64,000 nt of DNA from a virus. This document shows, in pieces, positions 1 to 64,000 of this stretch. The notes beneath the pieces were generated by a model. That model worked only from the letters and a program-made list of their open reading frames with translations. It ran no database searches and was not told the origin of the DNA. Location of the stretch: IMG/VR virus record IMGVR_UViG_3300036985_003583, positions 6,868 to 70,867 of that record. One strand, written 5' to 3'. Numbering within the stretch: the stretch's first letter is position 1; every line of letters begins with the position of its first letter. Both the position numbers and the translations under genes were made by a program.

Positions 1-4
1 GAAC

Positions 5-376
5 TTGTTGACCATGAACCCTTTGGTTTATACGTCACTTCTTTCACTATCTGAAGCTGATCGTCGCATAACAGATGAAAAAGGCATCCGTGGTACTTCT
101 GCTAAATACATCAACTACGGAGCTAAAAAGTTCGAGTTGGATCAAGCTTCTTGGATGAGAATGGACCGAGTTATCGGCCTTCCAAAAGATGCTATCCAAA
201 TGTACGGCGGAACTATTGATCCTGTTGAAGCTGGCGGCCAGAAAGAATTCCTTTCTCTCGTAGGCGGACGCAGAACTAATGCTGTAGAAAGCTACAACTC
301 AATTACTTCAGAATGCTGTATAGAGAACCTTCGTTCATGTTTTGTCGGCCATAATTTCCAATTCTCCTCTTTATAA
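5..376 (+). CDS. Probable major capsid protein, C-terminal part (begins before the window)
   Basis: Open from the window edge and followed by a strong terminator. It precedes the adaptor/nozzle genes, and terL at the far end implies a terL-portal-capsid order. The call is positional. Confidence 0.6.
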   Translation: MLTMNPLVYTSLLSLSEADRRITDEKGIRGTSAKYINYGAKKFELDQASWMRMDRVIGLPKDAIQMYGGTIDPVEAGGQKEFLSLVGGRRTNAVESYNSITSECCIENLRSCFVGHNFQFSSL

Positions 377-421
377 TTGACAGTTAACTTAGAGTAGAAT
401 AACTCTGAGTTAAATCAGACT

Positions 422-450
422 AAAGCAGTGGAGAAATTCACTGCTTTTTT
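422..450 (+). terminator. Rho-independent terminator
   Basis: AAAGCAGTG-gagaaatt-CACTGCTTT stem running into a T tract, downstream of the capsid stop. Confidence 0.8.
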
Positions 451-643
451 CATATCTAACCTAAAATAACATATCTACTATCCTCTTGACCTTTCCTTAT
501 AGAGAACGTCCACCGTAACGAGAAGCTTACCGAGTATAATATTCCCATTCCAGACTGATTCGTGCTATCTTATACAAGTTACCACTATAAACACGGCTTT
601 GCTGACTCTTCTGCAGCAGGAAGCTATTTTGAAAGGACTCGTC

Positions 644-1516
644 ATGAAAACTCCTAGCATGAATAAGTACCAAGAACTTGCTCTTGGAAAACACCTTAGC
701 GTAGGCGGAGCCGGAAATAACGGCTTACTTCTCAACGCTATGCAAAATGGCTTCTACGCTAACTTCCAAGGCTGTACCTTGGTTGAGAACGTAACTGCAA
801 CTCCCGGCCCAACTTTCGTACGTCTTTCTGTAGACGGCGACTTGGATCCTTACTACGTTTACGGCGTTAATCAGCTAATGACTTTGCGCGCATCTTCTGC
901 AACCGCCTGTGCTGCCGGATTCCCTAATGCAGCCGCTGTTGGTGATACTGGCGTTCTCCGCCTTACCACTGTTGATGCAAACGCTGCTGGAGCAGTAGCA
1001 ATGTTGCAAGAAAATGCTTTGTGGATGGCTCCTGCCAATGACTTCTCTGTAGTTTTTGACATTGCACAGTGGACGCAACGTAACAACGTCGTTGGAGTAG
1101 CTTTCTCTCAATTCGGCATCATTGGTACTTGTACTGTTACAGACCTTCAGGACTCTGCTAAGGTTCCTGCTTGGGTTGATGGAACAAATGACAACGCTTC
1201 TTGCTACATCACGTTGACCGGAAACCGTGGAACTTTGACTGTAGTAAGTGCAAACTTGGAACTTCGTCAGAACTCAGCTTCTTTCGAGATTCCAGCAGGA
1301 GCATTTACTGCAAGAATTGCTTATGGAGCAGGCGCAACTGGCGGGTCTCCTACGGTTTCTGTCTTCATAAATGACAGAGCTGTTGCCACTATCAAGACTG
1401 TGCTGACGGGGCCTTTCCAGTTATTTGCTCGTGCATGTAACGGAGCTAACTATCTACAGGCAACGCATACTCCAGCAATACTTGATATTGACACTATTGC
1501 AGTATCGATGGTTTAA
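644..1516 (+). CDS. Virion structural protein (decoration/head-fibre-like, beta-rich)
   Basis: ATG at 644 after AAGGA. Ala/Gly/Thr/Val-rich with a lectin-like-looking C-terminal half; directly after the capsid gene. Confidence 0.5.
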   Translation: MKTPSMNKYQELALGKHLSVGGAGNNGLLLNAMQNGFYANFQGCTLVENVTATPGPTFVRLSVDGDLDPYYVYGVNQLMTLRASSATACAAGFPNAAAVGDTGVLRLTTVDANAAGAVAMLQENALWMAPANDFSVVFDIAQWTQRNNVVGVAFSQFGIIGTCTVTDLQDSAKVPAWVDGTNDNASCYITLTGNRGTLTVVSANLELRQNSASFEIPAGAFTARIAYGAGATGGSPTVSVFINDRAVATIKTVLTGPFQLFARACNGANYLQATHTPAILDIDTIAVSMV

Positions 1517-1549
1517 TTACGGCTAACAAAGAAACGGAGAATTATTATT

Positions 1550-1930
1550 ATGGTATTTCCAATGGGCGCTAAAGCTCCAATGAGCAAGAAACCTAAATTC
1601 GACATGGGCGGAGATCCTAATGCCGATGATATCGGCCAACCACCACACGGCGAGCCTGATATGGATGATGAAGAGATCGACGGCATCATGGGTCAGGATA
1701 TGATGAATCCTGGCGAAGAAGGCAGCGAAGACGTTCTCGGCGCAGGAAATCCTCTGGAATCAGCTTTGGCTGAAGCAGGATTTCCCGGCGTAACTCCTGA
1801 GCAGCTAACTCAGATCGAAGCTATTCTAAAGCCCGTAGGCGCTCCTAAAGCCCCTATCGGCAAGCCAGCTCCAGCAATCGGTGGCGCTACTGCCGGGGGT
1901 GTTCTAGGCTCAGATATTGCAAGTCTTTAA
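1550..1930 (+). CDS. Hypothetical acidic/Pro-Gly low-complexity protein
   Basis: GGAG RBS, 126-aa ORF. Confidence 0.65.
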   Translation: MVFPMGAKAPMSKKPKFDMGGDPNADDIGQPPHGEPDMDDEEIDGIMGQDMMNPGEEGSEDVLGAGNPLESALAEAGFPGVTPEQLTQIEAILKPVGAPKAPIGKPAPAIGGATAGGVLGSDIASL

Positions 1931-1936
1931 AGTTTA

Positions 1937-1997
1937 GAGGTGCATCCAAACTTTGGAGGCATCTCGACTAAGGGATCGGCTCAAAATTTGAGCTGAT
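1937..1997. repeat. Two adjacent imperfect palindromes with AAANTTT cores
   Basis: GAGGTGCATCC-AAACTTT-GGAGGCATCTC (1937-1965) and ATCGGCTC-AAAATTT-GAGCTGAT (1975-1997), between convergent genes. Confidence 0.85.
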
Positions 1998-2554
1998 TAA
2001 AGATCGTCTAGCTCGTCCAACTCTTCCATGAATGAAGATATTTTCAATTCGATGCCGTGAATCACATCACGGCTGTGTTGTATCTTGCCTTGGAGGAGAG
2101 CAGCCTCAGAGTGGTCTTCCTTCAATACTTTTTGTTTCTTAGGGAATCTTCCGCCTTCATCAACCAAGATGTAGCCGTATTTCCCTTTACCTTCGTTTTT
2201 GTGTGCTTGTGCTGTTTCCAATTTTAAATTCCTTTTGATTAGATTTTGTTGAAACTCCGCGAACTTTGAAAGTATACGCTTTCGGAGAACTTTGTGCTCT
2301 TCAGTTTTCAGGTTGAAAGAGCTTACCAATAACACGAATCCTGTTTCCGTTAGAAGGCACATCGGTTGAGTTTTGTTTTGCTCATTTTTATAGGAGGACT
2401 CCTGAAAGTTTAAGGAGTCCTCGCCGTTTTCTATGAGGGTGGCAATACTCTGAAGTACGTTATCGTGACGACGCTCAAACATTTCAGCAACGGTCAAAGA
2501 GCTGATGCAATTGACGCCAACTTCGTTAGAAGTGAATAAAACTAAATCGGACAT
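1997..2554 (-). CDS. rha: Rha-family phage regulatory protein
   Basis: SSLTVAEMFERRHDNVLQSI...LNFQESSYKNEQNKTQPMCLLTETGFVLLVSSF matches the Rha signature; likely ATG at 2554. Confidence 0.9.
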   Translation of the reverse strand: MSDLVLFTSNEVGVNCISSLTVAEMFERRHDNVLQSIATLIENGEDSLNFQESSYKNEQNKTQPMCLLTETGFVLLVSSFNLKTEEHKVLRKRILSKFAEFQQNLIKRNLKLETAQAHKNEGKGKYGYILVDEGGRFPKKQKVLKEDHSEAALLQGKIQHSRDVIHGIELKISSFMEELDELDDL

Positions 2555-2713
2555 GTGGAAATCTTTTCTAGAAGCCGGAAAGCATTGACTCCCGATTACA
2601 AACTGTGTAAAACAGACGTAGGGCGGAGGTTGCTTCAATTACGGCCGCCCTTAGGGTGCATACTCTCTTTACACCACTAGACTCCAAAGATCAAACCACA
2701 TTTCATCACCAAT

Positions 2714-3256
2714 TTATAAACTACTTTCGCTCATAAATACCGTTGATAGTATTTCTGTTGCATGAAAGAAGTCAGATGGAAATACCTTTGACTTCGGCTC
2801 ACACAGAAGCGTTCCAGCTCGCTGATAAGCCCAGTAAACCAGTTCAGAGCAGTAATACTCATCATCTTCTGTTTCAAATTCATAATCATAAAGACTTCCA
2901 ACCTCATTCTGTGCATTCATAGCTGCCTGTAAATGCACAGAATCTATAGCTCTTAACCGTAATACGCAGATATAGTCTTTGGTAGCAACGAAGTCGAAGA
3001 GATTAGTTTCAACGACGCCTTCTCCGACAGCTTCAATTACAGTCTTTCTCATTGATACAATAGCAGCATGTTTCCAGAATTTAGGGATAAAAACATTTGT
3101 CAGATGCCAGCGGATTCTAGACAGAAGAATATCCCCGGGCTGGATAGCAGCCTTTATGGCGTCAAAGTCCTTACCTTTAATAAGCCTTACGCTAAAAGGA
3201 GCGTGTATTTTTCCTACAAGACGGGTAATCGGTTCTACGAAAGATAGAAATTTCAT
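2714..3256 (-). CDS. Permuted papain-like NlpC/P60 amidase (YiiX/YebB-like)
   Basis: QPGDILL, WKHAAI (catalytic His first), VIEAVGEGV, YDYEF...YYCSELVYWAY (catalytic Cys later). Confidence 0.85.
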   Translation of the reverse strand: MKFLSFVEPITRLVGKIHAPFSVRLIKGKDFDAIKAAIQPGDILLSRIRWHLTNVFIPKFWKHAAIVSMRKTVIEAVGEGVVETNLFDFVATKDYICVLRLRAIDSVHLQAAMNAQNEVGSLYDYEFETEDDEYYCSELVYWAYQRAGTLLCEPKSKVFPSDFFHATEILSTVFMSESSL

Positions 3257-3374
3257 GGCGACTCCTCTATAATAGAAACATGGCTTATTTGTACACTCTG
3301 TCAATTATACACACAGCGTGGTAATATTGGTACATTCCGTTAATTTGGGAAACATTCAAAGAAGGAAACTAAGG

Positions 3375-4106
3375 ATGCTAAGAAATCACGGCGATAGCAG
3401 AAGAAGAGTTACTTTGGCGCAAAAGGTAGGCAATCAGCCAGCTGATCCTACCAATATTTATGACGATATATCTCCAGAAGAGTTAGACATTTTGATGCTT
3501 AACGCTGCTGGAATGGCTAATCCTGACTTCAACCCTAGCGTTAAGGGTGAAGGCGACTTATCTTCTGACGACGTAATGGGCGAGTACAGCGATTTTGGCG
3601 CAAGAGATGTCAACGAAATGTACAGTGGTCTTTCAGGACGACTTACCAAGAGCGCGAAAGAAGATAAAGCACGTAAATCCGGTTCTGGCGAAGGCATGAG
3701 AGGTTTTGAACAATTCTCCGACGCAGGCATGGGAGAAGAGATCCCAGAAGGCGTTATAAGCGACGTAATGGAGCCTAGTAGCGAATCTGAAGACTTAATA
3801 TATGGAACAACTGAAGCCCCGTCACGAGGCGCTGAAGGCGGAAAAGAAGGAGCCCGTGAAGATGTTAGAAGCGGACGACCCATTTCAGGCGGAAAAGAAT
3901 CAGAAGATATTTATGACGTCCTTGGCGGAGGCGGAAAGCCTAAAGCCATCATCAAAGAAAAAGAGAAGACAGCCGTTATCCCTGGAGGAATGGCAAAGAA
4001 TCCATTCCCTGAAGACAGCAAACTTGGAAAAATGTTCCGAGCAATCGAAGCCAGAGGAAAGCCAAAAGGTCACGGACTTGGGCAGGTAAGACGCCCAAGG
4101 TTTTAA
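3375..4106 (+). CDS. Hypothetical acidic/Gly-rich, probably disordered protein
   Basis: Long ORF with an AAGGA RBS upstream of ATG 3375. Confidence 0.65.
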   Translation: MLRNHGDSRRRVTLAQKVGNQPADPTNIYDDISPEELDILMLNAAGMANPDFNPSVKGEGDLSSDDVMGEYSDFGARDVNEMYSGLSGRLTKSAKEDKARKSGSGEGMRGFEQFSDAGMGEEIPEGVISDVMEPSSESEDLIYGTTEAPSRGAEGGKEGAREDVRSGRPISGGKESEDIYDVLGGGGKPKAIIKEKEKTAVIPGGMAKNPFPEDSKLGKMFRAIEARGKPKGHGLGQVRRPRF

Positions 4107-4787
4107 TTAGTCTTCTGGGAACGAATCCCAGTAAGCTCTATCTTTGTCGTAAATATCTAACAATTCATCATCGCCAATTTCTCTAGAAGGTTTCTTTACA
4201 GCCTTTGATTTCGCATAGGCACTTACCAAGTCATTGTATTGATCTCGTCTTTCGCGCTTAGCCTGTAAATTGTGAACATTACCGACAGCATCTGACTTAG
4301 GGTAAGCCGTATTCTTACCAATCCAGTCGTCGCTGAGAACGTCTAACGGGCTAGGTCTTCCAGTACCGGTTGGCACGTTATCAGGGCTTGGCGGGTCTCT
4401 AAATAACCTCTGTAAACTCTCACTCCGAGGGGGACGGGCTGCAGCGCGTTCTGCCGCTTTCCTACCTAATCCTCTTAATCCGTAAGCTCCAGCAGTTGCC
4501 GCCATCAAGGCAGCGTCAAAACCTTCGTCATCGGGACGAACTTGCCCAGAACCGCCTTTTTGAAGGAATTCCTGTTCCCAGTTTTCAACTCCGTAAGGAT
4601 CAATAGGTTTGTCTTTCCATTTACCCATTATAGCTCGTTCAGCCTCTGTCATGGGCGAGATGGAGCTGTCGTCAGTGTAGTAGTCGGATCCTACGGGAAC
4701 CTGCTCCGGAACCTTCGTTGAAGGCAGTTTAGCCATATCCGCATATGGAAGTTTACGAATCTTGTTTCTTATACTTATTCCCGGCAT
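4107..4787 (-). CDS. Hypothetical protein
   Basis: 226-aa ORF with AAGGGG RBS; stop abuts the convergent gene. Confidence 0.65.
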   Translation of the reverse strand: MPGISIRNKIRKLPYADMAKLPSTKVPEQVPVGSDYYTDDSSISPMTEAERAIMGKWKDKPIDPYGVENWEQEFLQKGGSGQVRPDDEGFDAALMAATAGAYGLRGLGRKAAERAAARPPRSESLQRLFRDPPSPDNVPTGTGRPSPLDVLSDDWIGKNTAYPKSDAVGNVHNLQAKRERRDQYNDLVSAYAKSKAVKKPSREIGDDELLDIYDKDRAYWDSFPED

Positions 4788-4846
4788 TACAGACCCCTTC
4801 TAGCTGTGATAATATCAGAGTGATATTAACATGAGGTAACAAATAT

Positions 4847-6127
4847 ATGAATACCCTTGAACTTGTAAATGCAGTACGGGACTTGACTTTTGAGTACCAA
4901 GCTGACCCCATTTCGGATGAGTACATTGTAAGCCGCTTAAATGAAGCTTACCGATTTGCTTACAATCATTTCGTAAAATCCAATGAGGAACTTTATGGTC
5001 AGATCAGCTTGCTGCAAGTAGTTTCAGGGCAGTTCGAGTATGACATGCCAGAAGAGCTCTGGAACAAACGAATCGAGACAATGCTGATTCCTACGCCTCC
5101 GAATGAATCGACGCAGCCTTGGGGTTGGACTAAGGTTCGGAAGGCTCAGTACAGCCAGAGCTACCCTTACCAAACTAACAGGATAAAAACTTACTATCCC
5201 GAATGCTGGTCTACGTTGAATAACAAGATCTATATCTTCCCAGCCCCGTTGATAGCTTATCAGGCTAAACTGATAGTTTCTCGCAAGATCCCTATGATGG
5301 GAGTACTCGGTGGAAAGATAACGGAACTTCGCAACAACGTAATCTATCTAGACGATGTGACAAACGATGCTAGAATAGTGGATTCTGTCGGAGATAATTC
5401 TCTTGCTTTTATCTCGGTAGCTGACGCTAACACTGGAGAAGTGAAAGCTTTATGGAGCTACAGCGCAGTAAGTACTGTAGACAATACAATCACTTTACAA
5501 ACATCTCCCCGTAAATATGCAAAACTTATTAAGGGGACAACGGTTTCTCAGATAACATATACTGCGGTAACTGCCGGAACTACAGCAGGAGAAGCAATAT
5601 CCGTTGTTTATACTTCAGACTTAAATCCCGCAACCTGTACCGTAAACGGAAACATAATTACAGTAAAACTGGAAACCGCAGTTACTACTGCTGACAATGT
5701 TGTTACTTTAGTAACCGCTGCCGCAGCAACTCTTGTTACAGCCGTTAGAACTCTTGGACTTGGAAACGTAGTTCAAGTAGCAAATCCTGCAGAATTCCTT
5801 ATAGGAGGTGAGAATCTGTACAAGAATAAGACTGTTGACACTCTCCCCGGAACCCAATGGGGCTCGATAGAAATAGACGATCTTGTTTGCTTCGGATACG
5901 CAACAGGAGCTTCAATATTCGGAGAGTCAATTGATACCTTCTTAACAGATTGGGCAGTAATGAGAATTAGAGGATCACTTAACGAGACAGATCCTGAAAC
6001 AACTAACAGCCTTAAACTACAGCTGCAAGAGCTTACCGGAGACCTCGGCGGACGTAATCTTGGATTAAAGATTAATATGACTGAGCGCGCCAACTATGGA
6101 AGCAAAACATTTAGAAGGAGTTTCTAA
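4847..6127 (+). CDS. Head-tail adaptor / tail tubular protein A-like, with an inserted domain
   Basis: N-terminal MNTLELVNAVRDL...ISDEYIVSRLNEAY and GQFEYDMPEEL...KIYIFPAP are typical of phage adaptors; directly upstream of the nozzle-like gene. Confidence 0.7.
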   Translation: MNTLELVNAVRDLTFEYQADPISDEYIVSRLNEAYRFAYNHFVKSNEELYGQISLLQVVSGQFEYDMPEELWNKRIETMLIPTPPNESTQPWGWTKVRKAQYSQSYPYQTNRIKTYYPECWSTLNNKIYIFPAPLIAYQAKLIVSRKIPMMGVLGGKITELRNNVIYLDDVTNDARIVDSVGDNSLAFISVADANTGEVKALWSYSAVSTVDNTITLQTSPRKYAKLIKGTTVSQITYTAVTAGTTAGEAISVVYTSDLNPATCTVNGNIITVKLETAVTTADNVVTLVTAAAATLVTAVRTLGLGNVVQVANPAEFLIGGENLYKNKTVDTLPGTQWGSIEIDDLVCFGYATGASIFGESIDTFLTDWAVMRIRGSLNETDPETTNSLKLQLQELTGDLGGRNLGLKINMTERANYGSKTFRRSF

Positions 6128-9100
6128 TGGCCATAACTTCTGGAAACACTTCTATCATTCCAATTAGCTCCAAGAGTGGCATAGACGGCTCAACATCTAT
6201 ACCTACAATTGGTGAAGGCTATTGCATTGACATGGAGAATACAGACCTAAGCACTGCAAATGAGATAAAGAAACGAGCTGGGTACGTGAGATACTGTGGA
6301 TCCTTGCCTGTGAAGATCTCGAATACTGGGGAGACGTATCCCGCAACAACTGATGCTACTTTCGTAGAAGCTACGGCATTAACTAACCCAGAAACCACAA
6401 CTCCGTGTAGATGGGTTAAGTATAATAGTTCTCTTCTCACTATTGCCGGTGGCGGAATAGCTATCCTTAATAAACAAATAGGATTTATGGCTGATCAGAC
6501 TGAGAACGCTAACTACGTCGTTGTAGAACTTACCGGCCCAATAATGGGCAGGTTCGGCATGGTTGAGGATCACGAGTGCTATGCGTCCAACGCCACAGGA
6601 ACTGCGGTTCTTTATCGCCCTATAAAGATACTATCTTCTACTATCTTCATAGCCGAAGCTAGCAGATTGCCTGCAGCTACGGGCGCTGTAATGCCTATAA
6701 CAAGTAAACCATCCGCCCCGGAGTTTAATAGAATAACCAATGTTGTATTTGACGCAAATACTCACATTGTTACAGTTTATACTGACGAAGTAGTTTCCTC
6801 AGAAATGATAGTTTATTCCCCTTTACTGGGGCCAAGTTCTACTATCACGGCTATCAGCTTTGGCGTTAGTTTTTCAGTAACTTTTGCCGGAGCCTTCCAT
6901 ACTACGGATATTAGAAAGGACTTCTTCAAGCTGTACTGGAATTCTAGTAGCGTTCAAAGAAAAGATCGGGCAACTACTGGATACGCGGAAGCCTATAGCT
7001 CAGCATCAGCCTCTTTAAACTCTGAGACTCGTGTAGGATTTACCGGAACAGATAAGCTAATAATCTACGGAACGGGAGTTAAAACAGCTCCGACAGCACT
7101 AGAGTCATTCTATTCTTATTCTGAGCAGACTAATAGAGTTGTAGCAGTTGTTGGGGGTAGAGGGTATCTTGCGCCATATCCAGAGATACGTACAGATAAA
7201 GGCCCATATGTTACTGCCCCCCCGAATGTACTTGTTGCTCATGCGTTTATGCCAAAAGTAAATAATAGATACTCAATAAACTATATAGGCACAGCTAATG
7301 CATATGTTGTCGGAGATACTGTAACCATTAGAAGAGAATCGTCATCTTATGATATGCTTATAGTCGCATTAGATACGGATATAATTTATGTGACCGGAGA
7401 CGTACCTACGTCTATTACAGCTGGAGAAACTCTGCACTGGACTAGGTATACCAGAAAAATAATATTGACAACTACGAGTGTGATCGGAGCCGACTCCGTT
7501 GTATTAATAGATGGTATTTCCCCACATGAAGTAGCTTATTATGAAATAGCTACTAAAACAGTTATGTTTGACTCTCCAATATTGTTTTCTTCTAATTCTA
7601 ACATTCAATTATATGGCTCATGGAAAGGGTATTATGCCGCTGGGGTTACGGGAGCTATTGAAAGATTTGAAACTTTTCAAAGGGCTTATGGGGACATCAG
7701 TGCAGTAAAATCTGCAGGTAGGTTTACTTATGGTGCGTATATTGCTGACCAAACCGGAGTGTTTAGAGTAGATGCTTTGCGATCTGCAGAATGTACAATG
7801 GCGGCTCCTCAGATACTTGGGATACGCTCTATTCCGGGAAGCATCGGAACTTTCCCAATAGTAATAGGCGGAAATAATACAAAAATGGGGGAAGCCGTTG
7901 GAGTTTCTTTTACTTTTGTATTCTATAATGCAGATGGATTTAGAGCAGAATCAGAGTATTCTCCGTTAAGTGATGGCTGGGCTACGCCAAGAGCAGCAAT
8001 TAGTGGGGCGGACTTATCAGAACTTCTTGAATATAGGGTCAAATATCCTACTAAATACCCGAGCGGGTATGATCTTTTTCTATGTGCATATCTTGCACAA
8101 TCTACCGGAGAGGCTAATTCCCAGACACAATACTCCCTATATAAAGTAATAAAACTTTATCCTAACGGTGTAATAGGGGTAACAACTAAGCCATATACCG
8201 GAACTTCGGCCATGTCTGTCCTTATTGGGGACGTGTCAGTGACATCTTTGTCTGGAGCAGTTCTTACTGACTTTACCTTCAAAACAGTGACGACTCGTCC
8301 ACCTATTGCCAAACATATGGTATCCTCTGAGAGTAGACTAATTGCAGCTAATCTGAGATCTCATCCATATATAAAGGTAACTCCGTCAAAAGTATTTACC
8401 AATAAAAAATTCTCGTCATTCATGTCTATGACCACTTTGAATAATACTGCTTTACAGTATTCTGCATTTTTTGCCCCTCTTGGAGTAGTGCCGAATACGG
8501 AGCATCTCCCTCTTTGGGGTGATGCTCCGATAATTAAAGACAATACTGAGGCTACGGCAACTTCCACGAATAGAAATACGGGGGTTGTGACTGGAAATAC
8601 ATATGCCGTGGATAATGCTACTCCGGCCTACACTGTTTATGGTGTTGATTATAAAAGATCTTATTGCTCAGTATATGGGGACGATGGCGCTCCTGTAACC
8701 CCTCTCACAATAACTTACACAGATAACTCCAATAGATTCTCAAGTGTAACATGGGCTGCTCACGCATCAACCACTCTGGCAGTATTGAGGAAAGTTCAAC
8801 GAAATAAGGATTTATCAGCACTTCCCATTCCTTTTGAATCAGAAGTATTTCAATATACCTTAGCGTCATTGAACTATTTCTCATCAAGCAAGTGGACTGA
8901 CTCTGACTTAGATGCGGCTACAAATGCGGTGGCATTGAATAACACAACCTTCATTGCCTGCGAGAACTGGTTTGACGGCATGGGGGAGTTAAAGAATTCT
9001 CCTGCTAATCTCTCTGCAATATTTGTCACTTTAACCGGCGGTACAGTAGGGGATGATGTTCCGGGAGGAGTGGCTATTCAAAGCTCCCGTCCAGCCGGAA

Positions 9101-11589
9101 ACCCTACAATCACTATGACTATAGACGTTGTTACCTTTCCAGACGCAACTTGGAACTGGGGAGTAGCTGGGGATTTAGTAAATGGGAGTTATGTAGTAAT
9201 TCATGGTATTGGCACTACAATATCTGTTACAGGGGCAGGGGATACAATACTTTCTTGGGATAAAGATCTTATCTGGAAAGCAACATATTCAGCAGATATG
9301 TCCGTAGCGGGCGTGAAGGCTGTATTCTTATTGTCTCCACATCTTGTAGGATCTAGAACGCTAGCTACTGCAAACGCTATAGATGCTGCCCAATTTAACC
9401 CTATAAGTGTTGGGTCATTAAAAGCGGAAACAACTTCTGGAACAAGTACTTTAATACAGATATTTAAGCCCAAGCAAGGAACTGGAGGCGCAACTATCTG
9501 CAACTCCACAGTAGCCTTAACTGGCTTTAGCCTCCCTACTGACTACATTGTAGTGGCTCAGACTGGCATAGGTACTGGAGTATTTAGCGCATTAGACCAA
9601 AGAGCCGTAATAGAATTATCTGAATTTGAAGGTGCGGGGCAAATTGGCTCAGACTTATCCCGAGCAAATAGCGGAAACTTTCCTCAATTAACCGACGTTT
9701 CTTGGGTTGTTTCTGAAGTTACCAACGCAAACTCTGTAAAGATGAAATCTCTATCTACGGCTATGGTTTCCCCTGCAGTTATGACGAGTACCTTAACGCT
9801 AGCTGCACAGAGCTGTATAGTAAATGTAACCAAATTAATTACGGTCACTGGAAATAAGTTTAAGATACTCATAAATAAGTACCCGTCCTACCCAGCATCC
9901 ATACCAGGAATTGCTACTCCTTTGGGGGTAAATGACATGCCTTCAGGAATGGGATTCTTACTCATCAGAGGCTTGTCACACCAAAGCGCCTGCTTGGAAT
10001 TATCCGGCCCTATCGGAAATACAGGAGTGGTCACACTGGGAGCTGGCGGAACTACAAACTATAGCGCAATGGAGTTTGAATTACCTTATGACGCGGCAAC
10101 TTCCACATACGCCACTATAGACTACAGTAAGATAACTGGCCTTAGATACTCTTGCTATGTAAGAGCAACTGACTATACAAAGATACCAATACCTGTACCG
10201 AGAACAATGTCCAGTACAGCGACTCTGCAGGATTTAGCGTTGCCTTTATATAGTCAAACAGAGAATATCGGTGAGAGTATTCTCCTTCAGATCTCGAAAA
10301 GACTTTTAGAAGTATTCCCTCAAGCAAGCATTAATCCGGAAGGATCTGTGGCTACCTCTAAGGAAATGTCTGCAAATACCTGCATAATACCTTTTACCAA
10401 AGGAGATGGAACGGCAATAACTATTTATGCTACGTCTGCTTTTGAGATAAAAGGTGCAGATTCTGCCAAAGCTCCTAAAACCTATACTGGGCAAGGGGTA
10501 ACTACTCTAGTATCTCCTTATCCAAGGCAAGATAATAGAGGGGCATCGTTAATCTGGACAGATGTTGTTTCTGCTACAAACGTTGCGGCGCAATCGTTGC
10601 CATCGTTTAAAGAAGGAAACTACCTTGAATTAAATACAGAGGATGACTCGGATATAACCGGATTAACCCCATTCCAGAACGGTTGCTTGATATTTAAAGA
10701 TAATTCTATCTGGCGTCTGACGTTCAATGACTCTAATGTTGGAACATTCCAAAGAATCCAGTCAACCGTTGGCAGCTCCTCAGCCTTCAACTTGGTATCA
10801 AATCTTTCCCAGTGCTACTTCACCAACAATCAAGGAGTCTTTAAGACTGACGGAAGTACCGTTGAACACATACTTAAACTCAATAGAATCTATGACAATC
10901 AAGTGAGCAAAGCTGGCTACCTGCTCCGCCGCAGTGCAGGCTACGTTGATATGAATAAGAAGGTTGTACACCTTGGAGTTCCTTACGTATCCAAATATAC
11001 CTCCCCGTTAAATGCGAACGATGGCGAGGCTAATTACTGCTTTAACGACGCTGTTTACGGCTGGAACATGAACGTCGGTATCGACGCTGTAAAATGGGCC
11101 GAAGCTAACGGAAGCTACTTCTTCATTTCAGCCAGAGGTGACGTTCACAGAGTTAGAGATGAACAATCGTTAAGCCGTTTCCGAGATGGCGAACGTCCTA
11201 TCATTATGAATTTGAAGACAAGGTATGTAACGGCTGAAGACACTAACAGATTCAAATTCTGGAGAAACCTAATATTCCAATTCGATGATACAACCAATTA
11301 CAGCTTCTACACTTACTACAGCTCCAACTATAACTCTACAGAATATCCTCTGGAGTTCTATCCTAGAGTCAAGGCAGCAAGCTATAAAGGCATTGCAACC
11401 TATGGCACAGAACACTTTATGAAGATATTACGAGAAACTTTTGCTGAAAGGGTAAACAGCTTGTCACTTCGTTTCTACGAAGGAAGCATTGATACTGATG
11501 CAAAGATCTTTGGAGTATTCGCAGAAGGCTGGCTAGGAAATACTAGACTAATTTCTCAGAAGGCCACTCCTGGCGGCGAGAGGACTTAG
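6127..11589 (+). CDS. Tail nozzle / tail tubular protein B-like (DNA stabilisation), 1820 aa
   Basis: N-terminal ENTDLS..EIKKRAGY and C-terminal DITGLTPFQNGCLIFKDNSIW...VGSSS..CYFTNNQGVFKTDG propeller-type motifs of T7 gp12/P22 gp10-like proteins. Confidence 0.7.
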   Translation: MAITSGNTSIIPISSKSGIDGSTSIPTIGEGYCIDMENTDLSTANEIKKRAGYVRYCGSLPVKISNTGETYPATTDATFVEATALTNPETTTPCRWVKYNSSLLTIAGGGIAILNKQIGFMADQTENANYVVVELTGPIMGRFGMVEDHECYASNATGTAVLYRPIKILSSTIFIAEASRLPAATGAVMPITSKPSAPEFNRITNVVFDANTHIVTVYTDEVVSSEMIVYSPLLGPSSTITAISFGVSFSVTFAGAFHTTDIRKDFFKLYWNSSSVQRKDRATTGYAEAYSSASASLNSETRVGFTGTDKLIIYGTGVKTAPTALESFYSYSEQTNRVVAVVGGRGYLAPYPEIRTDKGPYVTAPPNVLVAHAFMPKVNNRYSINYIGTANAYVVGDTVTIRRESSSYDMLIVALDTDIIYVTGDVPTSITAGETLHWTRYTRKIILTTTSVIGADSVVLIDGISPHEVAYYEIATKTVMFDSPILFSSNSNIQLYGSWKGYYAAGVTGAIERFETFQRAYGDISAVKSAGRFTYGAYIADQTGVFRVDALRSAECTMAAPQILGIRSIPGSIGTFPIVIGGNNTKMGEAVGVSFTFVFYNADGFRAESEYSPLSDGWATPRAAISGADLSELLEYRVKYPTKYPSGYDLFLCAYLAQSTGEANSQTQYSLYKVIKLYPNGVIGVTTKPYTGTSAMSVLIGDVSVTSLSGAVLTDFTFKTVTTRPPIAKHMVSSESRLIAANLRSHPYIKVTPSKVFTNKKFSSFMSMTTLNNTALQYSAFFAPLGVVPNTEHLPLWGDAPIIKDNTEATATSTNRNTGVVTGNTYAVDNATPAYTVYGVDYKRSYCSVYGDDGAPVTPLTITYTDNSNRFSSVTWAAHASTTLAVLRKVQRNKDLSALPIPFESEVFQYTLASLNYFSSSKWTDSDLDAATNAVALNNTTFIACENWFDGMGELKNSPANLSAIFVTLTGGTVGDDVPGGVAIQSSRPAGNPTITMTIDVVTFPDATWNWGVAGDLVNGSYVVIHGIGTTISVTGAGDTILSWDKDLIWKATYSADMSVAGVKAVFLLSPHLVGSRTLATANAIDAAQFNPISVGSLKAETTSGTSTLIQIFKPKQGTGGATICNSTVALTGFSLPTDYIVVAQTGIGTGVFSALDQRAVIELSEFEGAGQIGSDLSRANSGNFPQLTDVSWVVSEVTNANSVKMKSLSTAMVSPAVMTSTLTLAAQSCIVNVTKLITVTGNKFKILINKYPSYPASIPGIATPLGVNDMPSGMGFLLIRGLSHQSACLELSGPIGNTGVVTLGAGGTTNYSAMEFELPYDAATSTYATIDYSKITGLRYSCYVRATDYTKIPIPVPRTMSSTATLQDLALPLYSQTENIGESILLQISKRLLEVFPQASINPEGSVATSKEMSANTCIIPFTKGDGTAITIYATSAFEIKGADSAKAPKTYTGQGVTTLVSPYPRQDNRGASLIWTDVVSATNVAAQSLPSFKEGNYLELNTEDDSDITGLTPFQNGCLIFKDNSIWRLTFNDSNVGTFQRIQSTVGSSSAFNLVSNLSQCYFTNNQGVFKTDGSTVEHILKLNRIYDNQVSKAGYLLRRSAGYVDMNKKVVHLGVPYVSKYTSPLNANDGEANYCFNDAVYGWNMNVGIDAVKWAEANGSYFFISARGDVHRVRDEQSLSRFRDGERPIIMNLKTRYVTAEDTNRFKFWRNLIFQFDDTTNYSFYTYYSSNYNSTEYPLEFYPRVKAASYKGIATYGTEHFMKILRETFAERVNSLSLRFYEGSIDTDAKIFGVFAEGWLGNTRLISQKATPGGERT

Positions 11590-11591
11590 GG

Positions 11592-11625
11592 CTGGGTGCC
11601 AAATTGGCACCTAGGTTTCTGTCTT
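11592..11625 (+). terminator. Palindrome / possible terminator after the nozzle gene
   Basis: CTGGGTGCCAA-A-TTGGCACCTAG followed by a T-rich tail. Confidence 0.5.
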
Positions 11626-11768
11626 GTTGATATTAGAGGGGACTACTGGTATGGTTTCTTCAGCGCAGGGCTATTCTACTGGAACTGCGCCAAATCTTCT
11701 CACTCCTTAACACTAAACTTAATAAACAGCAACTTCTATGCTATCCTCTAAGTAACGGAGGAAACATC

Positions 11769-12293
11769 ATGAAATTTGAAGCATTACAGTTTAAACCCAA
11801 CGGCACAGAGCCAGAATCCTTAGCTCAATTCTTTACCCATTACGCTTTCGTTAACCGCTTCCTTACTCGCTTTAACATAGATAAATTAACATCCGTAGAA
11901 AACGTAGCTAGCTATTCTACCGCAACGTCAATTCCGCACGGAGTTGTCGTTGATATTCCTCACAATCTTGGATTTGTTCCGACAGTAGCCACTTGTTCGG
12001 GCAGAGTGGAATTCTACTCCGTTACGGCAAAAACGGCTTCCAAGGTTTCAATTCTGGCAAAGCTCCACACCGTCGACATCACAACCCCTGTTCCGAGCCG
12101 ACCTCAGAACCGGATAGAAGTTTCCGACGTTACATTCTTAAACGCCGGTGATTATGTTAAGATAGGAAACGTTGTCAGGAAACTAATAGGCATAGACAGA
12201 AATCTTCTGATCTTGGGTCAGAATGTTATCTATGATAACACTGTCCGGACTATATCTTTGGCATCAACCGCAGTAAGCGTCTTTATCTTTTAA
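11769..12293 (+). CDS. Small tail/structural protein
   Basis: GGAGG RBS; IPHNLGFVPT motif common in phage tail proteins that follow the nozzle. Confidence 0.6.
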   Translation: MKFEALQFKPNGTEPESLAQFFTHYAFVNRFLTRFNIDKLTSVENVASYSTATSIPHGVVVDIPHNLGFVPTVATCSGRVEFYSVTAKTASKVSILAKLHTVDITTPVPSRPQNRIEVSDVTFLNAGDYVKIGNVVRKLIGIDRNLLILGQNVIYDNTVRTISLASTAVSVFIF

Positions 12294-12305
12294 GAGGTTC
12301 ACTTA

Positions 12306-15300
12306 ATGGCATGGAATAACACTCCCTCCGACTGGCAAACGACGACAAAACCTGAGCAGTACAAAGACGGTGCTACAGGGCTTACCGCGAAACAGACTGA
12401 CATGGCTGGGTCGATGTACCCTGGCGCTTTCAAGCCTTCAGAACCTGAAGCAAAACCTCAAGACGACGGTATTTCCTCTGACACGTTACAGCAGGAGAAG
12501 GCTGAAGAGTACAAACAGGCTCCTGATAAGATGGCTCAGAAGAAAGCAGAAATGCAGGCTTCTGGAATTCAACAGAAAGTTCAGGATGTTTCTTCCCGAA
12601 TCGGAGCATTCTCCTATTCACTACAGGAAAAAGTAAACAAATTCCTAACAGCCCCGACAGACACTTTCGGCATCATGGCAACTCTCGACCCGAAAACAGG
12701 GGAGATAGTTTCTACCGATACGAAGACAAACCTTGACCCCGCTATAGCTCAGAAGCAGGCTCAACAGAAAGCCATCACCGACTCTATGCAACAGTATCTA
12801 GAGAAGATGAACACAGGCGGCTACCGCGCTAAATCGTTCATGGAAGCCATGAAAGGCCAGCTCGGTAACGACGATCAGTCCGCTCAATTGATGCAGATGA
12901 TCGACACTCTGGATAACATGAAGAAGTCCGGATACGGCGACAGCACCGAAGCTAAGGCTCTACAGCAACAGATGGAAGAAATGGATACCTTTGGATTAGC
13001 CTCACAGCTTCGTGGCGCCAAGAGCCGCTATGAGAACCTGATGGGCATTGGTGCCAAGGAAGATGCTACCAAGTGGTACGGGGAAACTGGCAAAGAGGGC
13101 AAGACGGCATTAGAGCTTTCCCAGCTCAGTGCTGACAGCCTCAAGGACGAGATGCAGAAAGCCTCAGTATCAGCCTCCGGACTATTCTCCGGAGAAGTAG
13201 AAAGCTCGTTAGTACAGGAATATGACAGACAGTCAGTAGAAGCTAAACGCTCGGGACAGCTGGATAAACAAACCAACGACGCCTTTGCCTTGGCTGCTGA
13301 CGCTATGCTTGATGACACAACCACTACAATGGGAAAGACTTACGCAACAATAAAAGAAAAGCTTAACAGTCCAGAACTCCAAAAGGACATTCAAGCAATA
13401 CTTGATGGTCTGGGAGTAGAAGGAGCAGACTTATGGGGTGACATGCTCGCTGACGGCGGAACACTCTATGACGTTATAACGAAAACCCTTAACGATCCCG
13501 ACTCCGGATTAGCCAATGAAGAGCGTAAGCTATTATCTAACTACATGGGATCTTTAGGCGGCGGGACTGGAGAAGGACAGCTAGCTCTGTGGATAAAGAG
13601 TCTCGCTAACTCTGGGGAATTTACCATTACAGAAGAGGACGGAACTCCTCGCGTTATCAAACCGTCAGCTCAGATGAAGCATGAGATTCTTCGCCTTATG
13701 ACAGACCCGAACATCAACCGAGATCAAGCTATGGCTAAAGTCGGAGAAATGATTGGTGGGCTGCAGACAGGCTCTACGTTAAAGGACGGGAGCAAGCAAA
13801 CAATAAATACTTTCCTTAAATCTATCCTTGATGGATCTGCATTGCAGGCTGGTAAGTTCGATACAACCTTAACTAACTTCAAAGATGGTTTGACTAAAAC
13901 ACTGAAATCCTTTGTTGGTAGTAAGACAGAAGAAGCTTTTAAGAACTCTATGGCTAAGATATTAGGCCCAACGGTTGTGGGAATTGATAAGATGTCTGTA
14001 ACCGAGTTGAGCAAATACTTCCATGAACAACTTACGCCTAGTGAGCAGGAAGCTATCCGTAAGCTAGTCAAAGTAGATATTGATAATAATATGTTACAAG
14101 GTAACAAGGTATTGGAAGCTAATATTAAAGAGGCTACCAACAACGCCACTAAAGTTCTCACGGATAAGCTGGGTGAAGTAGACACTGAAGAGAAGAGACT
14201 TAATCTTCTTAAAGATGCTACGATAAATTATATCCCAAACAAGTTTAATAATTTAAAGAATAACCTTAATACGAAACTAGGAACTAACGACCCAAATCTT
14301 TATAGATCGAAAGCCCTTACCGACGCTGCTACTGGAATAGCTAATCAAATATCTGGACAAGACTGGTTTATAGCTAATGTAAATATGAATACTCTAACTC
14401 CGGGGGACGCGCAAACAATAGGAATGGCTTATGCATTACAGCAGTATACCCCACTTCTTACGGAGTTAATGGGAACTGAATTCCAGCCTCCTGACTTAAG
14501 TAAAGCCTTTAACACTGGGGCGGGGAGAGTAGAATTAAAAGACGTTAATGCCTATGCTGAATATGTGAAAAATGCCATTTTAAGAGTTAGAATGAATGAT
14601 CCAAAGATCTTCTCCAAAGACCCTAAAGACCCGACAAAGGTTTCAGGGACTTTCGTGCAGAACATAACTCCACAAGAGATAGACTCTAACAACAGTTCCC
14701 AACAACAAATAGAAAAGGCTCTGGGCGGATTGCTAAAAACCCGTGCTACCTTAAAGAATGCACTCCAGACCGTTAATACCCAACTAGCGCAGATAAACAA
14801 AGAGCCTATTCAGATGAATCCAGAAGAATTGATGGAGAATCTGCTAGGAGTTTCCTCAGGAAAAGAGACTACTGAGGCAGCGGGCAAAGATACTGGAATG
14901 CAGATAATTAACGGCAATCTTGTCTTTGGCGACGGGACTCGCGTTCCATTAACTCCCGAAGTTATTGCACAGATACAAGAGGCTATGGCGTTATCTGCTG
15001 GAACTGGGTTCCCTGCAAGCATTTCTACGGGGGATACAAGGACAGCACTTGGGCAATCGAATCTTCCAAGCGGAATGGGACTCCCAACAGCCCCTACTGC
15101 ATCCAACGAACTTACAGAAGAAGACTTGGCAGCAGCCTCTGCAGCTTCAAATCCGGGGCCTACTTGGGATGAGTTTAGCAAGAAATGGATACCTAGTGAG
15201 ATAAAAGCAGTAGGCCACGGGGCGCAACATATCGGACAAGGTGTTTTAGACACCTATGACGATATATTAGTTAACCCGGCTAAGAAGATGGCTTCCAGTG

Positions 15301-15335
15301 CTGGTAAATCTCTTAAAAAACTTTTTGGTAGGTGA
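12306..15335 (+). CDS. Probable internal virion / ejection protein (1009 aa)
   Basis: Helical Q/K/A/M-rich composition; position in the podovirus-like structural cluster. Confidence 0.55.
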   Translation: MAWNNTPSDWQTTTKPEQYKDGATGLTAKQTDMAGSMYPGAFKPSEPEAKPQDDGISSDTLQQEKAEEYKQAPDKMAQKKAEMQASGIQQKVQDVSSRIGAFSYSLQEKVNKFLTAPTDTFGIMATLDPKTGEIVSTDTKTNLDPAIAQKQAQQKAITDSMQQYLEKMNTGGYRAKSFMEAMKGQLGNDDQSAQLMQMIDTLDNMKKSGYGDSTEAKALQQQMEEMDTFGLASQLRGAKSRYENLMGIGAKEDATKWYGETGKEGKTALELSQLSADSLKDEMQKASVSASGLFSGEVESSLVQEYDRQSVEAKRSGQLDKQTNDAFALAADAMLDDTTTTMGKTYATIKEKLNSPELQKDIQAILDGLGVEGADLWGDMLADGGTLYDVITKTLNDPDSGLANEERKLLSNYMGSLGGGTGEGQLALWIKSLANSGEFTITEEDGTPRVIKPSAQMKHEILRLMTDPNINRDQAMAKVGEMIGGLQTGSTLKDGSKQTINTFLKSILDGSALQAGKFDTTLTNFKDGLTKTLKSFVGSKTEEAFKNSMAKILGPTVVGIDKMSVTELSKYFHEQLTPSEQEAIRKLVKVDIDNNMLQGNKVLEANIKEATNNATKVLTDKLGEVDTEEKRLNLLKDATINYIPNKFNNLKNNLNTKLGTNDPNLYRSKALTDAATGIANQISGQDWFIANVNMNTLTPGDAQTIGMAYALQQYTPLLTELMGTEFQPPDLSKAFNTGAGRVELKDVNAYAEYVKNAILRVRMNDPKIFSKDPKDPTKVSGTFVQNITPQEIDSNNSSQQQIEKALGGLLKTRATLKNALQTVNTQLAQINKEPIQMNPEELMENLLGVSSGKETTEAAGKDTGMQIINGNLVFGDGTRVPLTPEVIAQIQEAMALSAGTGFPASISTGDTRTALGQSNLPSGMGLPTAPTASNELTEEDLAAASAASNPGPTWDEFSKKWIPSEIKAVGHGAQHIGQGVLDTYDDILVNPAKKMASSAGKSLKKLFGR

Positions 15336-15338
15336 TAA

Positions 15339-16061
15339 ATGGTAGCATTCTCTTCAGAAGTATATAAGAACACAGCGGAGCAGCCTACGTCGGATCTTAC
15401 CGACTATACTGACTATCTAAAGAAACGAGCAAAAGCGGCGCAGAAGTGGGAGGGAAGTGCTACGGGATACGTCCCGCAGACCTCACTTGCTGACGACCTA
15501 GCGGCACAGGACGCTTACAAGTCCGGAGAATACAACCGACGCACCGGAGCTGCTGAACAGGAAATGGGGCTCGCTAAGGCTGAGGACACCAGAACAGCTT
15601 CTGTAGCTGACAGAGTTAAGCAAGCTCTCTATGACCGTACACAGGCTCAGCAGGCTACTGACACAGCCTCAGGACAGCAAACCCGTACAGCCTACCAAGG
15701 GGCGCAAGAGGCGCAGCAGGGATACAAGCAATCTCTGCAGAAGCTGGACTTTACAAAATACACCAACGCTGCTGACCGCTACGACTCATTGAAAGCTGCG
15801 TGGGATAAAGGCACAGCCGAGTTTGAGATACTAAAAGCAAACAGAGCGGGAGCATTAAATATAGCAGACCTTGATCGTTACTACGGAATGGCGATGGCTG
15901 AGATGATGAATGAGCTGGAGAAGGTTAAATCATTTGAACAGGATTCTGCAGAAGCTATAGCATTAAAAATACTTAATATGGCTAAGGGAACTGCTTCGGT
16001 AGTTGAAGGCGGGACAGAGTTGGCAATGCAGATCTTTGGCTACGCAATGCAAAAGAAATAA
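15339..16061 (+). CDS. Probable internal virion protein
   Basis: Ala/Gln-rich helical ORF coupled to its neighbours. Confidence 0.5.
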   Translation: MVAFSSEVYKNTAEQPTSDLTDYTDYLKKRAKAAQKWEGSATGYVPQTSLADDLAAQDAYKSGEYNRRTGAAEQEMGLAKAEDTRTASVADRVKQALYDRTQAQQATDTASGQQTRTAYQGAQEAQQGYKQSLQKLDFTKYTNAADRYDSLKAAWDKGTAEFEILKANRAGALNIADLDRYYGMAMAEMMNELEKVKSFEQDSAEAIALKILNMAKGTASVVEGGTELAMQIFGYAMQKK

Positions 16062-16072
16062 TTGGGAGATAT

Positions 16073-16447
16073 ATGGAAAACCTAAAACGGATACTTAGAA
16101 AATTACAGGATGTTAACTATATTTCCCGTCCGATGCAGCAAGAAGAGGAAATGATTAACCTATCGTTCCCTGAGAAGCAGGCTATGCAGGGCTCGCCCGT
16201 TGGGCAGCCACAGCCTCCTAACCCTGCTACGATGCCTTTGAGCGACGCTGCTATGGGTAAGATGGCTACAGGCTTGGAGCGTCCCGGAGATATGAGTCAG
16301 CCGTCTGAGCCGGAAGCTGCTGTCGAGTCACCGCAGAGAAAGAAGCTTCGCTATCTCGACACTATGCAAATGAATCAGAAGTCGAAGTTTCCAGAGCTGA
16401 AGCCTGTTTCTACTTTAGCCGGAGGTAACCGTGGCCTTAGAATTTAA
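16073..16447 (+). CDS. Hypothetical Pro/Met/Gln-rich protein
   Basis: GGAG RBS; overlaps the next gene. Confidence 0.6.
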   Translation: MENLKRILRKLQDVNYISRPMQQEEEMINLSFPEKQAMQGSPVGQPQPPNPATMPLSDAAMGKMATGLERPGDMSQPSEPEAAVESPQRKKLRYLDTMQMNQKSKFPELKPVSTLAGGNRGLRI

Positions 16448-17276
16448 AGACTGGGGCTTAACCCCTGAACAGAAAGTAGCTTCACAGAAGCAAGCTCTTG
16501 GAGACTTTACCGACGTTGCCCAGCCTGCGACCAAGAAGCAGGAAGCATTGGAGCGTGGCAAGCTCGCTGGAGACGTTTACTCGCAAGCAGCGCAGTCAGC
16601 TAAGTCTGGCAACCTGCAAGCCATTTCCCCCATGCTAGCCAAGGCACAGGCTCAAGCTGCTGAGCTAATTCCTCAGCAAAAGACCAGAGCGCAAGACTTG
16701 GCCTACAAAGGCGCAATGTACAAAGAAGGAATTCTTAGTGCAAAGCAGGGCGCTGCTGTTGGTGACTTTGAACGAAACACCCAAATATACAAAGACAAAG
16801 CTGCGACCATGCTAGCTAACAGAGCTTTCGAGCAAGGCATGAGTGCGAAAGAATTAGCAATGAGCCTTGACGGATCCTTATCCGACAAAGGCTTGGAACA
16901 ACTTAAATCCGATTATGAGGCTGGAAGAGTTACCAAACAAGAACTAACAGATATTGGAACGCAGTTAGCTATACAGGCCAATCAGATGAAACTGCAGTTG
17001 CAGGAAGATCTCGCTAAACTCCGTGGAGAGCTTGAGCGAGATATTGCTACTGGAAACGTGGAAGCGGCGAAGAAGCGTCTTATCGAGCACCTCGATAGAC
17101 AGAAAGAAGCTGCAGCCACTGCAGCCAAAGCCTCTAATATCGGAAGCGTTATCAGCGGCATTACAGGAGTTATCGGAGGGGTTGCTGCCGGATACTTCAC
17201 TGGCTGGAACCCGGCTGCAATGGCAGCCGGTTATGGAGCAGGGTCTACACTTGGAGAAGGCATAGCTAACGCATAA
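16431..17276 (+). CDS. Probable DNA-ejection / pilot-like protein
   Basis: Coiled-coil body with C-terminal glycine-zipper hydrophobic segments (GSVISGITGVIGGVAAG...AAGYGAGSTLG). Confidence 0.55.
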   Translation: MALEFKDWGLTPEQKVASQKQALGDFTDVAQPATKKQEALERGKLAGDVYSQAAQSAKSGNLQAISPMLAKAQAQAAELIPQQKTRAQDLAYKGAMYKEGILSAKQGAAVGDFERNTQIYKDKAATMLANRAFEQGMSAKELAMSLDGSLSDKGLEQLKSDYEAGRVTKQELTDIGTQLAIQANQMKLQLQEDLAKLRGELERDIATGNVEAAKKRLIEHLDRQKEAAATAAKASNIGSVISGITGVIGGVAAGYFTGWNPAAMAAGYGAGSTLGEGIANA

Positions 17277-17293
17277 TTAAGAAAGGAATTTTA

Positions 17294-19342
17294 ATGAATC
17301 CAGCAGAATATGAGAATTTATCGGTAGAGCAGTTTAAGGCTAAGTTTGGTAGAATGCCTTCTACAGAAGAAGGCAAGCTAATGATGGCAGCCGTCCCTAC
17401 GAACGACGCTTGGCGGAACAGAACACCCGTTCCAATGAAGATTGGAGCATCAGTCCCTGCGCCGCAGTCAACGCCTCAAGGGGAAGCGACGCCAGCTCCA
17501 TATAAGATGCCCAATGATGCTGCAAACCGCAACACACAACAGATGCTAAAGGACTGGGGAAGCCGTGTAAACGGCCCTTCTCCCTTCCCTACGGCCCCTA
17601 TTGGTGACGGCGCAGCTCCTGTGCTCCCTGTAACGCCTCCTGCTCCAGCGGATGAGAGCTGGCAAGGGAAGCTAAAGAGTGCTTTCGGAATCGGGCAGGA
17701 AAAGACAACTCCTGCTAAACCCTCTGAAGGAGCGGGCTGGGGTCAGGATAGCGAGAGTTTAGCGGATCAGTTTAAAAGAAAATTAGGTATTGTTGACTAT
17801 AAAGGCGGAGCGCCAGTTTCCCCTGCAACAGCTCCAAAGGCCGCGCCAACTCCAGCGCCTACGGCACCTGCGGCACCCGCTGTCCCGCCTGTAGCTCCGG
17901 TAGCGCCTGTAGCCCCCGTGCTGCCTACTAAATCTAAGCCAGCGGACAATCCTGCTGTGAAGAACCTCAAAGCGAAAGCAGCGGCTCCCGCGCCTGTAGC
18001 TCCTTTGGGTCAGCCTGGCTCATATCTTACAGAAGCTCTCGGCGGAACTTCAGGAGAAGCTGCACCTTCAAATAAATTTGCTAGGTTTGCTACTGGAGAT
18101 AAAGACATAAACGCTTATTCCATACCTAAGTCTACTCAGAAAATATCTTCTGAAGATACCGGAGCACAGGCAGAGAATATAAAACTTGGCGCTCAGGCCG
18201 GTTCCAGCGCAGCCTACGCCAAGACTAAAGCAGCTCAGGATGCACTTACAGGAATTGAAGGGGCTCAGGGAGCTGCCGGAAAAGATAAAGCTACTCAGAT
18301 AAAGAATTACCTAGGACAGCTCGATGCTAATCAACGCGCTGAATTCTGGCAGGGGCTTATTCACTCCCTCGGCAAGATAACTGCAGGCGTTGTCGGAAGA
18401 GCTCAAGGAGCTGACGTAGCAGGTCACTATAAACCTACGAGCGTGTTCAACGTAGATACAGCTAACAAAGCAGCTAAAGAAAGATTCGGGGCGGAATCGG
18501 CGCAAACAGATGAACGTATGCAACAGGCTGTTGAGCGGCTTAAAGCTGGCGGGCAATTACAGGGCGAAATGGGCGCTATTCCTTTTACCTCCGAACAGAA
18601 GATGAGAGAGCAATTGGCTAATCTTCCCGGAACCAAGAAAGAAACAACTACGGGCTCTGAGATTCAATTGGTAAATAAAGGAGGACAAGCCGCTAAAGCC
18701 AAAGGCCCTGACGAGTCTTATGCCAGATTAAGTGGACGCTCTAGAGAAGATGCAATGAATGCTGCGGCGACTAAAGAAAAGGCTTGGCTTGCTTCAGGAG
18801 TTCAGAACATACCTCCAACCGGAAATACTCCTAATGAGAGAGCCGATAACTTTTCGTTAATTCAACAATACTCCGGAGAAGCTCCTGATGTATTGAAGAA
18901 ACTGTACATGCTGATGGAGAAGTCTGGTAAAAATCCTAAAGATGCTTCCGACACAGCCATTGAGATAATCCATAAATCCAGAAGAGTTCCTTCTGATATG
19001 CATTCAGATCAAGGAAGAGAGTGGTATGATCAAATGCAGAGACTGCTCTCTGCAGGCATTGACTTCGGAACACTTCCTGATGAAGTTACCCAGCACAAAT
19101 CTGGAGGAATTGCTTCTCTTTATAAAGAGAATGATCCTTATGATACTAAGAATCCTAACTCTTGGATAAACAAACCGGGGAATAGGGAGAAGCTGGCTCA
19201 GGAACAAGGGCAGACAGGTGCACCTGCACCTGCCGCTGCTCCGACACCTTTACAGAAAGCAGTTAGAAAGCTTACTCCTGATGAGTTAAAGAAGGCATCT
19301 CCAGGAGAACTGAAATATATGAGAGAACATAAGAAAAAGTAA
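17294..19342 (+). CDS. Probable internal virion protein, Pro/Ala-rich
   Basis: 682-aa ORF, AAGGA RBS. Confidence 0.55.
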   Translation: MNPAEYENLSVEQFKAKFGRMPSTEEGKLMMAAVPTNDAWRNRTPVPMKIGASVPAPQSTPQGEATPAPYKMPNDAANRNTQQMLKDWGSRVNGPSPFPTAPIGDGAAPVLPVTPPAPADESWQGKLKSAFGIGQEKTTPAKPSEGAGWGQDSESLADQFKRKLGIVDYKGGAPVSPATAPKAAPTPAPTAPAAPAVPPVAPVAPVAPVLPTKSKPADNPAVKNLKAKAAAPAPVAPLGQPGSYLTEALGGTSGEAAPSNKFARFATGDKDINAYSIPKSTQKISSEDTGAQAENIKLGAQAGSSAAYAKTKAAQDALTGIEGAQGAAGKDKATQIKNYLGQLDANQRAEFWQGLIHSLGKITAGVVGRAQGADVAGHYKPTSVFNVDTANKAAKERFGAESAQTDERMQQAVERLKAGGQLQGEMGAIPFTSEQKMREQLANLPGTKKETTTGSEIQLVNKGGQAAKAKGPDESYARLSGRSREDAMNAAATKEKAWLASGVQNIPPTGNTPNERADNFSLIQQYSGEAPDVLKKLYMLMEKSGKNPKDASDTAIEIIHKSRRVPSDMHSDQGREWYDQMQRLLSAGIDFGTLPDEVTQHKSGGIASLYKENDPYDTKNPNSWINKPGNREKLAQEQGQTGAPAPAAAPTPLQKAVRKLTPDELKKASPGELKYMREHKKK

Positions 19343-19354
19343 TGGGAGTTTACC

Positions 19355-22300
19355 GTGGCTAAACCGTTTGACTTTCGGGAAATACTTGAGGGTAATAAAA
19401 TAGCTGAATCTGAAATAGCCGGAGGTGATACGGGGTTAGAAACCTTTACTCCTGAAGAACAAGAATTAGCTAAAAAGACAATGGAAGCTTACGCTGTTGG
19501 GGAAGAAATTCCTTTAGAAGGAGAAATCTCTACAGAGCTTCCGCCGGAAGAAGAGTTCACTATGGAAGACTTGGAAGCGGCGAGAGCTGCTGCAGCTCCG
19601 GTAGAAGAGTTTACTACTGAAGACTTGGAAGCGGCTAGAGCTGCTGTGGCTCCTGTAGAAGAATTTACTACAGAGGACTTAGCCAAGGCTAAAGAAGCTA
19701 TGGCTCCTGTAGAAGAATTTACTACAGAGGACTTAGCCAAGGCTAAAGAAGCTATGGCCGCTCCTTATGCTGAAGCTTACACTCCGGGAAAGATGTCACC
19801 TCAGACACAGAAAGAAGTCGAAGCTTCCGTTAAAGAACGAGAGAATAAACCTCTGTCAAAAGTCTTGGGCGTCGGTTCAGTCGGAACCGAGTCTATCCTG
19901 ATGGAAGGGATTAACTCTGTAAAGAGGGGAGCGATGCACGTTTGGGAAGCTTTTGGCGGGAAAGCTCCTGAAGGCGCCTATGATCGTCCAGAGGAAGACG
20001 TAAGCAAAATAATAGACCCCGCCACTGGTGCCGTAGCAGATCTAAGATCGTTAATGGTAAACCCCAAGATAGGGACGGCAGCAAAGGAAAAAGCTCTGGA
20101 CGAGGTAATTAACTCACAGCTTGGCTTGCCTCCGGGAGAAGCTGCGAAAGGTAGAGAAGACGCTATCGGTTCTGCATCCATAGGAGGCATGGTTCAGGCG
20201 TTAGATTCTTTGGTGACGCAAGGCGCAGCTACAGGCTGGATCAAATACGGTGTGTCGAAGTTTACCGACAACAAGCTTCCAATGCCTCCGGATTACTTCT
20301 CACCAGAAGCTAAAGCGTATATAGCCAACAACCTTAACTCCGGAAAAGCTATCGGGGTTCATGGTGTTGAAGTGAAGATCCCAGAAGGTAGCAACCCTGA
20401 AGAAGTAATGAAGAAAATGTTTGATAACGTCGTAGCCACAGCGCACGACCTTTACGCAATGGGAACAACGTCAGCGGCGTTGGAGAATGCTGGTTTGCCT
20501 TTGATGTTTGCAGGAAACGCTCTGAAGGGTCTTTTCGCTGCTGCTGAGCTTACCAAAGGCGAAGCGGCTATGAAAGCTATGCTTGTCGCTGCAAACCCTC
20601 TGACAGCCGTATTCGAACGCTATGGAGTTAAGCTCTTGGGTGTTGGAGCAATGTCAAAGCCAGCACAGTTTCTAACTCGTGTTGGAGTAAGCGGCGCAGA
20701 GGCAGCAGCCATGACACCTCCGACAACGGCCGGAGGCTTTGACCCTGCAACGATGGCAGCGTCTGCTGCAGTCGGAGCCGGAATGCACGTTGGCGTTGCT
20801 GGCGTGGGAAAGGTCTTAGGAAGTTTATCCAAAAGAGGGGCTAAAGTAATTCACACTCCTGAAGAACTTGTCCATATTGAAACTCAGAAACAAGCTATGG
20901 CGATGGTCAAGACTTTGCCTGAAGATAGAGTGCAGGCAATTATCAGAGGCGAAGAGCAGGTAGCTCCGGAACTTCGTACAGAAATCCGTAACGTCGTAGA
21001 AGCGAAACAACTCTTTAGCGACTTTAACCCCGGAACCGTAGAGAAGATCCTAATAGAGGGTGCAGATATTCCGGAGATACGGGCTCAACTTGACGCTATA
21101 ATATCCCATACTCGCCAGATGAGTCCGGAACAAAGAGCAGCCCACTTAGCCTGGAAGAAGGCGTCGAGGCAATTAAAGGCTCCGGAGCTAAGGTCTGAAG
21201 CGAGGAAGTTATCTGAAACTGTAGAATACTCTGCTGCTCTTGGCGACGATGCCTTGATGCAGAAGATGATGGCTTCAAATAACCTTCAGAACATGATCGA
21301 ACCTTATGGACAATTAAAAAGATCTTATCTAAACAATTCCTCTTCAATGTACCGAAGTGAGATACAGGATATTTTACAGTCTGGATTAGAGGGATACAAT
21401 GTAGACAAAGCCGCTTACCTTAAACTTACTCCAAAGAGTGCTTTGCATATAGAAAATGTAATCCGTATGCAAACCGAAGACTTAGACTATAATAAAGCCT
21501 TGGAGAAACTAAAGGCCAATAGTTACAAAGTAGACAGTGCAGGGATTAAGGTACAGGATACCCTTGATAAAGTTGTAGCAAAGACCCAAGATCCCCGAGT
21601 AGTTGGCTTGAAGGCACATATTGATCAGGCGATAAAAGCCAACTCTACCATCAACCTAGACTATGCTATAAAGGAATTAACAGACCTTGGCGTTGAGACT
21701 GGCGAACACGCTCCGGGCTTGCTTGCTACTCAAATATCTAATTATAATAGACTTCACAACAACCACATAGACTTAAAACAGGATATGCAGAACGCTGTTA
21801 CCCACAACGCTCTCCTTGAGCGACGTAAGATAAGCACTAAAGCCAACACTTCTGCAGGCCATAATCTGCTAAGAACTGCCGCCGTCTATGCTGCTCCCGA
21901 CTCGATAGCAGCTAGATTTAATGAACAGATTCAACACGTAGCGTTGGATTCCAAAGTACCGCAAGAAATTAAAGACCTTTCAGCAGAATTGATTGGAGAA
22001 GCTTCTCAGAGAATCTCCACTGGAATGCCTATTTCTGAAGGTAAAATACAGTTTCTGCGCGACTCCATAAAAGGAATTAAACAAGCTAACGATGTAAGGC
22101 CGATGCTTGATGCAATGGATCACTGGAATGTTGAAGCAAAAGCTTTATCTGTCCTTAGAGCGCAAATGGGGGCTTTGCAGGAAACTCCGGGTGGAGTTCT
22201 CGAGCTTCTACCTTCATTCCGCAGAGCTGGCGATGTAATTGTAAGTCCGCAGAACATGAGAAGACTGGAATACTATCATCAGTATCTATCTTCTGTATGG

Positions 22301-25300
22301 GTTGACGCTTTAGACGGAAAACCTATTAATGAGAAAGTTAAGCAAGATCTGTACCACATGGCTTTCGGCAGTGAAGAGCAAAAGATCAAGATAGTTATGG
22401 ATCCGACGTCTCCAATATCCACCGATATTCATTCGGATAACATGCTTAGGTCGTTACAAGTTTACTCTAGAGATCTTCTAGACTCTTTAAACGACTTGCA
22501 CATGATAGCCTTTGGGAAACGATTAGACGTTGAAATGTTCTTGGCTTACCTGAGTAATCCCGCCAATGGTGACAACGGTAACATGGCTGTAGAAGCTATG
22601 GGTTACAACGTAGCGAGATACTCTGATAAGTTAGCTCTGTGGAATAAAGTTAAGGAGGAAGGAAACTCATTCCTGCTCACCCTTGCCAGCCCTGAATTCC
22701 TAGAAGGATTAATGACAAAGAAGAGCTATATCAGCTGCGGTGTCGGCTTTGAAGGAATAGCTACTGCACATAGAGAATCTGTACAAGAGCATATGAATTT
22801 ATTCAGTGACGACGTAGCCCACTTAGAAAAGCAGATGCTTAAACGCGGCTGGGGATCTGAAGAGTTTGGTACAAAGGTTAACAAACTTCAGGGAGCTATG
22901 GACAAAGGCGGAACAGGAATAAGCAAGCTACGTCAGGGTTTCTTTGTATTAAGACAAACCGGAGAGACTATTGATACCGAGCTGGGGTCGGTAGCTAAAA
23001 GAATATTTACTAACGAAGACCTGTTACGACGTATGAATGACGCTTCCATAAAGGACAACCGTCCTGTGGGATCAGAGCTGATGCGGGAAGTTATCAATGA
23101 ATTGATTCCTGCTAAAGAGGCAGCGAAAATCATAGCCAGAAACGGCCATATTGATATGTTCAATTACTTCTCTGCTACCGTGAAGAATGCTCCAAAGGAA
23201 AGCACTGTAGCTATCTGGAAAGATGTCTACGAATGCTTGGAATTCCTCAACGGCATGAGAATAAAAGGATACAATAACCACGTTAGATCCGTATCGGAAT
23301 TAAACATCCGTCACAGAAATACAGGTTACGTGCAAGAACCTTTACGCTTTAGAGAGGATTATGTTTATACCAAGAAGATGAGTAAAGGCCGTGTAATAGA
23401 TTATGTCGATAACATATTCTCTGCCGAAGCCAACTTAACTAAACGATTTGGCTCGTCACTGCAAGGCCAGCTTGATAAAGCCGACTCCCTTGGCATAGAC
23501 TTAATGCATCCGATTACTGCTACAATTATGGATACTCAATCTATGATTAGAGATACAACAGCTTGGCACGCTAAGACTACGCTGCAGGAATACGGGGTAC
23601 TTCTCCACAGCCTTGGCTATGAAAAGCTATCTAGTGCTCTGCTTAACGTGCTAGAGACAAACACTCTCGGTAAATTAAACAGTAGAGTTGTTCAAGAGGG
23701 ACTTAGAAGTGCTTATGAAGGTATCTTGAAAGTACCTTATGTTAACTCAATTATGCTTACCACTGTTGCTGCTGCTAAGTTAGTCGGAGCTAAGGCAATG
23801 CAGACTTCCTTATCTTCTATTAGGAGTCTAAGCAGGTCGTTCATATCCCAGCCTATAATGAACTTCGTCTATGGTGGAAAGAGTACAACTGGTAAGTTCT
23901 TCGGAAAGGTATTACAATACGTATTCTTCAAGAGTACTCGTAACAGACTAGCCTCACCTGACGGCCCAATAGCTCCAGAACTGCATAGATTAGTCCGAGA
24001 AACCCTGCGTGGATATATCGACGTAAACAATAGAGCGCAGATGGAAGCCGTCAACGACGCGCTATTACTGTCAGGAAAGACCCGTGGCGGTTTGACTGTA
24101 GCCAATAAGGTAGCAGTAGTTTCTGATAGACTTATCGATCAGGCATTTGAAAAGATGACGCAGATAGCTAAAGAGAATTTAGAGTCAGCAATGTCATTAC
24201 AGATATTAGAGACAGGAGCTTCAGTCTATACCAAGGCTTTGGGAATACTTAAATCAGAAGGCGGGGATGCTGCAATAAGTTACCTAGGCCCAGAAGTAAA
24301 AACCTTGAAACAGACTCAACTCTATGCGCTCGTGTCTTTGATGGGTAAAGGATTAAAGTCTGGAGATGTCTACATGGCTGCAGACCCTTTCCTGAAGATG
24401 TACCACACTAACAACGTAGGCCGTTTTGGTGTTCATGCGTCACCAGCCTTTATCCGTGACTTTATTCAACCTATCTTACCTGCATCCGCTACCTTTTATG
24501 CTGCGATAACCAATAACGTATACCGAGCCATGAGTCAGTCTGTGGAATTAGGCGCAGAAACTGTAGCTAAGGTACGGGGAATATTCTCTGAAAAGACTGG
24601 ACTTCCTATCAATACAAGCACTCGAGTACTTACCACGCTACTTATGGGCGGCGGCATGGCTTACATGGCTAGAATAATGAAAGACGGCGTTGCAGACACA
24701 TGGTTTGGAAGTCAATTAGATGACAAGCAAACGATGGAACAGGCTCCTTTGGGAAGAGCCTTCCTACACGGAACCGGAATAGATTTGTCCACAGCGTTGC
24801 CTTTCCCTGAGCTGCTTAACCTTATAAATTCTGGGATGAAGGGGGATGTTGCCGGAGTTAAGGATGTATTCTTTAAAACCTTCCTAGACATTGGCAAGCA
24901 AAAGAATACTCCGTTTGCTTCTGCGGATCTGCTTAACATGTACAAGGCTTTGTCTACATTAAATGAGATAACTGGTGATGTGTTTCCGATTCTTAACCTC
25001 CTGCCGTCGAAGATAACCGATGCGAAGAAAGAGCTATCTTCTGCCACTGAAGAATTCCAGAACAACCTGGCTAACGGGATGTCGATAGACGTTGCTCAAG
25101 GTAAGGTGGATAAAGCTACAGAGAAGATACGGGATTTAGAAAACACTTACTTCACTCACGGTTGGGTAGCTCTGGCTGATCTTGTAGTGCAAAACATGCC
25201 TATCGCCAGCATAGTGACGGCGGGAACCCATCCGTTTGCAATTGCTTCCATGTACCGCAATGAGCAATCCAAAGCAGCTATGGAAGGTGAAATGCACAGA

Positions 25301-25750
25301 GGCATGGGCCGCGATGACTACGCAGGCTGGTTCAACATGCTTCAGCAATCCTACGGCATAACGGACATCCACGACAAGGGCAGCAATGCAGCGCGTAAGT
25401 GGTACGGAGCTGTTTATGGCGAATACGGCAGCAATGAAATGCCAGCTAATCTCCGAATGACTCAAGAGGAAATAGATTACAATATAAAGATGGCATTGAA
25501 GTGGGACGGCCTAATGGTTGATACTGATATGTGGTTAAACTACATGGTTAAGAAGGGGAATATAGAAAAACTTGGAGGCTTTAACGTCGGAGGCAGCTTG
25601 AAAGATGGAGGCTTACTGGAAGTTATGAAAGACAAACTCCATAAAAGAACCTCGCCGATTCCTCCGCCGAATCGCCCAGTTTATCCAGAAAACCCTGTGC
25701 GTCAGTTACTGCGGGAGACTAAACTACCCGATGAAAAGAAGCCTCGCTAA
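19355..25750 (+). CDS. Very large internal virion / ejection protein (2131 aa)
   Basis: Last and largest gene of the structural cluster; helical, with N-terminal acidic repeats. Confidence 0.6.
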   Translation: MAKPFDFREILEGNKIAESEIAGGDTGLETFTPEEQELAKKTMEAYAVGEEIPLEGEISTELPPEEEFTMEDLEAARAAAAPVEEFTTEDLEAARAAVAPVEEFTTEDLAKAKEAMAPVEEFTTEDLAKAKEAMAAPYAEAYTPGKMSPQTQKEVEASVKERENKPLSKVLGVGSVGTESILMEGINSVKRGAMHVWEAFGGKAPEGAYDRPEEDVSKIIDPATGAVADLRSLMVNPKIGTAAKEKALDEVINSQLGLPPGEAAKGREDAIGSASIGGMVQALDSLVTQGAATGWIKYGVSKFTDNKLPMPPDYFSPEAKAYIANNLNSGKAIGVHGVEVKIPEGSNPEEVMKKMFDNVVATAHDLYAMGTTSAALENAGLPLMFAGNALKGLFAAAELTKGEAAMKAMLVAANPLTAVFERYGVKLLGVGAMSKPAQFLTRVGVSGAEAAAMTPPTTAGGFDPATMAASAAVGAGMHVGVAGVGKVLGSLSKRGAKVIHTPEELVHIETQKQAMAMVKTLPEDRVQAIIRGEEQVAPELRTEIRNVVEAKQLFSDFNPGTVEKILIEGADIPEIRAQLDAIISHTRQMSPEQRAAHLAWKKASRQLKAPELRSEARKLSETVEYSAALGDDALMQKMMASNNLQNMIEPYGQLKRSYLNNSSSMYRSEIQDILQSGLEGYNVDKAAYLKLTPKSALHIENVIRMQTEDLDYNKALEKLKANSYKVDSAGIKVQDTLDKVVAKTQDPRVVGLKAHIDQAIKANSTINLDYAIKELTDLGVETGEHAPGLLATQISNYNRLHNNHIDLKQDMQNAVTHNALLERRKISTKANTSAGHNLLRTAAVYAAPDSIAARFNEQIQHVALDSKVPQEIKDLSAELIGEASQRISTGMPISEGKIQFLRDSIKGIKQANDVRPMLDAMDHWNVEAKALSVLRAQMGALQETPGGVLELLPSFRRAGDVIVSPQNMRRLEYYHQYLSSVWVDALDGKPINEKVKQDLYHMAFGSEEQKIKIVMDPTSPISTDIHSDNMLRSLQVYSRDLLDSLNDLHMIAFGKRLDVEMFLAYLSNPANGDNGNMAVEAMGYNVARYSDKLALWNKVKEEGNSFLLTLASPEFLEGLMTKKSYISCGVGFEGIATAHRESVQEHMNLFSDDVAHLEKQMLKRGWGSEEFGTKVNKLQGAMDKGGTGISKLRQGFFVLRQTGETIDTELGSVAKRIFTNEDLLRRMNDASIKDNRPVGSELMREVINELIPAKEAAKIIARNGHIDMFNYFSATVKNAPKESTVAIWKDVYECLEFLNGMRIKGYNNHVRSVSELNIRHRNTGYVQEPLRFREDYVYTKKMSKGRVIDYVDNIFSAEANLTKRFGSSLQGQLDKADSLGIDLMHPITATIMDTQSMIRDTTAWHAKTTLQEYGVLLHSLGYEKLSSALLNVLETNTLGKLNSRVVQEGLRSAYEGILKVPYVNSIMLTTVAAAKLVGAKAMQTSLSSIRSLSRSFISQPIMNFVYGGKSTTGKFFGKVLQYVFFKSTRNRLASPDGPIAPELHRLVRETLRGYIDVNNRAQMEAVNDALLLSGKTRGGLTVANKVAVVSDRLIDQAFEKMTQIAKENLESAMSLQILETGASVYTKALGILKSEGGDAAISYLGPEVKTLKQTQLYALVSLMGKGLKSGDVYMAADPFLKMYHTNNVGRFGVHASPAFIRDFIQPILPASATFYAAITNNVYRAMSQSVELGAETVAKVRGIFSEKTGLPINTSTRVLTTLLMGGGMAYMARIMKDGVADTWFGSQLDDKQTMEQAPLGRAFLHGTGIDLSTALPFPELLNLINSGMKGDVAGVKDVFFKTFLDIGKQKNTPFASADLLNMYKALSTLNEITGDVFPILNLLPSKITDAKKELSSATEEFQNNLANGMSIDVAQGKVDKATEKIRDLENTYFTHGWVALADLVVQNMPIASIVTAGTHPFAIASMYRNEQSKAAMEGEMHRGMGRDDYAGWFNMLQQSYGITDIHDKGSNAARKWYGAVYGEYGSNEMPANLRMTQEEIDYNIKMALKWDGLMVDTDMWLNYMVKKGNIEKLGGFNVGGSLKDGGLLEVMKDKLHKRTSPIPPPNRPVYPENPVRQLLRETKLPDEKKPR
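19543..19760 (+). repeat. In-frame tandem repeat (PVEEFTTEDL... x4)
   Basis: Units of about 48-51 bp; the last two are identical at DNA level. Confidence 0.9.
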
Positions 25751-25977
25751 CCTCTATGAGCTTTTCGTAGCTTCTTTCGGATATGGCTTTTCTTGTTTAC
25801 TTTTCCGGTGCATTCGATGCATTTGCTCCGGAAACCGGATTTTGCTTTTGACTGGCCGTAGAATTCCTTAGTAGATTTAAACAATCCACAGCCTGTACAT
25901 TGCTGCTTGCCAATACCGACTTTTTCATAAGTGCAGTTACAGAGCTGCAGGCTGTTACGTTCAGAGTTTATTATCAT
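25747..25977 (-). CDS. Small Zn-finger protein
   Basis: CTGC-x-KSTKEFY-x-GFRSKCIEC, the Zn motif usually found N-terminal to EndoVII/HNH domains, here standing alone. Confidence 0.6.
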   Translation of the reverse strand: MIINSERNSLQLCNCTYEKVGIGKQQCTGCGLFKSTKEFYGQSKAKSGFRSKCIECTGKVNKKSHIRKKLRKAHRG

Positions 25978-26332
25978 ACTTTTCCATATTCTCCGCAGCT
26001 AGAAGCTTAGCATTGTCAGGCATTAACTGAAGTCTGGAACATGTAGCCTTGGTTGCCGCTCTAGCTCCGGTAAGGATACCGTCGATAAGCACGTTCAGAT
26101 CGGTTGAGCCGTATTCATTATGACCAGCGTTCATATAAGAGTCATTACGGAGAATACACTTGATGTGGTTAAGCTTTAACGTGTCTCCGGTGGCTGTGTC
26201 GATAAAGTCACCTTCAGAGGTAACGGCTATTTTGTATTCTTGGAGTTTCTTCCATAAGATATTAGCAACTTCATGCTTAAACTTCGCAGGGATCTCAGAA
26301 ATGGCAATAGAATATACAGCTTTCAGAGCCAT
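25961..26332 (-). CDS. Hypothetical protein
   Basis: 123-aa ORF in the minus-strand operon. Confidence 0.6.
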   Translation of the reverse strand: MALKAVYSIAISEIPAKFKHEVANILWKKLQEYKIAVTSEGDFIDTATGDTLKLNHIKCILRNDSYMNAGHNEYGSTDLNVLIDGILTGARAATKATCSRLQLMPDNAKLLAAENMEKYDNKL

Positions 26333-26373
26333 GAGCGTAGCTTTCTAATTAGGGTGAGAGATTAGTTTAGCAT

Positions 26374-27075
26374 CTAAACTTCTACTGAGTCAAAATTACC
26401 TTGATGGTCTACTTCCGCGTTACCTACTTTTCTCTTGGTCAGAACGTGAGCGAGCGTCCTCGCCCCGATCACCTGTAAACCTACATTCCAGCCTTCTCCA
26501 ACGGTGCTAAGGTAAAGAGGATAGCCAATCAAGGTAAAAGCTAGAAACAGCTCCTCAAGGTTATAACGCTGCGTCAGAGCGCCGACGCCAATAGCGTCAA
26601 GAAAGTCCGGTAATTCCTCTGACGTAATCCGACCCGGCAGTTTTGCCGTTGTGTAGATCGGGAGTCTGACAATCAAGAAACGGAACAAGTCAGCGTAGGT
26701 GTGCCAGCTCATATCGGGATATTTCGCGTTAGCTTCTACTACCATCTGTTTCATCTTAACAGGCTTGCTACGGCGTGAGAGGATTCTGTCTTTAAATATC
26801 GCCTCAAGATGCGCGTCCCAGAAGAACGGGCAAACCAGAATAGACATAATCAAAGGTAGTAGCTCGGTTTCCGGCATAGCCGTGGTTACTTTAAATATCT
26901 GTTCACCTACGGGGAGCCGAAAAAAGATATCTGATAATTCTTTCATTATCTCCCGGCTAGCGGGAGTTTCTTTGTACATTGAAATGTAACGCTCTAGGCT
27001 CATGCCAAAGTCTTGCTGTAATCTTTCAACGATAGCTCCGGAGAGGTGCCGTGTTGGTTTTATATAAACGGTCAT
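26374..27075 (-). CDS. Hypothetical protein
   Basis: ATGA overlap with the upstream HNH gene; AAGGAG RBS. Confidence 0.7.
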   Translation of the reverse strand: MTVYIKPTRHLSGAIVERLQQDFGMSLERYISMYKETPASREIMKELSDIFFRLPVGEQIFKVTTAMPETELLPLIMSILVCPFFWDAHLEAIFKDRILSRRSKPVKMKQMVVEANAKYPDMSWHTYADLFRFLIVRLPIYTTAKLPGRITSEELPDFLDAIGVGALTQRYNLEELFLAFTLIGYPLYLSTVGEGWNVGLQVIGARTLAHVLTKRKVGNAEVDHQGNFDSVEV

Positions 27076-27899
27076 TCCATTATCTCCTTAATTATTTCTT
27101 CCTTCTGCAGCAGCAGCCATAGTATCTCAGTGTCATTAGCGTATCTCCAAGTAAGTCCGCAACATGTAGCCGCCTCTCCTTTGCAGCAATAAGCGATACC
27201 CGTTTGTTGTGTTTTATAGTGAGTGGCTGCAGCTAGGGAGGATTTAAAGTATTCACCTTTTGAATTGGCTACGGGTTTAAACTCTCTAGGTACAGAGTTC
27301 GCCGCCGGAATTTTTAATTTTCTGGGGAGAATGGTGTTCTCTCTAGTGGAATCAAATTCCCATGTAAGTCCTCCACAGATACGTCTTTTACCTGTACAGC
27401 AGTCAGAAATATGTGCCTGATTTAACCCCAGACTCCTAGCTGCCTCAGCTGTGGATACAAAGCTCTCTCCTTTATTATTTATTACTGCTTTTCTCAATCC
27501 CTGTACGTATTCTACCTGTCTAGAGTCTTGTATTTTATTGAAAATATTCTGCTCGATAAGGTATTTTCTATGCAGAATGGCTGCTTCCATCCCTAAAGCA
27601 CTCGGGATTACGGATATATCGGGGATTCCCGTATTGGCCCTATTTTCTTTTTGAGTCACTTCTCTTAGGTTGCACTTCCTATTATCCCATCTGCACCTAT
27701 TGATATGATCTATCACTTTAGCGGGATCTGGGTATTTAAGTATTAAGTGGCTCATTCTTACGGGCTTTCTTTTATGTTGGATAAACCACGCATATCCGAA
27801 CGTCCCTTTCCACACTACCCCTTTTACTTTATCCCAGTCATCTGCATCTACACAGGCGAAGTTATCCTTCCCAAAATGTACCCACTTTATCTCAGTCAT
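27072..27899 (-). mobile_element. HNH homing endonuclease with two C-terminal NUMOD1-like DNA-binding repeats
   Basis: VDADDWDKV...MSHLIL...VIDHINRCRWDNRKCNLREVT..EN; repeats FVSTAEAARSLG..HISDCCTGK..CGGLTWEF and FKSSLAAA..IAYCCKG..CCGLTWRY. Confidence 0.9.
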
Positions 27900-29172
27900 T
27901 CATCACCTCTTGGATTATAGCCTCCTTATTTAAAAGGATTCTGCTCACACGCGTATCAATTCCCGGCCTTACCAGTGTTACAACGCGGCACTTGCGGGTC
28001 TGTGTCATACGTCGGATACGTCCAACAGCCTGTGTATTCTTATGCGGTTCGTAGGATAAATCCATAAAGACAAGATGATTTGACCTTGTCAGGGTAATTC
28101 CAACGGAAGCGGAGCCAATGGTCGCAACAAGTACATCAATTTCCCCAGCCTGGAATCTCTTTACAGTGTCATCCCGCTGAGCCATCGGGGTGTCACCACG
28201 GATATATGCACTATTTGGTATTGCGGCACAGACCTCAAAGCAGCTTAATACGTGGTCTGTGAAAACAACTATCGGAAGATCTTGTGCTGCAATAGCATTC
28301 TTAACATATTCGATACAGTCGGGAGCCTTGGCAATGGCTGCTTCCATCTTTAATGTTGCCATTGAAGTAGGCGTAGCCTCGCCAAGTTGGTACGCTTCCC
28401 AGCCTTTCTCGAGATTATCGTCAAGTTCCTGCAGCCGTTTCTTTTCCTTCGGCACTTGCGCCAGTTCTATTTCAGTGAAGATAACTTCTGGAAGATCCTC
28501 CAGATCAGCAAGCTTATGTTTGATGTAAGTTCCCTTCAGCCACAGCTTTAACGCCTCTGTATTCTTACTGCCTTCAAAGGTTGTTATTTCCCTTCCCGCA
28601 ACTCGTTTCTTTACCATGTTAGCGAAGGTAAGGTTGAACGCCCACTGACTCTTAAACTTGAGGTTAAATCCTCTGCTCCGTATCGGCCCATAGTCTATCA
28701 ACCGTAACGTGGAGTACAGTTCGGTAACTTTCCCTTTGAGGGGAGTTCCCGTCATTAATATAAGTCTACTCGGAACAAACTGTGATATGTGACTGTGTAG
28801 GGCTTTAGTCCTTCTCGCCGTCATCGTCAGAAACATGTGAGATTCATCTACAACTACCGTGCCAACGCCGTGAAACAATTCGGGGCATTTATAGATCATG
28901 TCTGAAGAGATGATAATAACTCTACAGGATAACTGCCCTTTGAAAGGGTAAATGACAGACTCGATACCAGCAAACTTTCTCAGCTCCTTCTGCCAATTCC
29001 GCGTCAGCAAGCTAGGACAGACAACGATAGCTCTCCCTGCATACTCTTTAATGAGGAGAATCGCACTCAGGGTTTTTCCGACTCCTGGCTCTGAGAAGCA
29101 AGCGCAGTAAGGGTTACTACGGAAGAACTCCAGTGCTTCTAGCTGATGAGGGAAAGGTATAAAGTCTGTCAT
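27892..29172 (-). CDS. SNF2-like (SF2) DNA helicase
   Basis: PFPHQ, Walker A EPGVGKT, VVDESH, MTGTP, VGITLT, QAVGRIRR; likely ATG at 29172. Confidence 0.9.
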   Translation of the reverse strand: MTDFIPFPHQLEALEFFRSNPYCACFSEPGVGKTLSAILLIKEYAGRAIVVCPSLLTRNWQKELRKFAGIESVIYPFKGQLSCRVIIISSDMIYKCPELFHGVGTVVVDESHMFLTMTARRTKALHSHISQFVPSRLILMTGTPLKGKVTELYSTLRLIDYGPIRSRGFNLKFKSQWAFNLTFANMVKKRVAGREITTFEGSKNTEALKLWLKGTYIKHKLADLEDLPEVIFTEIELAQVPKEKKRLQELDDNLEKGWEAYQLGEATPTSMATLKMEAAIAKAPDCIEYVKNAIAAQDLPIVVFTDHVLSCFEVCAAIPNSAYIRGDTPMAQRDDTVKRFQAGEIDVLVATIGSASVGITLTRSNHLVFMDLSYEPHKNTQAVGRIRRMTQTRKCRVVTLVRPGIDTRVSRILLNKEAIIQEVMND

Positions 29173-29179
29173 AACCACC

Positions 29180-29932
29180 TCAGCTAAAGAAAGGGTTTGG
29201 AAGCTTATTGGCGCCAAGGGTCAGAGACGTATCTGCAACCGCTACAACCAAAGCTTGGTTAACTTTTCCATTACGGCTGTAGATCCAGTGGCCGTTAGCA
29301 GCGTTAAGAGCGTCTTTGATCGAGGTAAGCATTGCAGGATTAGACTTCCAGTCAGGATTTGTCACGGCAATGGCGTCAACAATCTCTACCAACATGCTCT
29401 TGTTGGAACGATCAAACATCACATCAATATAGGTGACAGGCAGAGACTCGGTTGCTACGGTTTCTGTGTGCGCTACGTCGATAACATCTTTCGCTTTTGG
29501 TTTCGCCTTGGCTTTAGCTTTAGGTTTCTCTACGACTTCAGGGATTATCACAGGATCAGGCGTTACAACTGGCTCTGGAGTTACGAACTTGTTGTGTTCT
29601 TCCTGAGTTATGGGTCGGAATCCCTTTGCCATCTCTGGAGTTATTTCTGGACATTCGTCACCTAAAGTAGGTGCTGTATCTTCAGAAGCAAAGACTTCCG
29701 GGTTTTTTGCTAAAACATCTTCCAAGCTACCTGCGAAGAGATCAGCGGCGTTTTCTTTACATGAGGCAACGAATCCCCTTAGTTTATCCGGAGCTGGCTT
29801 AGGCTCAAGAGGCATAAAGAACATATAGTCTTCTTCGCACTCATCATCTCCCGCCTTGCAGCTGCAGGTTATTGAGCATTTAATTACTGAAAGAAAGCTG
29901 TCCATTGCAAAACTTGCAACTTTAATCTTCAC
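29180..29932 (-). CDS. Hypothetical protein
   Basis: 250-aa ORF, GGAG RBS, GTG start. Confidence 0.65.
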   Translation of the reverse strand: MKIKVASFAMDSFLSVIKCSITCSCKAGDDECEEDYMFFMPLEPKPAPDKLRGFVASCKENAADLFAGSLEDVLAKNPEVFASEDTAPTLGDECPEITPEMAKGFRPITQEEHNKFVTPEPVVTPDPVIIPEVVEKPKAKAKAKPKAKDVIDVAHTETVATESLPVTYIDVMFDRSNKSMLVEIVDAIAVTNPDWKSNPAMLTSIKDALNAANGHWIYSRNGKVNQALVVAVADTSLTLGANKLPNPFFS

Positions 29933-29941
29933 GGTATCTCC

Positions 29942-30445
29942 TTAATTGCGTAATTTTTCACTAATTTTATTTGCCAGTTCAGTAAACTTAGAATTCCGTA
30001 GCTTCATATTTACGTGAGTTTCCAAGAAACTTGCCAATTCTATTGCGGTACGGGCTTCTGCTAATAGCTGCCTATATTCTTTCTCTCTCTCACAGGCTTC
30101 TAGTAGTTGTTTTGTCTGACGATTATCTCTGTCAATAAAGTTTTCGACTTCCCAATCCATCATTACTATTGGAAAGCTTACTGTTATAGTTTTTTCTTCT
30201 TTGCCAGATATGCGCGACTTAATAACTCCTTTGTCATATAAATCATTAAATAATCCTTGTGCTGTATCCATCTCTACCATTGTCACATATTGAACATAAT
30301 CTTCTACATTTAGTGATAACAATACTTCTTCTGATATAATTCTCGTCGCGTGATAGACTTTAGTTTTCTTGCCGATGTTGCAAAACTTTTCTTCGTCTTC
30401 TGTCATGCGAGGAGTTGGTTTAAGCAATGTAACTTCATTACACAT
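29942..30445 (-). CDS. Hypothetical protein
   Basis: 167-aa ORF, AGGAG RBS. Confidence 0.65.
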   Translation of the reverse strand: MCNEVTLLKPTPRMTEDEEKFCNIGKKTKVYHATRIISEEVLLSLNVEDYVQYVTMVEMDTAQGLFNDLYDKGVIKSRISGKEEKTITVSFPIVMMDWEVENFIDRDNRQTKQLLEACEREKEYRQLLAEARTAIELASFLETHVNMKLRNSKFTELANKISEKLRN

Positions 30446-30466
30446 AACTATTCTCCTATTAATTTG

Positions 30467-30754
30467 TTAGTTCCCGTTCCCGTACCCGTCCCCGTCCCCG
30501 CACCCGTTCCCGTACCCGTCCCCGTCCCCGTCCCCGTACCCGTTCCCGTTCCCGTACCCGCACCCGTTCCCGCACCCGTTCCCGCACCCGTTCCCGTCCC
30601 CGTCCCCGTACCCGTCCCCGTACCCGTCCCCGTACCCGTTCCCGTTCCCGTACCCGTACCCGTTCCCGTTCCCGTCCCCGTTCCCGTCCCCGTACCCGTT
30701 CCTGTCCCCGAATATTAAAGAATCAAAATTTTCTCTTATATTTTGGTTTCCCAT
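30467..30754 (-). CDS. Gly-X dipeptide repeat protein (G[DNYC])n
   Basis: Same strand as the operon and overlaps the upstream gene; such GYGDG-repeat ORFs commonly follow this upstream family in phages. Confidence 0.55.
30471..30710 (-). repeat. Hexamer tandem repeat GGG-(AAC/TAC/GAC/TGC), about 39 units
   Basis: Directly visible. Confidence 0.95.
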
Positions 30755-31104
30755 TTCAATTCCTCGCAGTCAATTTGAGCTACAATTGCGTCTAGTGGAA
30801 TTCTAGTTGTTCCACACGGATCTAGTTTTGTTTTGGTTGTAGGCCCACTTATTAACTCTCCCAGTCCTTTTTCTGTTCCCCATACTCTTATTGTGTGACA
30901 TCTAACTATAACAAGTTTATTTGTTTCTTTATCTTCGTAAGTATACCCTACGAATATCCATCCTCTAAGAGCGATGACTATTTGTACTTTAGATGCAATT
31001 TTTGGGGTTGCACTTTTCTCTCCAAATTCGACTGCTGACTCTAATGCAACTTGTAAAGTAACTCTTCCCTCAAAAACATCTTTAATTACTGTTTTAACAT
31101 CCAT
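30736..31104 (-). CDS. Conserved phage protein (DUF6948-like)
   Basis: IVIALRGWIFVG...IRVWGTEKGLGEL..GPT..TKLDPCG. Confidence 0.65.
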   Translation of the reverse strand: MDVKTVIKDVFEGRVTLQVALESAVEFGEKSATPKIASKVQIVIALRGWIFVGYTYEDKETNKLVIVRCHTIRVWGTEKGLGELISGPTTKTKLDPCGTTRIPLDAIVAQIDCEELKWETKI

Positions 31105-31114
31105 AAAATTCCCC

Positions 31115-32113
31115 TTAAAATAATAAGTCTAAACTATCTGTCGCTACCGCTGGCAAAGTTCTGTCTGTACTGTTCTTGTTAGTGTAGGTCTTCGCCAATT
31201 CTTTTGCTTCGGTAGCTGTGTGTCCTGCGTGACAATGGCTAAAGTATTCACATAATTTATTGTAGTTTACACAGCTTCCCCTGTTGCATTCTGTCTTCTC
31301 AATATCCATTATCTCTTTCATTCCATCAGAGACTGCTTTGAGGCGTAGTAGTTTGTCCATCTCAGCTTGGGGCTGGAGAAGCTCTTTTGGAATATCTACT
31401 TCTGTGCAGATAACACCCACTCTGGCTGCATACGCTGCCAGCGACTCATTCACCTTAACTGCAATTCTAGTCTTGGACACCGCTGAGTACACGGCTCCTG
31501 CAAAGTCTTCTTTGCGCAGTTTGAGCTTCGCCGCTATCTGCGGAACAAAAAAGCTATACAGATTAAGCTGTGGATCTTGAGCAAGTCTAGCAATAGTGTC
31601 AGCTAGTGGCATTCCCGAAGTTTTAAGATCCGCAATCCACCAACGTCCGTTCTTATCCATCAAGATAAAGTCAACGTAGCCGACGAAGTTAGTATCGCCG
31701 ACTTCAACTTCACAAGCTATGCAAATAAGCCCGCTACCCTCACGGAGAGTAAAGTAAGCCAGCACATAAGCATTGATTCTATGTATTTCCTCTGGTTCTA
31801 GGTCACATTCTTTCACTATCTTAGCCAGCTCCTGCACCGAGTAATCCCGTCTCTGGTGTCGAGAAGTCTCCAGCATATAGTGATACACTTTACCTACGAC
31901 TAACGCTTTGTAGTCTTCGGTAACGTCAGGATCCTTTGGCAAGTTAAGCACATACTTAAGGTAATACTTTCTCTGACATGCTTGCAATGTACCGCTAGCA
32001 GAGTAACTAAAGCGCCTTGGCCCCACATAGTCGCTAACTGGTCTGCCTAGGTTTATCGTAGAGCTTACTGACGCCATTACATGTTCAGCTGGTTTTATTT
32101 CTTCAAAGCCCAT
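31115..32113 (-). CDS. PD-(D/E)XK exonuclease (RecB/Cas4-like)
   Basis: SYS...CQRKYYLKY, GKVYH, E..GYVD...IADLKTS, QLNLY, C-terminal C..C..C..C. Confidence 0.85.
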   Translation of the reverse strand: MGFEEIKPAEHVMASVSSTINLGRPVSDYVGPRRFSYSASGTLQACQRKYYLKYVLNLPKDPDVTEDYKALVVGKVYHYMLETSRHQRRDYSVQELAKIVKECDLEPEEIHRINAYVLAYFTLREGSGLICIACEVEVGDTNFVGYVDFILMDKNGRWWIADLKTSGMPLADTIARLAQDPQLNLYSFFVPQIAAKLKLRKEDFAGAVYSAVSKTRIAVKVNESLAAYAARVGVICTEVDIPKELLQPQAEMDKLLRLKAVSDGMKEIMDIEKTECNRGSCVNYNKLCEYFSHCHAGHTATEAKELAKTYTNKNSTDRTLPAVATDSLDLLF

Positions 32114-32194
32114 ATTTTTTCTTCCTTACAAACCTTTAGCCATTAACAATTCAACAAGGTTAAATTTTATTGACTAAAGGTGTGTTGAACGTTG

Positions 32195-32605
32195 TTAAAT
32201 TAAGTCGTCTAAACTATCTGCTGGGACATCTGCGTCTGTCGGAGCTGGAACGTCGGGGGCTATGGAAACCCCTGCGCCGTCACGCTTCCCGCACTTGCTA
32301 CGATCAATCTCAACCTTAAAGTCCCCACAAGGCTTTCCTGCCATTGGGCCTTTAGTCAGCGTAACCTTTCCAAGGTAGGTAACTCGAATGAAGTCTTCCA
32401 ACTTTAAATTCTCATCCATACGCTTGTTTAGAATCGCTGCGGAATTGAGTACATGAGTCTCGCCATCCTCAGTAACGATGTCATAGAATGCACCATAATG
32501 GTTCTTATCTTTTCTTACGTACCAACCAGTAACAATAACGGTATTTGGTTCCATTGTTGCGTACTTGTGATAGTGCCTAGTTCCGCCAATTTCTTGAAAC
32601 GTCAT
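32195..32605 (-). CDS. Probable phage single-stranded DNA-binding protein
   Basis: OB-fold-like (IRVTYLGK...DFKVE) with an acidic C-terminal tail; lies between polymerase and nuclease; ATG at 32605. Confidence 0.6.
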   Translation of the reverse strand: MTFQEIGGTRHYHKYATMEPNTVIVTGWYVRKDKNHYGAFYDIVTEDGETHVLNSAAILNKRMDENLKLEDFIRVTYLGKVTLTKGPMAGKPCGDFKVEIDRSKCGKRDGAGVSIAPDVPAPTDADVPADSLDDLI

Positions 32606-32708
32606 AACATACCCTTCTGCCTGTAATAGGCACGAATAACGGGAAAATATCCTCTCACCGTGAGAGGTGTCACCGCCGAAGTTCGAACCTTCGGCAGAGA
32701 CAGAGGGA

Positions 32709-32737
32709 ACCTTATCCCTCTGTGGGGGGAGTGTCAA
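32709..32737 (-). promoter_or_regulatory. Sigma70-type promoter for the ssb/nuclease genes
   Basis: TTGACA-17 nt-TAAGGT, with the -10 box in the loop of a 9-bp inverted repeat. Confidence 0.65.
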
Positions 32738-32740
32738 GGA

Positions 32741-34879
32741 CTAAAGCAACAAATCTAACTCTTCCTCGAGGTACGGAGGACGCCACTCAGGCATCACATA
32801 CTTAGAGTAGTTGAGCCACTCTTTTAACCCACGTTTGTCTATGTGATACTCGGATATCTCAACCTCATTACCCTTCGGAGTCGTCAACTTCTCCGTGTCG
32901 CACTTGCCATCTCGGCTGATCTTTGTCGGCGGCAGGCCGTAGCCCCAGGCTTTGATGTCTCCTCGGATCCCGCTGTTGGGGAAGTAGAAGTCGAAAGCTT
33001 CAACCATCTTATCCTTGAGCATATCAGCGCAGTGTCCAAGCATGTCAAAGTCAGCCTGGATATACACACAATCGTGTAATGTCATAACTACGCTTAAACC
33101 TGCATCCTGACACAAAGCCACTGCCTTCCGCATAATGCTCGCCCCAGCCCCCTGAATAGGGAAATTAACTACAGACTTTACGTTCGGATTCTGACCGAAC
33201 ATTCGCCACCCGCAGGGGACGATGATCGGGTCTCCGTCTGACCTGTAGCTGCGTTGAAGACCTTGCTGCCACTGGGAGAAATTAGGGTAGGCTTTTTTGA
33301 ATAGGTCAGATAGTTTTTGAGCTTCCTCTTGAGTGACTATTAACCCGTATTTTTTACCGTCGTCAGTAAGCTTCTTAGCCAATCCTTTAGCTCCCATGAG
33401 ATAGCTCAATCCCAATACGAGGGACTTGCTTTCGTCGCGTTCCCTTGCGTATTTTTTCTTATATTCCTTATACTCTTTTGTTCCGGGAGCAGGTATCTTT
33501 TCCTTTATCTTTCCGCTGTCGTAGGCAAATCCGAGGTAAACATCTCCGGAAGCATAGGCGGCTTTCATCTTGTCATCTTTTGACACCAATGCAGAGATGA
33601 GGAATTCTTGGCTGCTATAGTCGCAAGCTATGATAACTTTTCCCTTCGGGGGTTGTACCAATATCCTGATCCACGCTGACTTCAGGAATATGTAGCTGGT
33701 GGCGCTTGGTTGGCTCCGGCTAGACTGGCTCCCGTATATGCCAAAATATGGCCGTATACGGCTATCCGAACCCAGAAAGTCGAACAGTTTTTTGCCTGTA
33801 GACTTCACCGGATCCTTGAAGCCTCGAATACTGGACTCCAGTTTTTTCCACCGCAGCAGTTGATCTAGAAGGGAGTCGCTAGGGTTGTCGTCGTTAGCTC
33901 CTTGCTCTTCCAGAGCGTCGGCAGAGAGGCTTATCGCCCCCCCGTCAGTCTTTGCCCATCGAGAAGTGTCTAGATTATCTCTGACCCATTCCTGGACAAC
34001 TTTTTCCCGCATGTGCCATCCGGTCTTGTCCTTATGAAACATCTCTATTCCCAAGGGCTTTAGCTTCTCATTTATATCTTTACGGCATACAACTTGAATA
34101 TCCCCAATGTTGTTAATGAATGTTTTTGTAGCTTCTACGTTTATCGGATAGCCCAGCGTAGTCATTACTGCAGACCTGGCCGCGTACTCGCCGCGTAAAT
34201 GAACCTCTTTAGCAAAGTCTTTGGGGGAGCATTGGGGGCGTAGCCATTTGAATATAGCTAACATCAAAGCCGGAAGGTGTGCTACATCTTCAGCGCAATA
34301 TGACATAATCCTATTGCGCTGGGAGATGATCTCTGCCCCATTGTTTGATATTATCAATTTCCTTACATCTTCTTTTTCAAAGGTATCTATATGTATTCCC
34401 AGCATTCGGTAAGTAGCTGCGGCGAGGTTATGTTCTATTTTCCCGGTCTCACCGGCTTCTTTATTTATCTTTAAGGCGTCCCCGTAATAATATAGGCCGT
34501 TGTCTTTCATGGTGTCACAGGTATTGGCTAGGAATCTAACTCCGCTTTTCATCAGATGTTTACCGTAGCTAAGTTCAGAATGATTAGTTATTAGCCAGTA
34601 TTCTAGGTACAGATCTACCCATTTAAACTCTATAGGGTTCAGCCCTAATGAGAGGAAGCTTCTCGCTTCCGCTTCCGCAGCGAAGGAGATAAAGGTTGAG
34701 TCGTCTTTGTGTAACAAAAGAAACTTCTTTAGTTCCTCTTTACCCTCTGGAGAATTGTAGAGCCAGAAGTTTTTGTTAGTAATTACGTCCTCGTCTTTAC
34801 AGCGTAGGGAGCAACATACTAAATTTAGCATAGCTTCTTGGGTTGAGTTATATTCAAAATCGATCCATATATGCATCAA
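32741..34879 (-). CDS. polA: Family A DNA polymerase with 3'-5' exonuclease domain
   Basis: ExoI WIDFE, ExoIII YCAEDV; motif A DYSSQE, motif B RDESKSLVLGLSY (Leu at the 762-equivalent position), NFPIQGAGA, motif C LHD. Confidence 0.92.
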   Translation of the reverse strand: MMHIWIDFEYNSTQEAMLNLVCCSLRCKDEDVITNKNFWLYNSPEGKEELKKFLLLHKDDSTFISFAAEAEARSFLSLGLNPIEFKWVDLYLEYWLITNHSELSYGKHLMKSGVRFLANTCDTMKDNGLYYYGDALKINKEAGETGKIEHNLAAATYRMLGIHIDTFEKEDVRKLIISNNGAEIISQRNRIMSYCAEDVAHLPALMLAIFKWLRPQCSPKDFAKEVHLRGEYAARSAVMTTLGYPINVEATKTFINNIGDIQVVCRKDINEKLKPLGIEMFHKDKTGWHMREKVVQEWVRDNLDTSRWAKTDGGAISLSADALEEQGANDDNPSDSLLDQLLRWKKLESSIRGFKDPVKSTGKKLFDFLGSDSRIRPYFGIYGSQSSRSQPSATSYIFLKSAWIRILVQPPKGKVIIACDYSSQEFLISALVSKDDKMKAAYASGDVYLGFAYDSGKIKEKIPAPGTKEYKEYKKKYARERDESKSLVLGLSYLMGAKGLAKKLTDDGKKYGLIVTQEEAQKLSDLFKKAYPNFSQWQQGLQRSYRSDGDPIIVPCGWRMFGQNPNVKSVVNFPIQGAGASIMRKAVALCQDAGLSVVMTLHDCVYIQADFDMLGHCADMLKDKMVEAFDFYFPNSGIRGDIKAWGYGLPPTKISRDGKCDTEKLTTPKGNEVEISEYHIDKRGLKEWLNYSKYVMPEWRPPYLEEELDLLL

Positions 34880-35301
34880 ACCCCCCGCCTCTCGGTTTCA
34901 GTATATAGCAAACCCGCACCTTTGGGGGAAATGTTGAAGTAGTAGTTTAGCACCTCTACTCTTTCATACCTGTCACATATTTGGGGGGTTGCCTCAAAGT
35001 TTTCCTCTATCATAGCTATTATCAGAGCACTGTTGCTGACGTAATAATCAGGGTGTTTTAAAACCTTTCTCCGATATTCTTCAAATAGATGTTTTAATGT
35101 ATAGGAAGAGAGTTCTTTATAGGGGGAAAGTCTTCTCCCTTTTCCGTGAAAGAACTTCTGTATTATCTCCCTAGAAGCCGTTATTTGGGAGGCTAGTTCC
35201 TTCCGCATAGGGTTTCCTTCGTTAAAGTCTCCACAATATCTTTTTAGCTCCCTATCACAGATGTCTTGATCGGTAACCCATATTTTTTCTAGGTGGCTCA
35301 T
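34876..35301 (-). CDS. Conserved small protein (SYxLKH...YVSN motif)
   Basis: SSYTLKHLFE...YYVSNSALIIAM; coupled between the helicase and polymerase genes. Confidence 0.65.
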   Translation of the reverse strand: MSHLEKIWVTDQDICDRELKRYCGDFNEGNPMRKELASQITASREIIQKFFHGKGRRLSPYKELSSYTLKHLFEEYRRKVLKHPDYYVSNSALIIAMIEENFEATPQICDRYERVEVLNYYFNISPKGAGLLYTETERRGV

Positions 35302-35302
35302 T

Positions 35303-36871
35303 CTATATACCTCCGCAAACGTCTGTAGTTATGGCTAAGTTTGTATAATACCTATCTTCTATCCCTTGAGAATCTGCCCTCATTACGGTTTCCGATCCGT
35401 ATATTTTCTTCAGGTAATTATTAAAGTTTTCTTCCACTTTCTCTGCTTGCCCGGCATACTTTACTTTCCTACATAGCTTATCCAGCCCTGTCTGCAGCTC
35501 CGAGCAAAGGGTGAAAGCCCCTTCTTTTTTCGCATAGTCTGCTGTCATTTTCTTAAAGTGAAAGTAGGAGGAATCGTAGTTTTCGGTAAAGTCTACCCCC
35601 CCTATGAATATATGTCCGTTATGGCTAAGCCTCTCATATATTTCTTTACCCCTATGGAGGGCATGCCAAACTTCCTTACACAGTTTTCTCTCCCAGCCCT
35701 CATCCCTACCGCCGGTTTCGTCTATGTTTCCCTTACGGCTTTTCATCTTAAAAGGGAGGAGCCGCGTCATTTGATTGTCAGTATAGTCTATCTTTAGCGG
35801 GTTGTTAGACATTATCATTACAGTAGCTTTTGGCCTGAAGTATTGAGCGTCTTTGTACTTTTGTTCGGAGGTTATTAAGTCTTCTCCGGTTATGTTGTGG
35901 AGGGTTTCACTGCTAAGTATCCTTGGAGCTTTGCAGTCACCGACGACTAGGAATCTTTTACCTAGGATGTTGTGTCCAAGATACTTATCATCGTTTAAGG
36001 ATCTGGCAGATAAAGAGGCACAGGTCTTCTCCCCTAACGCCGATTGCATTGCCTTTAGTATGGAACTCTTTCCCGTATTTGCGCCGCCTACGATGCTGCA
36101 AACCTGCCTTCCTGAGTGCTTTGCGTACACGACCCCGTAAAGGAAGGCCAGGAGGTGTTCGGGATGGTTTACTCTCGATAGTAGCTCATCCCAAGTAGGC
36201 GTCGGCCCTTCTTTCAGAAGTGACAAATCAAAGTAACATAGTGAAACTTCTGTCGGATCGTTGGTAACTCCGATAGGAGGGGTAGCCAGCGTATTTATCT
36301 GGAGATTGCTTATGCAGTCAAGAACCCTAGCGAGGAATACCGAATCCCCAGCTCTGAGTACAGAGTCTTTTCTATTTGCAGCGTAGTCTATAAGTTTAAG
36401 ATATTTATCTCGGTATCTTTTATATTCCTTAGCTATCTTCCCGTGTAGAAACGAGATGGATAGAGCTGAGTCAACCTTTTCGCCGGAGCCGTTTAGCATT
36501 GCCACTTCGTAGCAGTCGGACCTTAGCCTTACATAGTGGATAATAACTCCCTCAGCAGGGGAGTGATGGAAGATATATTCCCTAGCAAAGGCGGCTGCAG
36601 TTTCTTCCGCCTCTTCCAAGTCTTCGGGGGTTACTTCCCTTCGGAGTTTCTCCGCTTCCCGCTTTTCCTCCTTTTGTCTTCTTTCCTTATGCTTAGCCTT
36701 ATTGACGGAGATAGTCTTTATTGCCTGTAACTGTTTGATAGTAGCCAGTCCAGATATAGGGGAGCACTCTTCGGGAGAAAGTTTCTCACGGATAGCTGCT
36801 TCACATACGTTTAACGGAAGATTCAGTGCTAAATAATCGTTGACAGTAAAACACGGTTCGGTTAAGGTCAT
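35303..36871 (-). CDS. SF3 (D5/P4-type) replicative helicase
   Basis: TPTWDELL, Walker A GGANTGKS, Walker B FLVVGD, ITGED...EQKYKD, motif C IMSNN, arginine finger MTRLL. Confidence 0.85.
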   Translation of the reverse strand: MTLTEPCFTVNDYLALNLPLNVCEAAIREKLSPEECSPISGLATIKQLQAIKTISVNKAKHKERRQKEEKREAEKLRREVTPEDLEEAEETAAAFAREYIFHHSPAEGVIIHYVRLRSDCYEVAMLNGSGEKVDSALSISFLHGKIAKEYKRYRDKYLKLIDYAANRKDSVLRAGDSVFLARVLDCISNLQINTLATPPIGVTNDPTEVSLCYFDLSLLKEGPTPTWDELLSRVNHPEHLLAFLYGVVYAKHSGRQVCSIVGGANTGKSSILKAMQSALGEKTCASLSARSLNDDKYLGHNILGKRFLVVGDCKAPRILSSETLHNITGEDLITSEQKYKDAQYFRPKATVMIMSNNPLKIDYTDNQMTRLLPFKMKSRKGNIDETGGRDEGWERKLCKEVWHALHRGKEIYERLSHNGHIFIGGVDFTENYDSSYFHFKKMTADYAKKEGAFTLCSELQTGLDKLCRKVKYAGQAEKVEENFNNYLKKIYGSETVMRADSQGIEDRYYTNLAITTDVCGGI

Positions 36872-37262
36872 AAAGGTTCCTTTCAGAGGGATCACTAAGT
36901 CTAACCAACTTAGCCTATTCGATTGTTGTCACCGGTCACCACGACCGGTGTCTTGTACCCCAAAAGTACAGGAGCCGACACAGAAGGTCAAGCCGGTTTT
37001 AGCCCGTAAAATTCGGGAGAATGAGTCCAGCGTTTCTCTTTCTCAATCGTTCCAGCACGTTACAGACGAAAAAACGTGTTGCGAAAATCCTACAAAAAAA
37101 AGTGAGCTGAAAAAAATGGAGAGGGAGAGTTTTTGAGAAAGAAGTATGTAAATCCGTATTTACTGGGGTGTTCAGTTTTGGGACACCTATGTGCAGCAAT
37201 GACGCATACAACTATAGCGTCAAAAAACAAGGTTTCACTAGTTGGAAAAAGGCAAAATTAAT

Positions 37263-37805
37263 TCAGGGTTTTGGCAAAAGGCCATTCTTCCACATCCAGA
37301 AGAAGGCTATAAGGGCGGCGTCGATGCTTCCTTCGGTAGCTTTGGTCTTGCTTCTGCCATCAGGGCCGGCTGGCCACATCCTGCCATAGCATTCCCTAGA
37401 CTTGTCTTTAGGCTTTACATTGATAGGATCACGGCAGAACCTTTTCCAGACAGCCGAAGTCCACGTAATCGGCAGTAGTAGCTCGACCTTGGTATCAGGG
37501 TAAGCAAGCTTTACTGTAGCCAATAGTATTCCCCAGTTAGTATGCGCTGTAGCGATAGCTACCAAGCCCAAGCCGGGCAAGGCGAGAGGTACTTCTAAAA
37601 CGATGATTTCCGGCTTGTAGGGCATCGCTTGTAGTGCTTGGGTAATCAAGGTAGCAGAAAGCAAGTTGAGGGGTTTGTCGGAGTTTATTTTAGCCATAGA
37701 GACCTTGCACTTGGAAAGCTCAAAGGCGTGGATCGGATTCCCCTTGTACAGGAGAACCCCGGCGCCCCGTAAGCCTGGATCAAGGCCGAGTACGTACTCA
37801 GTCAT
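37263..37805 (-). CDS. RuvC-like Holliday junction resolvase
   Basis: VLGLDPGLRG, IVLE, P.TW, IDAALIA. Confidence 0.8.
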   Translation of the reverse strand: MTEYVLGLDPGLRGAGVLLYKGNPIHAFELSKCKVSMAKINSDKPLNLLSATLITQALQAMPYKPEIIVLEVPLALPGLGLVAIATAHTNWGILLATVKLAYPDTKVELLLPITWTSAVWKRFCRDPINVKPKDKSRECYGRMWPAGPDGRSKTKATEGSIDAALIAFFWMWKNGLLPKP

Positions 37806-37974
37806 TAGAAGGTAACCGAGTGTCGATCTCGCCGAAGAGGCAAACCTCTACCGCCCGCAGTCTCTCAGATATAGCTAGAAGGGTATTTACAGCGTCGTCA
37901 TGGCGTCCTTCTGCTATTAGCTTTGTAACCTCTACTAGCTTGCCAGCTAGGGCTGTAGCGCGTACTGAATTCAT
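37798..37974 (-). CDS. Hypothetical 58-aa protein (not in the ORF track)
   Basis: MNSVRATALAGKL...RLPSND; fills the gap and overlaps both neighbours; AAGGAG RBS. Confidence 0.6.
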   Translation of the reverse strand: MNSVRATALAGKLVEVTKLIAEGRHDDAVNTLLAISERLRAVEVCLFGEIDTRLPSND

Positions 37975-38183
37975 TCTTGTATCTCCTTATTAAAGAATGG
38001 AATTTGCTCACTGCAAGCTTCCATCACGTTGTCATCCTCCGGTAGCTCAAAGCTGGCTGACTGTGAGTAGCACACCGTCATCTGGTCGATGCATAGTTTG
38101 AAGTCAGCTTCCGTATTCGGCATGCACAGCTGGTAGAAGCTGAGGAAGATCTGTATTGCTGTAGGTATCATTTCTGCAGTCAT
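37971..38183 (-). CDS. Hypothetical small Cys-containing protein
   Basis: ATGA-coupled on both sides. Confidence 0.6.
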   Translation of the reverse strand: MTAEMIPTAIQIFLSFYQLCMPNTEADFKLCIDQMTVCYSQSASFELPEDDNVMEACSEQIPFFNKEIQE

Positions 38184-38503
38184 TGCTTACCGCCTAAACT
38201 AGCTGCCAGCGCCGCCAAGGCATCGCGGTGCTTCTTCTGTGTCGGGATCACTCCCCGCATTATCCAGTTGCGGCAGGTTGGCAAGCTTAGCTTTCCACAA
38301 CGCCCTTCCATCTGCAATAGTTCCCGCTCAACACCCTCTGCAATATCGTTTATCGACAAGCCACGCTCTTTCAGTAGCCTAACTGCAGCCAAGGCAGGGG
38401 CTCGATCCATTAAAGCCTCTCGGAGCTTCTTCGGGTATTTCCTAGGGTCTGAGTAAAGGCCGTCCAAGCCGTCGGGATTCGGAGTCTTGATAACTTCGTT
38501 CAT
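38180..38503 (-). CDS. Putative HTH DNA-binding protein
   Basis: LKERGLSINDIA...LSLPTCRNWIMRGVIP resembles a Cro-type HTH. Confidence 0.5.
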   Translation of the reverse strand: MNEVIKTPNPDGLDGLYSDPRKYPKKLREALMDRAPALAAVRLLKERGLSINDIAEGVERELLQMEGRCGKLSLPTCRNWIMRGVIPTQKKHRDALAALAASLGGKQ

Positions 38504-38934
38504 ACGGACCTACTTCTGATCAGGGTTCGAGGCTGGCCCATTTGATCCATGGCCTTCACCACCGTTTGTGGGGGCAAGGGCATCGCTAGCTTAGCCTTGG
38601 CATCATCTAGCCACTCTGTCAGCTGCTTGATCTGCTCTTGGTTCTTAACTAGCGTTTCCTGTGCCAGCTTCAGATCAGCTTTGTAGTCTTCAATTACCAT
38701 CTGGAGCTGCTTGACAAACTGCTCCTTCTTAGTAATCAGCCCCTCAGCTATCGCTAGCTTCTCTTTACAAGCAATAAATTGCTCGGTATAGGTAAGCAGG
38801 TGGTTGCTATCCTTAGTGGGTTGTTCACTCGTGACGCACTTATCCGTTATGCCTAAGTCAGTAGCCACTTTCTCAGCTTGAACTGCATTCGTTATCGCTG
38901 CGACTAACGCCGCCGGTCTTTTCTTCGTTGCCAT
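38500..38934 (-). CDS. Hypothetical coiled-coil protein
   Basis: GGAG RBS, heptad-like middle section. Confidence 0.65.
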   Translation of the reverse strand: MATKKRPAALVAAITNAVQAEKVATDLGITDKCVTSEQPTKDSNHLLTYTEQFIACKEKLAIAEGLITKKEQFVKQLQMVIEDYKADLKLAQETLVKNQEQIKQLTEWLDDAKAKLAMPLPPQTVVKAMDQMGQPRTLIRSRSV

Positions 38935-38955
38935 TATATATCTCCGTTTCCTTTG

Positions 38956-39528
38956 TTACTCTTCAACATAATATTCCCCTGTTAATTCTACTGCGGTAGC
39001 AGTGGTGCTGCAAGTAGTGCTAGACATAGCTTTCTCTTTAGTATAACTATACGATTCCAAGAAGTTACCCATCATGTTAGCATAGAGAGTAAGTTTCTTT
39101 TTAACCCTAGTAGTTGGCTTAACTAGAGACCATAAACAACTATGCGCCGCCCCCAGAACTGCGTCGGTGCTTGAGGATACTTCTGTCCATTCACAGCCTT
39201 TATCGCCGCAATTACACTTAGCCCAAACAGTTTTACCTGCCTTTAATGCATCGAGGATGCTTTGATTAAACGAGTAATCATACCACGTAGCCTCGACCTT
39301 CTTTGGGTAACGTAGCTTGATACCATACTTATCATCTTCAGGACTTCCGTCAACATACTTGCCGTCTTGAGTGAACCAGCGTGTAGTTTTGTTATTCTCG
39401 AACACTACGGCCCAAGGGTAGCTACCGCCGAACCAAGGATTAGCGTCAAGGGAACCCACACTGGCTTTGGCTGTTACAACACCATTACCGAATTCTTTAC
39501 TGATAACTTCATCGCCTACTTTAAACAT
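38956..39528 (-). CDS. Hypothetical phage protein
   Basis: FKVGDEV...FGNGVV...YP..V.F...FTQDGKY, a common small phage domain. Confidence 0.65.
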   Translation of the reverse strand: MFKVGDEVISKEFGNGVVTAKASVGSLDANPWFGGSYPWAVVFENNKTTRWFTQDGKYVDGSPEDDKYGIKLRYPKKVEATWYDYSFNQSILDALKAGKTVWAKCNCGDKGCEWTEVSSSTDAVLGAAHSCLWSLVKPTTRVKKKLTLYANMMGNFLESYSYTKEKAMSSTTCSTTATAVELTGEYYVEE

Positions 39529-39707
39529 TTGGTATCTCCTTTATTCATTATAGCCCCATCTACCCTAAGCATCTCTGATAACAATTCCTCCTGAGCCTTG
39601 ATATTCCGTTCGGTCATTGCTGAAGGTTTATAGAGAAGAGTTAGAATATCCCCAAGGGTTTCCAGCTTTAGATTCTTTGGCTCATCAACAGTTACCCACG
39701 TAGTCAT
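39516..39707 (-). CDS. Hypothetical protein
   Basis: AGGAG RBS. Confidence 0.5.
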   Translation of the reverse strand: MTTWVTVDEPKNLKLETLGDILTLLYKPSAMTERNIKAQEELLSEMLRVDGAIMNKGDTKCLK

Positions 39708-39803
39708 TTTACCAGCTCCTCGAATTCTTCTTGAGTTATTATCCCAGAGGTACGTAAGAAAAACGCCTCTCTATTTTCTGGTTGTTATCATTGCTTGTAC
39801 TCC

Positions 39804-40001
39804 TTATATTTTTATTCTTAGTAACTTATCTAACCATTTCATCATTGGAATTATTCGGCTTATGAACGCCCAAAAAAGCAGAACAACTCCACCCATAATA
39901 CCTAATAACCACCCTCCTATTTCTATTTTTCTTTCAAAACTCCGTATGATCAACATTCCGACAAAACCGCATAGTAACCAGACTGAAACATAAGTTGCCA
40001 T
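39804..40001 (-). CDS. Small two-TM membrane protein
   Basis: Two hydrophobic segments; AGGAG RBS. Confidence 0.6.
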   Translation of the reverse strand: MATYVSVWLLCGFVGMLIIRSFERKIEIGGWLLGIMGGVVLLFWAFISRIIPMMKWLDKLLRIKI

Positions 40002-40352
40002 TTTTTCTCCTGTAATATTTATGATTTAATAGATAATAGGTTTTGCTACTTCGCTATAATAATTATAGGATTACTCATTTCTAAATTAGCGATTACATCT
40101 TTATTTTCCATTAAAATTTCAATAGGGGTGTAATCTATGTAGTCGCCTTCCCTAATATCGTCATTCGAAACCATAGTTATCTCCTTTGCGATATGTATGA
40201 TTAAAGTATCCACACTAAACTGGGTCAACTAATAGTAGTTCTAATTCTGTTAGCAGCTCAAAGACGCAAACATAGTCGCCGTCCTTGCGCTCATTACGTT
40301 CAATACAGTCATCACCATCGCAGTATCTGGGGGATATCTAAGTAATATCTTT

Positions 40353-40805
40353 TCACTGTGAATCCTGACTGACGCCTTCAGCAGCTAAGTTCTTACTTCG
40401 CTCCCTAAGTATCTCTTTACGTAATGTTGGAGTGTTACCATCGACAGCAAATCTACCGCGATAATATTCTGACTGCTCTGGAGTAAACGACTTGATACCG
40501 TTGTCGCCTCTGTTGTTCTGTAAGCCTAATTCAATTCTACTAACGGGGCAGTCGGTAACATCAAAGGCTCTTCTTCTCCCTTTATCGTCCAGCAAAGCGT
40601 TAGCTCCATAGACATCTCTAGTCTGGTTAAAAGACTTCCACTTCTCAAATGTTATCTCGTGTTCGCCATTGCAGAGAGACTCGCCAGCTTCGGTAACAGC
40701 TTCTTCAACATCTGGGAGCAAACATCTACCAGGGTTCTCTAATTCGTCCAGCATTAAGTTTCCGCATTTTGTACATCTGTAATCGTGCAGCACGGCCATA
40801 ATCAT
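40353..40805 (-). CDS. FmdB-like zinc-ribbon protein
   Basis: LHDYRCTKCG at the N-terminus. Confidence 0.6.
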   Translation of the reverse strand: MIMAVLHDYRCTKCGNLMLDELENPGRCLLPDVEEAVTEAGESLCNGEHEITFEKWKSFNQTRDVYGANALLDDKGRRRAFDVTDCPVSRIELGLQNNRGDNGIKSFTPEQSEYYRGRFAVDGNTPTLRKEILRERSKNLAAEGVSQDSQ

Positions 40806-41220
40806 ATCTCCTTATCTTACGCATACTAAATGACATCGTCTTCTTCTTTAAATCTTTTACATAGAAAGCAGCAGGGGCTGCAACAACCCTAACCTTTATC
40901 TTATCTATTGGGTAGCTCTGTATAAAGTTATCCGGTAACTCAGGGCGGTCAAACCTGACTATCGGCAAGTGATTAAAGCAACCTGTCCAATCTAGATACA
41001 TTGGACAAGTGCTTCGGTAGCTAATTCTAGGATCGAAGTATGCCCTATCATATGCAGTAGTTCGGTCTATCTTTGGCTCTGGATAGCAGCTATCCAAGGA
41101 TTCTCGCTTAGTGAGGTACACCTGCCATAGAATAAACTGCTCACCATCATCTTCTATCATGGAGTAGACTCCATAATGGTGAGGATTAGTTGAGATGTGG
41201 ATAGCAGATGTACAGATCAT
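40726..41220 (-). CDS. Hypothetical protein
   Basis: 164-aa ORF abutting the upstream stop. Confidence 0.55.
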   Translation of the reverse strand: MICTSAIHISTNPHHYGVYSMIEDDGEQFILWQVYLTKRESLDSCYPEPKIDRTTAYDRAYFDPRISYRSTCPMYLDWTGCFNHLPIVRFDRPELPDNFIQSYPIDKIKVRVVAAPAAFYVKDLKKKTMSFSMRKIRRYDYGRAARLQMYKMRKLNAGRIREPW

Positions 41221-41457
41221 TTATGGATTTCTCCCCACTAACCCTAGCCACTGTTTCAATTTGTACCAGAGAGACGGCTCCCATAATAGCCCTGCAGGAA
41301 TGCAGTCGCTGTAGAATCTTTCATGCCAGCTCGGGCTATAAATTATCACCACCTCACCCGTAACCATGTCGGGAGATTCTACTTTTCTAGACTTTAAACA
41401 TCTGTCAGAGTCAAAGAATTGCTTTCTATTATATTTACAATCTCTACATATTTTCAT
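41221..41457 (-). CDS. Small Cys-rich phage protein
   Basis: CRDCKY...C...DMVTGE...C..AGLLWEP. Confidence 0.6.
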   Translation of the reverse strand: MKICRDCKYNRKQFFDSDRCLKSRKVESPDMVTGEVVIIYSPSWHERFYSDCIPAGLLWEPSLWYKLKQWLGLVGRNP

Positions 41458-41870
41458 GCTTCTTTCTCCTCACAAATTACAGCATTGGGCAAAGTTTCAC
41501 CTATAATTGACACACTCTTGTCGTTAGAAACAAAGATTATATCTCCGACCTTTGCCCAACGCTCAACACCTTTATCTGTTCTGAACAGCGGCAACCGTCT
41601 GCGTATCAGCTTCTTTTTTACTGTTTCAAGTTGTTCAGTCTTCGGCTTACTCTTCAATGCGTACATAAGATAATCACCGGATAAGTGTAGCTTATGTATG
41701 ATAAACATTTCACCAAAGCGTAACGCTTCGAGCACTTCCGCCTTTTCCCACGCCATATCGGATCTACTTTCTACAGGTATTAACGGCTTGATACTTCTCA
41801 TTCTAACGCCGTAATAACTATCAATTGATGTTTTAGCCAAGGCTCGTTTAGGTATCGGAGTCGCTGTCAT
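41454..41870 (-). CDS. Hypothetical protein
   Basis: ATGA-coupled. Confidence 0.6.
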   Translation of the reverse strand: MTATPIPKRALAKTSIDSYYGVRMRSIKPLIPVESRSDMAWEKAEVLEALRFGEMFIIHKLHLSGDYLMYALKSKPKTEQLETVKKKLIRRRLPLFRTDKGVERWAKVGDIIFVSNDKSVSIIGETLPNAVICEEKEA

Positions 41871-42466
41871 AGCAGTATTTTACCTCTGTTTCCAGCATGA
41901 TCTTGACTCTGAATTCCGTCACCAGTGATACCAATATCATCGATTATTAGTTGACTTCTACTATTAACTAGTATAGTATTACGCTTGATATTGATAGCTT
42001 TACCTTCCCAAAGCATTACGGGGAAGTCTTTAAAAGCGATATGTTCGCCTCCTGCTTCTCTTATGATAAGCACTAAGGGTTCAAGCTTTTCTAGCTGCTT
42101 CTCAGAGATTCCAAGGTATTCTATCTGTTCAGGTGCAATTGCATATGAAGGCGTTGTACCTTCATCAAACATATCGGGGAGTTTAACTGCTTCTACTAAG
42201 AGCCCGAAGAGCGGTCTGTCTTTATCAATAGAACATTCACAGGTGGTAGTAGTTGTTTCCATCCTGAAATTACGGAAGAGGTACGGGTCAAGAGAGCACA
42301 AAGCCATCGGCTCTTGTGTAGTTTTATCTCTAAGCTGTACATCATGCGTAGTAATAGTAGTCCAGCTGTCAACGTGGCACATACCTTTCTCCCTTTCATG
42401 GAAGCGGTAGGTGTGTTGAGATTGACTGGGCGGTACGGTTGGTTCTGCTATACCTTGTTCTGTCAT
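41867..42466 (-). CDS. Hypothetical protein
   Basis: AGGAG RBS, 199 aa. Confidence 0.65.
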   Translation of the reverse strand: MTEQGIAEPTVPPSQSQHTYRFHEREKGMCHVDSWTTITTHDVQLRDKTTQEPMALCSLDPYLFRNFRMETTTTTCECSIDKDRPLFGLLVEAVKLPDMFDEGTTPSYAIAPEQIEYLGISEKQLEKLEPLVLIIREAGGEHIAFKDFPVMLWEGKAINIKRNTILVNSRSQLIIDDIGITGDGIQSQDHAGNRGKILL

Positions 42467-42480
42467 AACAAAGTCTCCTG

Positions 42481-43569
42481 TTATATTGTTATTAGATCCG
42501 GAGTAGCGTCTGGTTCTGTCGGATCTGGCATTATTACCTCATCCAATACGCTTGCCTTAGCTAGTAACTGTTTTAGTGTAATCCATATCTTCTCTTCATC
42601 ACTGAGATTAATGTAATGCTTTCTTCTTATCTCATACTTGGATTTGTACTGTGAGTCGTCTACAAGTCTGTGACTTGGTACCCACTTAACAGTAAGTCCC
42701 CTTGGTAAAGCTATGGGAAGTGTACAACTTCTTATCCTTATCTCCACTGCTTCCTTCCTATAAGCATAAAGCTTACCCATAACTCCCAAGTCACACTCTG
42801 AATACTTTGACAATAAACCGATGATACCTTCTGTTGCACATTGCATAAAGCTAAGCACTTCTTCTCTCGTTAGCTGTAGCTTAGCCTGTAGCTCATGAAA
42901 CCTCTTATGTACTGCAACCGCGCCACTGGTATAAATGGGATCACGGTAAATGGTCTGAGGATCCAAGGCTGTAGTAGTCCCGCTTCCTCCTGGCTTGAAT
43001 GCATAGCCGACAGGGTGACGCATTGCTGCGCTCTGACCGCCTGAAGCGTTTCTGATTCTCTTCTCTTCTAGTATCGCCCTCTTTTCTATGTCAGCAGGTA
43101 ACGGCATTGAATCGAGAACCGCTTCTCTGCTCAGTTCGTCAAAGCCAATCTTCTCTTCTTTGCCTGTAATGGAATTAACTGATTTAAGAGCCAAGGCGGT
43201 GGCTTCAGCGACAACGAAGTCATAGCTGCGTACTGCTTCACTAAACAACGTCCTTGTCGCTGTAACGTCTAAATCTACGGTATGTGAGGCGTGTCTAACT
43301 ATCTCCAAGGTATCGTCTGAGGTCTTAACGTAGGCAATCTTGTCTTGGATGTTGAAAGTTAGCAGATTGAAGAGCCTTAGCTCACCGTCAACGGTTATCA
43401 TTTCAAACAAAACATCTGTGAAAGAATGTATGAAGGCTGCAGCTATCGCTTCAGATAGGAACTTTCTACTCTCCATGAACCGACACAGCTTCTTATAGGT
43501 TTGATAATCAGCCAGGGAGAACCTCCTCTTCTTTGTAAACGTAGCCAGTGTTCGGAAGAAACGGGTCAA
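42481..43569 (-). CDS. Protein with two divergent HU/IHF-like domains
   Basis: LSEAIAAAFIHSFTDVLFEMITVDGELRLFNLLTFNI and LTREEVLSFMQCATEGIIGLLSKYSECDLGVMGKLYAYRKEA...IALPRGLTVKWVPSHRL. Confidence 0.55.
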   Translation of the reverse strand: MTRFFRTLATFTKKRRFSLADYQTYKKLCRFMESRKFLSEAIAAAFIHSFTDVLFEMITVDGELRLFNLLTFNIQDKIAYVKTSDDTLEIVRHASHTVDLDVTATRTLFSEAVRSYDFVVAEATALALKSVNSITGKEEKIGFDELSREAVLDSMPLPADIEKRAILEEKRIRNASGGQSAAMRHPVGYAFKPGGSGTTTALDPQTIYRDPIYTSGAVAVHKRFHELQAKLQLTREEVLSFMQCATEGIIGLLSKYSECDLGVMGKLYAYRKEAVEIRIRSCTLPIALPRGLTVKWVPSHRLVDDSQYKSKYEIRRKHYINLSDEEKIWITLKQLLAKASVLDEVIMPDPTEPDATPDLITI

Positions 43570-43783
43570 ACGTCGTAGCCTTGCCCTTTAACGCTTCACT
43601 GTCGGAAGGTAGTACAAGGTAGGCGTCGGCTCTCTTATGGCGTTTCGCTAGACGTATCAAATCCTTCTCCATATTCGCTAGCTCACCATAACTAATCGGA
43701 TAAACTAGCTTGGTTAGATAATACTCTTCGATTGGAATAACTCTATTGGATTCTACAAGTTTAACCAGTAACGTCTGCCGCAT
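43508..43783 (-). CDS. Hypothetical protein
   Basis: 91-aa ORF with a purine-rich RBS. Confidence 0.55.
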   Translation of the reverse strand: MRQTLLVKLVESNRVIPIEEYYLTKLVYPISYGELANMEKDLIRLAKRHKRADAYLVLPSDSEALKGKATTFDPFLPNTGYVYKEEEVLPG

Positions 43784-43825
43784 AACTGCCCTCTTCTCTA
43801 ACGTCTGCCGTCTATCACTGCGCTT

Positions 43826-44152
43826 CTAGCTGAGCATAGCTTCATGGGTCATAATAATGTTTAGGTAGTTTCCTTGGAAAGATACCACTGCCTTATTAAT
43901 GTTTCGGTCAGTATTTGTTAGTTGTAGCTGGTAATCCTTTCGGATCTTTCCTTCTACATGCACAACGTCGTTGACTTTTATCTTGCCCGTTTCAGCTAAC
44001 GACAAGACGCTTCCCTGTAAAGTTACGGGAAATACATCGTCGTCATTGTCGATTTGAATATAAATAATACCCGTCTTGAACCCGCTAGAATTGGCTAAGT
44101 CTGCTAGGTCGATACCTACAATTGATCCGGTAATGCTGAATCTAGAAATCAT
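43826..44152 (-). CDS. SSB/PriB-like OB-fold protein
   Basis: RFSITGSI...FPVTLQG..LAE..IKVNDVVHVEGKIR matches the bacterial SSB fold pattern. Confidence 0.65.
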   Translation of the reverse strand: MISRFSITGSIVGIDLADLANSSGFKTGIIYIQIDNDDDVFPVTLQGSVLSLAETGKIKVNDVVHVEGKIRKDYQLQLTNTDRNINKAVVSFQGNYLNIIMTHEAMLS

Positions 44153-44248
44153 TGGTTGCTCTCTTCTCTAGGTGCGTTTGCTTGTTTTCGTCTGTTGCCC
44201 GTTTCGTCTGTTCTAGGATCTTAGCATTACTTTTCTTCTTAGCAAGGG

Positions 44249-44659
44249 TCAGAGCATAATCCCGTCTATTGAGTAGTAGTACTCTTCTTCAGTCTCGGCG
44301 CATAACTCCATTGCTTCAGCAAAGGTCATCCGGAAGTTGCCCGCCTTTCTCTCTTCATCCGCACTAGGATCAAGATAGCTTTCGTAATTAATGAGGTAAT
44401 CGTTTAGGTAATTAGTCGCGGCAAACATCTTTGCCGACTGGGATAGCTGCGAAAAGATATAACGCTTTCCATTATAAACGCCCCGTTCCCTCTTATCTGC
44501 ATAGTACTTTGCGTACTCCAGAACTCCATTAACTTCTGAAACAAGGGTAATGGATGAAGGAAAGTAGTCGGCTTTGTACTTAGCTTCTACCAGCTTGAGA
44601 CTTGGAATAGGCAAGATTGCTTGGCCTATTTTGGCTTGCTTCGGTAATGGTAAATTCAT
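44249..44659 (-). CDS. Hypothetical protein
   Basis: ATGA-coupled, GGAG RBS. Confidence 0.6.
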   Translation of the reverse strand: MNLPLPKQAKIGQAILPIPSLKLVEAKYKADYFPSSITLVSEVNGVLEYAKYYADKRERGVYNGKRYIFSQLSQSAKMFAATNYLNDYLINYESYLDPSADEERKAGNFRMTFAEAMELCAETEEEYYYSIDGIML

Positions 44660-45303
44660 TTTAGTATCTCCATAATAGTCTGTGTATCGTTATTAAGGTC
44701 ATAGCACTTACGGCATTGTAAACAGTTTCCGTGACAGTTAGGAGCTAGTCCCATTGCTTCGAATTGTTTAGCGACGTCTTTGGTGAACACTGAAAACGTC
44801 TTGTCATAATGCTGGTTAGGTAGCGCTTCAATTGTGTTTAGCTTTGTTGAGCTGTGAATAAGGATAAGATTATAAGGTTTTGGCATGTTGCGAGTCGAAG
44901 CGTCAAAAGCCTTTGCTACCAGCTTCGGGCGTTTAGTCCACAAAGCAAACGTCGTGTATGGGTTGTAAAGAGCTATCATTGCTAAGTTTTCCAAGTGCAA
45001 GGTGTTGTGTAGCTCACCATAACTATGGAAGCGGAAGTACCTGGCGTTAATGATCGGAATTTCCCTTTCCTTAATAACTCTTTTTGTCAGAAATAGGTTT
45101 TTATCAAAGGCTTGTTGAAGGTTAGTCCTGAATCCCTCATAACGTTTAGCATAGCAATGGCTGCAAACTGTGTTGGGTTTGAGCTGTTGCTTACGACAAA
45201 AAGGGTTTGTAGTAGTAGTTGAAGTATTAATCGAGTTAATCCCTTCTAACTTACCTGTACCGATGGATATGTGTACTGTATTTGATGTTAAGATATCAGT
45301 AAT
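44656..45303 (-). CDS. Gp88-like Cys-cluster protein, probably about 215 aa from an ATT start
   Basis: The frame stays open 101 codons upstream of the track ORF: GKLEGINSINTS..NPFC...VCSHCYAK...YFRFHSYGEL...LWTKR...CHGNCLQCRKCY. Confidence 0.7.
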   Translation of the reverse strand: MTDILTSNTVHISIGTGKLEGINSINTSTTTTNPFCRKQQLKPNTVCSHCYAKRYEGFRTNLQQAFDKNLFLTKRVIKEREIPIINARYFRFHSYGELHNTLHLENLAMIALYNPYTTFALWTKRPKLVAKAFDASTRNMPKPYNLILIHSSTKLNTIEALPNQHYDKTFSVFTKDVAKQFEAMGLAPNCHGNCLQCRKCYDLNNDTQTIMEILK

Positions 45304-45306
45304 TTG

Positions 45307-45618
45307 TTATACTCCCCATGCAGTATAGACAGTAAATCGTGGATAGTTGCGTATTTTACTATCTCTGTTTGCTGTATGTTCTCGGAATTTATATTGGATA
45401 TTGTCTCTCTGTAATGCATTTATTAAAGTCATTGCATCTTGATCCTCTTCTAAGAAGGCGAATCCTTTATCTGTTTTCGGGTCTTTTCTATCGATAAAAC
45501 TAAACGTAGTAATCAGTCTAACGATGTTTAGTTGTTTCAATAGTGACAATGGAGCCTTTATCCAACCATGGCCGGGATCGTTGTAAACGTCTAAAGTAAT
45601 AACTTTTATTGTTTTCAT
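45307..45618 (-). CDS. Conserved phage protein (DPGHGW...LEED motif)
   Basis: NDPGHGWIKAP...FLEEDQDA. Confidence 0.7.
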   Translation of the reverse strand: MKTIKVITLDVYNDPGHGWIKAPLSLLKQLNIVRLITTFSFIDRKDPKTDKGFAFLEEDQDAMTLINALQRDNIQYKFREHTANRDSKIRNYPRFTVYTAWGV

Positions 45619-45881
45619 ACCTGTGCCTCACTTTCTGCTAAAAGTTTGAGTCTCTTTTTTGCCTCAAGTATTCTGCAACCGCTAAAAGAAAAGAAGTATT
45701 CTCCGCCTTTATACGCTTCTATTTTAATCTCGTTTCGGATGTTCTTTCTGATAAAGGTTATGGCTTTATCGTGTAGGTCAAACACATAACTGCAATGAAG
45801 TGTCGACTTTCCTCGGGTTGCGCCGATGCTTTGTGAATTGCTGTATTCTATAAACTCTTCAAAAATGTTTACTTCTATCAT
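45615..45881 (-). CDS. Hypothetical protein
   Basis: ATGA-coupled to the downstream gene. Confidence 0.55.
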   Translation of the reverse strand: MIEVNIFEEFIEYSNSQSIGATRGKSTLHCSYVFDLHDKAITFIRKNIRNEIKIEAYKGGEYFFSFSGCRILEAKKRLKLLAESEAQV

Positions 45882-45930
45882 GACTGTCTCGCATTCTGTA
45901 TATGTTGTAGTTCGTCTCTGTCTGTTAATC

Positions 45931-46058
45931 CGTAATCTGCGTAATCTGCGTAATCTGCGTAATCTGCGTAATCTGCGTAATCTGCGTAATCTGCGTAATC
46001 TGCTCTCTTCTTCTCCGTAATCTGCTCTCTTCTTCTCCGTAATCTGCTCTCTTCTTCT
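45931..46058. repeat. Tandem repeat: CGTAATCTG x8, merging into a 22-bp unit x3
   Basis: Ten copies of CGTAATCTG in total; the last three are each followed by CTCTCTTCTTCT(C). Confidence 0.95.
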
Positions 46059-46187
46059 TAACTATCTTGCACGCGTGCCTGTGTGTACATACGTGCACGC
46101 GGGCGCATGTGCGCGTGTATGCGAGAGTCAATACCATATCAATGCTATTGGCGGTATCGCTGCCTTATCAAGGTATACTCATGTAAG

Positions 46188-46349
46188 TTATATTGCCAGT
46201 AGTGTAAGTATTAGTGTGGTGAGTAGCGTGGTAATGATAGTACCGACGCCAATGACCAGTATCGTATCGGGTGGAAAGCGTTTAGCTATATCACTAGTAA
46301 AGCATTGTTGTTTGTTACGTTTAGGCCATATCTTTGTTGTATAAATCAT
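46188..46349 (-). CDS. Small C-terminally anchored membrane protein (53 aa, not in the ORF track)
   Basis: MIYTTK...ILVIGVGTIITTLLTTLILTLLAI; shares the start context AGACAGTCATG with the gene at 45881. Confidence 0.5.
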   Translation of the reverse strand: MIYTTKIWPKRNKQQCFTSDIAKRFPPDTILVIGVGTIITTLLTTLILTLLAI

Positions 46350-46381
46350 GACTGTCTTTCCCTTTCAATTCAGCACCAAGG

Positions 46382-46969
46382 TTATCTACACTTCTTAGCA
46401 TCGTTAAGTCTATGGTTATAGTGTTGTTTATGTTCTCTAGGACTAGCTTGCCGGGTTATAAATATAGGTTGGCTTGCTAAGCTGGCTTGCCTTTGTTTGT
46501 ATGCTTTAAATTGCTTACTTGGAACATAGGTATTAGCTACAGGTTCTTGCGTAGCTATAGGTTCTTGCGTAGCTATAGGTTCTTGCGTAGCTATAGGTTC
46601 TTGCGTAGCTATAGGTTCTTGCGTAGCTATAGGTTCTTGCGTAGCTATAGGTTCTTGCCTTTGAATCGGAACACTATTATCAAAGTCAATATCCCCACAA
46701 GAAACAAGGCATAGCGTAGTCAATAGCGTAGCTAGTTTTCTATTTGTGTGGCAACAAGGCAATAGCTTACTGTGTAATTTTCTTATATCGGAAGCTTCGT
46801 CATATGCGTACTCAACGACATCGGAGTTGCACATATCCCTTAAAAACAGAACACTGGTAAACACTTGGAGTCTTTTTCGTAGCTGTAACATTGTATCGGC
46901 CTTTCCGCACCCGCAGGCGCTAGTTAGAATTCGCCTTTCCTGTATAGAACAGAAGTTTTTGGCCGTCAA
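46382..46969 (-). CDS. Putative lipoprotein with QEPIAT repeats (true start uncertain, probably near 46760)
   Basis: RKLATLLTTLCLVS-C lipobox-like signal; 18-bp repeat is in frame. Confidence 0.4.
   Translation of the reverse strand: MTAKNFCSIQERRILTSACGCGKADTMLQLRKRLQVFTSVLFLRDMCNSDVVEYAYDEASDIRKLHSKLLPCCHTNRKLATLLTTLCLVSCGDIDFDNSVPIQRQEPIATQEPIATQEPIATQEPIATQEPIATQEPIATQEPVANTYVPSKQFKAYKQRQASLASQPIFITRQASPREHKQHYNHRLNDAKKCR
46535..46658. repeat. 18-bp tandem repeat x6 plus a partial copy
   Basis: GTAGCTATAGGTTCTTGC units. Confidence 0.95.
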
Positions 46970-47725
46970 GTTTCAACCACTAAAATCTTTTAATATCAAT
47001 CAAGTCAACGAGTTATAAAAAGGGGAGAGTTTTGGGGGTAAAATTTTATAATTAAAAACTTCAATAAATTCGATACGTTAGTGCCTGTTTTTGGTTGAAT
47101 TGGTGAAAATGAAAGTGTTAAGCACCTAAAACAATTGCAGTATTTGGGGGTTTAACGCCCTGGACAAAACGTTTTCGATAAAAAAGTTTTCCGCCCCGAT
47201 AGGTAGAATTTTGAGGCGCCAGAAGCCGTGTTTCAGAGGCTACAAGGTCGATGGATCGAAGAGGTCGATATATCGTATATAACCCGCGATACTTGTAGCC
47301 ACGGGGTTGACTGATTGGCTGGTAAGCGGGGCTGGGTTTAGTCGATTTAGTCGATTTAGCGTGGTATAAACTAAGCAATAACGCCGATAAGCCGTTACCG
47401 ATCTTCAAAGGCCGACTTTTGATTATCGGCAAAGGCCTATCAGCCATTACCGATAATCAAAGGCCGATAAACGGGGGGCGATTAACACGTTGAATTTAAC
47501 CAAAGCCCCAACCGCCCCTGACCGTACATCATGTGCCGACAAGCAAGCTGTCATATATCACTGTACCTATAGACTTCTGCTGTATATCACTATACTATAC
47601 GCTAACATGTTACATGCTATTACTACGATACGTACCACCAGTCAGTAGGCACCGGCCGTGACCCCGATGTGGGGCTGGCGGCACCCTGGGGAGGGATTCG
47701 AACCAGGCGTGTGAAACGCCTCTGC

Positions 47726-47887
47726 CTTTTCCGGCCTATTAAATTTGACCCGTCACTCGTTTCGGCCCTGGCTAAAAAGTCCCGTCACTCTTTTCCGTCC
47801 TATTAAATTGAACGTCTACAAAACTTGCTAGTATTATCAGCATGTTACACCCCCCACCCCCCGCCTATACGCTTTTCGGGCTTATTA
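47726..47887. repeat. 32-bp-period direct repeats with an adjacent IHF-consensus site
   Basis: Units start at 47726, 47758 and 47790, with a partial unit at 47872; TATCAGCATGTTA at 47835-47847. Confidence 0.7.
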
Positions 47888-48006
47888 GTACTTAAAAGAG
47901 GTTAACCGTGTTTTGAGAAGTTTCCTAAGTAAAATCAGTACCTTTTAAAGTGAAAGGCCGTGGTTGCCGCGTATTTGTCGTTGATGTCTTTATAGCTTCT
48001 TACGAA

Positions 48007-48170
48007 TTAAAACGCACAGTGAGGCTTAAAACGACTCTAATTCTATTCATGTTTTAAGCCGTTTCCTGCCTTCAGGGGTACGTATATAGCCTATAGAGAT
48101 TTAAACTCCTCAGAAGGGCTTAAAACGACTCTAATGTTAGGAGCGTTTTAAGCGTCACTGTGCGTTTTAA
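48007..48170. repeat. 27-bp inverted repeat enclosing nested repeats
   Basis: TTAAAACGCACAGTGAGGCTTAAAACG (48007-48033) versus 48144-48170, one mismatch. Confidence 0.9.
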
Positions 48171-48330
48171 ATTCATAGGGGATATGTTTGTACCTACTAA
48201 AACGAATCTATAAGGAAGTTATCGTCGTATACAACTTGATTCAAGCTCCGGTAGCCTTTGACTGATCAGCCAGTCAAGTCTGTAAGAGACTTTATTGGGC
48301 TATAACGCACTATAAGTTGCTATAACTTTG

Positions 48331-49062
48331 TTACTTCAGAATCCGTCCTTTTAGTCCTACTTTCAGTGACTCTTTTAAGAACATTTCTGCCAGTGGGGAT
48401 AAGCGAGTTAACGTGTTTCCGCGCTCAATGGACTTTACAATCTTTGACATGAAGTTTCCGGTGTCATCTACTGGAACGTATCTGGGAATTGTAATAATTC
48501 CAAGCTTGATCAAGCGTAAGAGCCGTTCGCAATAAGCTTCGCCGTCTAGTAAGGGAACATTTGTAGCTCCCATAATGTGTTCAATTTTATCAATCTTGCG
48601 ACGATACTTTGGAACCAGTTGACCGGAACCGTAGAATTCTTTTATGATGACAGTGTAGTAAGGGGAAATTACCTTAAACTTTATCTCAACTATCATAGCC
48701 TTTTTAGACTTAGTTCTTCCGTCTAAAGGGTTGTAATTTACTATGTCTCCAAGTCTCCAGGGACAGGAGGTTATTGCAATTTCCATTTCAGCCGTTGCAA
48801 CCATTTCCCTGAAAATAAGCATTTGCTTCAGGTACCGTTCTCGGTCGAAGAATAGTTGCTGGGTAGAGTTGTTAAAATACTCTGGCTTTTCCAGTCTAAA
48901 GATAGCTGGGATGTCTTCGATAGTTTTTATATCTTTGGCATTTTGTATTTCAGTGACTTTAGTACGTTTAACGTGCTTTGACTTTTCTCTAGTTTTGCGC
49001 CAAGCGGCTAGAGCCTTACCTTGTTCACCTCTTTCAAGTTCAGCCTTCTCTGTCTCTGACAT
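48331..49062 (-). CDS. Hypothetical basic protein
   Basis: 243 aa, AAGGAG RBS. Confidence 0.65.
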   Translation of the reverse strand: MSETEKAELERGEQGKALAAWRKTREKSKHVKRTKVTEIQNAKDIKTIEDIPAIFRLEKPEYFNNSTQQLFFDRERYLKQMLIFREMVATAEMEIAITSCPWRLGDIVNYNPLDGRTKSKKAMIVEIKFKVISPYYTVIIKEFYGSGQLVPKYRRKIDKIEHIMGATNVPLLDGEAYCERLLRLIKLGIITIPRYVPVDDTGNFMSKIVKSIERGNTLTRLSPLAEMFLKESLKVGLKGRILK

Positions 49063-49693
49063 AACTCCTTCTCCCTTTAAGAATTTCTGAACGTAACTTT
49101 CTCATCACGATAATACCTTTAAACTTACCGCCTTCTCTGAGCATTTCCGTATAAGAAAGCTTTCGAGGCTTCCGCATTCCTTTAGGGATCTCGCATCCAC
49201 AGTGTTCACATTTTACCTTAAGAGCTTTTCTATTACGTTTCTTTTTGTTCAGATATAACGTAGAGGGAAGCTTACCTTTATTGTCGTTATAGTTTGTGTA
49301 TTTACGCTTGGGTAAAAGTCTAGCCTCCCTCAACTTCACCAAAGTATAAATATCCTTACCCGAATAGCTTGCCACTTTTCTATGTACAGTTCTATTACCT
49401 GTGACAAATGGAAGCACGACAAATTCTTTGGGTAGTTTAGCCAGTAGCAATCTAACCGACCCTTTACCCGCTAACATTTCGTCCAAGTCTTTGGCGAAGT
49501 AAAAGTTCTCCTCCTTTACTCCCGCCTCTATCAAAGCTTTTTCAGTAAGTTTAAGTGATTTATTAAGTGGGGTTTCTCTACGCTTTATATCTAGGTACCT
49601 TTTACAAGTCTTTCTACTTAACCTACGTTTCTTCGGAAAGTTTATCTTGTCTTTAGCGAGCAGCCCGCCACCGTGTTTTATTGTGAATGCCAT
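49040..49693 (-). CDS. Hypothetical very basic protein with a CxxC motif
   Basis: 217 aa, K/R-rich, AAGGAGG RBS. Confidence 0.65.
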   Translation of the reverse strand: MAFTIKHGGGLLAKDKINFPKKRRLSRKTCKRYLDIKRRETPLNKSLKLTEKALIEAGVKEENFYFAKDLDEMLAGKGSVRLLLAKLPKEFVVLPFVTGNRTVHRKVASYSGKDIYTLVKLREARLLPKRKYTNYNDNKGKLPSTLYLNKKKRNRKALKVKCEHCGCEIPKGMRKPRKLSYTEMLREGGKFKGIIVMRKLRSEILKGRRSYVRDREG

Positions 49694-49775
49694 TTACAAT
49701 TCCTCCTTACTCCTAAAGCCATTACCTTGTCTCCATCTTAACCTTATAGAATCACATCTTGTATCGACGTTGTGG

Positions 49776-49804
49776 TTGACAACATAAAAGTTATACAATA
49801 TACA
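49776..49804 (+). promoter_or_regulatory. Possible sigma70 promoter
   Basis: TTGACA-17 nt-TATACA in a divergent intergenic region. Confidence 0.4.
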
Positions 49805-49863
49805 TCAGAAGTTGTCTAGCTGCCTTGGTTGACAAGGGTAGTGACTTATCAAGGAGAAAAGAG

Positions 49864-50088
49864 ATGTTCGTTGTAGATGCAAAAGATATTAGAGAAGAGG
49901 TTTTGGCAGTAAAGTCTGTATTTCATCCAGAGCTTTACCCTGCTGAATGTAAACTTATTGACGGCTTTGTAACTCAGATACTTCAGAAAAGCTTCTGGGT
50001 TCCGGAGCATGAGGACGCTAACAAAGCTTGCGTCGATAGATTGCTGCAGGTTCGCGGTGAGAAGGGAGCAACTGATGGCGCTAGCTAA
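49864..50088 (+). CDS. Hypothetical protein
   Basis: AAGGAG RBS before ATG 49864. Confidence 0.6.
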   Translation: MFVVDAKDIREEVLAVKSVFHPELYPAECKLIDGFVTQILQKSFWVPEHEDANKACVDRLLQVRGEKGATDGAS

Positions 50089-50389
50089 AACTTTACTAAA
50101 GCCTTCAGAAATTATTGAGTCTAAACTTTATCTAAAGGCGATACTTACTCACTTTGACATTAAAAACTTGGCGCTACAGCTAGGGTACTCCCGCGCAACG
50201 GTACACTACTGGATAAATAATGAACGGAATCTAAGTCTTGAGTCCTTGGAGAATATGAGAGCTTTATGCCAGAGAACTTTATCCGAAAAAGAGTTAGAGA
50301 ATATTGCTATTAGAAGGCAAGATCATAGAAGGTTTATTCCAAAGACTGTAATAAAAAGACTCTCCGAAATTACCCAAACTTCCTATTGA
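50075..50389 (+). CDS. Cro/CI-type HTH regulator
   Basis: IKNLALQLGYSRATVHYWINNERNLS; GGGAG RBS before ATG 50075. Confidence 0.7.
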   Translation: MALAKTLLKPSEIIESKLYLKAILTHFDIKNLALQLGYSRATVHYWINNERNLSLESLENMRALCQRTLSEKELENIAIRRQDHRRFIPKTVIKRLSEITQTSY

Positions 50390-50957
50390 ACTTCGCTGAT
50401 GCCGACGGCTTTTTAGCCGCTTTCTCTCTAGCCTTATTAGAATCCGAAGTATTCTGCGCCCGAGTTCCAATAGTAAAAGGATCGCCGCCGTGGCCTACAT
50501 GACTTCCGCCAGTTTTATGCATTGCGACAACATTATAGCCGGGATCTTTTCCTAATTTCTGCATCATTTTCTCACGTTCAACGGTAACAACTTTAGGCTC
50601 GCCGCTATCGTATTTAGCTATTTTACTTCTCACGTTATGGTAAGCAACGCCGCCTCCGCGAGTAGCGAATGTTGGGCCTTTGCCGTGATCTTGGGTTTTT
50701 GTTGGAGACGGGTCGCGGAGTTTAGGGTGAGAATGCTGCGCCATTGGAGACTTTAACACGGGTAGTTTCATCTTGGATTCTTTAAAGTCTTTGCCGGTGA
50801 TGTAAGTGTCATCATCGTTGTCTTCCCACTTGCTTACGACCTTACGTTTCTTGTCGTCGTCCTCAGTATTTCCGGGATTATGTTTAGCTACAAGCTTGCG
50901 CATGTTTAACGAAGTTCCAGCTTTGGTTATTCTCGGTTGAATCATTTGCTGCTCCAT
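50370..50957 (-). CDS. Basic protein with a degenerate HNH-like C-terminus
   Basis: VVAMH...DPFTIGTRAQNTSD resembles the H...GTxxxNxxD end of HNH domains. Confidence 0.45.
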   Translation of the reverse strand: MEQQMIQPRITKAGTSLNMRKLVAKHNPGNTEDDDKKRKVVSKWEDNDDDTYITGKDFKESKMKLPVLKSPMAQHSHPKLRDPSPTKTQDHGKGPTFATRGGGVAYHNVRSKIAKYDSGEPKVVTVEREKMMQKLGKDPGYNVVAMHKTGGSHVGHGGDPFTIGTRAQNTSDSNKAREKAAKKPSASAKFNRKFG

Positions 50958-51874
50958 TTAATAGAGGAGTTTAGTGTTCCGCCCGTAAGGGTGTAGAGCA
51001 ATTTAAAGTAATTTGCCTGTATATTATTTACTGTGTAGAGATAGTCTGTCGAAGTTGTTAATGTTACAGTAGCTCCGCCGAATCCAGCAGGAACTTCTGA
51101 GTAAGTAACATCGTCAATCGACCAGTAAATTTTCACAGTTCCGCCAGCTGCAGCGAAAGCGGTTAAAGTATGCGTTCCAACGCCTGAAGAAGTAATCTCT
51201 AAAGCTGTTCCCGCGAGAGCATTAGCCAGAGAACTTGCCAGCTTAATTACAGATGCAGATATGTAGATAGCGAAGTATGTTCCAGCAGGTAATCCGCCTG
51301 GCTCAGTTCCGCCAGTAGTGAGAGCAACCTTATTTCCAGTAGATAATCCGTGAGCCAGTATAGTTATTTGGTTAGGATTAGGCTCAGTTTTTAATGTAAA
51401 GTCGTTATTGGCTCCGCCCATAATGGTAGTAGCAGCGTGAATCGTTTGAACCACTGCATCTTGTCCAGCTGCAATTGCTACGGTCATAATACCGAGAGCC
51501 GTTGCATCTGCATCCCAAGCAGTTTTTATCATAGTTGCTGTAGAGCCAGTTACGGCTGTTGGATCCATATGTACTTGAATTCCGCTTCCAAGTATCGAGA
51601 TAGTTTCAGCTCCGGAAGTTCCGTCGCCAACGAATTCTATTGTGTAAAGTGGCGATCTGATGCCGATTTCTACTTCAGTAAAATCAAGATCTCCAACAGA
51701 ACCTGCAGCGTAAAGTCCGGAGTCAAAGCTAACAGCAGCAGGGGCAGCTAAAGTCCAAGCAGCTTGAACCCCGATTCCAACATTAGCGGCTGAAATGGGC
51801 ATAGCTTCAGAGTAAGTTGTGTAAGGAATATTTGTAACACTTAATGTCTTAATAGGTGCTGGTAAATCTGTCAT
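50942..51874 (-). CDS. Multi-domain virion/tail-associated protein
   Basis: AHGLSTGNKV...LPAGTYF..IKLASSLANALAG..GTHTL repeat-type domain; Thr/Ala/Gly-rich. Confidence 0.6.
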   Translation of the reverse strand: MTDLPAPIKTLSVTNIPYTTYSEAMPISAANVGIGVQAAWTLAAPAAVSFDSGLYAAGSVGDLDFTEVEIGIRSPLYTIEFVGDGTSGAETISILGSGIQVHMDPTAVTGSTATMIKTAWDADATALGIMTVAIAAGQDAVVQTIHAATTIMGGANNDFTLKTEPNPNQITILAHGLSTGNKVALTTGGTEPGGLPAGTYFAIYISASVIKLASSLANALAGTALEITSSGVGTHTLTAFAAAGGTVKIYWSIDDVTYSEVPAGFGGATVTLTTSTDYLYTVNNIQANYFKLLYTLTGGTLNSSIKWSSK

Positions 51875-52011
51875 GTTTCCTCCGGATTAGTTTAAACAGA
51901 GCAGCGCCCAAAACAGACGGCCTAATAAAACAGCCGCCAGAGAGGAGGCCCCCCGAGAAGAGATGGCTCGGAGGATGATGTAGTTACGTTGCTCACGAAT
52001 TGATTATACCA

Positions 52012-52266
52012 TTACTTTGGCAATTTGATAGACAGGAGGTAATTTACAAGCCAGATAAAAGCTTTATAAAATTTATTGCTGGTGACGTTGATGATAAACT
52101 CATCATCTTTCTTTGTCTTTGTCATAGCAACGATTGCTAAAACAATCTCCGTTGCAGGTTTGAATATAGTTCGGCAAGCTCCGACTATCATCAGGAATGA
52201 AGCCACGAAAGTCCCGAAGTTCTCAATGAAGAACTTAACCACGTTATCCAGAGAGCTAGTATCCAT
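52012..52266 (-). CDS. Holin-like membrane protein
   Basis: Hydrophobic segments around TKTKKDDE; near the endolysin. Confidence 0.55.
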   Translation of the reverse strand: MDTSSLDNVVKFFIENFGTFVASFLMIVGACRTIFKPATEIVLAIVAMTKTKKDDEFIINVTSNKFYKAFIWLVNYLLSIKLPK

Positions 52267-52342
52267 AAATTACCCCTTTACATTGTTGCACACTTCTGTA
52301 TTCTATCTCAGTATTAAGCAACAACACAAGGGGGGGTCCAAT

Positions 52343-52543
52343 ATGGAACGGGACAATGTAAAGTATTTCAAAGTTGACGGTAGATTTGTTCGAGCATTAC
52401 ATGACTATATTGTAGCAAGACCTTTTAAAGAAGTAGCTAACTTAGTCGGCGGCTTTGGTGAAATAACTGAAATATTCGAAGATACTGCAGAGGTTAGCCG
52501 TCCATTGGCGGCCGTTCCCGATGAAGGTACAGCCCACTGTTAA
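52343..52543 (+). CDS. Small conserved phage protein
   Basis: LHDYIVARPFKEVANLV; G-rich RBS before ATG 52343. Confidence 0.6.
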   Translation: MERDNVKYFKVDGRFVRALHDYIVARPFKEVANLVGGFGEITEIFEDTAEVSRPLAAVPDEGTAHC

Positions 52544-52553
52544 GGAGACGTTT

Positions 52554-52766
52554 ATGCCTGTTCATACTTTAACATTTGATCTTCCGGATGAACGGGAAGA
52601 ACTGGAAACAGTTTTAAATGCTGGTAAGATGTCTGCAGCATTGAATGACTTCTCAAGTTATTTACGTTCAGAGTGGAAGTATTCTGAGCCGAGCAAATGG
52701 CCTGATCTTGAAAAGATCAGAGATAAGTTTCACGAAATCTGCGCCGAACGCGGTGTAGAGCCGTAA
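52554..52766 (+). CDS. Small conserved phage protein
   Basis: LTFDLPDEREE...LRSEWKY; AAGGAG RBS. Confidence 0.65.
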   Translation: MPVHTLTFDLPDEREELETVLNAGKMSAALNDFSSYLRSEWKYSEPSKWPDLEKIRDKFHEICAERGVEP

Positions 52767-52776
52767 AGGAGTTTTC

Positions 52777-52905
52777 ATGTCAGATGAAGAAAAGGATAAG
52801 ATTCTAAAGCTACTTGAAAAAGCTATGGACTCTTACGCTGATAATGAAACGCTTGAGGCGGAAGGCTATATGGAAGAGGCGATAGCTTTGATTGAGGATC
52901 TATAG
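52777..52905 (+). CDS. Hypothetical 42-aa acidic protein (not in the ORF track)
   Basis: AAGGAG RBS; MSDEEKDKILKLLEKAMD...LIEDL. Confidence 0.55.
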   Translation: MSDEEKDKILKLLEKAMDSYADNETLEAEGYMEEAIALIEDL

Positions 52906-53105
52906 GCCGAGGGCGTTGTGTCTGCAGAGCCTTTTCTATAATAAATGCATAAACGTAGTGATTGACGCATTTAAGATTAGCATTAGTAAAAATTCTCGTT
53001 CATTCAACGCCACTTAATATTATCATAATTCTATACGGAATACTTGCCACTGTCCTAAATCCGTGACATCTTATTACAAACAACAATAACTCATTCGAGG
53101 AAACT

Positions 53106-53342
53106 ATGTACACAGCGTACGTTCATAATCCTAGCGACTATGAGCCGAAGGGATTCTCATTTCCTGACATAGTTACAGCATGTAGATTCTGTATCCCATT
53201 GATAAGGCGTAATGTAATCGTAACTATCGCTGTAGATTCCTCTCCTAACGAGTGTCTTTATGACAGCACCCTTTACCCATTGATAAAAGAAGCGCGTCGG
53301 GCGTTACAAATTATGCGGGATAAGTCGATTTACATGCACTAA
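53106..53342 (+). CDS. Hypothetical protein
   Basis: GAGG RBS. Confidence 0.55.
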   Translation: MYTAYVHNPSDYEPKGFSFPDIVTACRFCIPLIRRNVIVTIAVDSSPNECLYDSTLYPLIKEARRALQIMRDKSIYMH

Positions 53343-53377
53343 CTATGTTATAATCGTCGTATGGCCGAAGCTATTTT

Positions 53378-53701
53378 GTGAGGGATTTAATGGAAGAATT
53401 CAAACTGTTATTAAATCACCTTATGATAAAGGTAGACAGGCTAGATAGCAAAATTCAAGAGAATAACATCATTTTAGCCCGTAATACAGTTTCCCTCGAA
53501 GAGCATAAAAGAAGAACTGATATTGCAGAATCAGTACAGAAAGAGTGTCGCGCCACATGTGATATAAACCGAGAAGAAGTGGCGGAGTCTTTGGCAGAAA
53601 TTAAGTTTTACTTTAAAGCATCGGCAGCGGTAACTGGATTTGTTGTTGGGGTTATCGGAATTCTAGCAGGAATAGCACAGATTAAATCGGTCTGGTTCTA
53701 A
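53378..53701 (+). CDS. Coiled-coil plus C-terminal TM protein (holin/hemolysin-like)
   Basis: SLEEHKRRT motif followed by a single TM segment; extended -10 TGTTATAAT at 53347. Confidence 0.55.
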   Translation: MRDLMEEFKLLLNHLMIKVDRLDSKIQENNIILARNTVSLEEHKRRTDIAESVQKECRATCDINREEVAESLAEIKFYFKASAAVTGFVVGVIGILAGIAQIKSVWF

Positions 53702-54981
53702 GGCATTCTGAGGAAGAAGCGAGTTGTTCCACAGTTACCGTTTTTCAAGTATCTTTCTACTAATCCAACCTGTTGATTATGCAAAACTAGAGCAATATCT
53801 TCGGATTTTCTACTGACGAAGCAGAAAACATGATCGATATTTGTATCGCTAGGGCCACTTACGCAAATATCGCCCAATTGCAGCTTAGATAAATCAGTAA
53901 ATTTAACATAGTGTAGCGTCTGCATTGCATAAGTCACAAAGTGGTCAACGTTTATCGAAGGCGTTGATCCCAACACTGGAAACGGGAGTCCTGCTAACTT
54001 TAATGCAGAAGTTTGATGTGCTACACATGAGTTTTTTATTGCATTTGGAGAATATTTTGGAGTAAACCACCGTTCAACTTCTTTTCTAACTTCACCATAG
54101 TTGTTCTGGAAGTAATTAACAAAGACTTCTGCTGACGACTTCAACGAAGTCTTGGGAATCTCCCCGTATTTAGCCGGAAGCTCACAGAAAATTACTCTGG
54201 CTCTTGGAGCGCCAGCAGCGAGCGAAGATCTGTAGAACATTTCAATGCTACCATTTGTATCTAGATAACAAACGCATTTGCCGTTAGCGTCAAACCCGCG
54301 AGCGTCGGAGAAATCTGCAACGTTTATCCGCCATTCTATAATCTCCCGCTCGTTTTTAGGTATCGTAGTAGGAGGTAAATGGCTAGTATCATTGCTACTT
54401 GTAGATAAGTCTGCACTTATTTCTCCAATGTTGATTAGTGTTTTCAACATTGTAACACAGCCACACCGATTACTAACAGCGGTGGCGTCCCAAACGTGAT
54501 CGGCGACGTAACGTCCCGGCTTCTGTACCGAAGTTCCTGCCCATACATATGGTGAAGGAACGTTATGTGGCTCATAGCCGAAACCGTTAAATTTCTCAAA
54601 TAAATACAGTATCTTAGCGATCGACCAGTCTTTATTTTCTGATAATTTATCGTAGTTTAGTGCGTCAATACAGGATTCTTCCCATGTAAAAGGAGGATTA
54701 CCCGCTACTGGCCTTCCAGCAGGAACTTGTACTGTTCTGGCTTTTAACGGATCTCCGTTGTGCATGTGACGATCCCAATTACAGTCGGATTCCATCTGAT
54801 GAATGCAGGCAATGACGTACCAAGGAACATTAGTTGCAACGGAAGCAGCCATATAACGCTTTTTATTCTTGATAAAAGCTAAGCAGTTCTTCTTTGCCGT
54901 AGCTTCTTTACAGGGAATAATATAAGCATTCTTCCACAGAGCTAAAATATCCGCTTTCTTTTCCTCGGTATACTGGCTCAT
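53698..54981 (-). CDS. Endolysin: lysozyme-like domain plus putative Cys/His amidase domain
   Basis: VPWYVIACIHQMES...HNGDPL..RTVQVPAGRP...EKFNGFGY...SPYVWAGT...GRYVAD; C-terminal NSCVAH...GDICV...DHVF. Confidence 0.8.
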   Translation of the reverse strand: MSQYTEEKKADILALWKNAYIIPCKEATAKKNCLAFIKNKKRYMAASVATNVPWYVIACIHQMESDCNWDRHMHNGDPLKARTVQVPAGRPVAGNPPFTWEESCIDALNYDKLSENKDWSIAKILYLFEKFNGFGYEPHNVPSPYVWAGTSVQKPGRYVADHVWDATAVSNRCGCVTMLKTLINIGEISADLSTSSNDTSHLPPTTIPKNEREIIEWRINVADFSDARGFDANGKCVCYLDTNGSIEMFYRSSLAAGAPRARVIFCELPAKYGEIPKTSLKSSAEVFVNYFQNNYGEVRKEVERWFTPKYSPNAIKNSCVAHQTSALKLAGLPFPVLGSTPSINVDHFVTYAMQTLHYVKFTDLSKLQLGDICVSGPSDTNIDHVFCFVSRKSEDIALVLHNQQVGLVERYLKNGNCGTTRFFLRMP

Positions 54982-55196
54982 ATCTTCCCCCTTAATTCAT
55001 TGAATCTGGCATCAAGTCTAGCTCTTGCCTCGGCATCTTTGACGCCAAGATCGGAGCTATCGGCGACTCCGGAAGAAATATTATGGATAGTGTCGAGCCA
55101 TTGCTTGTTTAATTCTTCTCTTTTAGCTTCATTCTTTATATATTTATTGAGGAACCACAGTCCTATCTTAGCTAATAACGGAAGAAATATGGGCAT
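54978..55196 (-). CDS. Small membrane-anchored protein (possible spanin component)
   Basis: Hydrophobic N-terminus, helical body, coupled to the endolysin. Confidence 0.5.
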   Translation of the reverse strand: MPIFLPLLAKIGLWFLNKYIKNEAKREELNKQWLDTIHNISSGVADSSDLGVKDAEARARLDARFNELRGKI

Positions 55197-55198
55197 GG

Positions 55199-55852
55199 CT
55201 ACTCCAATGGTGCGAGCGGTCTCACGGTGTGGTTAATAGGGGTGGAGAAAGCCCGCAGAAATCCCCAACCATTCTTTAATCGCATGTTAACAGCACACGG
55301 GTTTATTTTATAGAGGAACGACCACTCCGCTAAACATTTTGTCTCCCCCTGATAAGTTATAAATTTTGTATTACTTTTATTTCTACTATTCTCTATAATT
55401 GAAGACCATTTACAATTTTCTTTTGAATACCCTTTATTATTATCTATTCTATCTAACCTCTTCAGATTACCTTTACTATCTAAGGTAATTTCTCCCATGT
55501 CTGTATAGAAATTATCAAACTTAAGCCAACTGTCGCATACCGATATTCCCCGTTTACCATACCATTTATAGTGACTATTATTAGAATCGGTACATCTTTT
55601 TATCATATTATACCACACGTAGTATACCTTAGTTCCCCCTTTTCCATGTGTTCTATGCCAGTCTGGACCATGACACCCGCAAGACTTAGACCTATTCCCA
55701 ACTAATTGTGTATAGGCTACTTTTTTAATTGTGCCGCATTCACAAATACAGGTATAAAAGTATGACCTTTTAATTTTCTCTCGTGGGAGGTTACAGGTAG
55801 TCCAGTACCCGAATACTGTCATAGGAGGTAATACTTTAGCAGGAGCAGGCAT
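55199..55852 (-). mobile_element. HNH homing endonuclease
   Basis: CICECG...SKSCGC...THG...WYNMIKRC...YGKRGISVCDSW..FDNFYTDMG...LDRIDNNKGYSKENCKW; ATG 55852 after AAGGA; AT-richer than its flanks. Confidence 0.9.
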
Positions 55853-55930
55853 CGCTTTTCCTTTCAAACGAAATTTTAGAAACTTCGCTCGACCTTGCGC
55901 AAGGAAAAGCGACTATTCAATCTATCACAC

Positions 55931-56572
55931 TTATTCGAGAGGGGCCAAACTTCTCGTGGTATGTCGATGATACGCCCCCGACTTTAGCCCGCGAAACAAG
56001 TATCCAGATTCTACTGTTCCCATGTAGTAAGTGCAAATGGCTCCGTCACAAACGATTGGGCTTGCGTCCTTCAACGGCTCAGCTATCACAGGCTCGTCAA
56101 AAACTATTCGGGTAATATCGCGGGAAGCGACCTGACAGACTGAAGCGCCGCCAACGCGCAGAGACTTTCGGTTGCACGTAACCCACGCTGGCAAGGTAAC
56201 TTCTTCACCATAGAAATCTATGATTCCAAGTGACATTGGTTGCTCTTTAGATGCAATAAATATCTTCATTATGCAGCGATCCTTCGTATCTTCTACGAAG
56301 TGAATTGGGTCATAGGTAAAAGAAAAGGGAGCTACCGGATTTATAAATTCTGGGTGTCCAGCGCAGGTTGCGAAGACAATTCTTTCCGCCGTCTTGGGCA
56401 GAGTAGGCTTTATTATCTGAGTTTTCTTTCTAGGAATCGCAGCCATGCCAACATAATTAAGACCGTCTACGTTAAAAGCCAAAGTAGCCTCATTGGAAAA
56501 CGTCTTAACTTCCTGCAATTGGGAAGCATTGCAACCTACTAAAACCAGTAAAATTAGTATAAGTGACTTCAT
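55931..56572 (-). CDS. Lipoprotein in the lysis/tail cluster
   Basis: MKSLILILLVLVG-C lipobox; Cys-rich, beta-type body. Confidence 0.7.
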   Translation of the reverse strand: MKSLILILLVLVGCNASQLQEVKTFSNEATLAFNVDGLNYVGMAAIPRKKTQIIKPTLPKTAERIVFATCAGHPEFINPVAPFSFTYDPIHFVEDTKDRCIMKIFIASKEQPMSLGIIDFYGEEVTLPAWVTCNRKSLRVGGASVCQVASRDITRIVFDEPVIAEPLKDASPIVCDGAICTYYMGTVESGYLFRGLKSGAYHRHTTRSLAPLE

Positions 56573-56606
56573 ATGACGTCAAATCTCCGATTCATTTTAC
56601 AACGCT

Positions 56607-57077
56607 TTACAACGCTGCAATTTCTGCATCTCTTGTCACGATCCTTTGAAATCTCCAAGCTGCAAACATGCGTGCTGCTGCCATTCTTGGAGTAATCCAA
56701 AATGCCACTTCCTCCAAAGTTGGGAACATCATTGGCACATACATCGCAGGATTTGCCTCAATATCACTCCAACTTTGCTGCGTCGCAAGTGCTGCACTTT
56801 GGTTCTTTGTCCCATAAACTGCAAACTGCTGAGCTTCAATATCTGCATCGCACTGTGCTCTTGCTGCAGATATCTGTGCATCTTTTGCTGCTTGGGCCAT
56901 AGCAGCTTGATCTTCTATGATAACAATACTTCCTTCGACTTCAATAGCTTTTAAATAGTTTACGTTATATCCATCTTGCATTTCAACTGAATAAAATATC
57001 TCAGAATCAAATCCAGCATAAGGTAGTTCAAATACTTGAACAACTTTTAAATCAGACTTATTTACCAATGCCCACAT
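56607..57077 (-). CDS. Tail-fibre assembly/chaperone-like protein
   Basis: Directly downstream of the tail-fibre genes; size and composition fit. Confidence 0.5.
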   Translation of the reverse strand: MWALVNKSDLKVVQVFELPYAGFDSEIFYSVEMQDGYNVNYLKAIEVEGSIVIIEDQAAMAQAAKDAQISAARAQCDADIEAQQFAVYGTKNQSAALATQQSWSDIEANPAMYVPMMFPTLEEVAFWITPRMAAARMFAAWRFQRIVTRDAEIAAL

Positions 57078-57086
57078 AACAACTCC

Positions 57087-58568
57087 TTAAATAAAATATG
57101 ATCCAGAAATAACATGAGCCACATTAGCAGTATCATTTGTGCAATACCACGAGGCCGTTGCTGCTGCCGCTGCTGCTGTTATTCTCCCAATATTAGTTGC
57201 AGAAGAAATAACGCCGTTAATATTGGTTGTTTTAGCTGCTATTGGTAGAGTAAAAGTTACAGTACTCGCAGTTGGGCCAGCCGCTGTTACGTCAATTGTT
57301 GCGTTAAATTCAAAGTGACAGATGCCATTTGCAACTCTATATTTTGCGCCGCTTGCTGTGCCTACCGCTGCAACGTTTGTGCCGGCTGTAATTGCCGGAA
57401 GCCATGTTGTAGCAGGGTCATTCTGACTTGGAAATTGAGCCAAAGCATTTGTTACTGTGCCATGTAGTTTATTTGTAGACGAATCCTGCCAAGTTCCTTC
57501 GCCAATCCCCTCCGGCTCAAGGCCTAGGACGCAGCCGAGTGGAATTAGTTTAGAAGCATTTGTCCATTTTGTTGGTGTCGTTGCAATACAAGTCCACTCT
57601 GCCCCGTCTACGTTAGCAGATGCTCCGGTGCTTGAAACATTTGTAAAATCATCGTCAGTTATCCAGTCTACTGTACGGTATCTTTTGCCTATTGTTAAAG
57701 TGCCAGATGTTTGTTGAGTCATCGACCCGCCAACATCCTCCCAGTCCAACTTAGCACCTGCGCTGTAGCGTTGTACTTTTGTAAATGCAGCATAATTTAA
57801 TAGACCTGCTCTATAGATATGTCCTACAATATTCACATTAGCTGCCGGGTATCCTGTAGTAAAAACAGGAGTACCTGATATATCTGTAGCAGCTAATCCC
57901 GGAAATGTGCCGAGAACACCGTTTAAATATGGGTATATTACGCCATTTTGCCTAATTACTATTATGGAGGCATATTGTTCTACAGGTACTGTAATGCTCG
58001 TAGATGCAGTGCTTCCACCCAATTGCACTCTTAATACGGAGGTGTTAGTTACTTGCAAAGCAACGCCGTTGGCACCTGCGAAATTTTGAAGTAAGTAGCG
58101 AGTATCCACGCTTTGTTGCGTTATCATTCCTTCCCAAATCATAGTAAAATCGCCTAGTCCTAATGCAAGATTAGCACTTGCTAACGTGCTGACGTAGCTC
58201 GACCCATTAAGATAATAACTCGGCTTATCCGCTGCGGCGTCCTGAATGTTCTGTAAGTCTGCAAATGTGCCTGACCTATCTTGATGCTTAACTACCCTGT
58301 CTGCTGTTAAAGTCTCATTCTGTACAGTAGCGCCATAGGTATCTGCTGTTAGATTCTTGACTTTTATTTTGTCGCCAAATGTTTGTAGACCAGCTAGTGT
58401 CTGAGTCTCTGTTATCTGTGCTACAGTTACACTTGCTGCTGTTACAGCTGGCAGGATAAATGTTTTATCCCCACCAAATGTTGCGTTCTCTACAGTAGCA
58501 GCGTATGTATCTGCTGATGTATTTTTTACTTTCAATTTGCTTTTCACAAAAAACGGTGATGTTGCCAT
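57087..58568 (-). CDS. Tail fibre / receptor-binding protein with a LamG-like domain
   Basis: LGLGDFTM.W...IIVIRQNGVIYPYLNG; WQDSSTNKLHGTV; duplicated N-terminal KxKVKNxxADTY motif; C-terminal AKYRVANG..FTLPIA. Confidence 0.7.
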   Translation of the reverse strand: MATSPFFVKSKLKVKNTSADTYAATVENATFGGDKTFILPAVTAASVTVAQITETQTLAGLQTFGDKIKVKNLTADTYGATVQNETLTADRVVKHQDRSGTFADLQNIQDAAADKPSYYLNGSSYVSTLASANLALGLGDFTMIWEGMITQQSVDTRYLLQNFAGANGVALQVTNTSVLRVQLGGSTASTSITVPVEQYASIIVIRQNGVIYPYLNGVLGTFPGLAATDISGTPVFTTGYPAANVNIVGHIYRAGLLNYAAFTKVQRYSAGAKLDWEDVGGSMTQQTSGTLTIGKRYRTVDWITDDDFTNVSSTGASANVDGAEWTCIATTPTKWTNASKLIPLGCVLGLEPEGIGEGTWQDSSTNKLHGTVTNALAQFPSQNDPATTWLPAITAGTNVAAVGTASGAKYRVANGICHFEFNATIDVTAAGPTASTVTFTLPIAAKTTNINGVISSATNIGRITAAAAAATASWYCTNDTANVAHVISGSYFI

Positions 58569-58592
58569 AACTATTCCTTCACTATCAGAATA

Positions 58593-60299
58593 TTAATAAA
58601 TAAACCCATCTGCTCTTGTCTTATAAGTCCCGGTTATTCCTGTAACTGTAACTATTCCAGTAGCGTCCGCTATAGTAATAGTTGCACCTAAATCAGTTCC
58701 AGCTAAAGATATAATAGAAGCCCTCCATGTTATATTGTCAATTTCAGCTTCTATTTGTATCTTCTCTCCATTAACTGTTCCAGACCTATTAAGGTTGACT
58801 AGTAGAGAATACCCTTGACAGGCTACTCCTGCTGTCGCGACTGTTGGAGGAGTAAATACTACATCAGCACCGCCTGTTAATACTCCACTTGCCCACTGAT
58901 GGCCTACACAAACCCACCCACAAGTCCTATAAGTCTCATGCATATTTAGCTGAGTGTTAAACCTTATCATACCAATAGTTGCTGTTTCTGCAGGGCGAGC
59001 TGTGCCTCCTGGCCTATTCGCCGTGTCACCGTAAGCGAGGATCTGGGCATTTGCTCCATCATATCTAAGCGCGCCAAGCTCATCAAACCCAACCAATGCG
59101 TACTTCTTTGCAACATTAGCATGAATTATAGCAAGCTCAGCCTCAGTTGTAGCAGATTCTGTGAGGTTAAATCCCCCAGCTCCGTCTGCCTGTGACACAA
59201 TAACCTTGCCCGCACTTGTGGCTTCTAGAGCAAGTAACTGATGCTGTGTAAGGGTATTCCTGTTGCTTAACGTCTGATGATTTGATGGAGAAACAGCGGC
59301 AGCAATTGTAGTCTTTGCACTACCTATAATTGTTGTCACAGTTTCTATTGCCGTACGCCCGTTACCAGCCGTGGAGTCGCATTTTAATGTTACTTGCGCA
59401 AAGACAAATATCTCAGCCAAGTCTGTTAATAATGTGCCTAAACTCATCTGAGCAAAAGTCTCAGACAATGCAGTACCGCTTGAGGTCGGAAATGTCTGTC
59501 CAGGTATGATTATGTACCTAAACAATCCAGCAGTTCCGTTTGGTACAGCGCATACCCACATATTTAGTCTATTAGAAGTTCCTGTTGCAGGAGCTGTTGT
59601 CCATCCTGTCCCGCCTCCAGCATCGTAATTTCGTCTCATGAGTAAACTTGGTGCCGTTCTCAAAAATGGGACAGTATGAGTAGTCAACCAAGTCCATGTT
59701 CCAGCGACTCCAGAGCGTTGTAAAATGGTGTAAGGGCCGCCATCTGCCAACGCGCTTAAAGTGTGATGTAAATCCTCGTCATCCAAAACGCCTTGAGGAA
59801 TGCTGTATGTTAAATCAGCATCAGTAATTCCTGCTCCCGTTGTTATTGCGTAGTCAGCAAGCACCACTGGCGCACTTAGCGTTGCGCCAATTTTCTCGTG
59901 AAGTTCTTGATGAGTTTGCCATTGCATTAGGTCATGGCATTCTTTAACGAAGAACCCTGCTGGGGTCTGTGTTGTATTATAAATAACTTTTGCTACTTGT
60001 ACCTTGTCAAAAGTCCATACCGTTCCTGCCCATACAAAATTTCCACCAGTAAACGTCATCCAGTAACTGCCTGTTGCGTTTGTGTGTGCTGTTGTAATAA
60101 ACGGGGCTAAGTTAGTCGCAGGTATAGAGTACAGCCTTCTATTTTCAGCTATTTCTATTACTCCCGTAGAGCTGTACATGGTTATTTTTTGAGTAGTGTC
60201 GTCATATGACATCGTGATAGTGCCTGGCGCGACAAACCCACTAGGGTCTTTCATCATTGATGCAAGTTTATAGTCTATTGATTGTGTAATGCTTCCCAT
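58593..60299 (-). CDS. Tail fibre/spike-like structural protein
   Basis: Thr/Gly/Ala-rich; GDTANRP...GMIRFNTQLNMHETY fibre motif. Confidence 0.65.
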   Translation of the reverse strand: MGSITQSIDYKLASMMKDPSGFVAPGTITMSYDDTTQKITMYSSTGVIEIAENRRLYSIPATNLAPFITTAHTNATGSYWMTFTGGNFVWAGTVWTFDKVQVAKVIYNTTQTPAGFFVKECHDLMQWQTHQELHEKIGATLSAPVVLADYAITTGAGITDADLTYSIPQGVLDDEDLHHTLSALADGGPYTILQRSGVAGTWTWLTTHTVPFLRTAPSLLMRRNYDAGGGTGWTTAPATGTSNRLNMWVCAVPNGTAGLFRYIIIPGQTFPTSSGTALSETFAQMSLGTLLTDLAEIFVFAQVTLKCDSTAGNGRTAIETVTTIIGSAKTTIAAAVSPSNHQTLSNRNTLTQHQLLALEATSAGKVIVSQADGAGGFNLTESATTEAELAIIHANVAKKYALVGFDELGALRYDGANAQILAYGDTANRPGGTARPAETATIGMIRFNTQLNMHETYRTCGWVCVGHQWASGVLTGGADVVFTPPTVATAGVACQGYSLLVNLNRSGTVNGEKIQIEAEIDNITWRASIISLAGTDLGATITIADATGIVTVTGITGTYKTRADGFIY

Positions 60300-60312
60300 A
60301 ATTCATCTCTCC

Positions 60313-61443
60313 TTAAACAAACGAACATACAGAAAGTTTACCGGTAATCACATTTTCATCGCTAGTTACGCTTATTCTTGTAGTAGCAATAAGCATCTTA
60401 TCCAATTCTGCAGCTCCCCCAGGAGGTATCTGACAGAATATTGTCTCTGTACCTGCTGCGCCGTTGGCTAATTGTAGCCAGCTTCCCGTTGTATTTGCAA
60501 ACTGCCATCTCACAGCTTTATTTGTTATTGCCGCAATTACTGTAGTGTAAAGAGTTGCTACGATTGCTGTTGCTGCAAAATTATGTAGAACTGCTGTATT
60601 AGCCCTAACATATTCCGGCTTAGCCGCCGCCGCAACTGCAACCGCTACTGCATTTACTGCTGTCGTAGTCAAATCAACTGCTGTAGTGGTTAAGTCTATT
60701 GCAGTAGTCAATGTAGTCAAATCTGCTGCAGCTACCCTTAGTGCTCCAGCAACATCCACCAATAATTCTCTGTGTAGGTTCACCCCATCCCAGCCAGCAA
60801 CGGTAGATAGTGTGTGGAGGGACTTTGCGATAACTCCATAAGTTTTCTGTGCTACTGCAAGTGCTTCAGCATTAATAAAGTCGGCACCGTCTGACAATCT
60901 ACTCGATATAGGAGTTCCAGCAGCTTCGTGGCGCGTAGCTAATACCGTTCGTAATGTCTCAGCTGTCGCTGCTCCGGTATTTCTATCAAAGTCCGTTATC
61001 TGCTGATTTAATGCATCTAAAGTTATTTCCGTTGCCGCTCCTGCTGGAACAACACTGCCGGAAATACCCATAATGTCTGAGCTACAGAAAGATCTAAATA
61101 CTTTAGACACGTACAATGAGCCGCCAGCTCCGGGAAGAATCTTTAATCTTGCTATTGGAGATATTGGAGTTGTCGTTGAAGCTAGTTTAAACAGAAAAGT
61201 TCCAGCAGCAGTAATGGTATCAGCTGTAAACTCTGTAACCGTTGTGTAAGAAACTCCGGCGTTGAAGCTTTCTTCCAAAGTTATCGCTGCATTTGCTACT
61301 GCCCAGACACCGACAACCACGCCGCCTCTGAGAAAGGAAGCGTCAGTTCCACTCATTGCTCCGAGAGGAATATAAAGTGGAGCTAGGTCTGTACAAAGCC
61401 TTTGATAATTTTCTTTTGGAATATCTATTAGGGAATATGACAT
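60313..61443 (-). CDS. Structural protein (fibre-like)
   Basis: GAATEITL motif, helical repeat (AIDLTTTAVDLTTTA), beta-rich ends. Confidence 0.55.
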   Translation of the reverse strand: MSYSLIDIPKENYQRLCTDLAPLYIPLGAMSGTDASFLRGGVVVGVWAVANAAITLEESFNAGVSYTTVTEFTADTITAAGTFLFKLASTTTPISPIARLKILPGAGGSLYVSKVFRSFCSSDIMGISGSVVPAGAATEITLDALNQQITDFDRNTGAATAETLRTVLATRHEAAGTPISSRLSDGADFINAEALAVAQKTYGVIAKSLHTLSTVAGWDGVNLHRELLVDVAGALRVAAADLTTLTTAIDLTTTAVDLTTTAVNAVAVAVAAAAKPEYVRANTAVLHNFAATAIVATLYTTVIAAITNKAVRWQFANTTGSWLQLANGAAGTETIFCQIPPGGAAELDKMLIATTRISVTSDENVITGKLSVCSFV

Positions 61444-61445
61444 CG

Positions 61446-61877
61446 TTATCTCCCCTTCGTTGTACGATATATTTTACTAAAATTAGCTCCAGCGCCTGCT
61501 GCAGCTACAAACTTTAACCGCATAAAGGGCATCAAGCATTCATCTGCTGAAGGGAATACGGAGATTGTGGAGTAAACTGACAAAGGAACTCCGGCTGTTC
61601 CGCCTGCAATGCCGATATTAATTGCTGCGCCGACATCTTCCCATGCGGAATCGGGAGCGTCAGGCATTGTAGCCTGTTGCAAAGTCATCGCCACATCGGT
61701 AATAAGCGCGCCATATTTGGTGCCGCTTAACGTCAGGAAGATTCCGTCGTTACTATCCCACATAGTTAGCGAAAATCCCTTGGAATAACTCGTAGACGAG
61801 GGCAGAATTACGAGATGATTATCTCCCGCATAGGAATCGCTGCCTAAAAGTGAATAATTGGTAAAAGCTGCACTCAT
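61446..61877 (-). CDS. Small structural beta-sandwich-like protein
   Basis: Resembles the N-terminal domain of the next gene. Confidence 0.5.
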   Translation of the reverse strand: MSAAFTNYSLLGSDSYAGDNHLVILPSSTSYSKGFSLTMWDSNDGIFLTLSGTKYGALITDVAMTLQQATMPDAPDSAWEDVGAAINIGIAGGTAGVPLSVYSTISVFPSADECLMPFMRLKFVAAAGAGANFSKIYRTTKGR

Positions 61878-61885
61878 TATACTGT

Positions 61886-62374
61886 TTACTCCTTTAACTT
61901 TCGTAATTCTGCTTCCAGAGCATCGTTAGACTTAGCTACGAGGTGCTTTGGCAAATGATTGGTAACTTTTATCGTGTTTGAGATGCGTTGCTGCTTGGTC
62001 ATATCGGTTCTAAGCAACAATTCTGCAGCTTTTAGCCTAACCATAGCTAGTTTTGGGTCAGTTCCTTCTTCAGGACTGAGTAAGTCAATGACAGTATCGG
62101 CGGCGGCGTCCTTTGCCTTCTGTATCTTTAGAAGAAACGAGTCTGGGAGGAACAGCCAAGTATAGAAATCTCGGTTCTTGCACCATTTTGCTACCTTTTC
62201 CATGGAAAAAGGAGCTATAAACGGCTCAAGCGACTCAATTTGAGCATAAGTTAGCTTACCTATTACCTGTGGAGATATCCTTTCATGAAGCAATATCTTC
62301 AATGCATTCTGTTCATCAGTAGGTACGAAGGCTATTAATGAACTTGCCTCCAGTATATTTAGGTCATTCGCCAT
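61886..62374 (-). CDS. Possible terminase small subunit
   Basis: VAKWCKNRDF...AADTVIDLL...VRLKAAELLL pattern of HTH/TerS-like proteins; adjacent to terL. Confidence 0.45.
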   Translation of the reverse strand: MANDLNILEASSLIAFVPTDEQNALKILLHERISPQVIGKLTYAQIESLEPFIAPFSMEKVAKWCKNRDFYTWLFLPDSFLLKIQKAKDAAADTVIDLLSPEEGTDPKLAMVRLKAAELLLRTDMTKQQRISNTIKVTNHLPKHLVAKSNDALEAELRKLKE

Positions 62375-62481
62375 ATTTGTAAATTCCTCGGAAACATAAT
62401 ACGTTTATCTGTAACGCTATCATACCACGAGAAGACAGGAAATGGCTATCAGACGACAATCAGACAGCAGTGAGAGAGTTA

Positions 62482-64000
62482 ATGGCTATAGATGAAGATA
62501 AAATTAGGTTAATTGAAGAAATACAGGCAGAAAAATTGAGACAACGTACTCGAGTTCTGCTTACTTTCATTCCAGGACAGCCGGATGCGGTTCCGTTTCA
62601 GGAACAGATTGACTTTTTTAAAGATAAAAGCCTGTCAAAGATAATTCGTGCTGGTAACCGTGCTGCTAAAACCTTTACAACCATGCGAGACTTAGCATTT
62701 AAAGTTACAAGGACGCATTGGTATAGACAAGACTACAACGTATTCCACATAAAAGACCGGAAATGGGCTGAGAAAATAGATACAGATGAGTTTGAACATC
62801 GCTATCTCCGAACAAAGCCAGAAATGTTCTGGTTAGTCGGCCCTACATATGAATTTGTTAACACCGTATTATGGGATAAGTATCTTGCTAAGATGATACC
62901 AGATTGGTTTATCTCTGAGATAAAGTATACAAATCAAAAGAATCTTGAATCCGTAATATTTAAAAATGGTGACGTAATAAAGTGTAAAACTTATTCACAG
63001 CAAGACACAACTAAGATGGGTTTCGTTGTAAATGGTGTTTACGTCGATGAAATGCCGAACGATGCAAAGACAATTACAGAGTTAGTTGTGCGTACCTTCG
63101 ATTGTGATGGTCAAATCACTTTAGGATTTACGCCGCTAGTGGAGAATCAGGAAGTAAAGGAGTACATAGACAATTCCTGCGCGTCGGGAGTCATGTCTTT
63201 ACATTCATGGACGATATTCCAGAACCCCCATTATGCTAAAAACCCTGAAAGAATGCGAAGAGTTTTGGCAGAATATGCCAACTTAACGGAAAACGAACGC
63301 AACGCCCGTTTAAGCGGTGCGTGGTATTTTAACAAGCCGGATAAGCCCGTATTCGAAGGTCTGGAGCTTGAAGTTGTAGAAGACTTCCATATACCCAACG
63401 ATTGGCGGCAAGTACGCTACACGGATCCCGCAAGCCACGTTACTGGCCATGCAATATTTGCCGAGGATCCTTCTGACGGAACATGGTTTCTGACAAAAGG
63501 CGTAGAATTCTCTTGGGGTCACATCGTAAAGGCTAGTGACATTATAGAGCAAATAGAGGCTCTGAAGCCTCACAGGGATTTTCGTTACCACCAAAGCGTC
63601 TATGATAATGCCGAAGCGTGGTTCGGCGCTGAATCCCGTTCTATAGGGTACGAGCCTTGTATCTTGAAAAACCGTGAAGCTGCAATCATGATGACTCGAA
63701 CCATTGTCGCGGAAAAGAGAGTAAAAGTATTTAAAATCGGAGGTGCGTTAGCGATAACTCAGTTCGATAAATACCATTACAACAAAGACGGCATAAAGGT
63801 CGTTAAAAAGAAAGATCATGTTTTGGACTGCCTCATGTACTTCTGCAGGCAAATACCGAAGCCATTGATTGATCCTTCCAAGCAAAAGACGCAAGCTCAA
63901 GAGATGATGGATGCAATAATAGCTAGGACGGAAGCTCCGCCAAGGCCAAACTTGAACCCTTATAAAAATAGAGTGTTCTCGAGTAATCCGATGGTAAAAA
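62482..64000 (+). CDS. terL: Terminase large subunit (runs off the window; absent from the ORF track)
   Basis: Manual translation: PFQEQ, Walker A RAGNRAAKT, WLVGPTY, Walker B VYVDE, coupling motif GFTP, NPH, ARLSGAW, nuclease TDPASHVTG and KKDHVLDCLMY. Confidence 0.92.
   Translation, partial: MAIDEDKIRLIEEIQAEKLRQRTRVLLTFIPGQPDAVPFQEQIDFFKDKSLSKIIRAGNRAAKTFTTMRDLAFKVTRTHWYRQDYNVFHIKDRKWAEKIDTDEFEHRYLRTKPEMFWLVGPTYEFVNTVLWDKYLAKMIPDWFISEIKYTNQKNLESVIFKNGDVIKCKTYSQQDTTKMGFVVNGVYVDEMPNDAKTITELVVRTFDCDGQITLGFTPLVENQEVKEYIDNSCASGVMSLHSWTIFQNPHYAKNPERMRRVLAEYANLTENERNARLSGAWYFNKPDKPVFEGLELEVVEDFHIPNDWRQVRYTDPASHVTGHAIFAEDPSDGTWFLTKGVEFSWGHIVKASDIIEQIEALKPHRDFRYHQSVYDNAEAWFGAESRSIGYEPCILKNREAAIMMTRTIVAEKRVKVFKIGGALAITQFDKYHYNKDGIKVVKKKDHVLDCLMYFCRQIPKPLIDPSKQKTQAQEMMDAIIARTEAPPRPNLNPYKNRVFSSNPMVK

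Follow-up and report, generated by a model that had tools for sequence, protein, structure and literature searches.

The stretch of DNA analysed here (the window, 64,000 nt) corresponds to bases 6868-70867 of a viral record that is 70,867 bp long and has direct terminal repeats. Coordinates refer to the window unless genome numbering is indicated. A DNA search of the phage collection gave no match for this phage, and Pfam and PHROG scans assigned known families to few genes of the window. The locus consists of a block of + strand genes, including weak portal-like and adaptor-like matches, which is interrupted by short − strand units. The relevant features are:

599-1516, + strand: open reading frame of 305 aa in this + strand block
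1550..1930, + strand: gene of 126 aa (from the list of open reading frames), the last gene of the block; it converges on rha1 and stops 6 nt before hairpin 1
1858..2751, no strand: variable cassette, replaced by 110 other letters in a related phage
1937..1965, no strand: orphan hairpin 1, arms matching at 12/14 positions, centre AAACTTT, between the convergent stop codons
1975..1997, no strand: orphan hairpin 2, arms matching at 10/11 positions, centre AAAATTT, abutting the stop codon of rha1
1997..2554, − strand: rha1, gene of a Rha-domain regulator of 185 aa (PF09669, 6e-19; anti-repressor and Rha-like families of PHROG)
2394..2422, − strand (coding): 29-bp coding palindrome in rha1, reading GAGGACTCCTG-AAAGTTT-AAGGAGTCCTC on the + strand, with 14-nt arms matching at 13/14 positions
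2429..2467, − strand: codons of the predicted recognition helix HDNVLQSIATLIE (helix 31-43 of the AF2 model; covariation tables)
2714..3256, − strand: gene of a C92 (YaeF/YiiX) permuted papain-like amidase (Pfam PF05708, 3e-24), upstream of rha1 on the same strand
4416-5111 in genome numbering, just outside the window, − strand: rha2, a second Rha-domain gene (PF09669, 2e-13)

The 126-aa gene has no family in Pfam or PHROG, and the 305-aa open reading frame has no relative in IMG/VR. We infer that rha1 lies antisense within a + strand late-gene block that starts with the portal-like gene. The start codon of rha1 is the ATG at 2554-2552, which corrects an earlier gene start and gives a coding sequence of 1997-2554; the protein is also 185 aa long in the protein collection. 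Both Rha proteins pass the Pfam gathering score (68.9 bits for rha1 and 51.2 bits for rha2, with a cut-off of 29.9). The AF2 model of Rha1 (mean pLDDT 66) shows a helix at residues 31-43 followed by strands at 51-57 and 63-70. A Foldseek search with this model gave weak matches to winged-helix proteins of the PadR/MarR type with E values of at least 0.039, and a sequence search for a solved structural relative found none. On the − strand the palindrome at 2394-2422 encodes EDSLNFQESS, residues E46-S55 in the numbering of the model. Placed on the model, these residues are predicted to form the loop that follows the recognition helix, together with the beta-wing's first strand.

A check of the sequence confirmed that all three palindromes lie where the initial annotation had placed them. 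With 14-nt arms and at most two mismatches, the 64-kb window contains just the two 29-mers, and the same search in ten mononucleotide shuffles gave 0-2 hits each. The frame common to the two, GAG-N8-AAASTTT-N8-CTC, occurs twice where 0.25 occurrences are expected, a count of two being reached in 4/100 shuffles. In the whole 70,867-bp genome this frame is limited to the two 29-mers, and a reversed-pattern control gave 0. When palindromes centred on AAA(N)TTT with 7-nt arms and at most one mismatch were counted, four were found in the genome compared with 0.04 in 100 shuffles: the coding palindrome of rha1, the two orphans and one inside rha2. Among 36-nt hairpins of the window, the coding palindrome ranks sixth in stability. 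Its energy alone is unremarkable, since several other coding hairpins are equally stable.

The stop codons at 1930 and 1997 leave a gap of 66 nt, which is filled by the two orphans. They fold with −31.8 kcal/mol (z = −5.9) on the + strand and with −20.7 kcal/mol (z = −3.7) on the − strand; the + strand form is the more stable one because two mismatches become G.U pairs there. As already remarked in the initial annotation, the orphans carry no poly-T tail. No U tract follows the stems on either strand, and a scan for consensus terminators lists neither of them. T-rich sequence does follow two further hairpins of this phage (TTTTTT after 422-447 and GGTTTC after 11584-11619). The orphans thus resemble bidirectional intrinsic terminators as stable stem-loops between convergent stop codons, but differ from them in lacking the U tract and in being absent from the consensus scan. 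Probably the two convergent transcription units share them as stem-loops at their 3' ends.

The orphans belong to a variable segment. In sequencing run X2 a contig joins position 1857 directly to 2752, with 110 other letters between. More generally, runs X2-X4, from two other studies, yielded contigs of relatives that are about 90-95% identical over the flanks and give no cover over 1936-2337. The segment concerned extends from the last 24 codons of the + strand gene through both hairpins, rha1 and the spacer upstream of it to the last amidase codons. Since the related phage lacks rha1 and both hairpins together, the intergenic hairpins share one insertion/deletion cassette with rha1. In the initial annotation, hairpins kept unchanged in relatives without rha would have counted against its proposal. 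The opposite was seen, as the relative without rha1 is also without the hairpins.

Any kinship of the orphans to the coding palindrome is tentative. Rha-like peptides had been read from both orphans, and these can indeed be read, but they are a trivial result of the AAAC/TTT core. Aligned locally to the coding palindromes, the orphans show no significant similarity, as shuffled sequences equal their scores in 0.06-0.20 of trials. What orphans and coding palindromes have in common is limited to the centre and the end triplets; hence, the orphans are not evident Rha sites. Their half-sites also differ from those of rha1 in sequence and spacing. Among the loci of the 60 mapped genes described below, orphans directly behind rha occur in this genome only.

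The coding palindrome has counterparts elsewhere. In rha2 a perfect palindrome of 34 bp (genome 4942-4975) encodes ISQDKFILAD. The K-F of this peptide aligns with the N-F of rha1 (ISQDKFILAD vs EDSLNFQESS), so that the diverged paralogues rha1 and rha2 bear different palindromes at the same codons. For a survey of the family, Rha-domain genes were gathered from IMG/VR, bacterial genomes, named phages and metagenomes, and the N-F column was mapped with an HMM profile built from alignment A1. This gave 87 ORF hits in 85 loci. Six hits with an indel at the column and stretches identical over 60 nt or cut by the end of the locus were left out, which resulted in 60 distinct genes. For 50 of them symmetry is best about the N|F codon boundary. 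The usual form is xGA CTC CTC AAY|TTT GAG GAG TCx, with arms of about 10-11 bp and about 22-24 bp symmetric, a dyad of operator size. The 29-bp palindrome of rha1 is one case of an inverted repeat that lies at the same codons in many Rha-domain genes.

Compared with a synonymous-codon null in which the protein and the codon usage of each gene are fixed, the symmetry is significant at p<0.05 in 40 and at p<0.01 in 29 of the 60 genes; for rha1, p=0.009. Over all 60 genes, 78.3% of the cells are paired, compared with 61.1% in shuffles, and 95 cells are changed on both sides, compared with 32.3; neither value was reached in any of 500 shuffles. The covariation score is 0.389 and falls to 0.085-0.142 when the partners are slid. 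Codon −k equals the reverse complement of codon +(k+1), so that a change in one arm is matched in the other and amino acids are dictated in pairs. Such compensating changes include L/E (CTC/GAG), R/P (CGG/CCG), R/A (CGC/GCG), R/S (CGA/TCG), S/G (TCC/GGA), H/V (CAC/GTG) and T-E-R/A-L-S (ACT GAG CGC | GCG CTC AGT). The compensatory, palindrome-preserving changes anticipated by the initial annotation are thus present. The hypervariability that it anticipated for the xxNFxx codons is not, since N-F is invariant in Rha homologues and LNFxESSY, the Rha motif with the strongest conservation, comes from the right arm.

In rha1 both half-sites are canonical (GGACTCCTtAA; GGACTCCT.AA, together with an Asp-type helix), but they are spaced 1 bp wider than in most rha genes, with one extra base in the centre. 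The left arm is the canonical GGACTCCT one base out of the usual frame, so that it gives EDSL in place of the G/R-L-L of relatives; the conserved LNFQESS comes from the right arm. In the closest homologue, which is 70% identical to rha1, the palindrome cannot be encoded because the peptide at this position is DGGLLNFEESS. Neither the exact hairpin 1 nor the rha1-type palindrome pattern had a match in IMG/VR. A metagenome scan gave distant Rha genes only, and a class-level genome search around G001 found the Rha family in 1 of 301 genomes. Many of the loci were gathered with peptide patterns including LNF[QE][EV]SSY. For the 19 genes found without patterns of this type, p at the mapped column is below 0.05 in nine. 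In four divergent genes, of which three belong to those 19, a palindrome lies 10-30 nt upstream of this column instead.

Inverted repeats whose arms change in concert can also arise without any function. Template switching during replication, by which one arm is copied from the other, would generate a self-perpetuating quasipalindrome in rha. In this case the hairpins would be ordinary terminators, and their likeness to the coding palindrome a coincidence of A/T-rich centres. Template-switch quasipalindromes are short inverted repeats, some of them in coding sequence, and the co-changing arms and the symmetry-biased codon choice described above are what this process is expected to produce. The left arm falls in a variable loop, so the protein tolerates paired changes. 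A coincidence of centres is also illustrated by the intergenic hairpin at 11595-11611, which is centred on AAATT as well. Nevertheless, we regard this explanation as rather unlikely, for reasons given by the two observations that follow.

The first concerns copies of the palindrome outside rha. The exact canonical 22-mer was found in 26 IMG/VR loci, of which 21 have it in Rha ORFs and five outside. Non-coding copies of an element otherwise internal to rha therefore exist. The five free-standing copies lie in records without a PF09669 match, and three of these records, of 14.5, 16.7 and 41 kb, are rated at least 97% complete. Similarity to Rha peptides around the free-standing copies extends over 8-20 residues only. 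One of the loci, L099, has the canonical palindrome at the heart of an 18-bp stem with A and T runs on its flanks; this arrangement is a textbook bidirectional terminator. Template switching within rha leaves such exact copies in rha-less records unexplained, although this sample was selected for exact matches. Since free-standing copies exist, one of them in a textbook terminator, the orphans behind rha1 may be descended from Rha-type palindromes.

The second observation links the palindrome to the protein. When the genes were sorted by the sequence of their arms, canonical arms were found with K-R-H-D-N-V-L and GACGGCTC arms with K-E-H-K-N-V-L. A comparison of helix and arm bases over 45 palindromic genes traced this association to a single base pair, six steps from the dyad (k=6), in which base 3 of codon −2 is paired with base 1 of codon +3. 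The identity of this pair tracks the residue after the invariant His of the helix, with no exception in the 45 genes:

Asp after His: C.G in 27/27
Tyr after His: C.G in 2/2
Lys after His: G.C in 11/11
Arg after His: G.C in 1/1
Asn after His: G.C in 1/1
Ala after His: A.T in 1/1
Gly after His: A.T in 1/1
His after His: A.T in 1/1

At k=3-5 and k=8-10 no link to this residue was seen in the same genes. Rha1 itself has Asp after the invariant His. In an overlapping and only partly independent set, the Rha ORFs with the exact canonical 22-mer, Asp is present in 20/21 and E-H-K in none. Pairing of charges within the protein is an unlikely cause, because the amino acid of codon −2 varies (R, Q, K, E) among the Lys-type genes. 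Contacts of Asp with cytosine and of Lys or Arg with guanine are common preferences. If the Rha helix reads the palindrome directly, a pattern of this kind is predicted.

Relatedness among the genes was addressed with a tree built without the helix and palindrome columns. Resolution of this tree is poor, with 27 of its 56 inner branches open; on it, helix type undergoes at least 12 changes. Of eight branch-disjoint pairs, seven show a joint switch of arm and helix type and one is a tie; strongly supported (starred) branches underlie two of the pairs only, the sister pairs L003/L004 and ES18/yong1. Helix and palindrome are about 50 nt apart, and the association could therefore also reflect the exchange of one short linked block of about 75 nt. 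Except through such linkage, template switching fails to predict a connection between the residue next to His and the k=6 pair. The process needs no partner acting in trans, in contrast to an arm base pair that tracks a residue of the encoded recognition helix.

Alternatively, the palindrome might act as an RNA hairpin that stops, pauses or stabilises either the rha mRNA or the antisense late + strand RNA, and the orphans might do likewise. The stronger folding of the orphans on the + strand would fit such a role, as would the palindrome in L099, with its T runs on both strands. Among the non-Watson-Crick cells of the family, A.C, which is G.U in the antisense RNA, occurs 19 times and G.T twice. 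This strand asymmetry of wobble pairs gives an RNA role weak support, and it is largely a coding artefact: coding constraints alone give an A.C share of 0.68, and the binomial p for 19/21 is about 0.02 before relatedness is considered. There is no U tract after the coding palindromes, as after the orphans, and Rfam gave no family match in window 1-6000 with E values up to 1. Furthermore, rha lies on the same strand as the lysis genes in ES18 and yong1, and in yong1 also as the terminase gene. As rha is co-oriented with its neighbours in these phages, no antisense transcript is expected from that operon. The link between helix and base pair is not predicted by an RNA hairpin either, and we consider such a function improbable.

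The initial annotation had offered yet another explanation, by which rha would take up the orphans as spare or relic cassettes and so diversify a palindrome-encoded loop. From one rha gene to another the arms do vary in concert, and run X2 contains another allele with the same arms and a centre longer by 3 nt. Relic rha fragments with little beyond the palindrome were found in L113, L116 and L117. However, N-F and the right arm are the conserved part of the sequence, the orphans are not significantly similar to the coding palindromes, and hairpin 2 is of different length. No recombinase or reverse transcriptase was named by Pfam, run on seven proteins of window 599-6127 and seven of genome 150-7243, or by PHROGs, run on 54 window proteins. 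The restriction, among the mapped loci, of orphans directly behind rha to this genome also speaks against a store of cassettes. The contigs of the source-like run, which cannot show rare variants, contain no alternative allele. Diversification by swappable cassettes is therefore very hard to sustain, and we give it hardly any weight.

Taken together, we propose that the coding palindrome is a conserved nucleic-acid element of rha genes and most likely a putative operator of the protein encoded there, a reading that we hold with slightly better than even confidence from comparison of the sequences. A Rha dimer would read the palindrome as double-stranded DNA by means of its recognition helix. 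The rha gene would thus encode its own binding site, which would allow autoregulation, and the bound dimer might act as a roadblock to transcription through the gene. Of the proposal in the initial annotation that Rha-bound sites mediate autoregulation, the part concerning the coding palindrome is favoured by the k=6 link; the part concerning the orphans is not, given their different half-sites.

A site of this kind is not without parallel. Clerget and Boccard are said to have described in 1996 that the Roi protein of phage HK022 inhibits lytic growth and has a binding site within the roi coding sequence, adjacent to an IHF site. Roi is a phage DNA-binding regulator of the antirepressor class. 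It has an ANT/KilAC domain (9.7e-33) and a weak N-terminal match to the Rha domain (2.5e-5), below the cut-off. No palindrome comparable to that of rha was found in HK022 roi. Unlike the Roi site, the rha site occupies fixed codons throughout the family and covaries with the recognition helix. Full-text literature searches found no description of a Rha coding palindrome or of Roi self-binding; as far as these searches show, a fixed-codon site that covaries with the recognition helix has not been described so far.

The two systems also differ with respect to IHF. Whereas the Roi site reportedly adjoins an IHF site, WATCARNNNNTTR, which we take to be the IHF consensus, has no match in window 437-3465 around rha1. 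In ES18, whose P22-like Rha has the palindrome GGACCCCTTGAT|TTCAAGGAGTCC at the homologous codons, the sole IHF consensus of the locus lies about 420 nt from the palindrome, and its occurrence is at chance level. For rha of phi80 and P22, the subject of Henthorn and Friedman (1995), the known phenotype is that the phages depend on IHF for growth, as summarised in PMC4936722. The Rha proteins of these phages belong to the same family as Rha1 (PF09669). The phage of this window is uncultured and has a genome of 70.9 kb. Palindromes in coding sequence with both arms translated are known from mitochondrial genes of Nematomorpha, where they are reported to be long (up to 284 bp) and numerous (PMC6649704). 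On that description they differ from the palindrome of rha, which is about 24 bp long and occurs singly, at a fixed position in one protein family.

Beyond a self-encoded operator, the comparison suggests a wider reading, which we put forward as tentative and rather doubtful in its full extent. Rha regulators would recognise a candidate operator within the codons of their own linker and wing, following a code of one residue and one base pair, with Asp reading C.G, Lys or Arg reading G.C and small residues reading A.T. Specificity would come largely from one helix residue that contacts one base pair, and protein and site would switch together. Free-standing sites in rha-less prophages and satellite-sized elements, and perhaps the orphans of this genome, might then serve as targets of Rha proteins from other elements or as transcription blocks.

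Rha-domain proteins are among the commonest regulators of phages. To our knowledge, their DNA targets and mode of action are largely unknown, and we know of no explanation for the IHF dependence of phi80, P22 and HK022, the one classical Rha phenotype. For the phage of this window, rha1 and the hairpins represent a mobile accessory cassette in the + strand late-gene block. For the family, the palindrome is a clear case of a nucleic-acid constraint that dictates pairs of amino acids, which is normally ignored by annotators and by models of coding-sequence evolution. If it is an operator, protein and site must co-evolve because the site encodes part of the protein, and the apparent rule of one residue and one base pair is directly testable. 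The poorly understood but widespread Rha 'antirepressors' would then gain a defined DNA target, and with an intragenic operator the target of any Rha protein could be read from its own gene.

Outside the window, the phage genome carries a second Rha-domain gene, which likewise contains a palindrome (L008 coordinates, full-genome numbering):
L008:4416-5111, minus strand, second Rha-domain gene, outside the window
L008:4942-4975, perfect 34-bp palindrome inside this gene
The stop codons of this gene and of a convergent plus-strand gene (3223-4419) share a 4-nt overlap. Consequently, there is no space for hairpins 3' of the second rha gene.

Palindromes were also found in or near rha genes of two other loci:
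L010:1805-1824, additional AATTTT-centred palindrome in the rha gene of this locus, about 200 nt downstream of the first
L021:1018-1037, perfect 20-bp palindrome caattacAAATTTgtaattg, 274 nt upstream of the rha gene of this locus
A related rha allele from another sample is present on a contig of X2, a sequencing run of another study, and corresponds to window positions 2371-2407. Its palindrome arms GGACTCCT/AGGAGTCC are unchanged and the palindrome centre is 3 nt longer, the contig end after 2407 being loose. Inside roi of phage HK022, AATCAATGATTTA (L088:1806-1818) lies near the codons equivalent to the Rha linker and fully matches the IHF consensus.

The two orphans, intergenic hairpins behind the Rha-domain gene of the window, have AAATT-type loop centres, and so do two further hairpins, each with a T-rich stretch behind it:
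window 422-447, intergenic hairpin followed by TTTTTT, in the list of the terminator scan
window 11584-11619, intergenic hairpin followed by GGTTTC, beyond the stretch covered by that scan
Among 36-nt hairpins in the window, the one at 46075-46110 is the most stable. It is located at the start of a small plus-strand ORF and shows a strong strand asymmetry, with -25.6 kcal/mol on the plus strand versus -9.3 kcal/mol on the minus strand. In L099 (region 371-452), a viral record without rha, an 18-bp stem is built around the canonical Rha palindrome, the typical form of the inverted repeat that many rha genes have at Asn-Phe codons, and is flanked on both sides by A and T runs. This element is a bidirectional intrinsic terminator.

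Further genes of the phage are the following:
window 6127-11589, plus strand, giant ORF of 1820 aa in the plus-strand block
window 19355-25750, plus strand, giant ORF of 2131 aa in the plus-strand block
window 27072-27899, minus strand, HNH endonuclease gene directly after a helicase gene
window 55199-55867, minus strand, HNH endonuclease gene
L008:2815-3195, plus strand, gene of a 126-aa protein, outside the window
Neither giant ORF had a match in PHROG. The 126-aa protein has some similarity to the Acb2/Tad1 hairpin domain, but the match is weak, with an E value of 2.9e-4 that does not reach the cut-off; possibly it is an anti-defence sponge.

Follow-up and report, generated by a model that had tools for sequence, protein, structure and literature searches.

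A putative end-replacement insertion of an HNH endonuclease gene in a phage genome, flanked by two diverged copies of a lipoprotein C-terminus

Results

Our analysis of a viral DNA stretch of 64,000 nucleotides (the window; all coordinates are positions within it) identified an HNH-type endonuclease gene inserted between a lipoprotein gene and the small gene that directly follows it in relatives, with one copy of the lipoprotein's last 10 codons on either side. These two copies differ widely in DNA and little in protein, an arrangement and an allele without the endonuclease gene were found, and the second HNH gene of the same genome also ends in a likeness of its upstream neighbor's end. We consider it probable that a free-standing HNH cassette inserted about 10 codons before the lipoprotein stop, bringing a replacement end with it, and that its ORF reads into the native end.

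Paired C-terminal ends flank the HNH ORF

The lipoprotein gene (55931-56572, minus strand) is a 213 amino acid ORF with the lipobox-like start MKSLILILLVLVGC, as judged by eye from the sequence. Its current final 10 codons plus TAA (L copy; 55931-55963, minus strand) read CAT ACC ACG AGA AGT TTG GCC CCT CTC GAA TAA, encoding HTTRSLAPLE and stop. The final 10 codons plus TAG of the HNH ORF (R copy; 55199-55231, minus strand) read CAC ACC GTG AGA CCG CTC GCA CCA TTG GAG TAG, encoding HTVRPLAPLE and stop. The upstream L copy is in phase with the lipoprotein body, and the two copies flank the HNH ORF. The original prediction had reported eight of 10 residues in common (80% identity), with six of these eight, and the stop, spelled by different codons; every codon was confirmed exactly.

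At the DNA level, 19 of the 33 bases are identical (58%) and 14 differ, while codon meaning is the same in 9 of 11. When 14 of 33 bases were changed by random mutation in a simulation, a mean of 3.3 of the 11 codon meanings was retained, and 9 of 11 was reached in 1 of 200,000 simulations (P ~5e-6). The two copies diverged under protein-level selection. What the earlier description called "recoded" fits an allele brought in from a diverged relative better than deliberate recoding.

When the C-terminal 10 residues were compared all-against-all across 243 ORFs from the 70,867-bp genome (29,403 pairs), the lipoprotein/HNH pair came out as the top match, at 8/10, followed by a runner-up at 6/10 and nine pairs at 5/10. 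Local alignment of the 179 ORFs of at least 60 amino acids (15,931 pairs) placed the genome's two upstream-gene/HNH pairs first, with scores of 50 and 41, the following pairs scoring 39 and 38. Chance as the source of the lipoprotein/HNH tail match is excluded.

The junction is directly coupled in relatives lacking the HNH gene

The gene downstream of the HNH ORF (54978-55196, minus strand) encodes a 72 amino acid protein with a hydrophobic N-terminus and is translationally coupled to whatever ends at 55199; in the window it stands after the HNH tail and not after the lipoprotein. The R copy contains a GGAG and ends 2 nt upstream of the ATG of this gene (TTG GAG TAG CC ATG). The L copy has no GGAG ahead of its stop and reads CTC GAA TAA.

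In two of three distinct related viral contigs, the lipoprotein gene is coupled directly to a homolog of the 72 amino acid gene, with no HNH gene between them. The homolog in L022 is a 76 amino acid ORF (60% identical) with a 1-nt overlap with the lipoprotein stop, and that in L023 is a 77 amino acid ORF (41% identical) located 1 nt past the stop. Both HNH-less contigs also have GGAG at this junction, and in the R copy its spacing to the next ATG equals that in L022. These contigs bear out the claim that the HNH gene was inserted at the junction of the two genes, and the position of the R copy with its retained GGAG agrees with the further claim that the displaced end preserves coupling to the next gene. 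Taken with the 732-base skips described below, they show that some otherwise collinear relatives have the HNH gene at this site and others lack it.

The lipoprotein family comprises nine proteins with the conserved C-terminus YHRHTTRGLAPxE[NDK], one of which (P0004) terminates in HTVRGLAPLEN. By its likeness to the family consensus HRHTTRGLAPxE, the tail encoded by the R copy is a genuine lipoprotein end. In our reading, the R copy is the lipoprotein gene's native end, now displaced, and the L copy is the replacement end brought by the endonuclease cassette; the lipoprotein would be complete because this replacement end was supplied. Both window copies end directly after the E, where 8 of 8 database relatives have one or two further residues, which suggests that the donor was not very distant or that the copies exchanged sequence.

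Searches of Pfam and PHROG with the lipoprotein gave no match. Scans for closer relatives gave no match either in metagenome contigs (with the lipoprotein) or in genome contigs, and the exact 33-base pattern 55193-55225 had 0 matches in viral contigs. In the phage collection, the DNA search returned just short HNH-motif matches and the protein search one lipoprotein match (22%).

Carrier and HNH-less alleles in metagenome contigs

An independent contig from metagenome X1, which may be the source sample, spans 53671-56576 with zero differences. A contig from X2, which belongs to another study, spans 55479-55973 (HNH body, spacer and lipoprotein end) with 8 of 495 bases different. The arrangement is therefore no assembly artefact, and the L copy is linked to the HNH body both in the window and in X2 (record 10). 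Over this region, X2 and the window are 98.4% identical, against 91.6-96.6% in the flanks (records 8, 9, and 11); this higher conservation of the HNH region is indirect evidence that the gene may be copied into the HNH-less allele.

A further X2 contig (depth 10) joins 55225 to 55958, an exact in-register skip of 732 bases, and therefore has the R-type spelling at all discriminating positions but one; the HNH-less evidence from X2 consists of single Logan contigs, short ones that reach 30 bases on their shorter side and were aligned at 80% likeness. On this evidence, an HNH-less allele ends in 55199-type codons, as had been predicted for the uninterrupted lipoprotein gene. A second X2 contig (depth 4.6) joins 55211 to 55944; its tail is an L/R hybrid, which the simple model did not foresee. 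These 732-base-skip contigs coexist in the X2 run with the HNH-carrying contig, at a depth of 4.6 for the latter and of 13.8 for the lipoprotein body.

Recombination within the 3-5 bases that the repeats have in common at their 5' edge, with loss of the HNH gene, would also produce a joint of the X2 type. In X1, a diverged contig has 1,098 bases between 54738 and 56534, where the window has 1,795. Run X3 had no coverage at either junction and is uninformative here.

The HNH ORF carries a tail that its family lacks

The HNH ORF (55199-55852, minus strand) encodes 217 amino acids from the likely ATG at 55852, is open from a TTG at 55867, and runs into the R copy without an intervening stop. It matches PHROG 374 (E 5e-49) and PHROG 3377 (E 3e-46), both labelled HNH endonuclease, and these alignments end at residue 213 of the 222 amino acid ORF; Pfam returned no HNH match. 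At the usual position of the first His the protein has R, within an invariant DRID-like column. We found 1,291 homologs, the 119 listed ones being at most 47% identical. The family ends in ...GW..E.ALTTP plus variable residues, ahead of the R copy, and 0 of these 119 listed homologs has more than five of 10 tail residues matching anywhere, i.e., none carries a LAPLE-type tail. As the original prediction implied, the tail is an addition to the HNH family, to which it is foreign.

The AF2 model of the protein has a pLDDT of 90.8, with an unstructured tail whose final block has a pLDDT of 66. The best fold match of the model is the HNH enzyme PacI (Z 5.6, rmsd 4.4, 97 residues); Foldseek against the PDB returned nothing at E ≤0.001, and a PDB sequence search with the HNH protein and the 427 amino acid protein returned none at E ≤1.

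The HNH ORF is separate from the lipoprotein gene, with its own Shine-Dalgarno and ATG downstream of the lipoprotein stop. The 78-nt spacer contains a predicted RNA hairpin (55851-55913, minus strand) whose 3' arm includes both the Shine-Dalgarno of the HNH ORF, AAGGAAAAG, and the first two bases (AU) of its start codon. Its predicted folding energy is -29.4 kcal/mol (z -2.86), and 1 of 200 shuffles folds equally well; in this model the hairpin would sequester both the Shine-Dalgarno and the start codon. Hairpins that sequester ribosome-binding sites are known for T4 I-TevI, I-TevII, I-TevIII, and segB and for Aeh1 mobE (PMC2988022). A scan for sigma-70 promoters and terminators, in which phage-specific promoters are not covered, gave counts as in shuffled sequences, none of them in the spacer, and found no late promoter within the hairpin.

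A second case at the helicase/HNH_3 junction

The original prediction also pointed to a second signature in the genome, and this exists at 27072-27899. Here the upstream gene (27892-29217, minus strand) encodes an SNF2-family helicase (PF00176 and PF00271, precomputed) ending in DTRVSRILLNKEAIIQEVMND and stop, its last 21 codons plus stop (27892-27957, minus strand) forming the L copy of this case. The next ORF (27072-27899, minus strand) encodes a 275 amino acid HNH_3/I-HmuI-NUMOD-like endonuclease (PF13392 and PF22083, above cut-offs), and its last 20 codons plus stop (27072-27134, minus strand) encode DTEILWLLLQKEEIIKEIME and stop, a tail that resembles the helicase end. The HNH start overlaps the helicase stop by 8 nt, the ORF fills the entire insert, and the HNH stop overlaps the ATG of the next gene (ATGA), thereby coupling a 233 amino acid ORF (26374-27075, minus strand) that has no Pfam match. 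In this case no such hairpin over the Shine-Dalgarno and start was seen (z -0.79).

The helicase/HNH_3 pair had the top score among the 15,931 ORF pairs. Over 19 codons, the copies show 53% base and 53% residue identity, with 27 of 57 bases different and 10 of 19 residues kept (P 4e-5). Compared with the closest helicase homolog (P0131), the distal 10 residues match at 9/10 in the HNH tail and 6/10 in the window helicase's own end, whereas the proximal 10 match at 5/10 and 8/10, respectively. The helicase's own end has an extra residue relative to P0131, and the HNH tail matches the P0131 stop position. Helicase relatives were absent from the L022, L023, and L002 records and from a single-protein scan; a helicase profile scan reached 80 loci, none more than 32% identical, which is too distant to inform this case, and a search with the HNH_3 protein gave one partial-domain locus.

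These two HNH genes are the sole endonuclease-type genes found in the genome. The suggestion of a systematic strategy is supported by both of them and not by the loci with relatives of the first HNH gene, where the duplicated tail was seen in 0 of 8, an upstream ORF being comparable in five and missing in three. Among 1,391 adjacent same-strand ORF pairs from 108 other loci, the top pairs were tandem paralogs and no further endonuclease-tail case appeared; this survey says little, because the loci were not selected for endonucleases. Within the genome, the tail pair scoring 6/10 (32195-32737 and 31115-32113) was rejected as an endonuclease case, since it represents an acidic tail common to replication proteins.

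Discussion

A proposed route of insertion

In the explanation that we favor, the cassette would consist of a diverged-spelling copy of the lipoprotein's last 10 codons plus stop, fused in frame, which would keep the lipoprotein whole; the 78-nt spacer, whose hairpin would hide the ribosome site of the endonuclease; and an endonuclease ORF without a stop of its own. This ORF would continue through the displaced native 10 codons to the native stop, 2 nt before the next ATG, so that ribosomes leaving the endonuclease would reach the 72 amino acid gene just as lipoprotein ribosomes do in HNH-free relatives, and the native Shine-Dalgarno within the displaced codons would be preserved. Most likely, the upstream copy came with the endonuclease from a related phage, through co-conversion of the flank in double-strand-break repair; such an origin would explain why the copies differ almost solely at synonymous sites. 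The sequence comparisons show the duplication and its signature of selection, the insertion, the way the genes are coupled, the HNH-free arrangement and allele, and the second case. By inference, the enzyme would cut the lipoprotein end where it is uninterrupted, insertion and respelling would protect the carrier, and the cassette would remain capable of homing.

Alternative readings

The duplicated junction around the HNH body is symmetrical, and position alone does not tell which copy came in. It would be surprising, in our view, if the L copy were native and the endonuclease had brought the R copy and the start of the downstream gene, inserting between the lipoprotein stop and the 72 amino acid gene's ATG. 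Some features do suit this direction: both HNH ORFs share their first two codons, in meaning, with the gene downstream (ATG CCT and ATG CCC in the first case, ATG ACT and ATG ACC in the second; chance ~0.09 each and 0.008 for both), the bases ahead of the HNH ATG are like those ahead of the 72 amino acid gene's ATG (GGA..AGC.ATGCC), so that the duplicated unit may include the gene start, and over the proximal residues of the second case the helicase's own end is nearer P0131. It is opposed by the HNH-less X2 contig, which is R-type up to 55225, by the loss in the L copy of the GGAG found in HNH-less relatives, and by the closer match of the second HNH tail to P0131 in its distal residues and stop position. 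Illegitimate insertion commonly leaves direct repeats beside the insert, and a stop directly after the E, common to both copies, occurs in 0 of 8 relatives. Both observations would fit a duplication in place, in which insertion doubled about 33 bases of the target (about 60 in the second case) and the copies then diverged within the lineage, perhaps driven by selection against repeat-mediated loss or self-cleavage. We regard such a history as unlikely: near-purely synonymous divergence at P 5e-6 demands long purifying selection on both peptides, the HNH tail, which is unstructured and absent in the 119 listed homologs, offers no evident reason for selection, and the 42% divergence over 33 bases stands in contrast to an HNH region in which X2 and the window are 98.4% identical.

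Because the peptide is conserved across the lipoprotein family, the shared tail might be thought a functional C-terminal signal (sorting, degradation or partner) needed by both proteins. We give this very little weight, as each HNH protein copies its own upstream neighbor, the two tails are mutually unrelated (LAPLE and KEEIIKEIME), no shared fate is obvious for a lipoprotein and a cytoplasmic nuclease, and the tail occurs in 0 of the 119 listed homologs. Joining the lipoprotein body to the R copy would also give a normal lipoprotein end, as expected if the HNH ORF lay in a self-splicing intron or intein and the R copy were the true last exon. This is scarcely credible: Rfam has no family at E ≤1 in 54800-56700, the non-coding part amounts to only 78 bases, the second ORF occupies its whole insert, and splicing is not needed because TAA closes the lipoprotein frame once a complete family-type end has been encoded. 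Judged from its layout, the HNH gene appears to lie outside any intron or intein.

Comparison with known endonuclease insertions

The novelty first claimed for the end-replacement arrangement was overstated, as the same architecture is established in fungal mitochondria (PMC3630166). There, mORFs form gene hybrids with Glomus atp6, atp9, cox2, and nad3, and Allomyces macrogynus atp6 is a further hybrid (cited as reference 48 in PMC3630166). In that account, an inserted in-phase C-terminal copy, interpreted as coming from another lineage, replaces the native end, which is displaced 3' of the endonuclease ORF; the copies have 64-81% DNA identity with near-identical protein, with the endonuclease ORF of atp6 and nad3 likewise in phase (PMC3630166). 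The window shares with these hybrids, as described there, an endonuclease ORF near the 3' end of a gene and two copies diverged in DNA and kept in protein. It differs from what is described in its phage host, in having an HNH-type enzyme where the hybrids have LAGLIDADG or GIY-YIG ones, and in a duplication of just 10-20 codons. Moreover, unlike in the mORFs as presented, the endonuclease ORF stands apart from the host gene, with its own start, hairpin-controlled or stop-overlapping, and it reads into the native end, inheriting the stop and the next gene's re-initiation site. We read the architecture as matching these mitochondrial hybrids and its occurrence in a phage as new. The literature searched, in which most subscription journals were not covered and which is thus not proof, describes no duplicated host-gene end around a phage endonuclease gene.

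Among phages, the T4 seg and mob enzymes cut at a distance, and their immunity is ascribed to sequence differences. In Aeh1 mobE/nrdA and the T4 mobA/gene 60 cassette, endonuclease insertion splits the host protein into two polypeptides. Like the window, these have an endonuclease gene within a coding region with function kept; in the window, the host protein instead stays in one piece by means of the replacement end. T4-like free-standing genes (seg, mob) sit between conserved genes in some relatives and are missing from others (PMC2988022). Start/stop overlaps are described for mobE (UAAUGA) and, at 11-24 bp, for segF, segC, mobA, and mobC, and such ORFs embed expression signals for downstream genes and have co-converted flanks (PMC2988022). 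The between-gene position, the hairpin over the ribosome-binding site, and the start/stop overlap are shared with the window, whereas the part of that review available describes neither a duplicated respelled neighbor end nor an ORF ending in its neighbor's codons (PMC2988022).

Significance of the end-replacement layout

Taken together, the fungal-mitochondrial layout would be extended to phages by two cases in one genome, with carrier and non-carrier alleles of one of them found together in one metagenome. An end-replacement copy would keep the host protein whole and destroy the target, while the endonuclease ORF would read into the displaced codons and take over their stop and ribosome site together with re-initiation at the next gene, and the insertion would therefore have no polar effect. 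A selfish endonuclease gene could in this way enter a phage coding end in a tightly coupled operon without harm to its neighbors, needing neither intron nor intein. We put forward only tentatively that phage endonucleases may commonly enter coding ends as such cassettes, each with a synonymously diverged copy of its target's end. If this is true, some of the highly variable C-terminal tails seen in phage HNH proteins would be remnants of invaded genes, each recording the target of its enzyme. For an endonuclease with the layout described here, the tail would point to the target gene; annotation pipelines could use such tails for target prediction and to keep chimeric ends from being misinterpreted in phylogenies. 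Both natural alleles of the lipoprotein end are at hand as a ready substrate pair for cleavage and immunity tests.

Duplicated end of the lipoprotein gene

The window covers positions 6868-70867 of a 70,867-bp viral contig with direct terminal repeats. It derives from an uncultured phage, whose DNA polymerase shares 30% identity with its best match among cultured phages, and the genes described here are on its minus strand. A lipoprotein ORF of 213 amino acids (55931-56572) ends in HTTRSLAPLE with a TAA stop, and the HNH ORF (55199-55867, likely starting at the ATG at 55852) ends in HTVRPLAPLE with a TAG stop. As the original prediction had noted, eight of these 10 residues are identical, and six of the eight, together with the stop, are written in different codons; over the last ten residues this pair was the top match among 29,403 pairs drawn from the genome's 243 ORFs, the second-ranked pair (6/10) being explained by an acidic tail common to replication proteins. 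The present end of the lipoprotein gene (L copy, 55931-55963) and the tail of the HNH ORF (R copy, 55199-55231) are identical at 19 of 33 bases and retain 9 of 11 codon meanings, compared with an average of 3.3 of 11 after 14 random changes in 33 bases; nine kept meanings were reached in one of 200,000 simulation trials. Given the rank among ORF pairs and the nine kept meanings, the likeness of the tails is real, and the two copies diverged under selection on their peptide.

The HNH ORF matches PHROG 374 (E = 5e-49) and PHROG 3377 (E = 3e-46), each labelled HNH endonuclease, and has 1,291 homologues in a large protein collection, with at most 47% identity among the 119 listed. Its identity as an HNH-type nuclease is probable but not proven, since it comes chiefly from this family label: a Pfam search with the ORF and a Foldseek search with its AlphaFold model (50 homologues as input; pLDDT 90.8) returned no match, and the HNH restriction enzyme PacI, ranked first in a structure-only search (residues 68-185), reached a Z score of 5.6, a hint only. 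At their C-terminus, members of this family have a helix-turn-helix-like ...GW..E.ALTTP with 0-20 variable residues behind it, and HTVRPLAPLE, sought anywhere in the 119 listed homologues, never matched at more than five of ten positions. The PHROG alignments end at residue 213 of the 222-amino acid ORF, and the last ten residues of the model have no secondary structure (pLDDT 66 in the last block), all of which marks the tail as foreign to this family. HNH homologues ending in LAPLE at other loci, which would have counted against the original prediction, did not turn up among the 119 listed. The lipoprotein family (nine members, 54-65% identical to that of the window) has the common C-terminus YHRHTTRGLAPxE[N/D/K], and one homologue, P0004, ends in HTVRGLAPLEN; by this comparison, the HNH tail is a genuine lipoprotein end.

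Junction without the endonuclease in related contigs

The lipoprotein gene is present in three distinct viral contigs. In L022, its stop shares one base with the ATG of a 76-amino acid ORF, whose product and the 72-amino acid protein encoded next to the HNH ORF (54978-55196) are 60% identical, and in L023 a 77-amino acid homologue of the same protein (41% identical) begins one base past the lipoprotein stop. In both contigs, the Glu codon near the lipoprotein end belongs to a GGAG located five to seven bases before the next ATG. In the window, the ATG of the 72-amino acid gene lies two bases past the stop of the HNH ORF, whose tail supplies the GGAG (TTG GAG TAG CC ATG); the lipoprotein itself ends in CTC GAA TAA, without GGAG. 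The HNH tail thus appears to sit where the native lipoprotein end was and to retain its GGAG signal, and the lipoprotein's present end would no longer be under this constraint. In the third relative (L002/L021), the junction is occupied by two small hydrophobic ORFs, which encode 67 and 60 amino acids and lie in the endonuclease's place (4729-5111 of L002). This junction may be a repeated insertion site.

Some further differences were observed around this locus. The 72-amino acid protein aligns from residue 5 of its L022 homologue (5642-5872), its N-terminus being four residues shorter right at the endonuclease-tail junction. A 185-amino acid ORF absent from the window lies between the homologues of the 72- and 427-amino acid proteins in L022 (5869-6426) and L002 (5445-6002). 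The 427-amino acid protein (53698-54981), encoded after the 72-amino acid gene, is conserved over its N-terminal 200 residues, a region that occurs in 18 viral contigs, and has no match in Pfam, PHROG or PDB sequences; encoded behind a lipoprotein and a small membrane-type protein, it may have a role in lysis.

A 78-base spacer lies between the stop of the lipoprotein ORF and the start codon of the HNH ORF. Its RNA is predicted to form an interrupted hairpin of 26 bp (55851-55913; -29.4 kcal/mol, z = -2.86, matched by 1 of 200 shuffles), the 3' arm of which comprises the Shine-Dalgarno sequence AAGGAAAAG together with the first two bases of the start codon. Hairpins of this kind regulate I-TevI, I-TevII, I-TevIII, segB and Aeh1 mobE (PMC2988022).

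Carrier and probable non-carrier alleles in metagenomes

Logan contigs of three sequencing runs were compared with positions 53500-57500 at 80% likeness, including X1, which may be the source sample, and X2, which comes from another study. In X1, both copies are present in one contig with no differences from the window. X2 contains a contig that carries HNH sequence (55479-55973; 8 differences in 495 bases, depth 4.6) and two contigs, each single and short, with an exact skip of 732 bases, the distance between the L and R copies. One of these, at depth 10, joins 55225 to 55958, with a shorter side of 30 bases and an ambiguity of three bases that agrees with the three bases common to both copies there. 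Judged from where it aligns, it is of the HNH-tail type at all discriminating positions up to 55225, its sole difference being the His codon. The original prediction, whose structural reading proved largely right, had expected an uninterrupted lipoprotein gene to end in the HNH-tail spelling, and this single short contig does so; the joint would also result if recombination within the short identity at the repeat edge had removed the HNH ORF.

In the other skipping contig (55211 to 55944, depth 4.6), the tail is a hybrid, with the first six codons of L type and the last four of R type; it may come from a recombinant allele lacking the HNH ORF, or from a variant carrier, as the end of its HNH ORF. 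In X2, the lipoprotein body has a depth of 13.8, close to the sum of 10 and 4.6, and these depths (4.6 + 10 versus 13.8 and 14.6) agree slightly better with the variant carrier. Between 54738 and 56534, a diverged X1 contig is shorter than the window, at 1,098 against 1,795 bases, a length that fits an HNH-less relative. Identity between X2 and the window is 98.4% in the HNH region and 91.6-96.6% in the flanks; this fits recent spread, or could reflect two X2 strains of different relatedness.

Second case after the helicase gene

Searching the genome with PF01844, PF13392, PF01541, PF14279 and the HNH protein described above identified only one further endonuclease-type gene, encoding a 275-amino acid HNH_3/I-HmuI-NUMOD-like protein (27072-27899, minus strand) between an SNF2-family helicase (27892-29217) and a 233-amino acid gene (26374-27075). 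On the upstream side, an 8-base overlap links its ATG to the helicase stop; on the downstream side, its stop and the ATG of the next gene share an ATGA. The helicase ends in DTRVSRILLNKEAIIQEVMND and the endonuclease in DTEILWLLLQKEEIIKEIME. In local alignments of the 25-residue C-termini from 179 ORFs (15,931 pairs), this pair scored 50 (top) and the lipoprotein/HNH pair 41 (second), followed by 39 and 38; the tails keep 10 of 19 residues with 27 of 57 bases different (P = 4e-5). P0131, the nearest homologue of the helicase at 72% identity, has the C-terminus ...LLNKEEIIKEVME. Its last ten residues and stop position are closer to the endonuclease tail (9/10) than to the helicase end in the window (6/10, one extra residue), whereas over the preceding ten residues the order is reversed (5/10 versus 8/10). 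Sequence searches found no close relatives with DNA for this locus.

As a weaker pattern, each endonuclease ORF and its downstream gene start with the same two codons (MP/MP after the lipoprotein, MT/MT after the helicase; chance about 0.09 per case), and the bases before the HNH ATG (55850-55866) resemble the ones ahead of the 72-amino acid gene's ATG (55194-55210; GGA..AGC.ATGCC). On account of these shared codons and bases, the duplicated unit may span the entire junction between the genes and take in the start of the downstream gene.

Proposed mechanism and alternative explanations

We propose a mobile unit consisting of a replacement end, its stop, the hairpin spacer and an endonuclease ORF without a stop, which would have inserted into the lipoprotein gene some ten codons short of its end. 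With the replacement end, the lipoprotein would stay intact, and the endonuclease frame would continue into the displaced native codons and use their stop, so that the downstream gene would retain its native ribosome site and termination-reinitiation partner. The synonymous divergence would be most simply accounted for by a replacement end that had evolved in another lineage, as the functional end of a lipoprotein there, and had moved together with the endonuclease. The downstream copy would then be the resident one; equivalent fungal structures have been interpreted likewise, with the inserted copy coming from another lineage (PMC3630166). We infer that the enzyme would cut the uninterrupted junction and that insertion and respelling would protect the carrier.

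Both copies stop directly after Glu, as none of eight database relatives does, which argues against a distant donor. Insertion in the reverse direction, with the upstream copy resident, seems unlikely to us, and we give similarly little credence to duplication in place with later divergence, which would have to account for an almost purely synonymous divergence. That the tail is a functional element shared by both proteins is very improbable, since each endonuclease copies its own neighbour. An intron or intein is hardly credible; an Rfam search of the spacer/HNH region gave no family match, so an intron is not supported.

Relation to known systems

The architecture corresponds to the endonuclease mORF gene hybrids known from fungal mitochondria, of which Allomyces atp6 was the first reported example. 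In these, an inserted in-phase C-terminal copy precedes the endonuclease ORF and the displaced native C-terminus comes after it, the copies having 64-81% DNA identity and near-identical protein (PMC3630166). The principle is thus not new to biology, and the present loci are a phage form of a known layout. T4-type free-standing endonuclease genes likewise have hairpin control, overlap with the upstream stop and embedded downstream signals, but the excerpted text of PMC2988022 describes no duplicated, respelled host-gene end for them. A full-text literature search of incomplete coverage found no phage report of the layout. The systematic strategy suggested in the original prediction holds for both HNH genes found in this genome, but may not be general: a duplicated tail was found at none of eight loci with related HNH genes (five had an upstream ORF to compare), and an untargeted survey of 1,391 adjacent ORF pairs gave no further case.

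Other observations

Three adjacent replication-type proteins (31115-34879, minus strand) have similar acidic-hydrophobic tails: the DNA polymerase (...EEELDLLL), a 180-amino acid protein (...DSLDDLI) and a 332-amino acid nuclease-like protein (...DSLDLLF). By analogy, these recall the tails of T7 gp2.5 and gp4, which bind the polymerase via acidic C-termini. A low-complexity ORF with GNG/YGD repeats lies at 30350-30754, its opposite strand reading as a PV repeat, and at the matching place in L023 (6749-6965) a comparable SGSRS/GV repeat ORF lies beside a homologue of the 122-amino acid gene.
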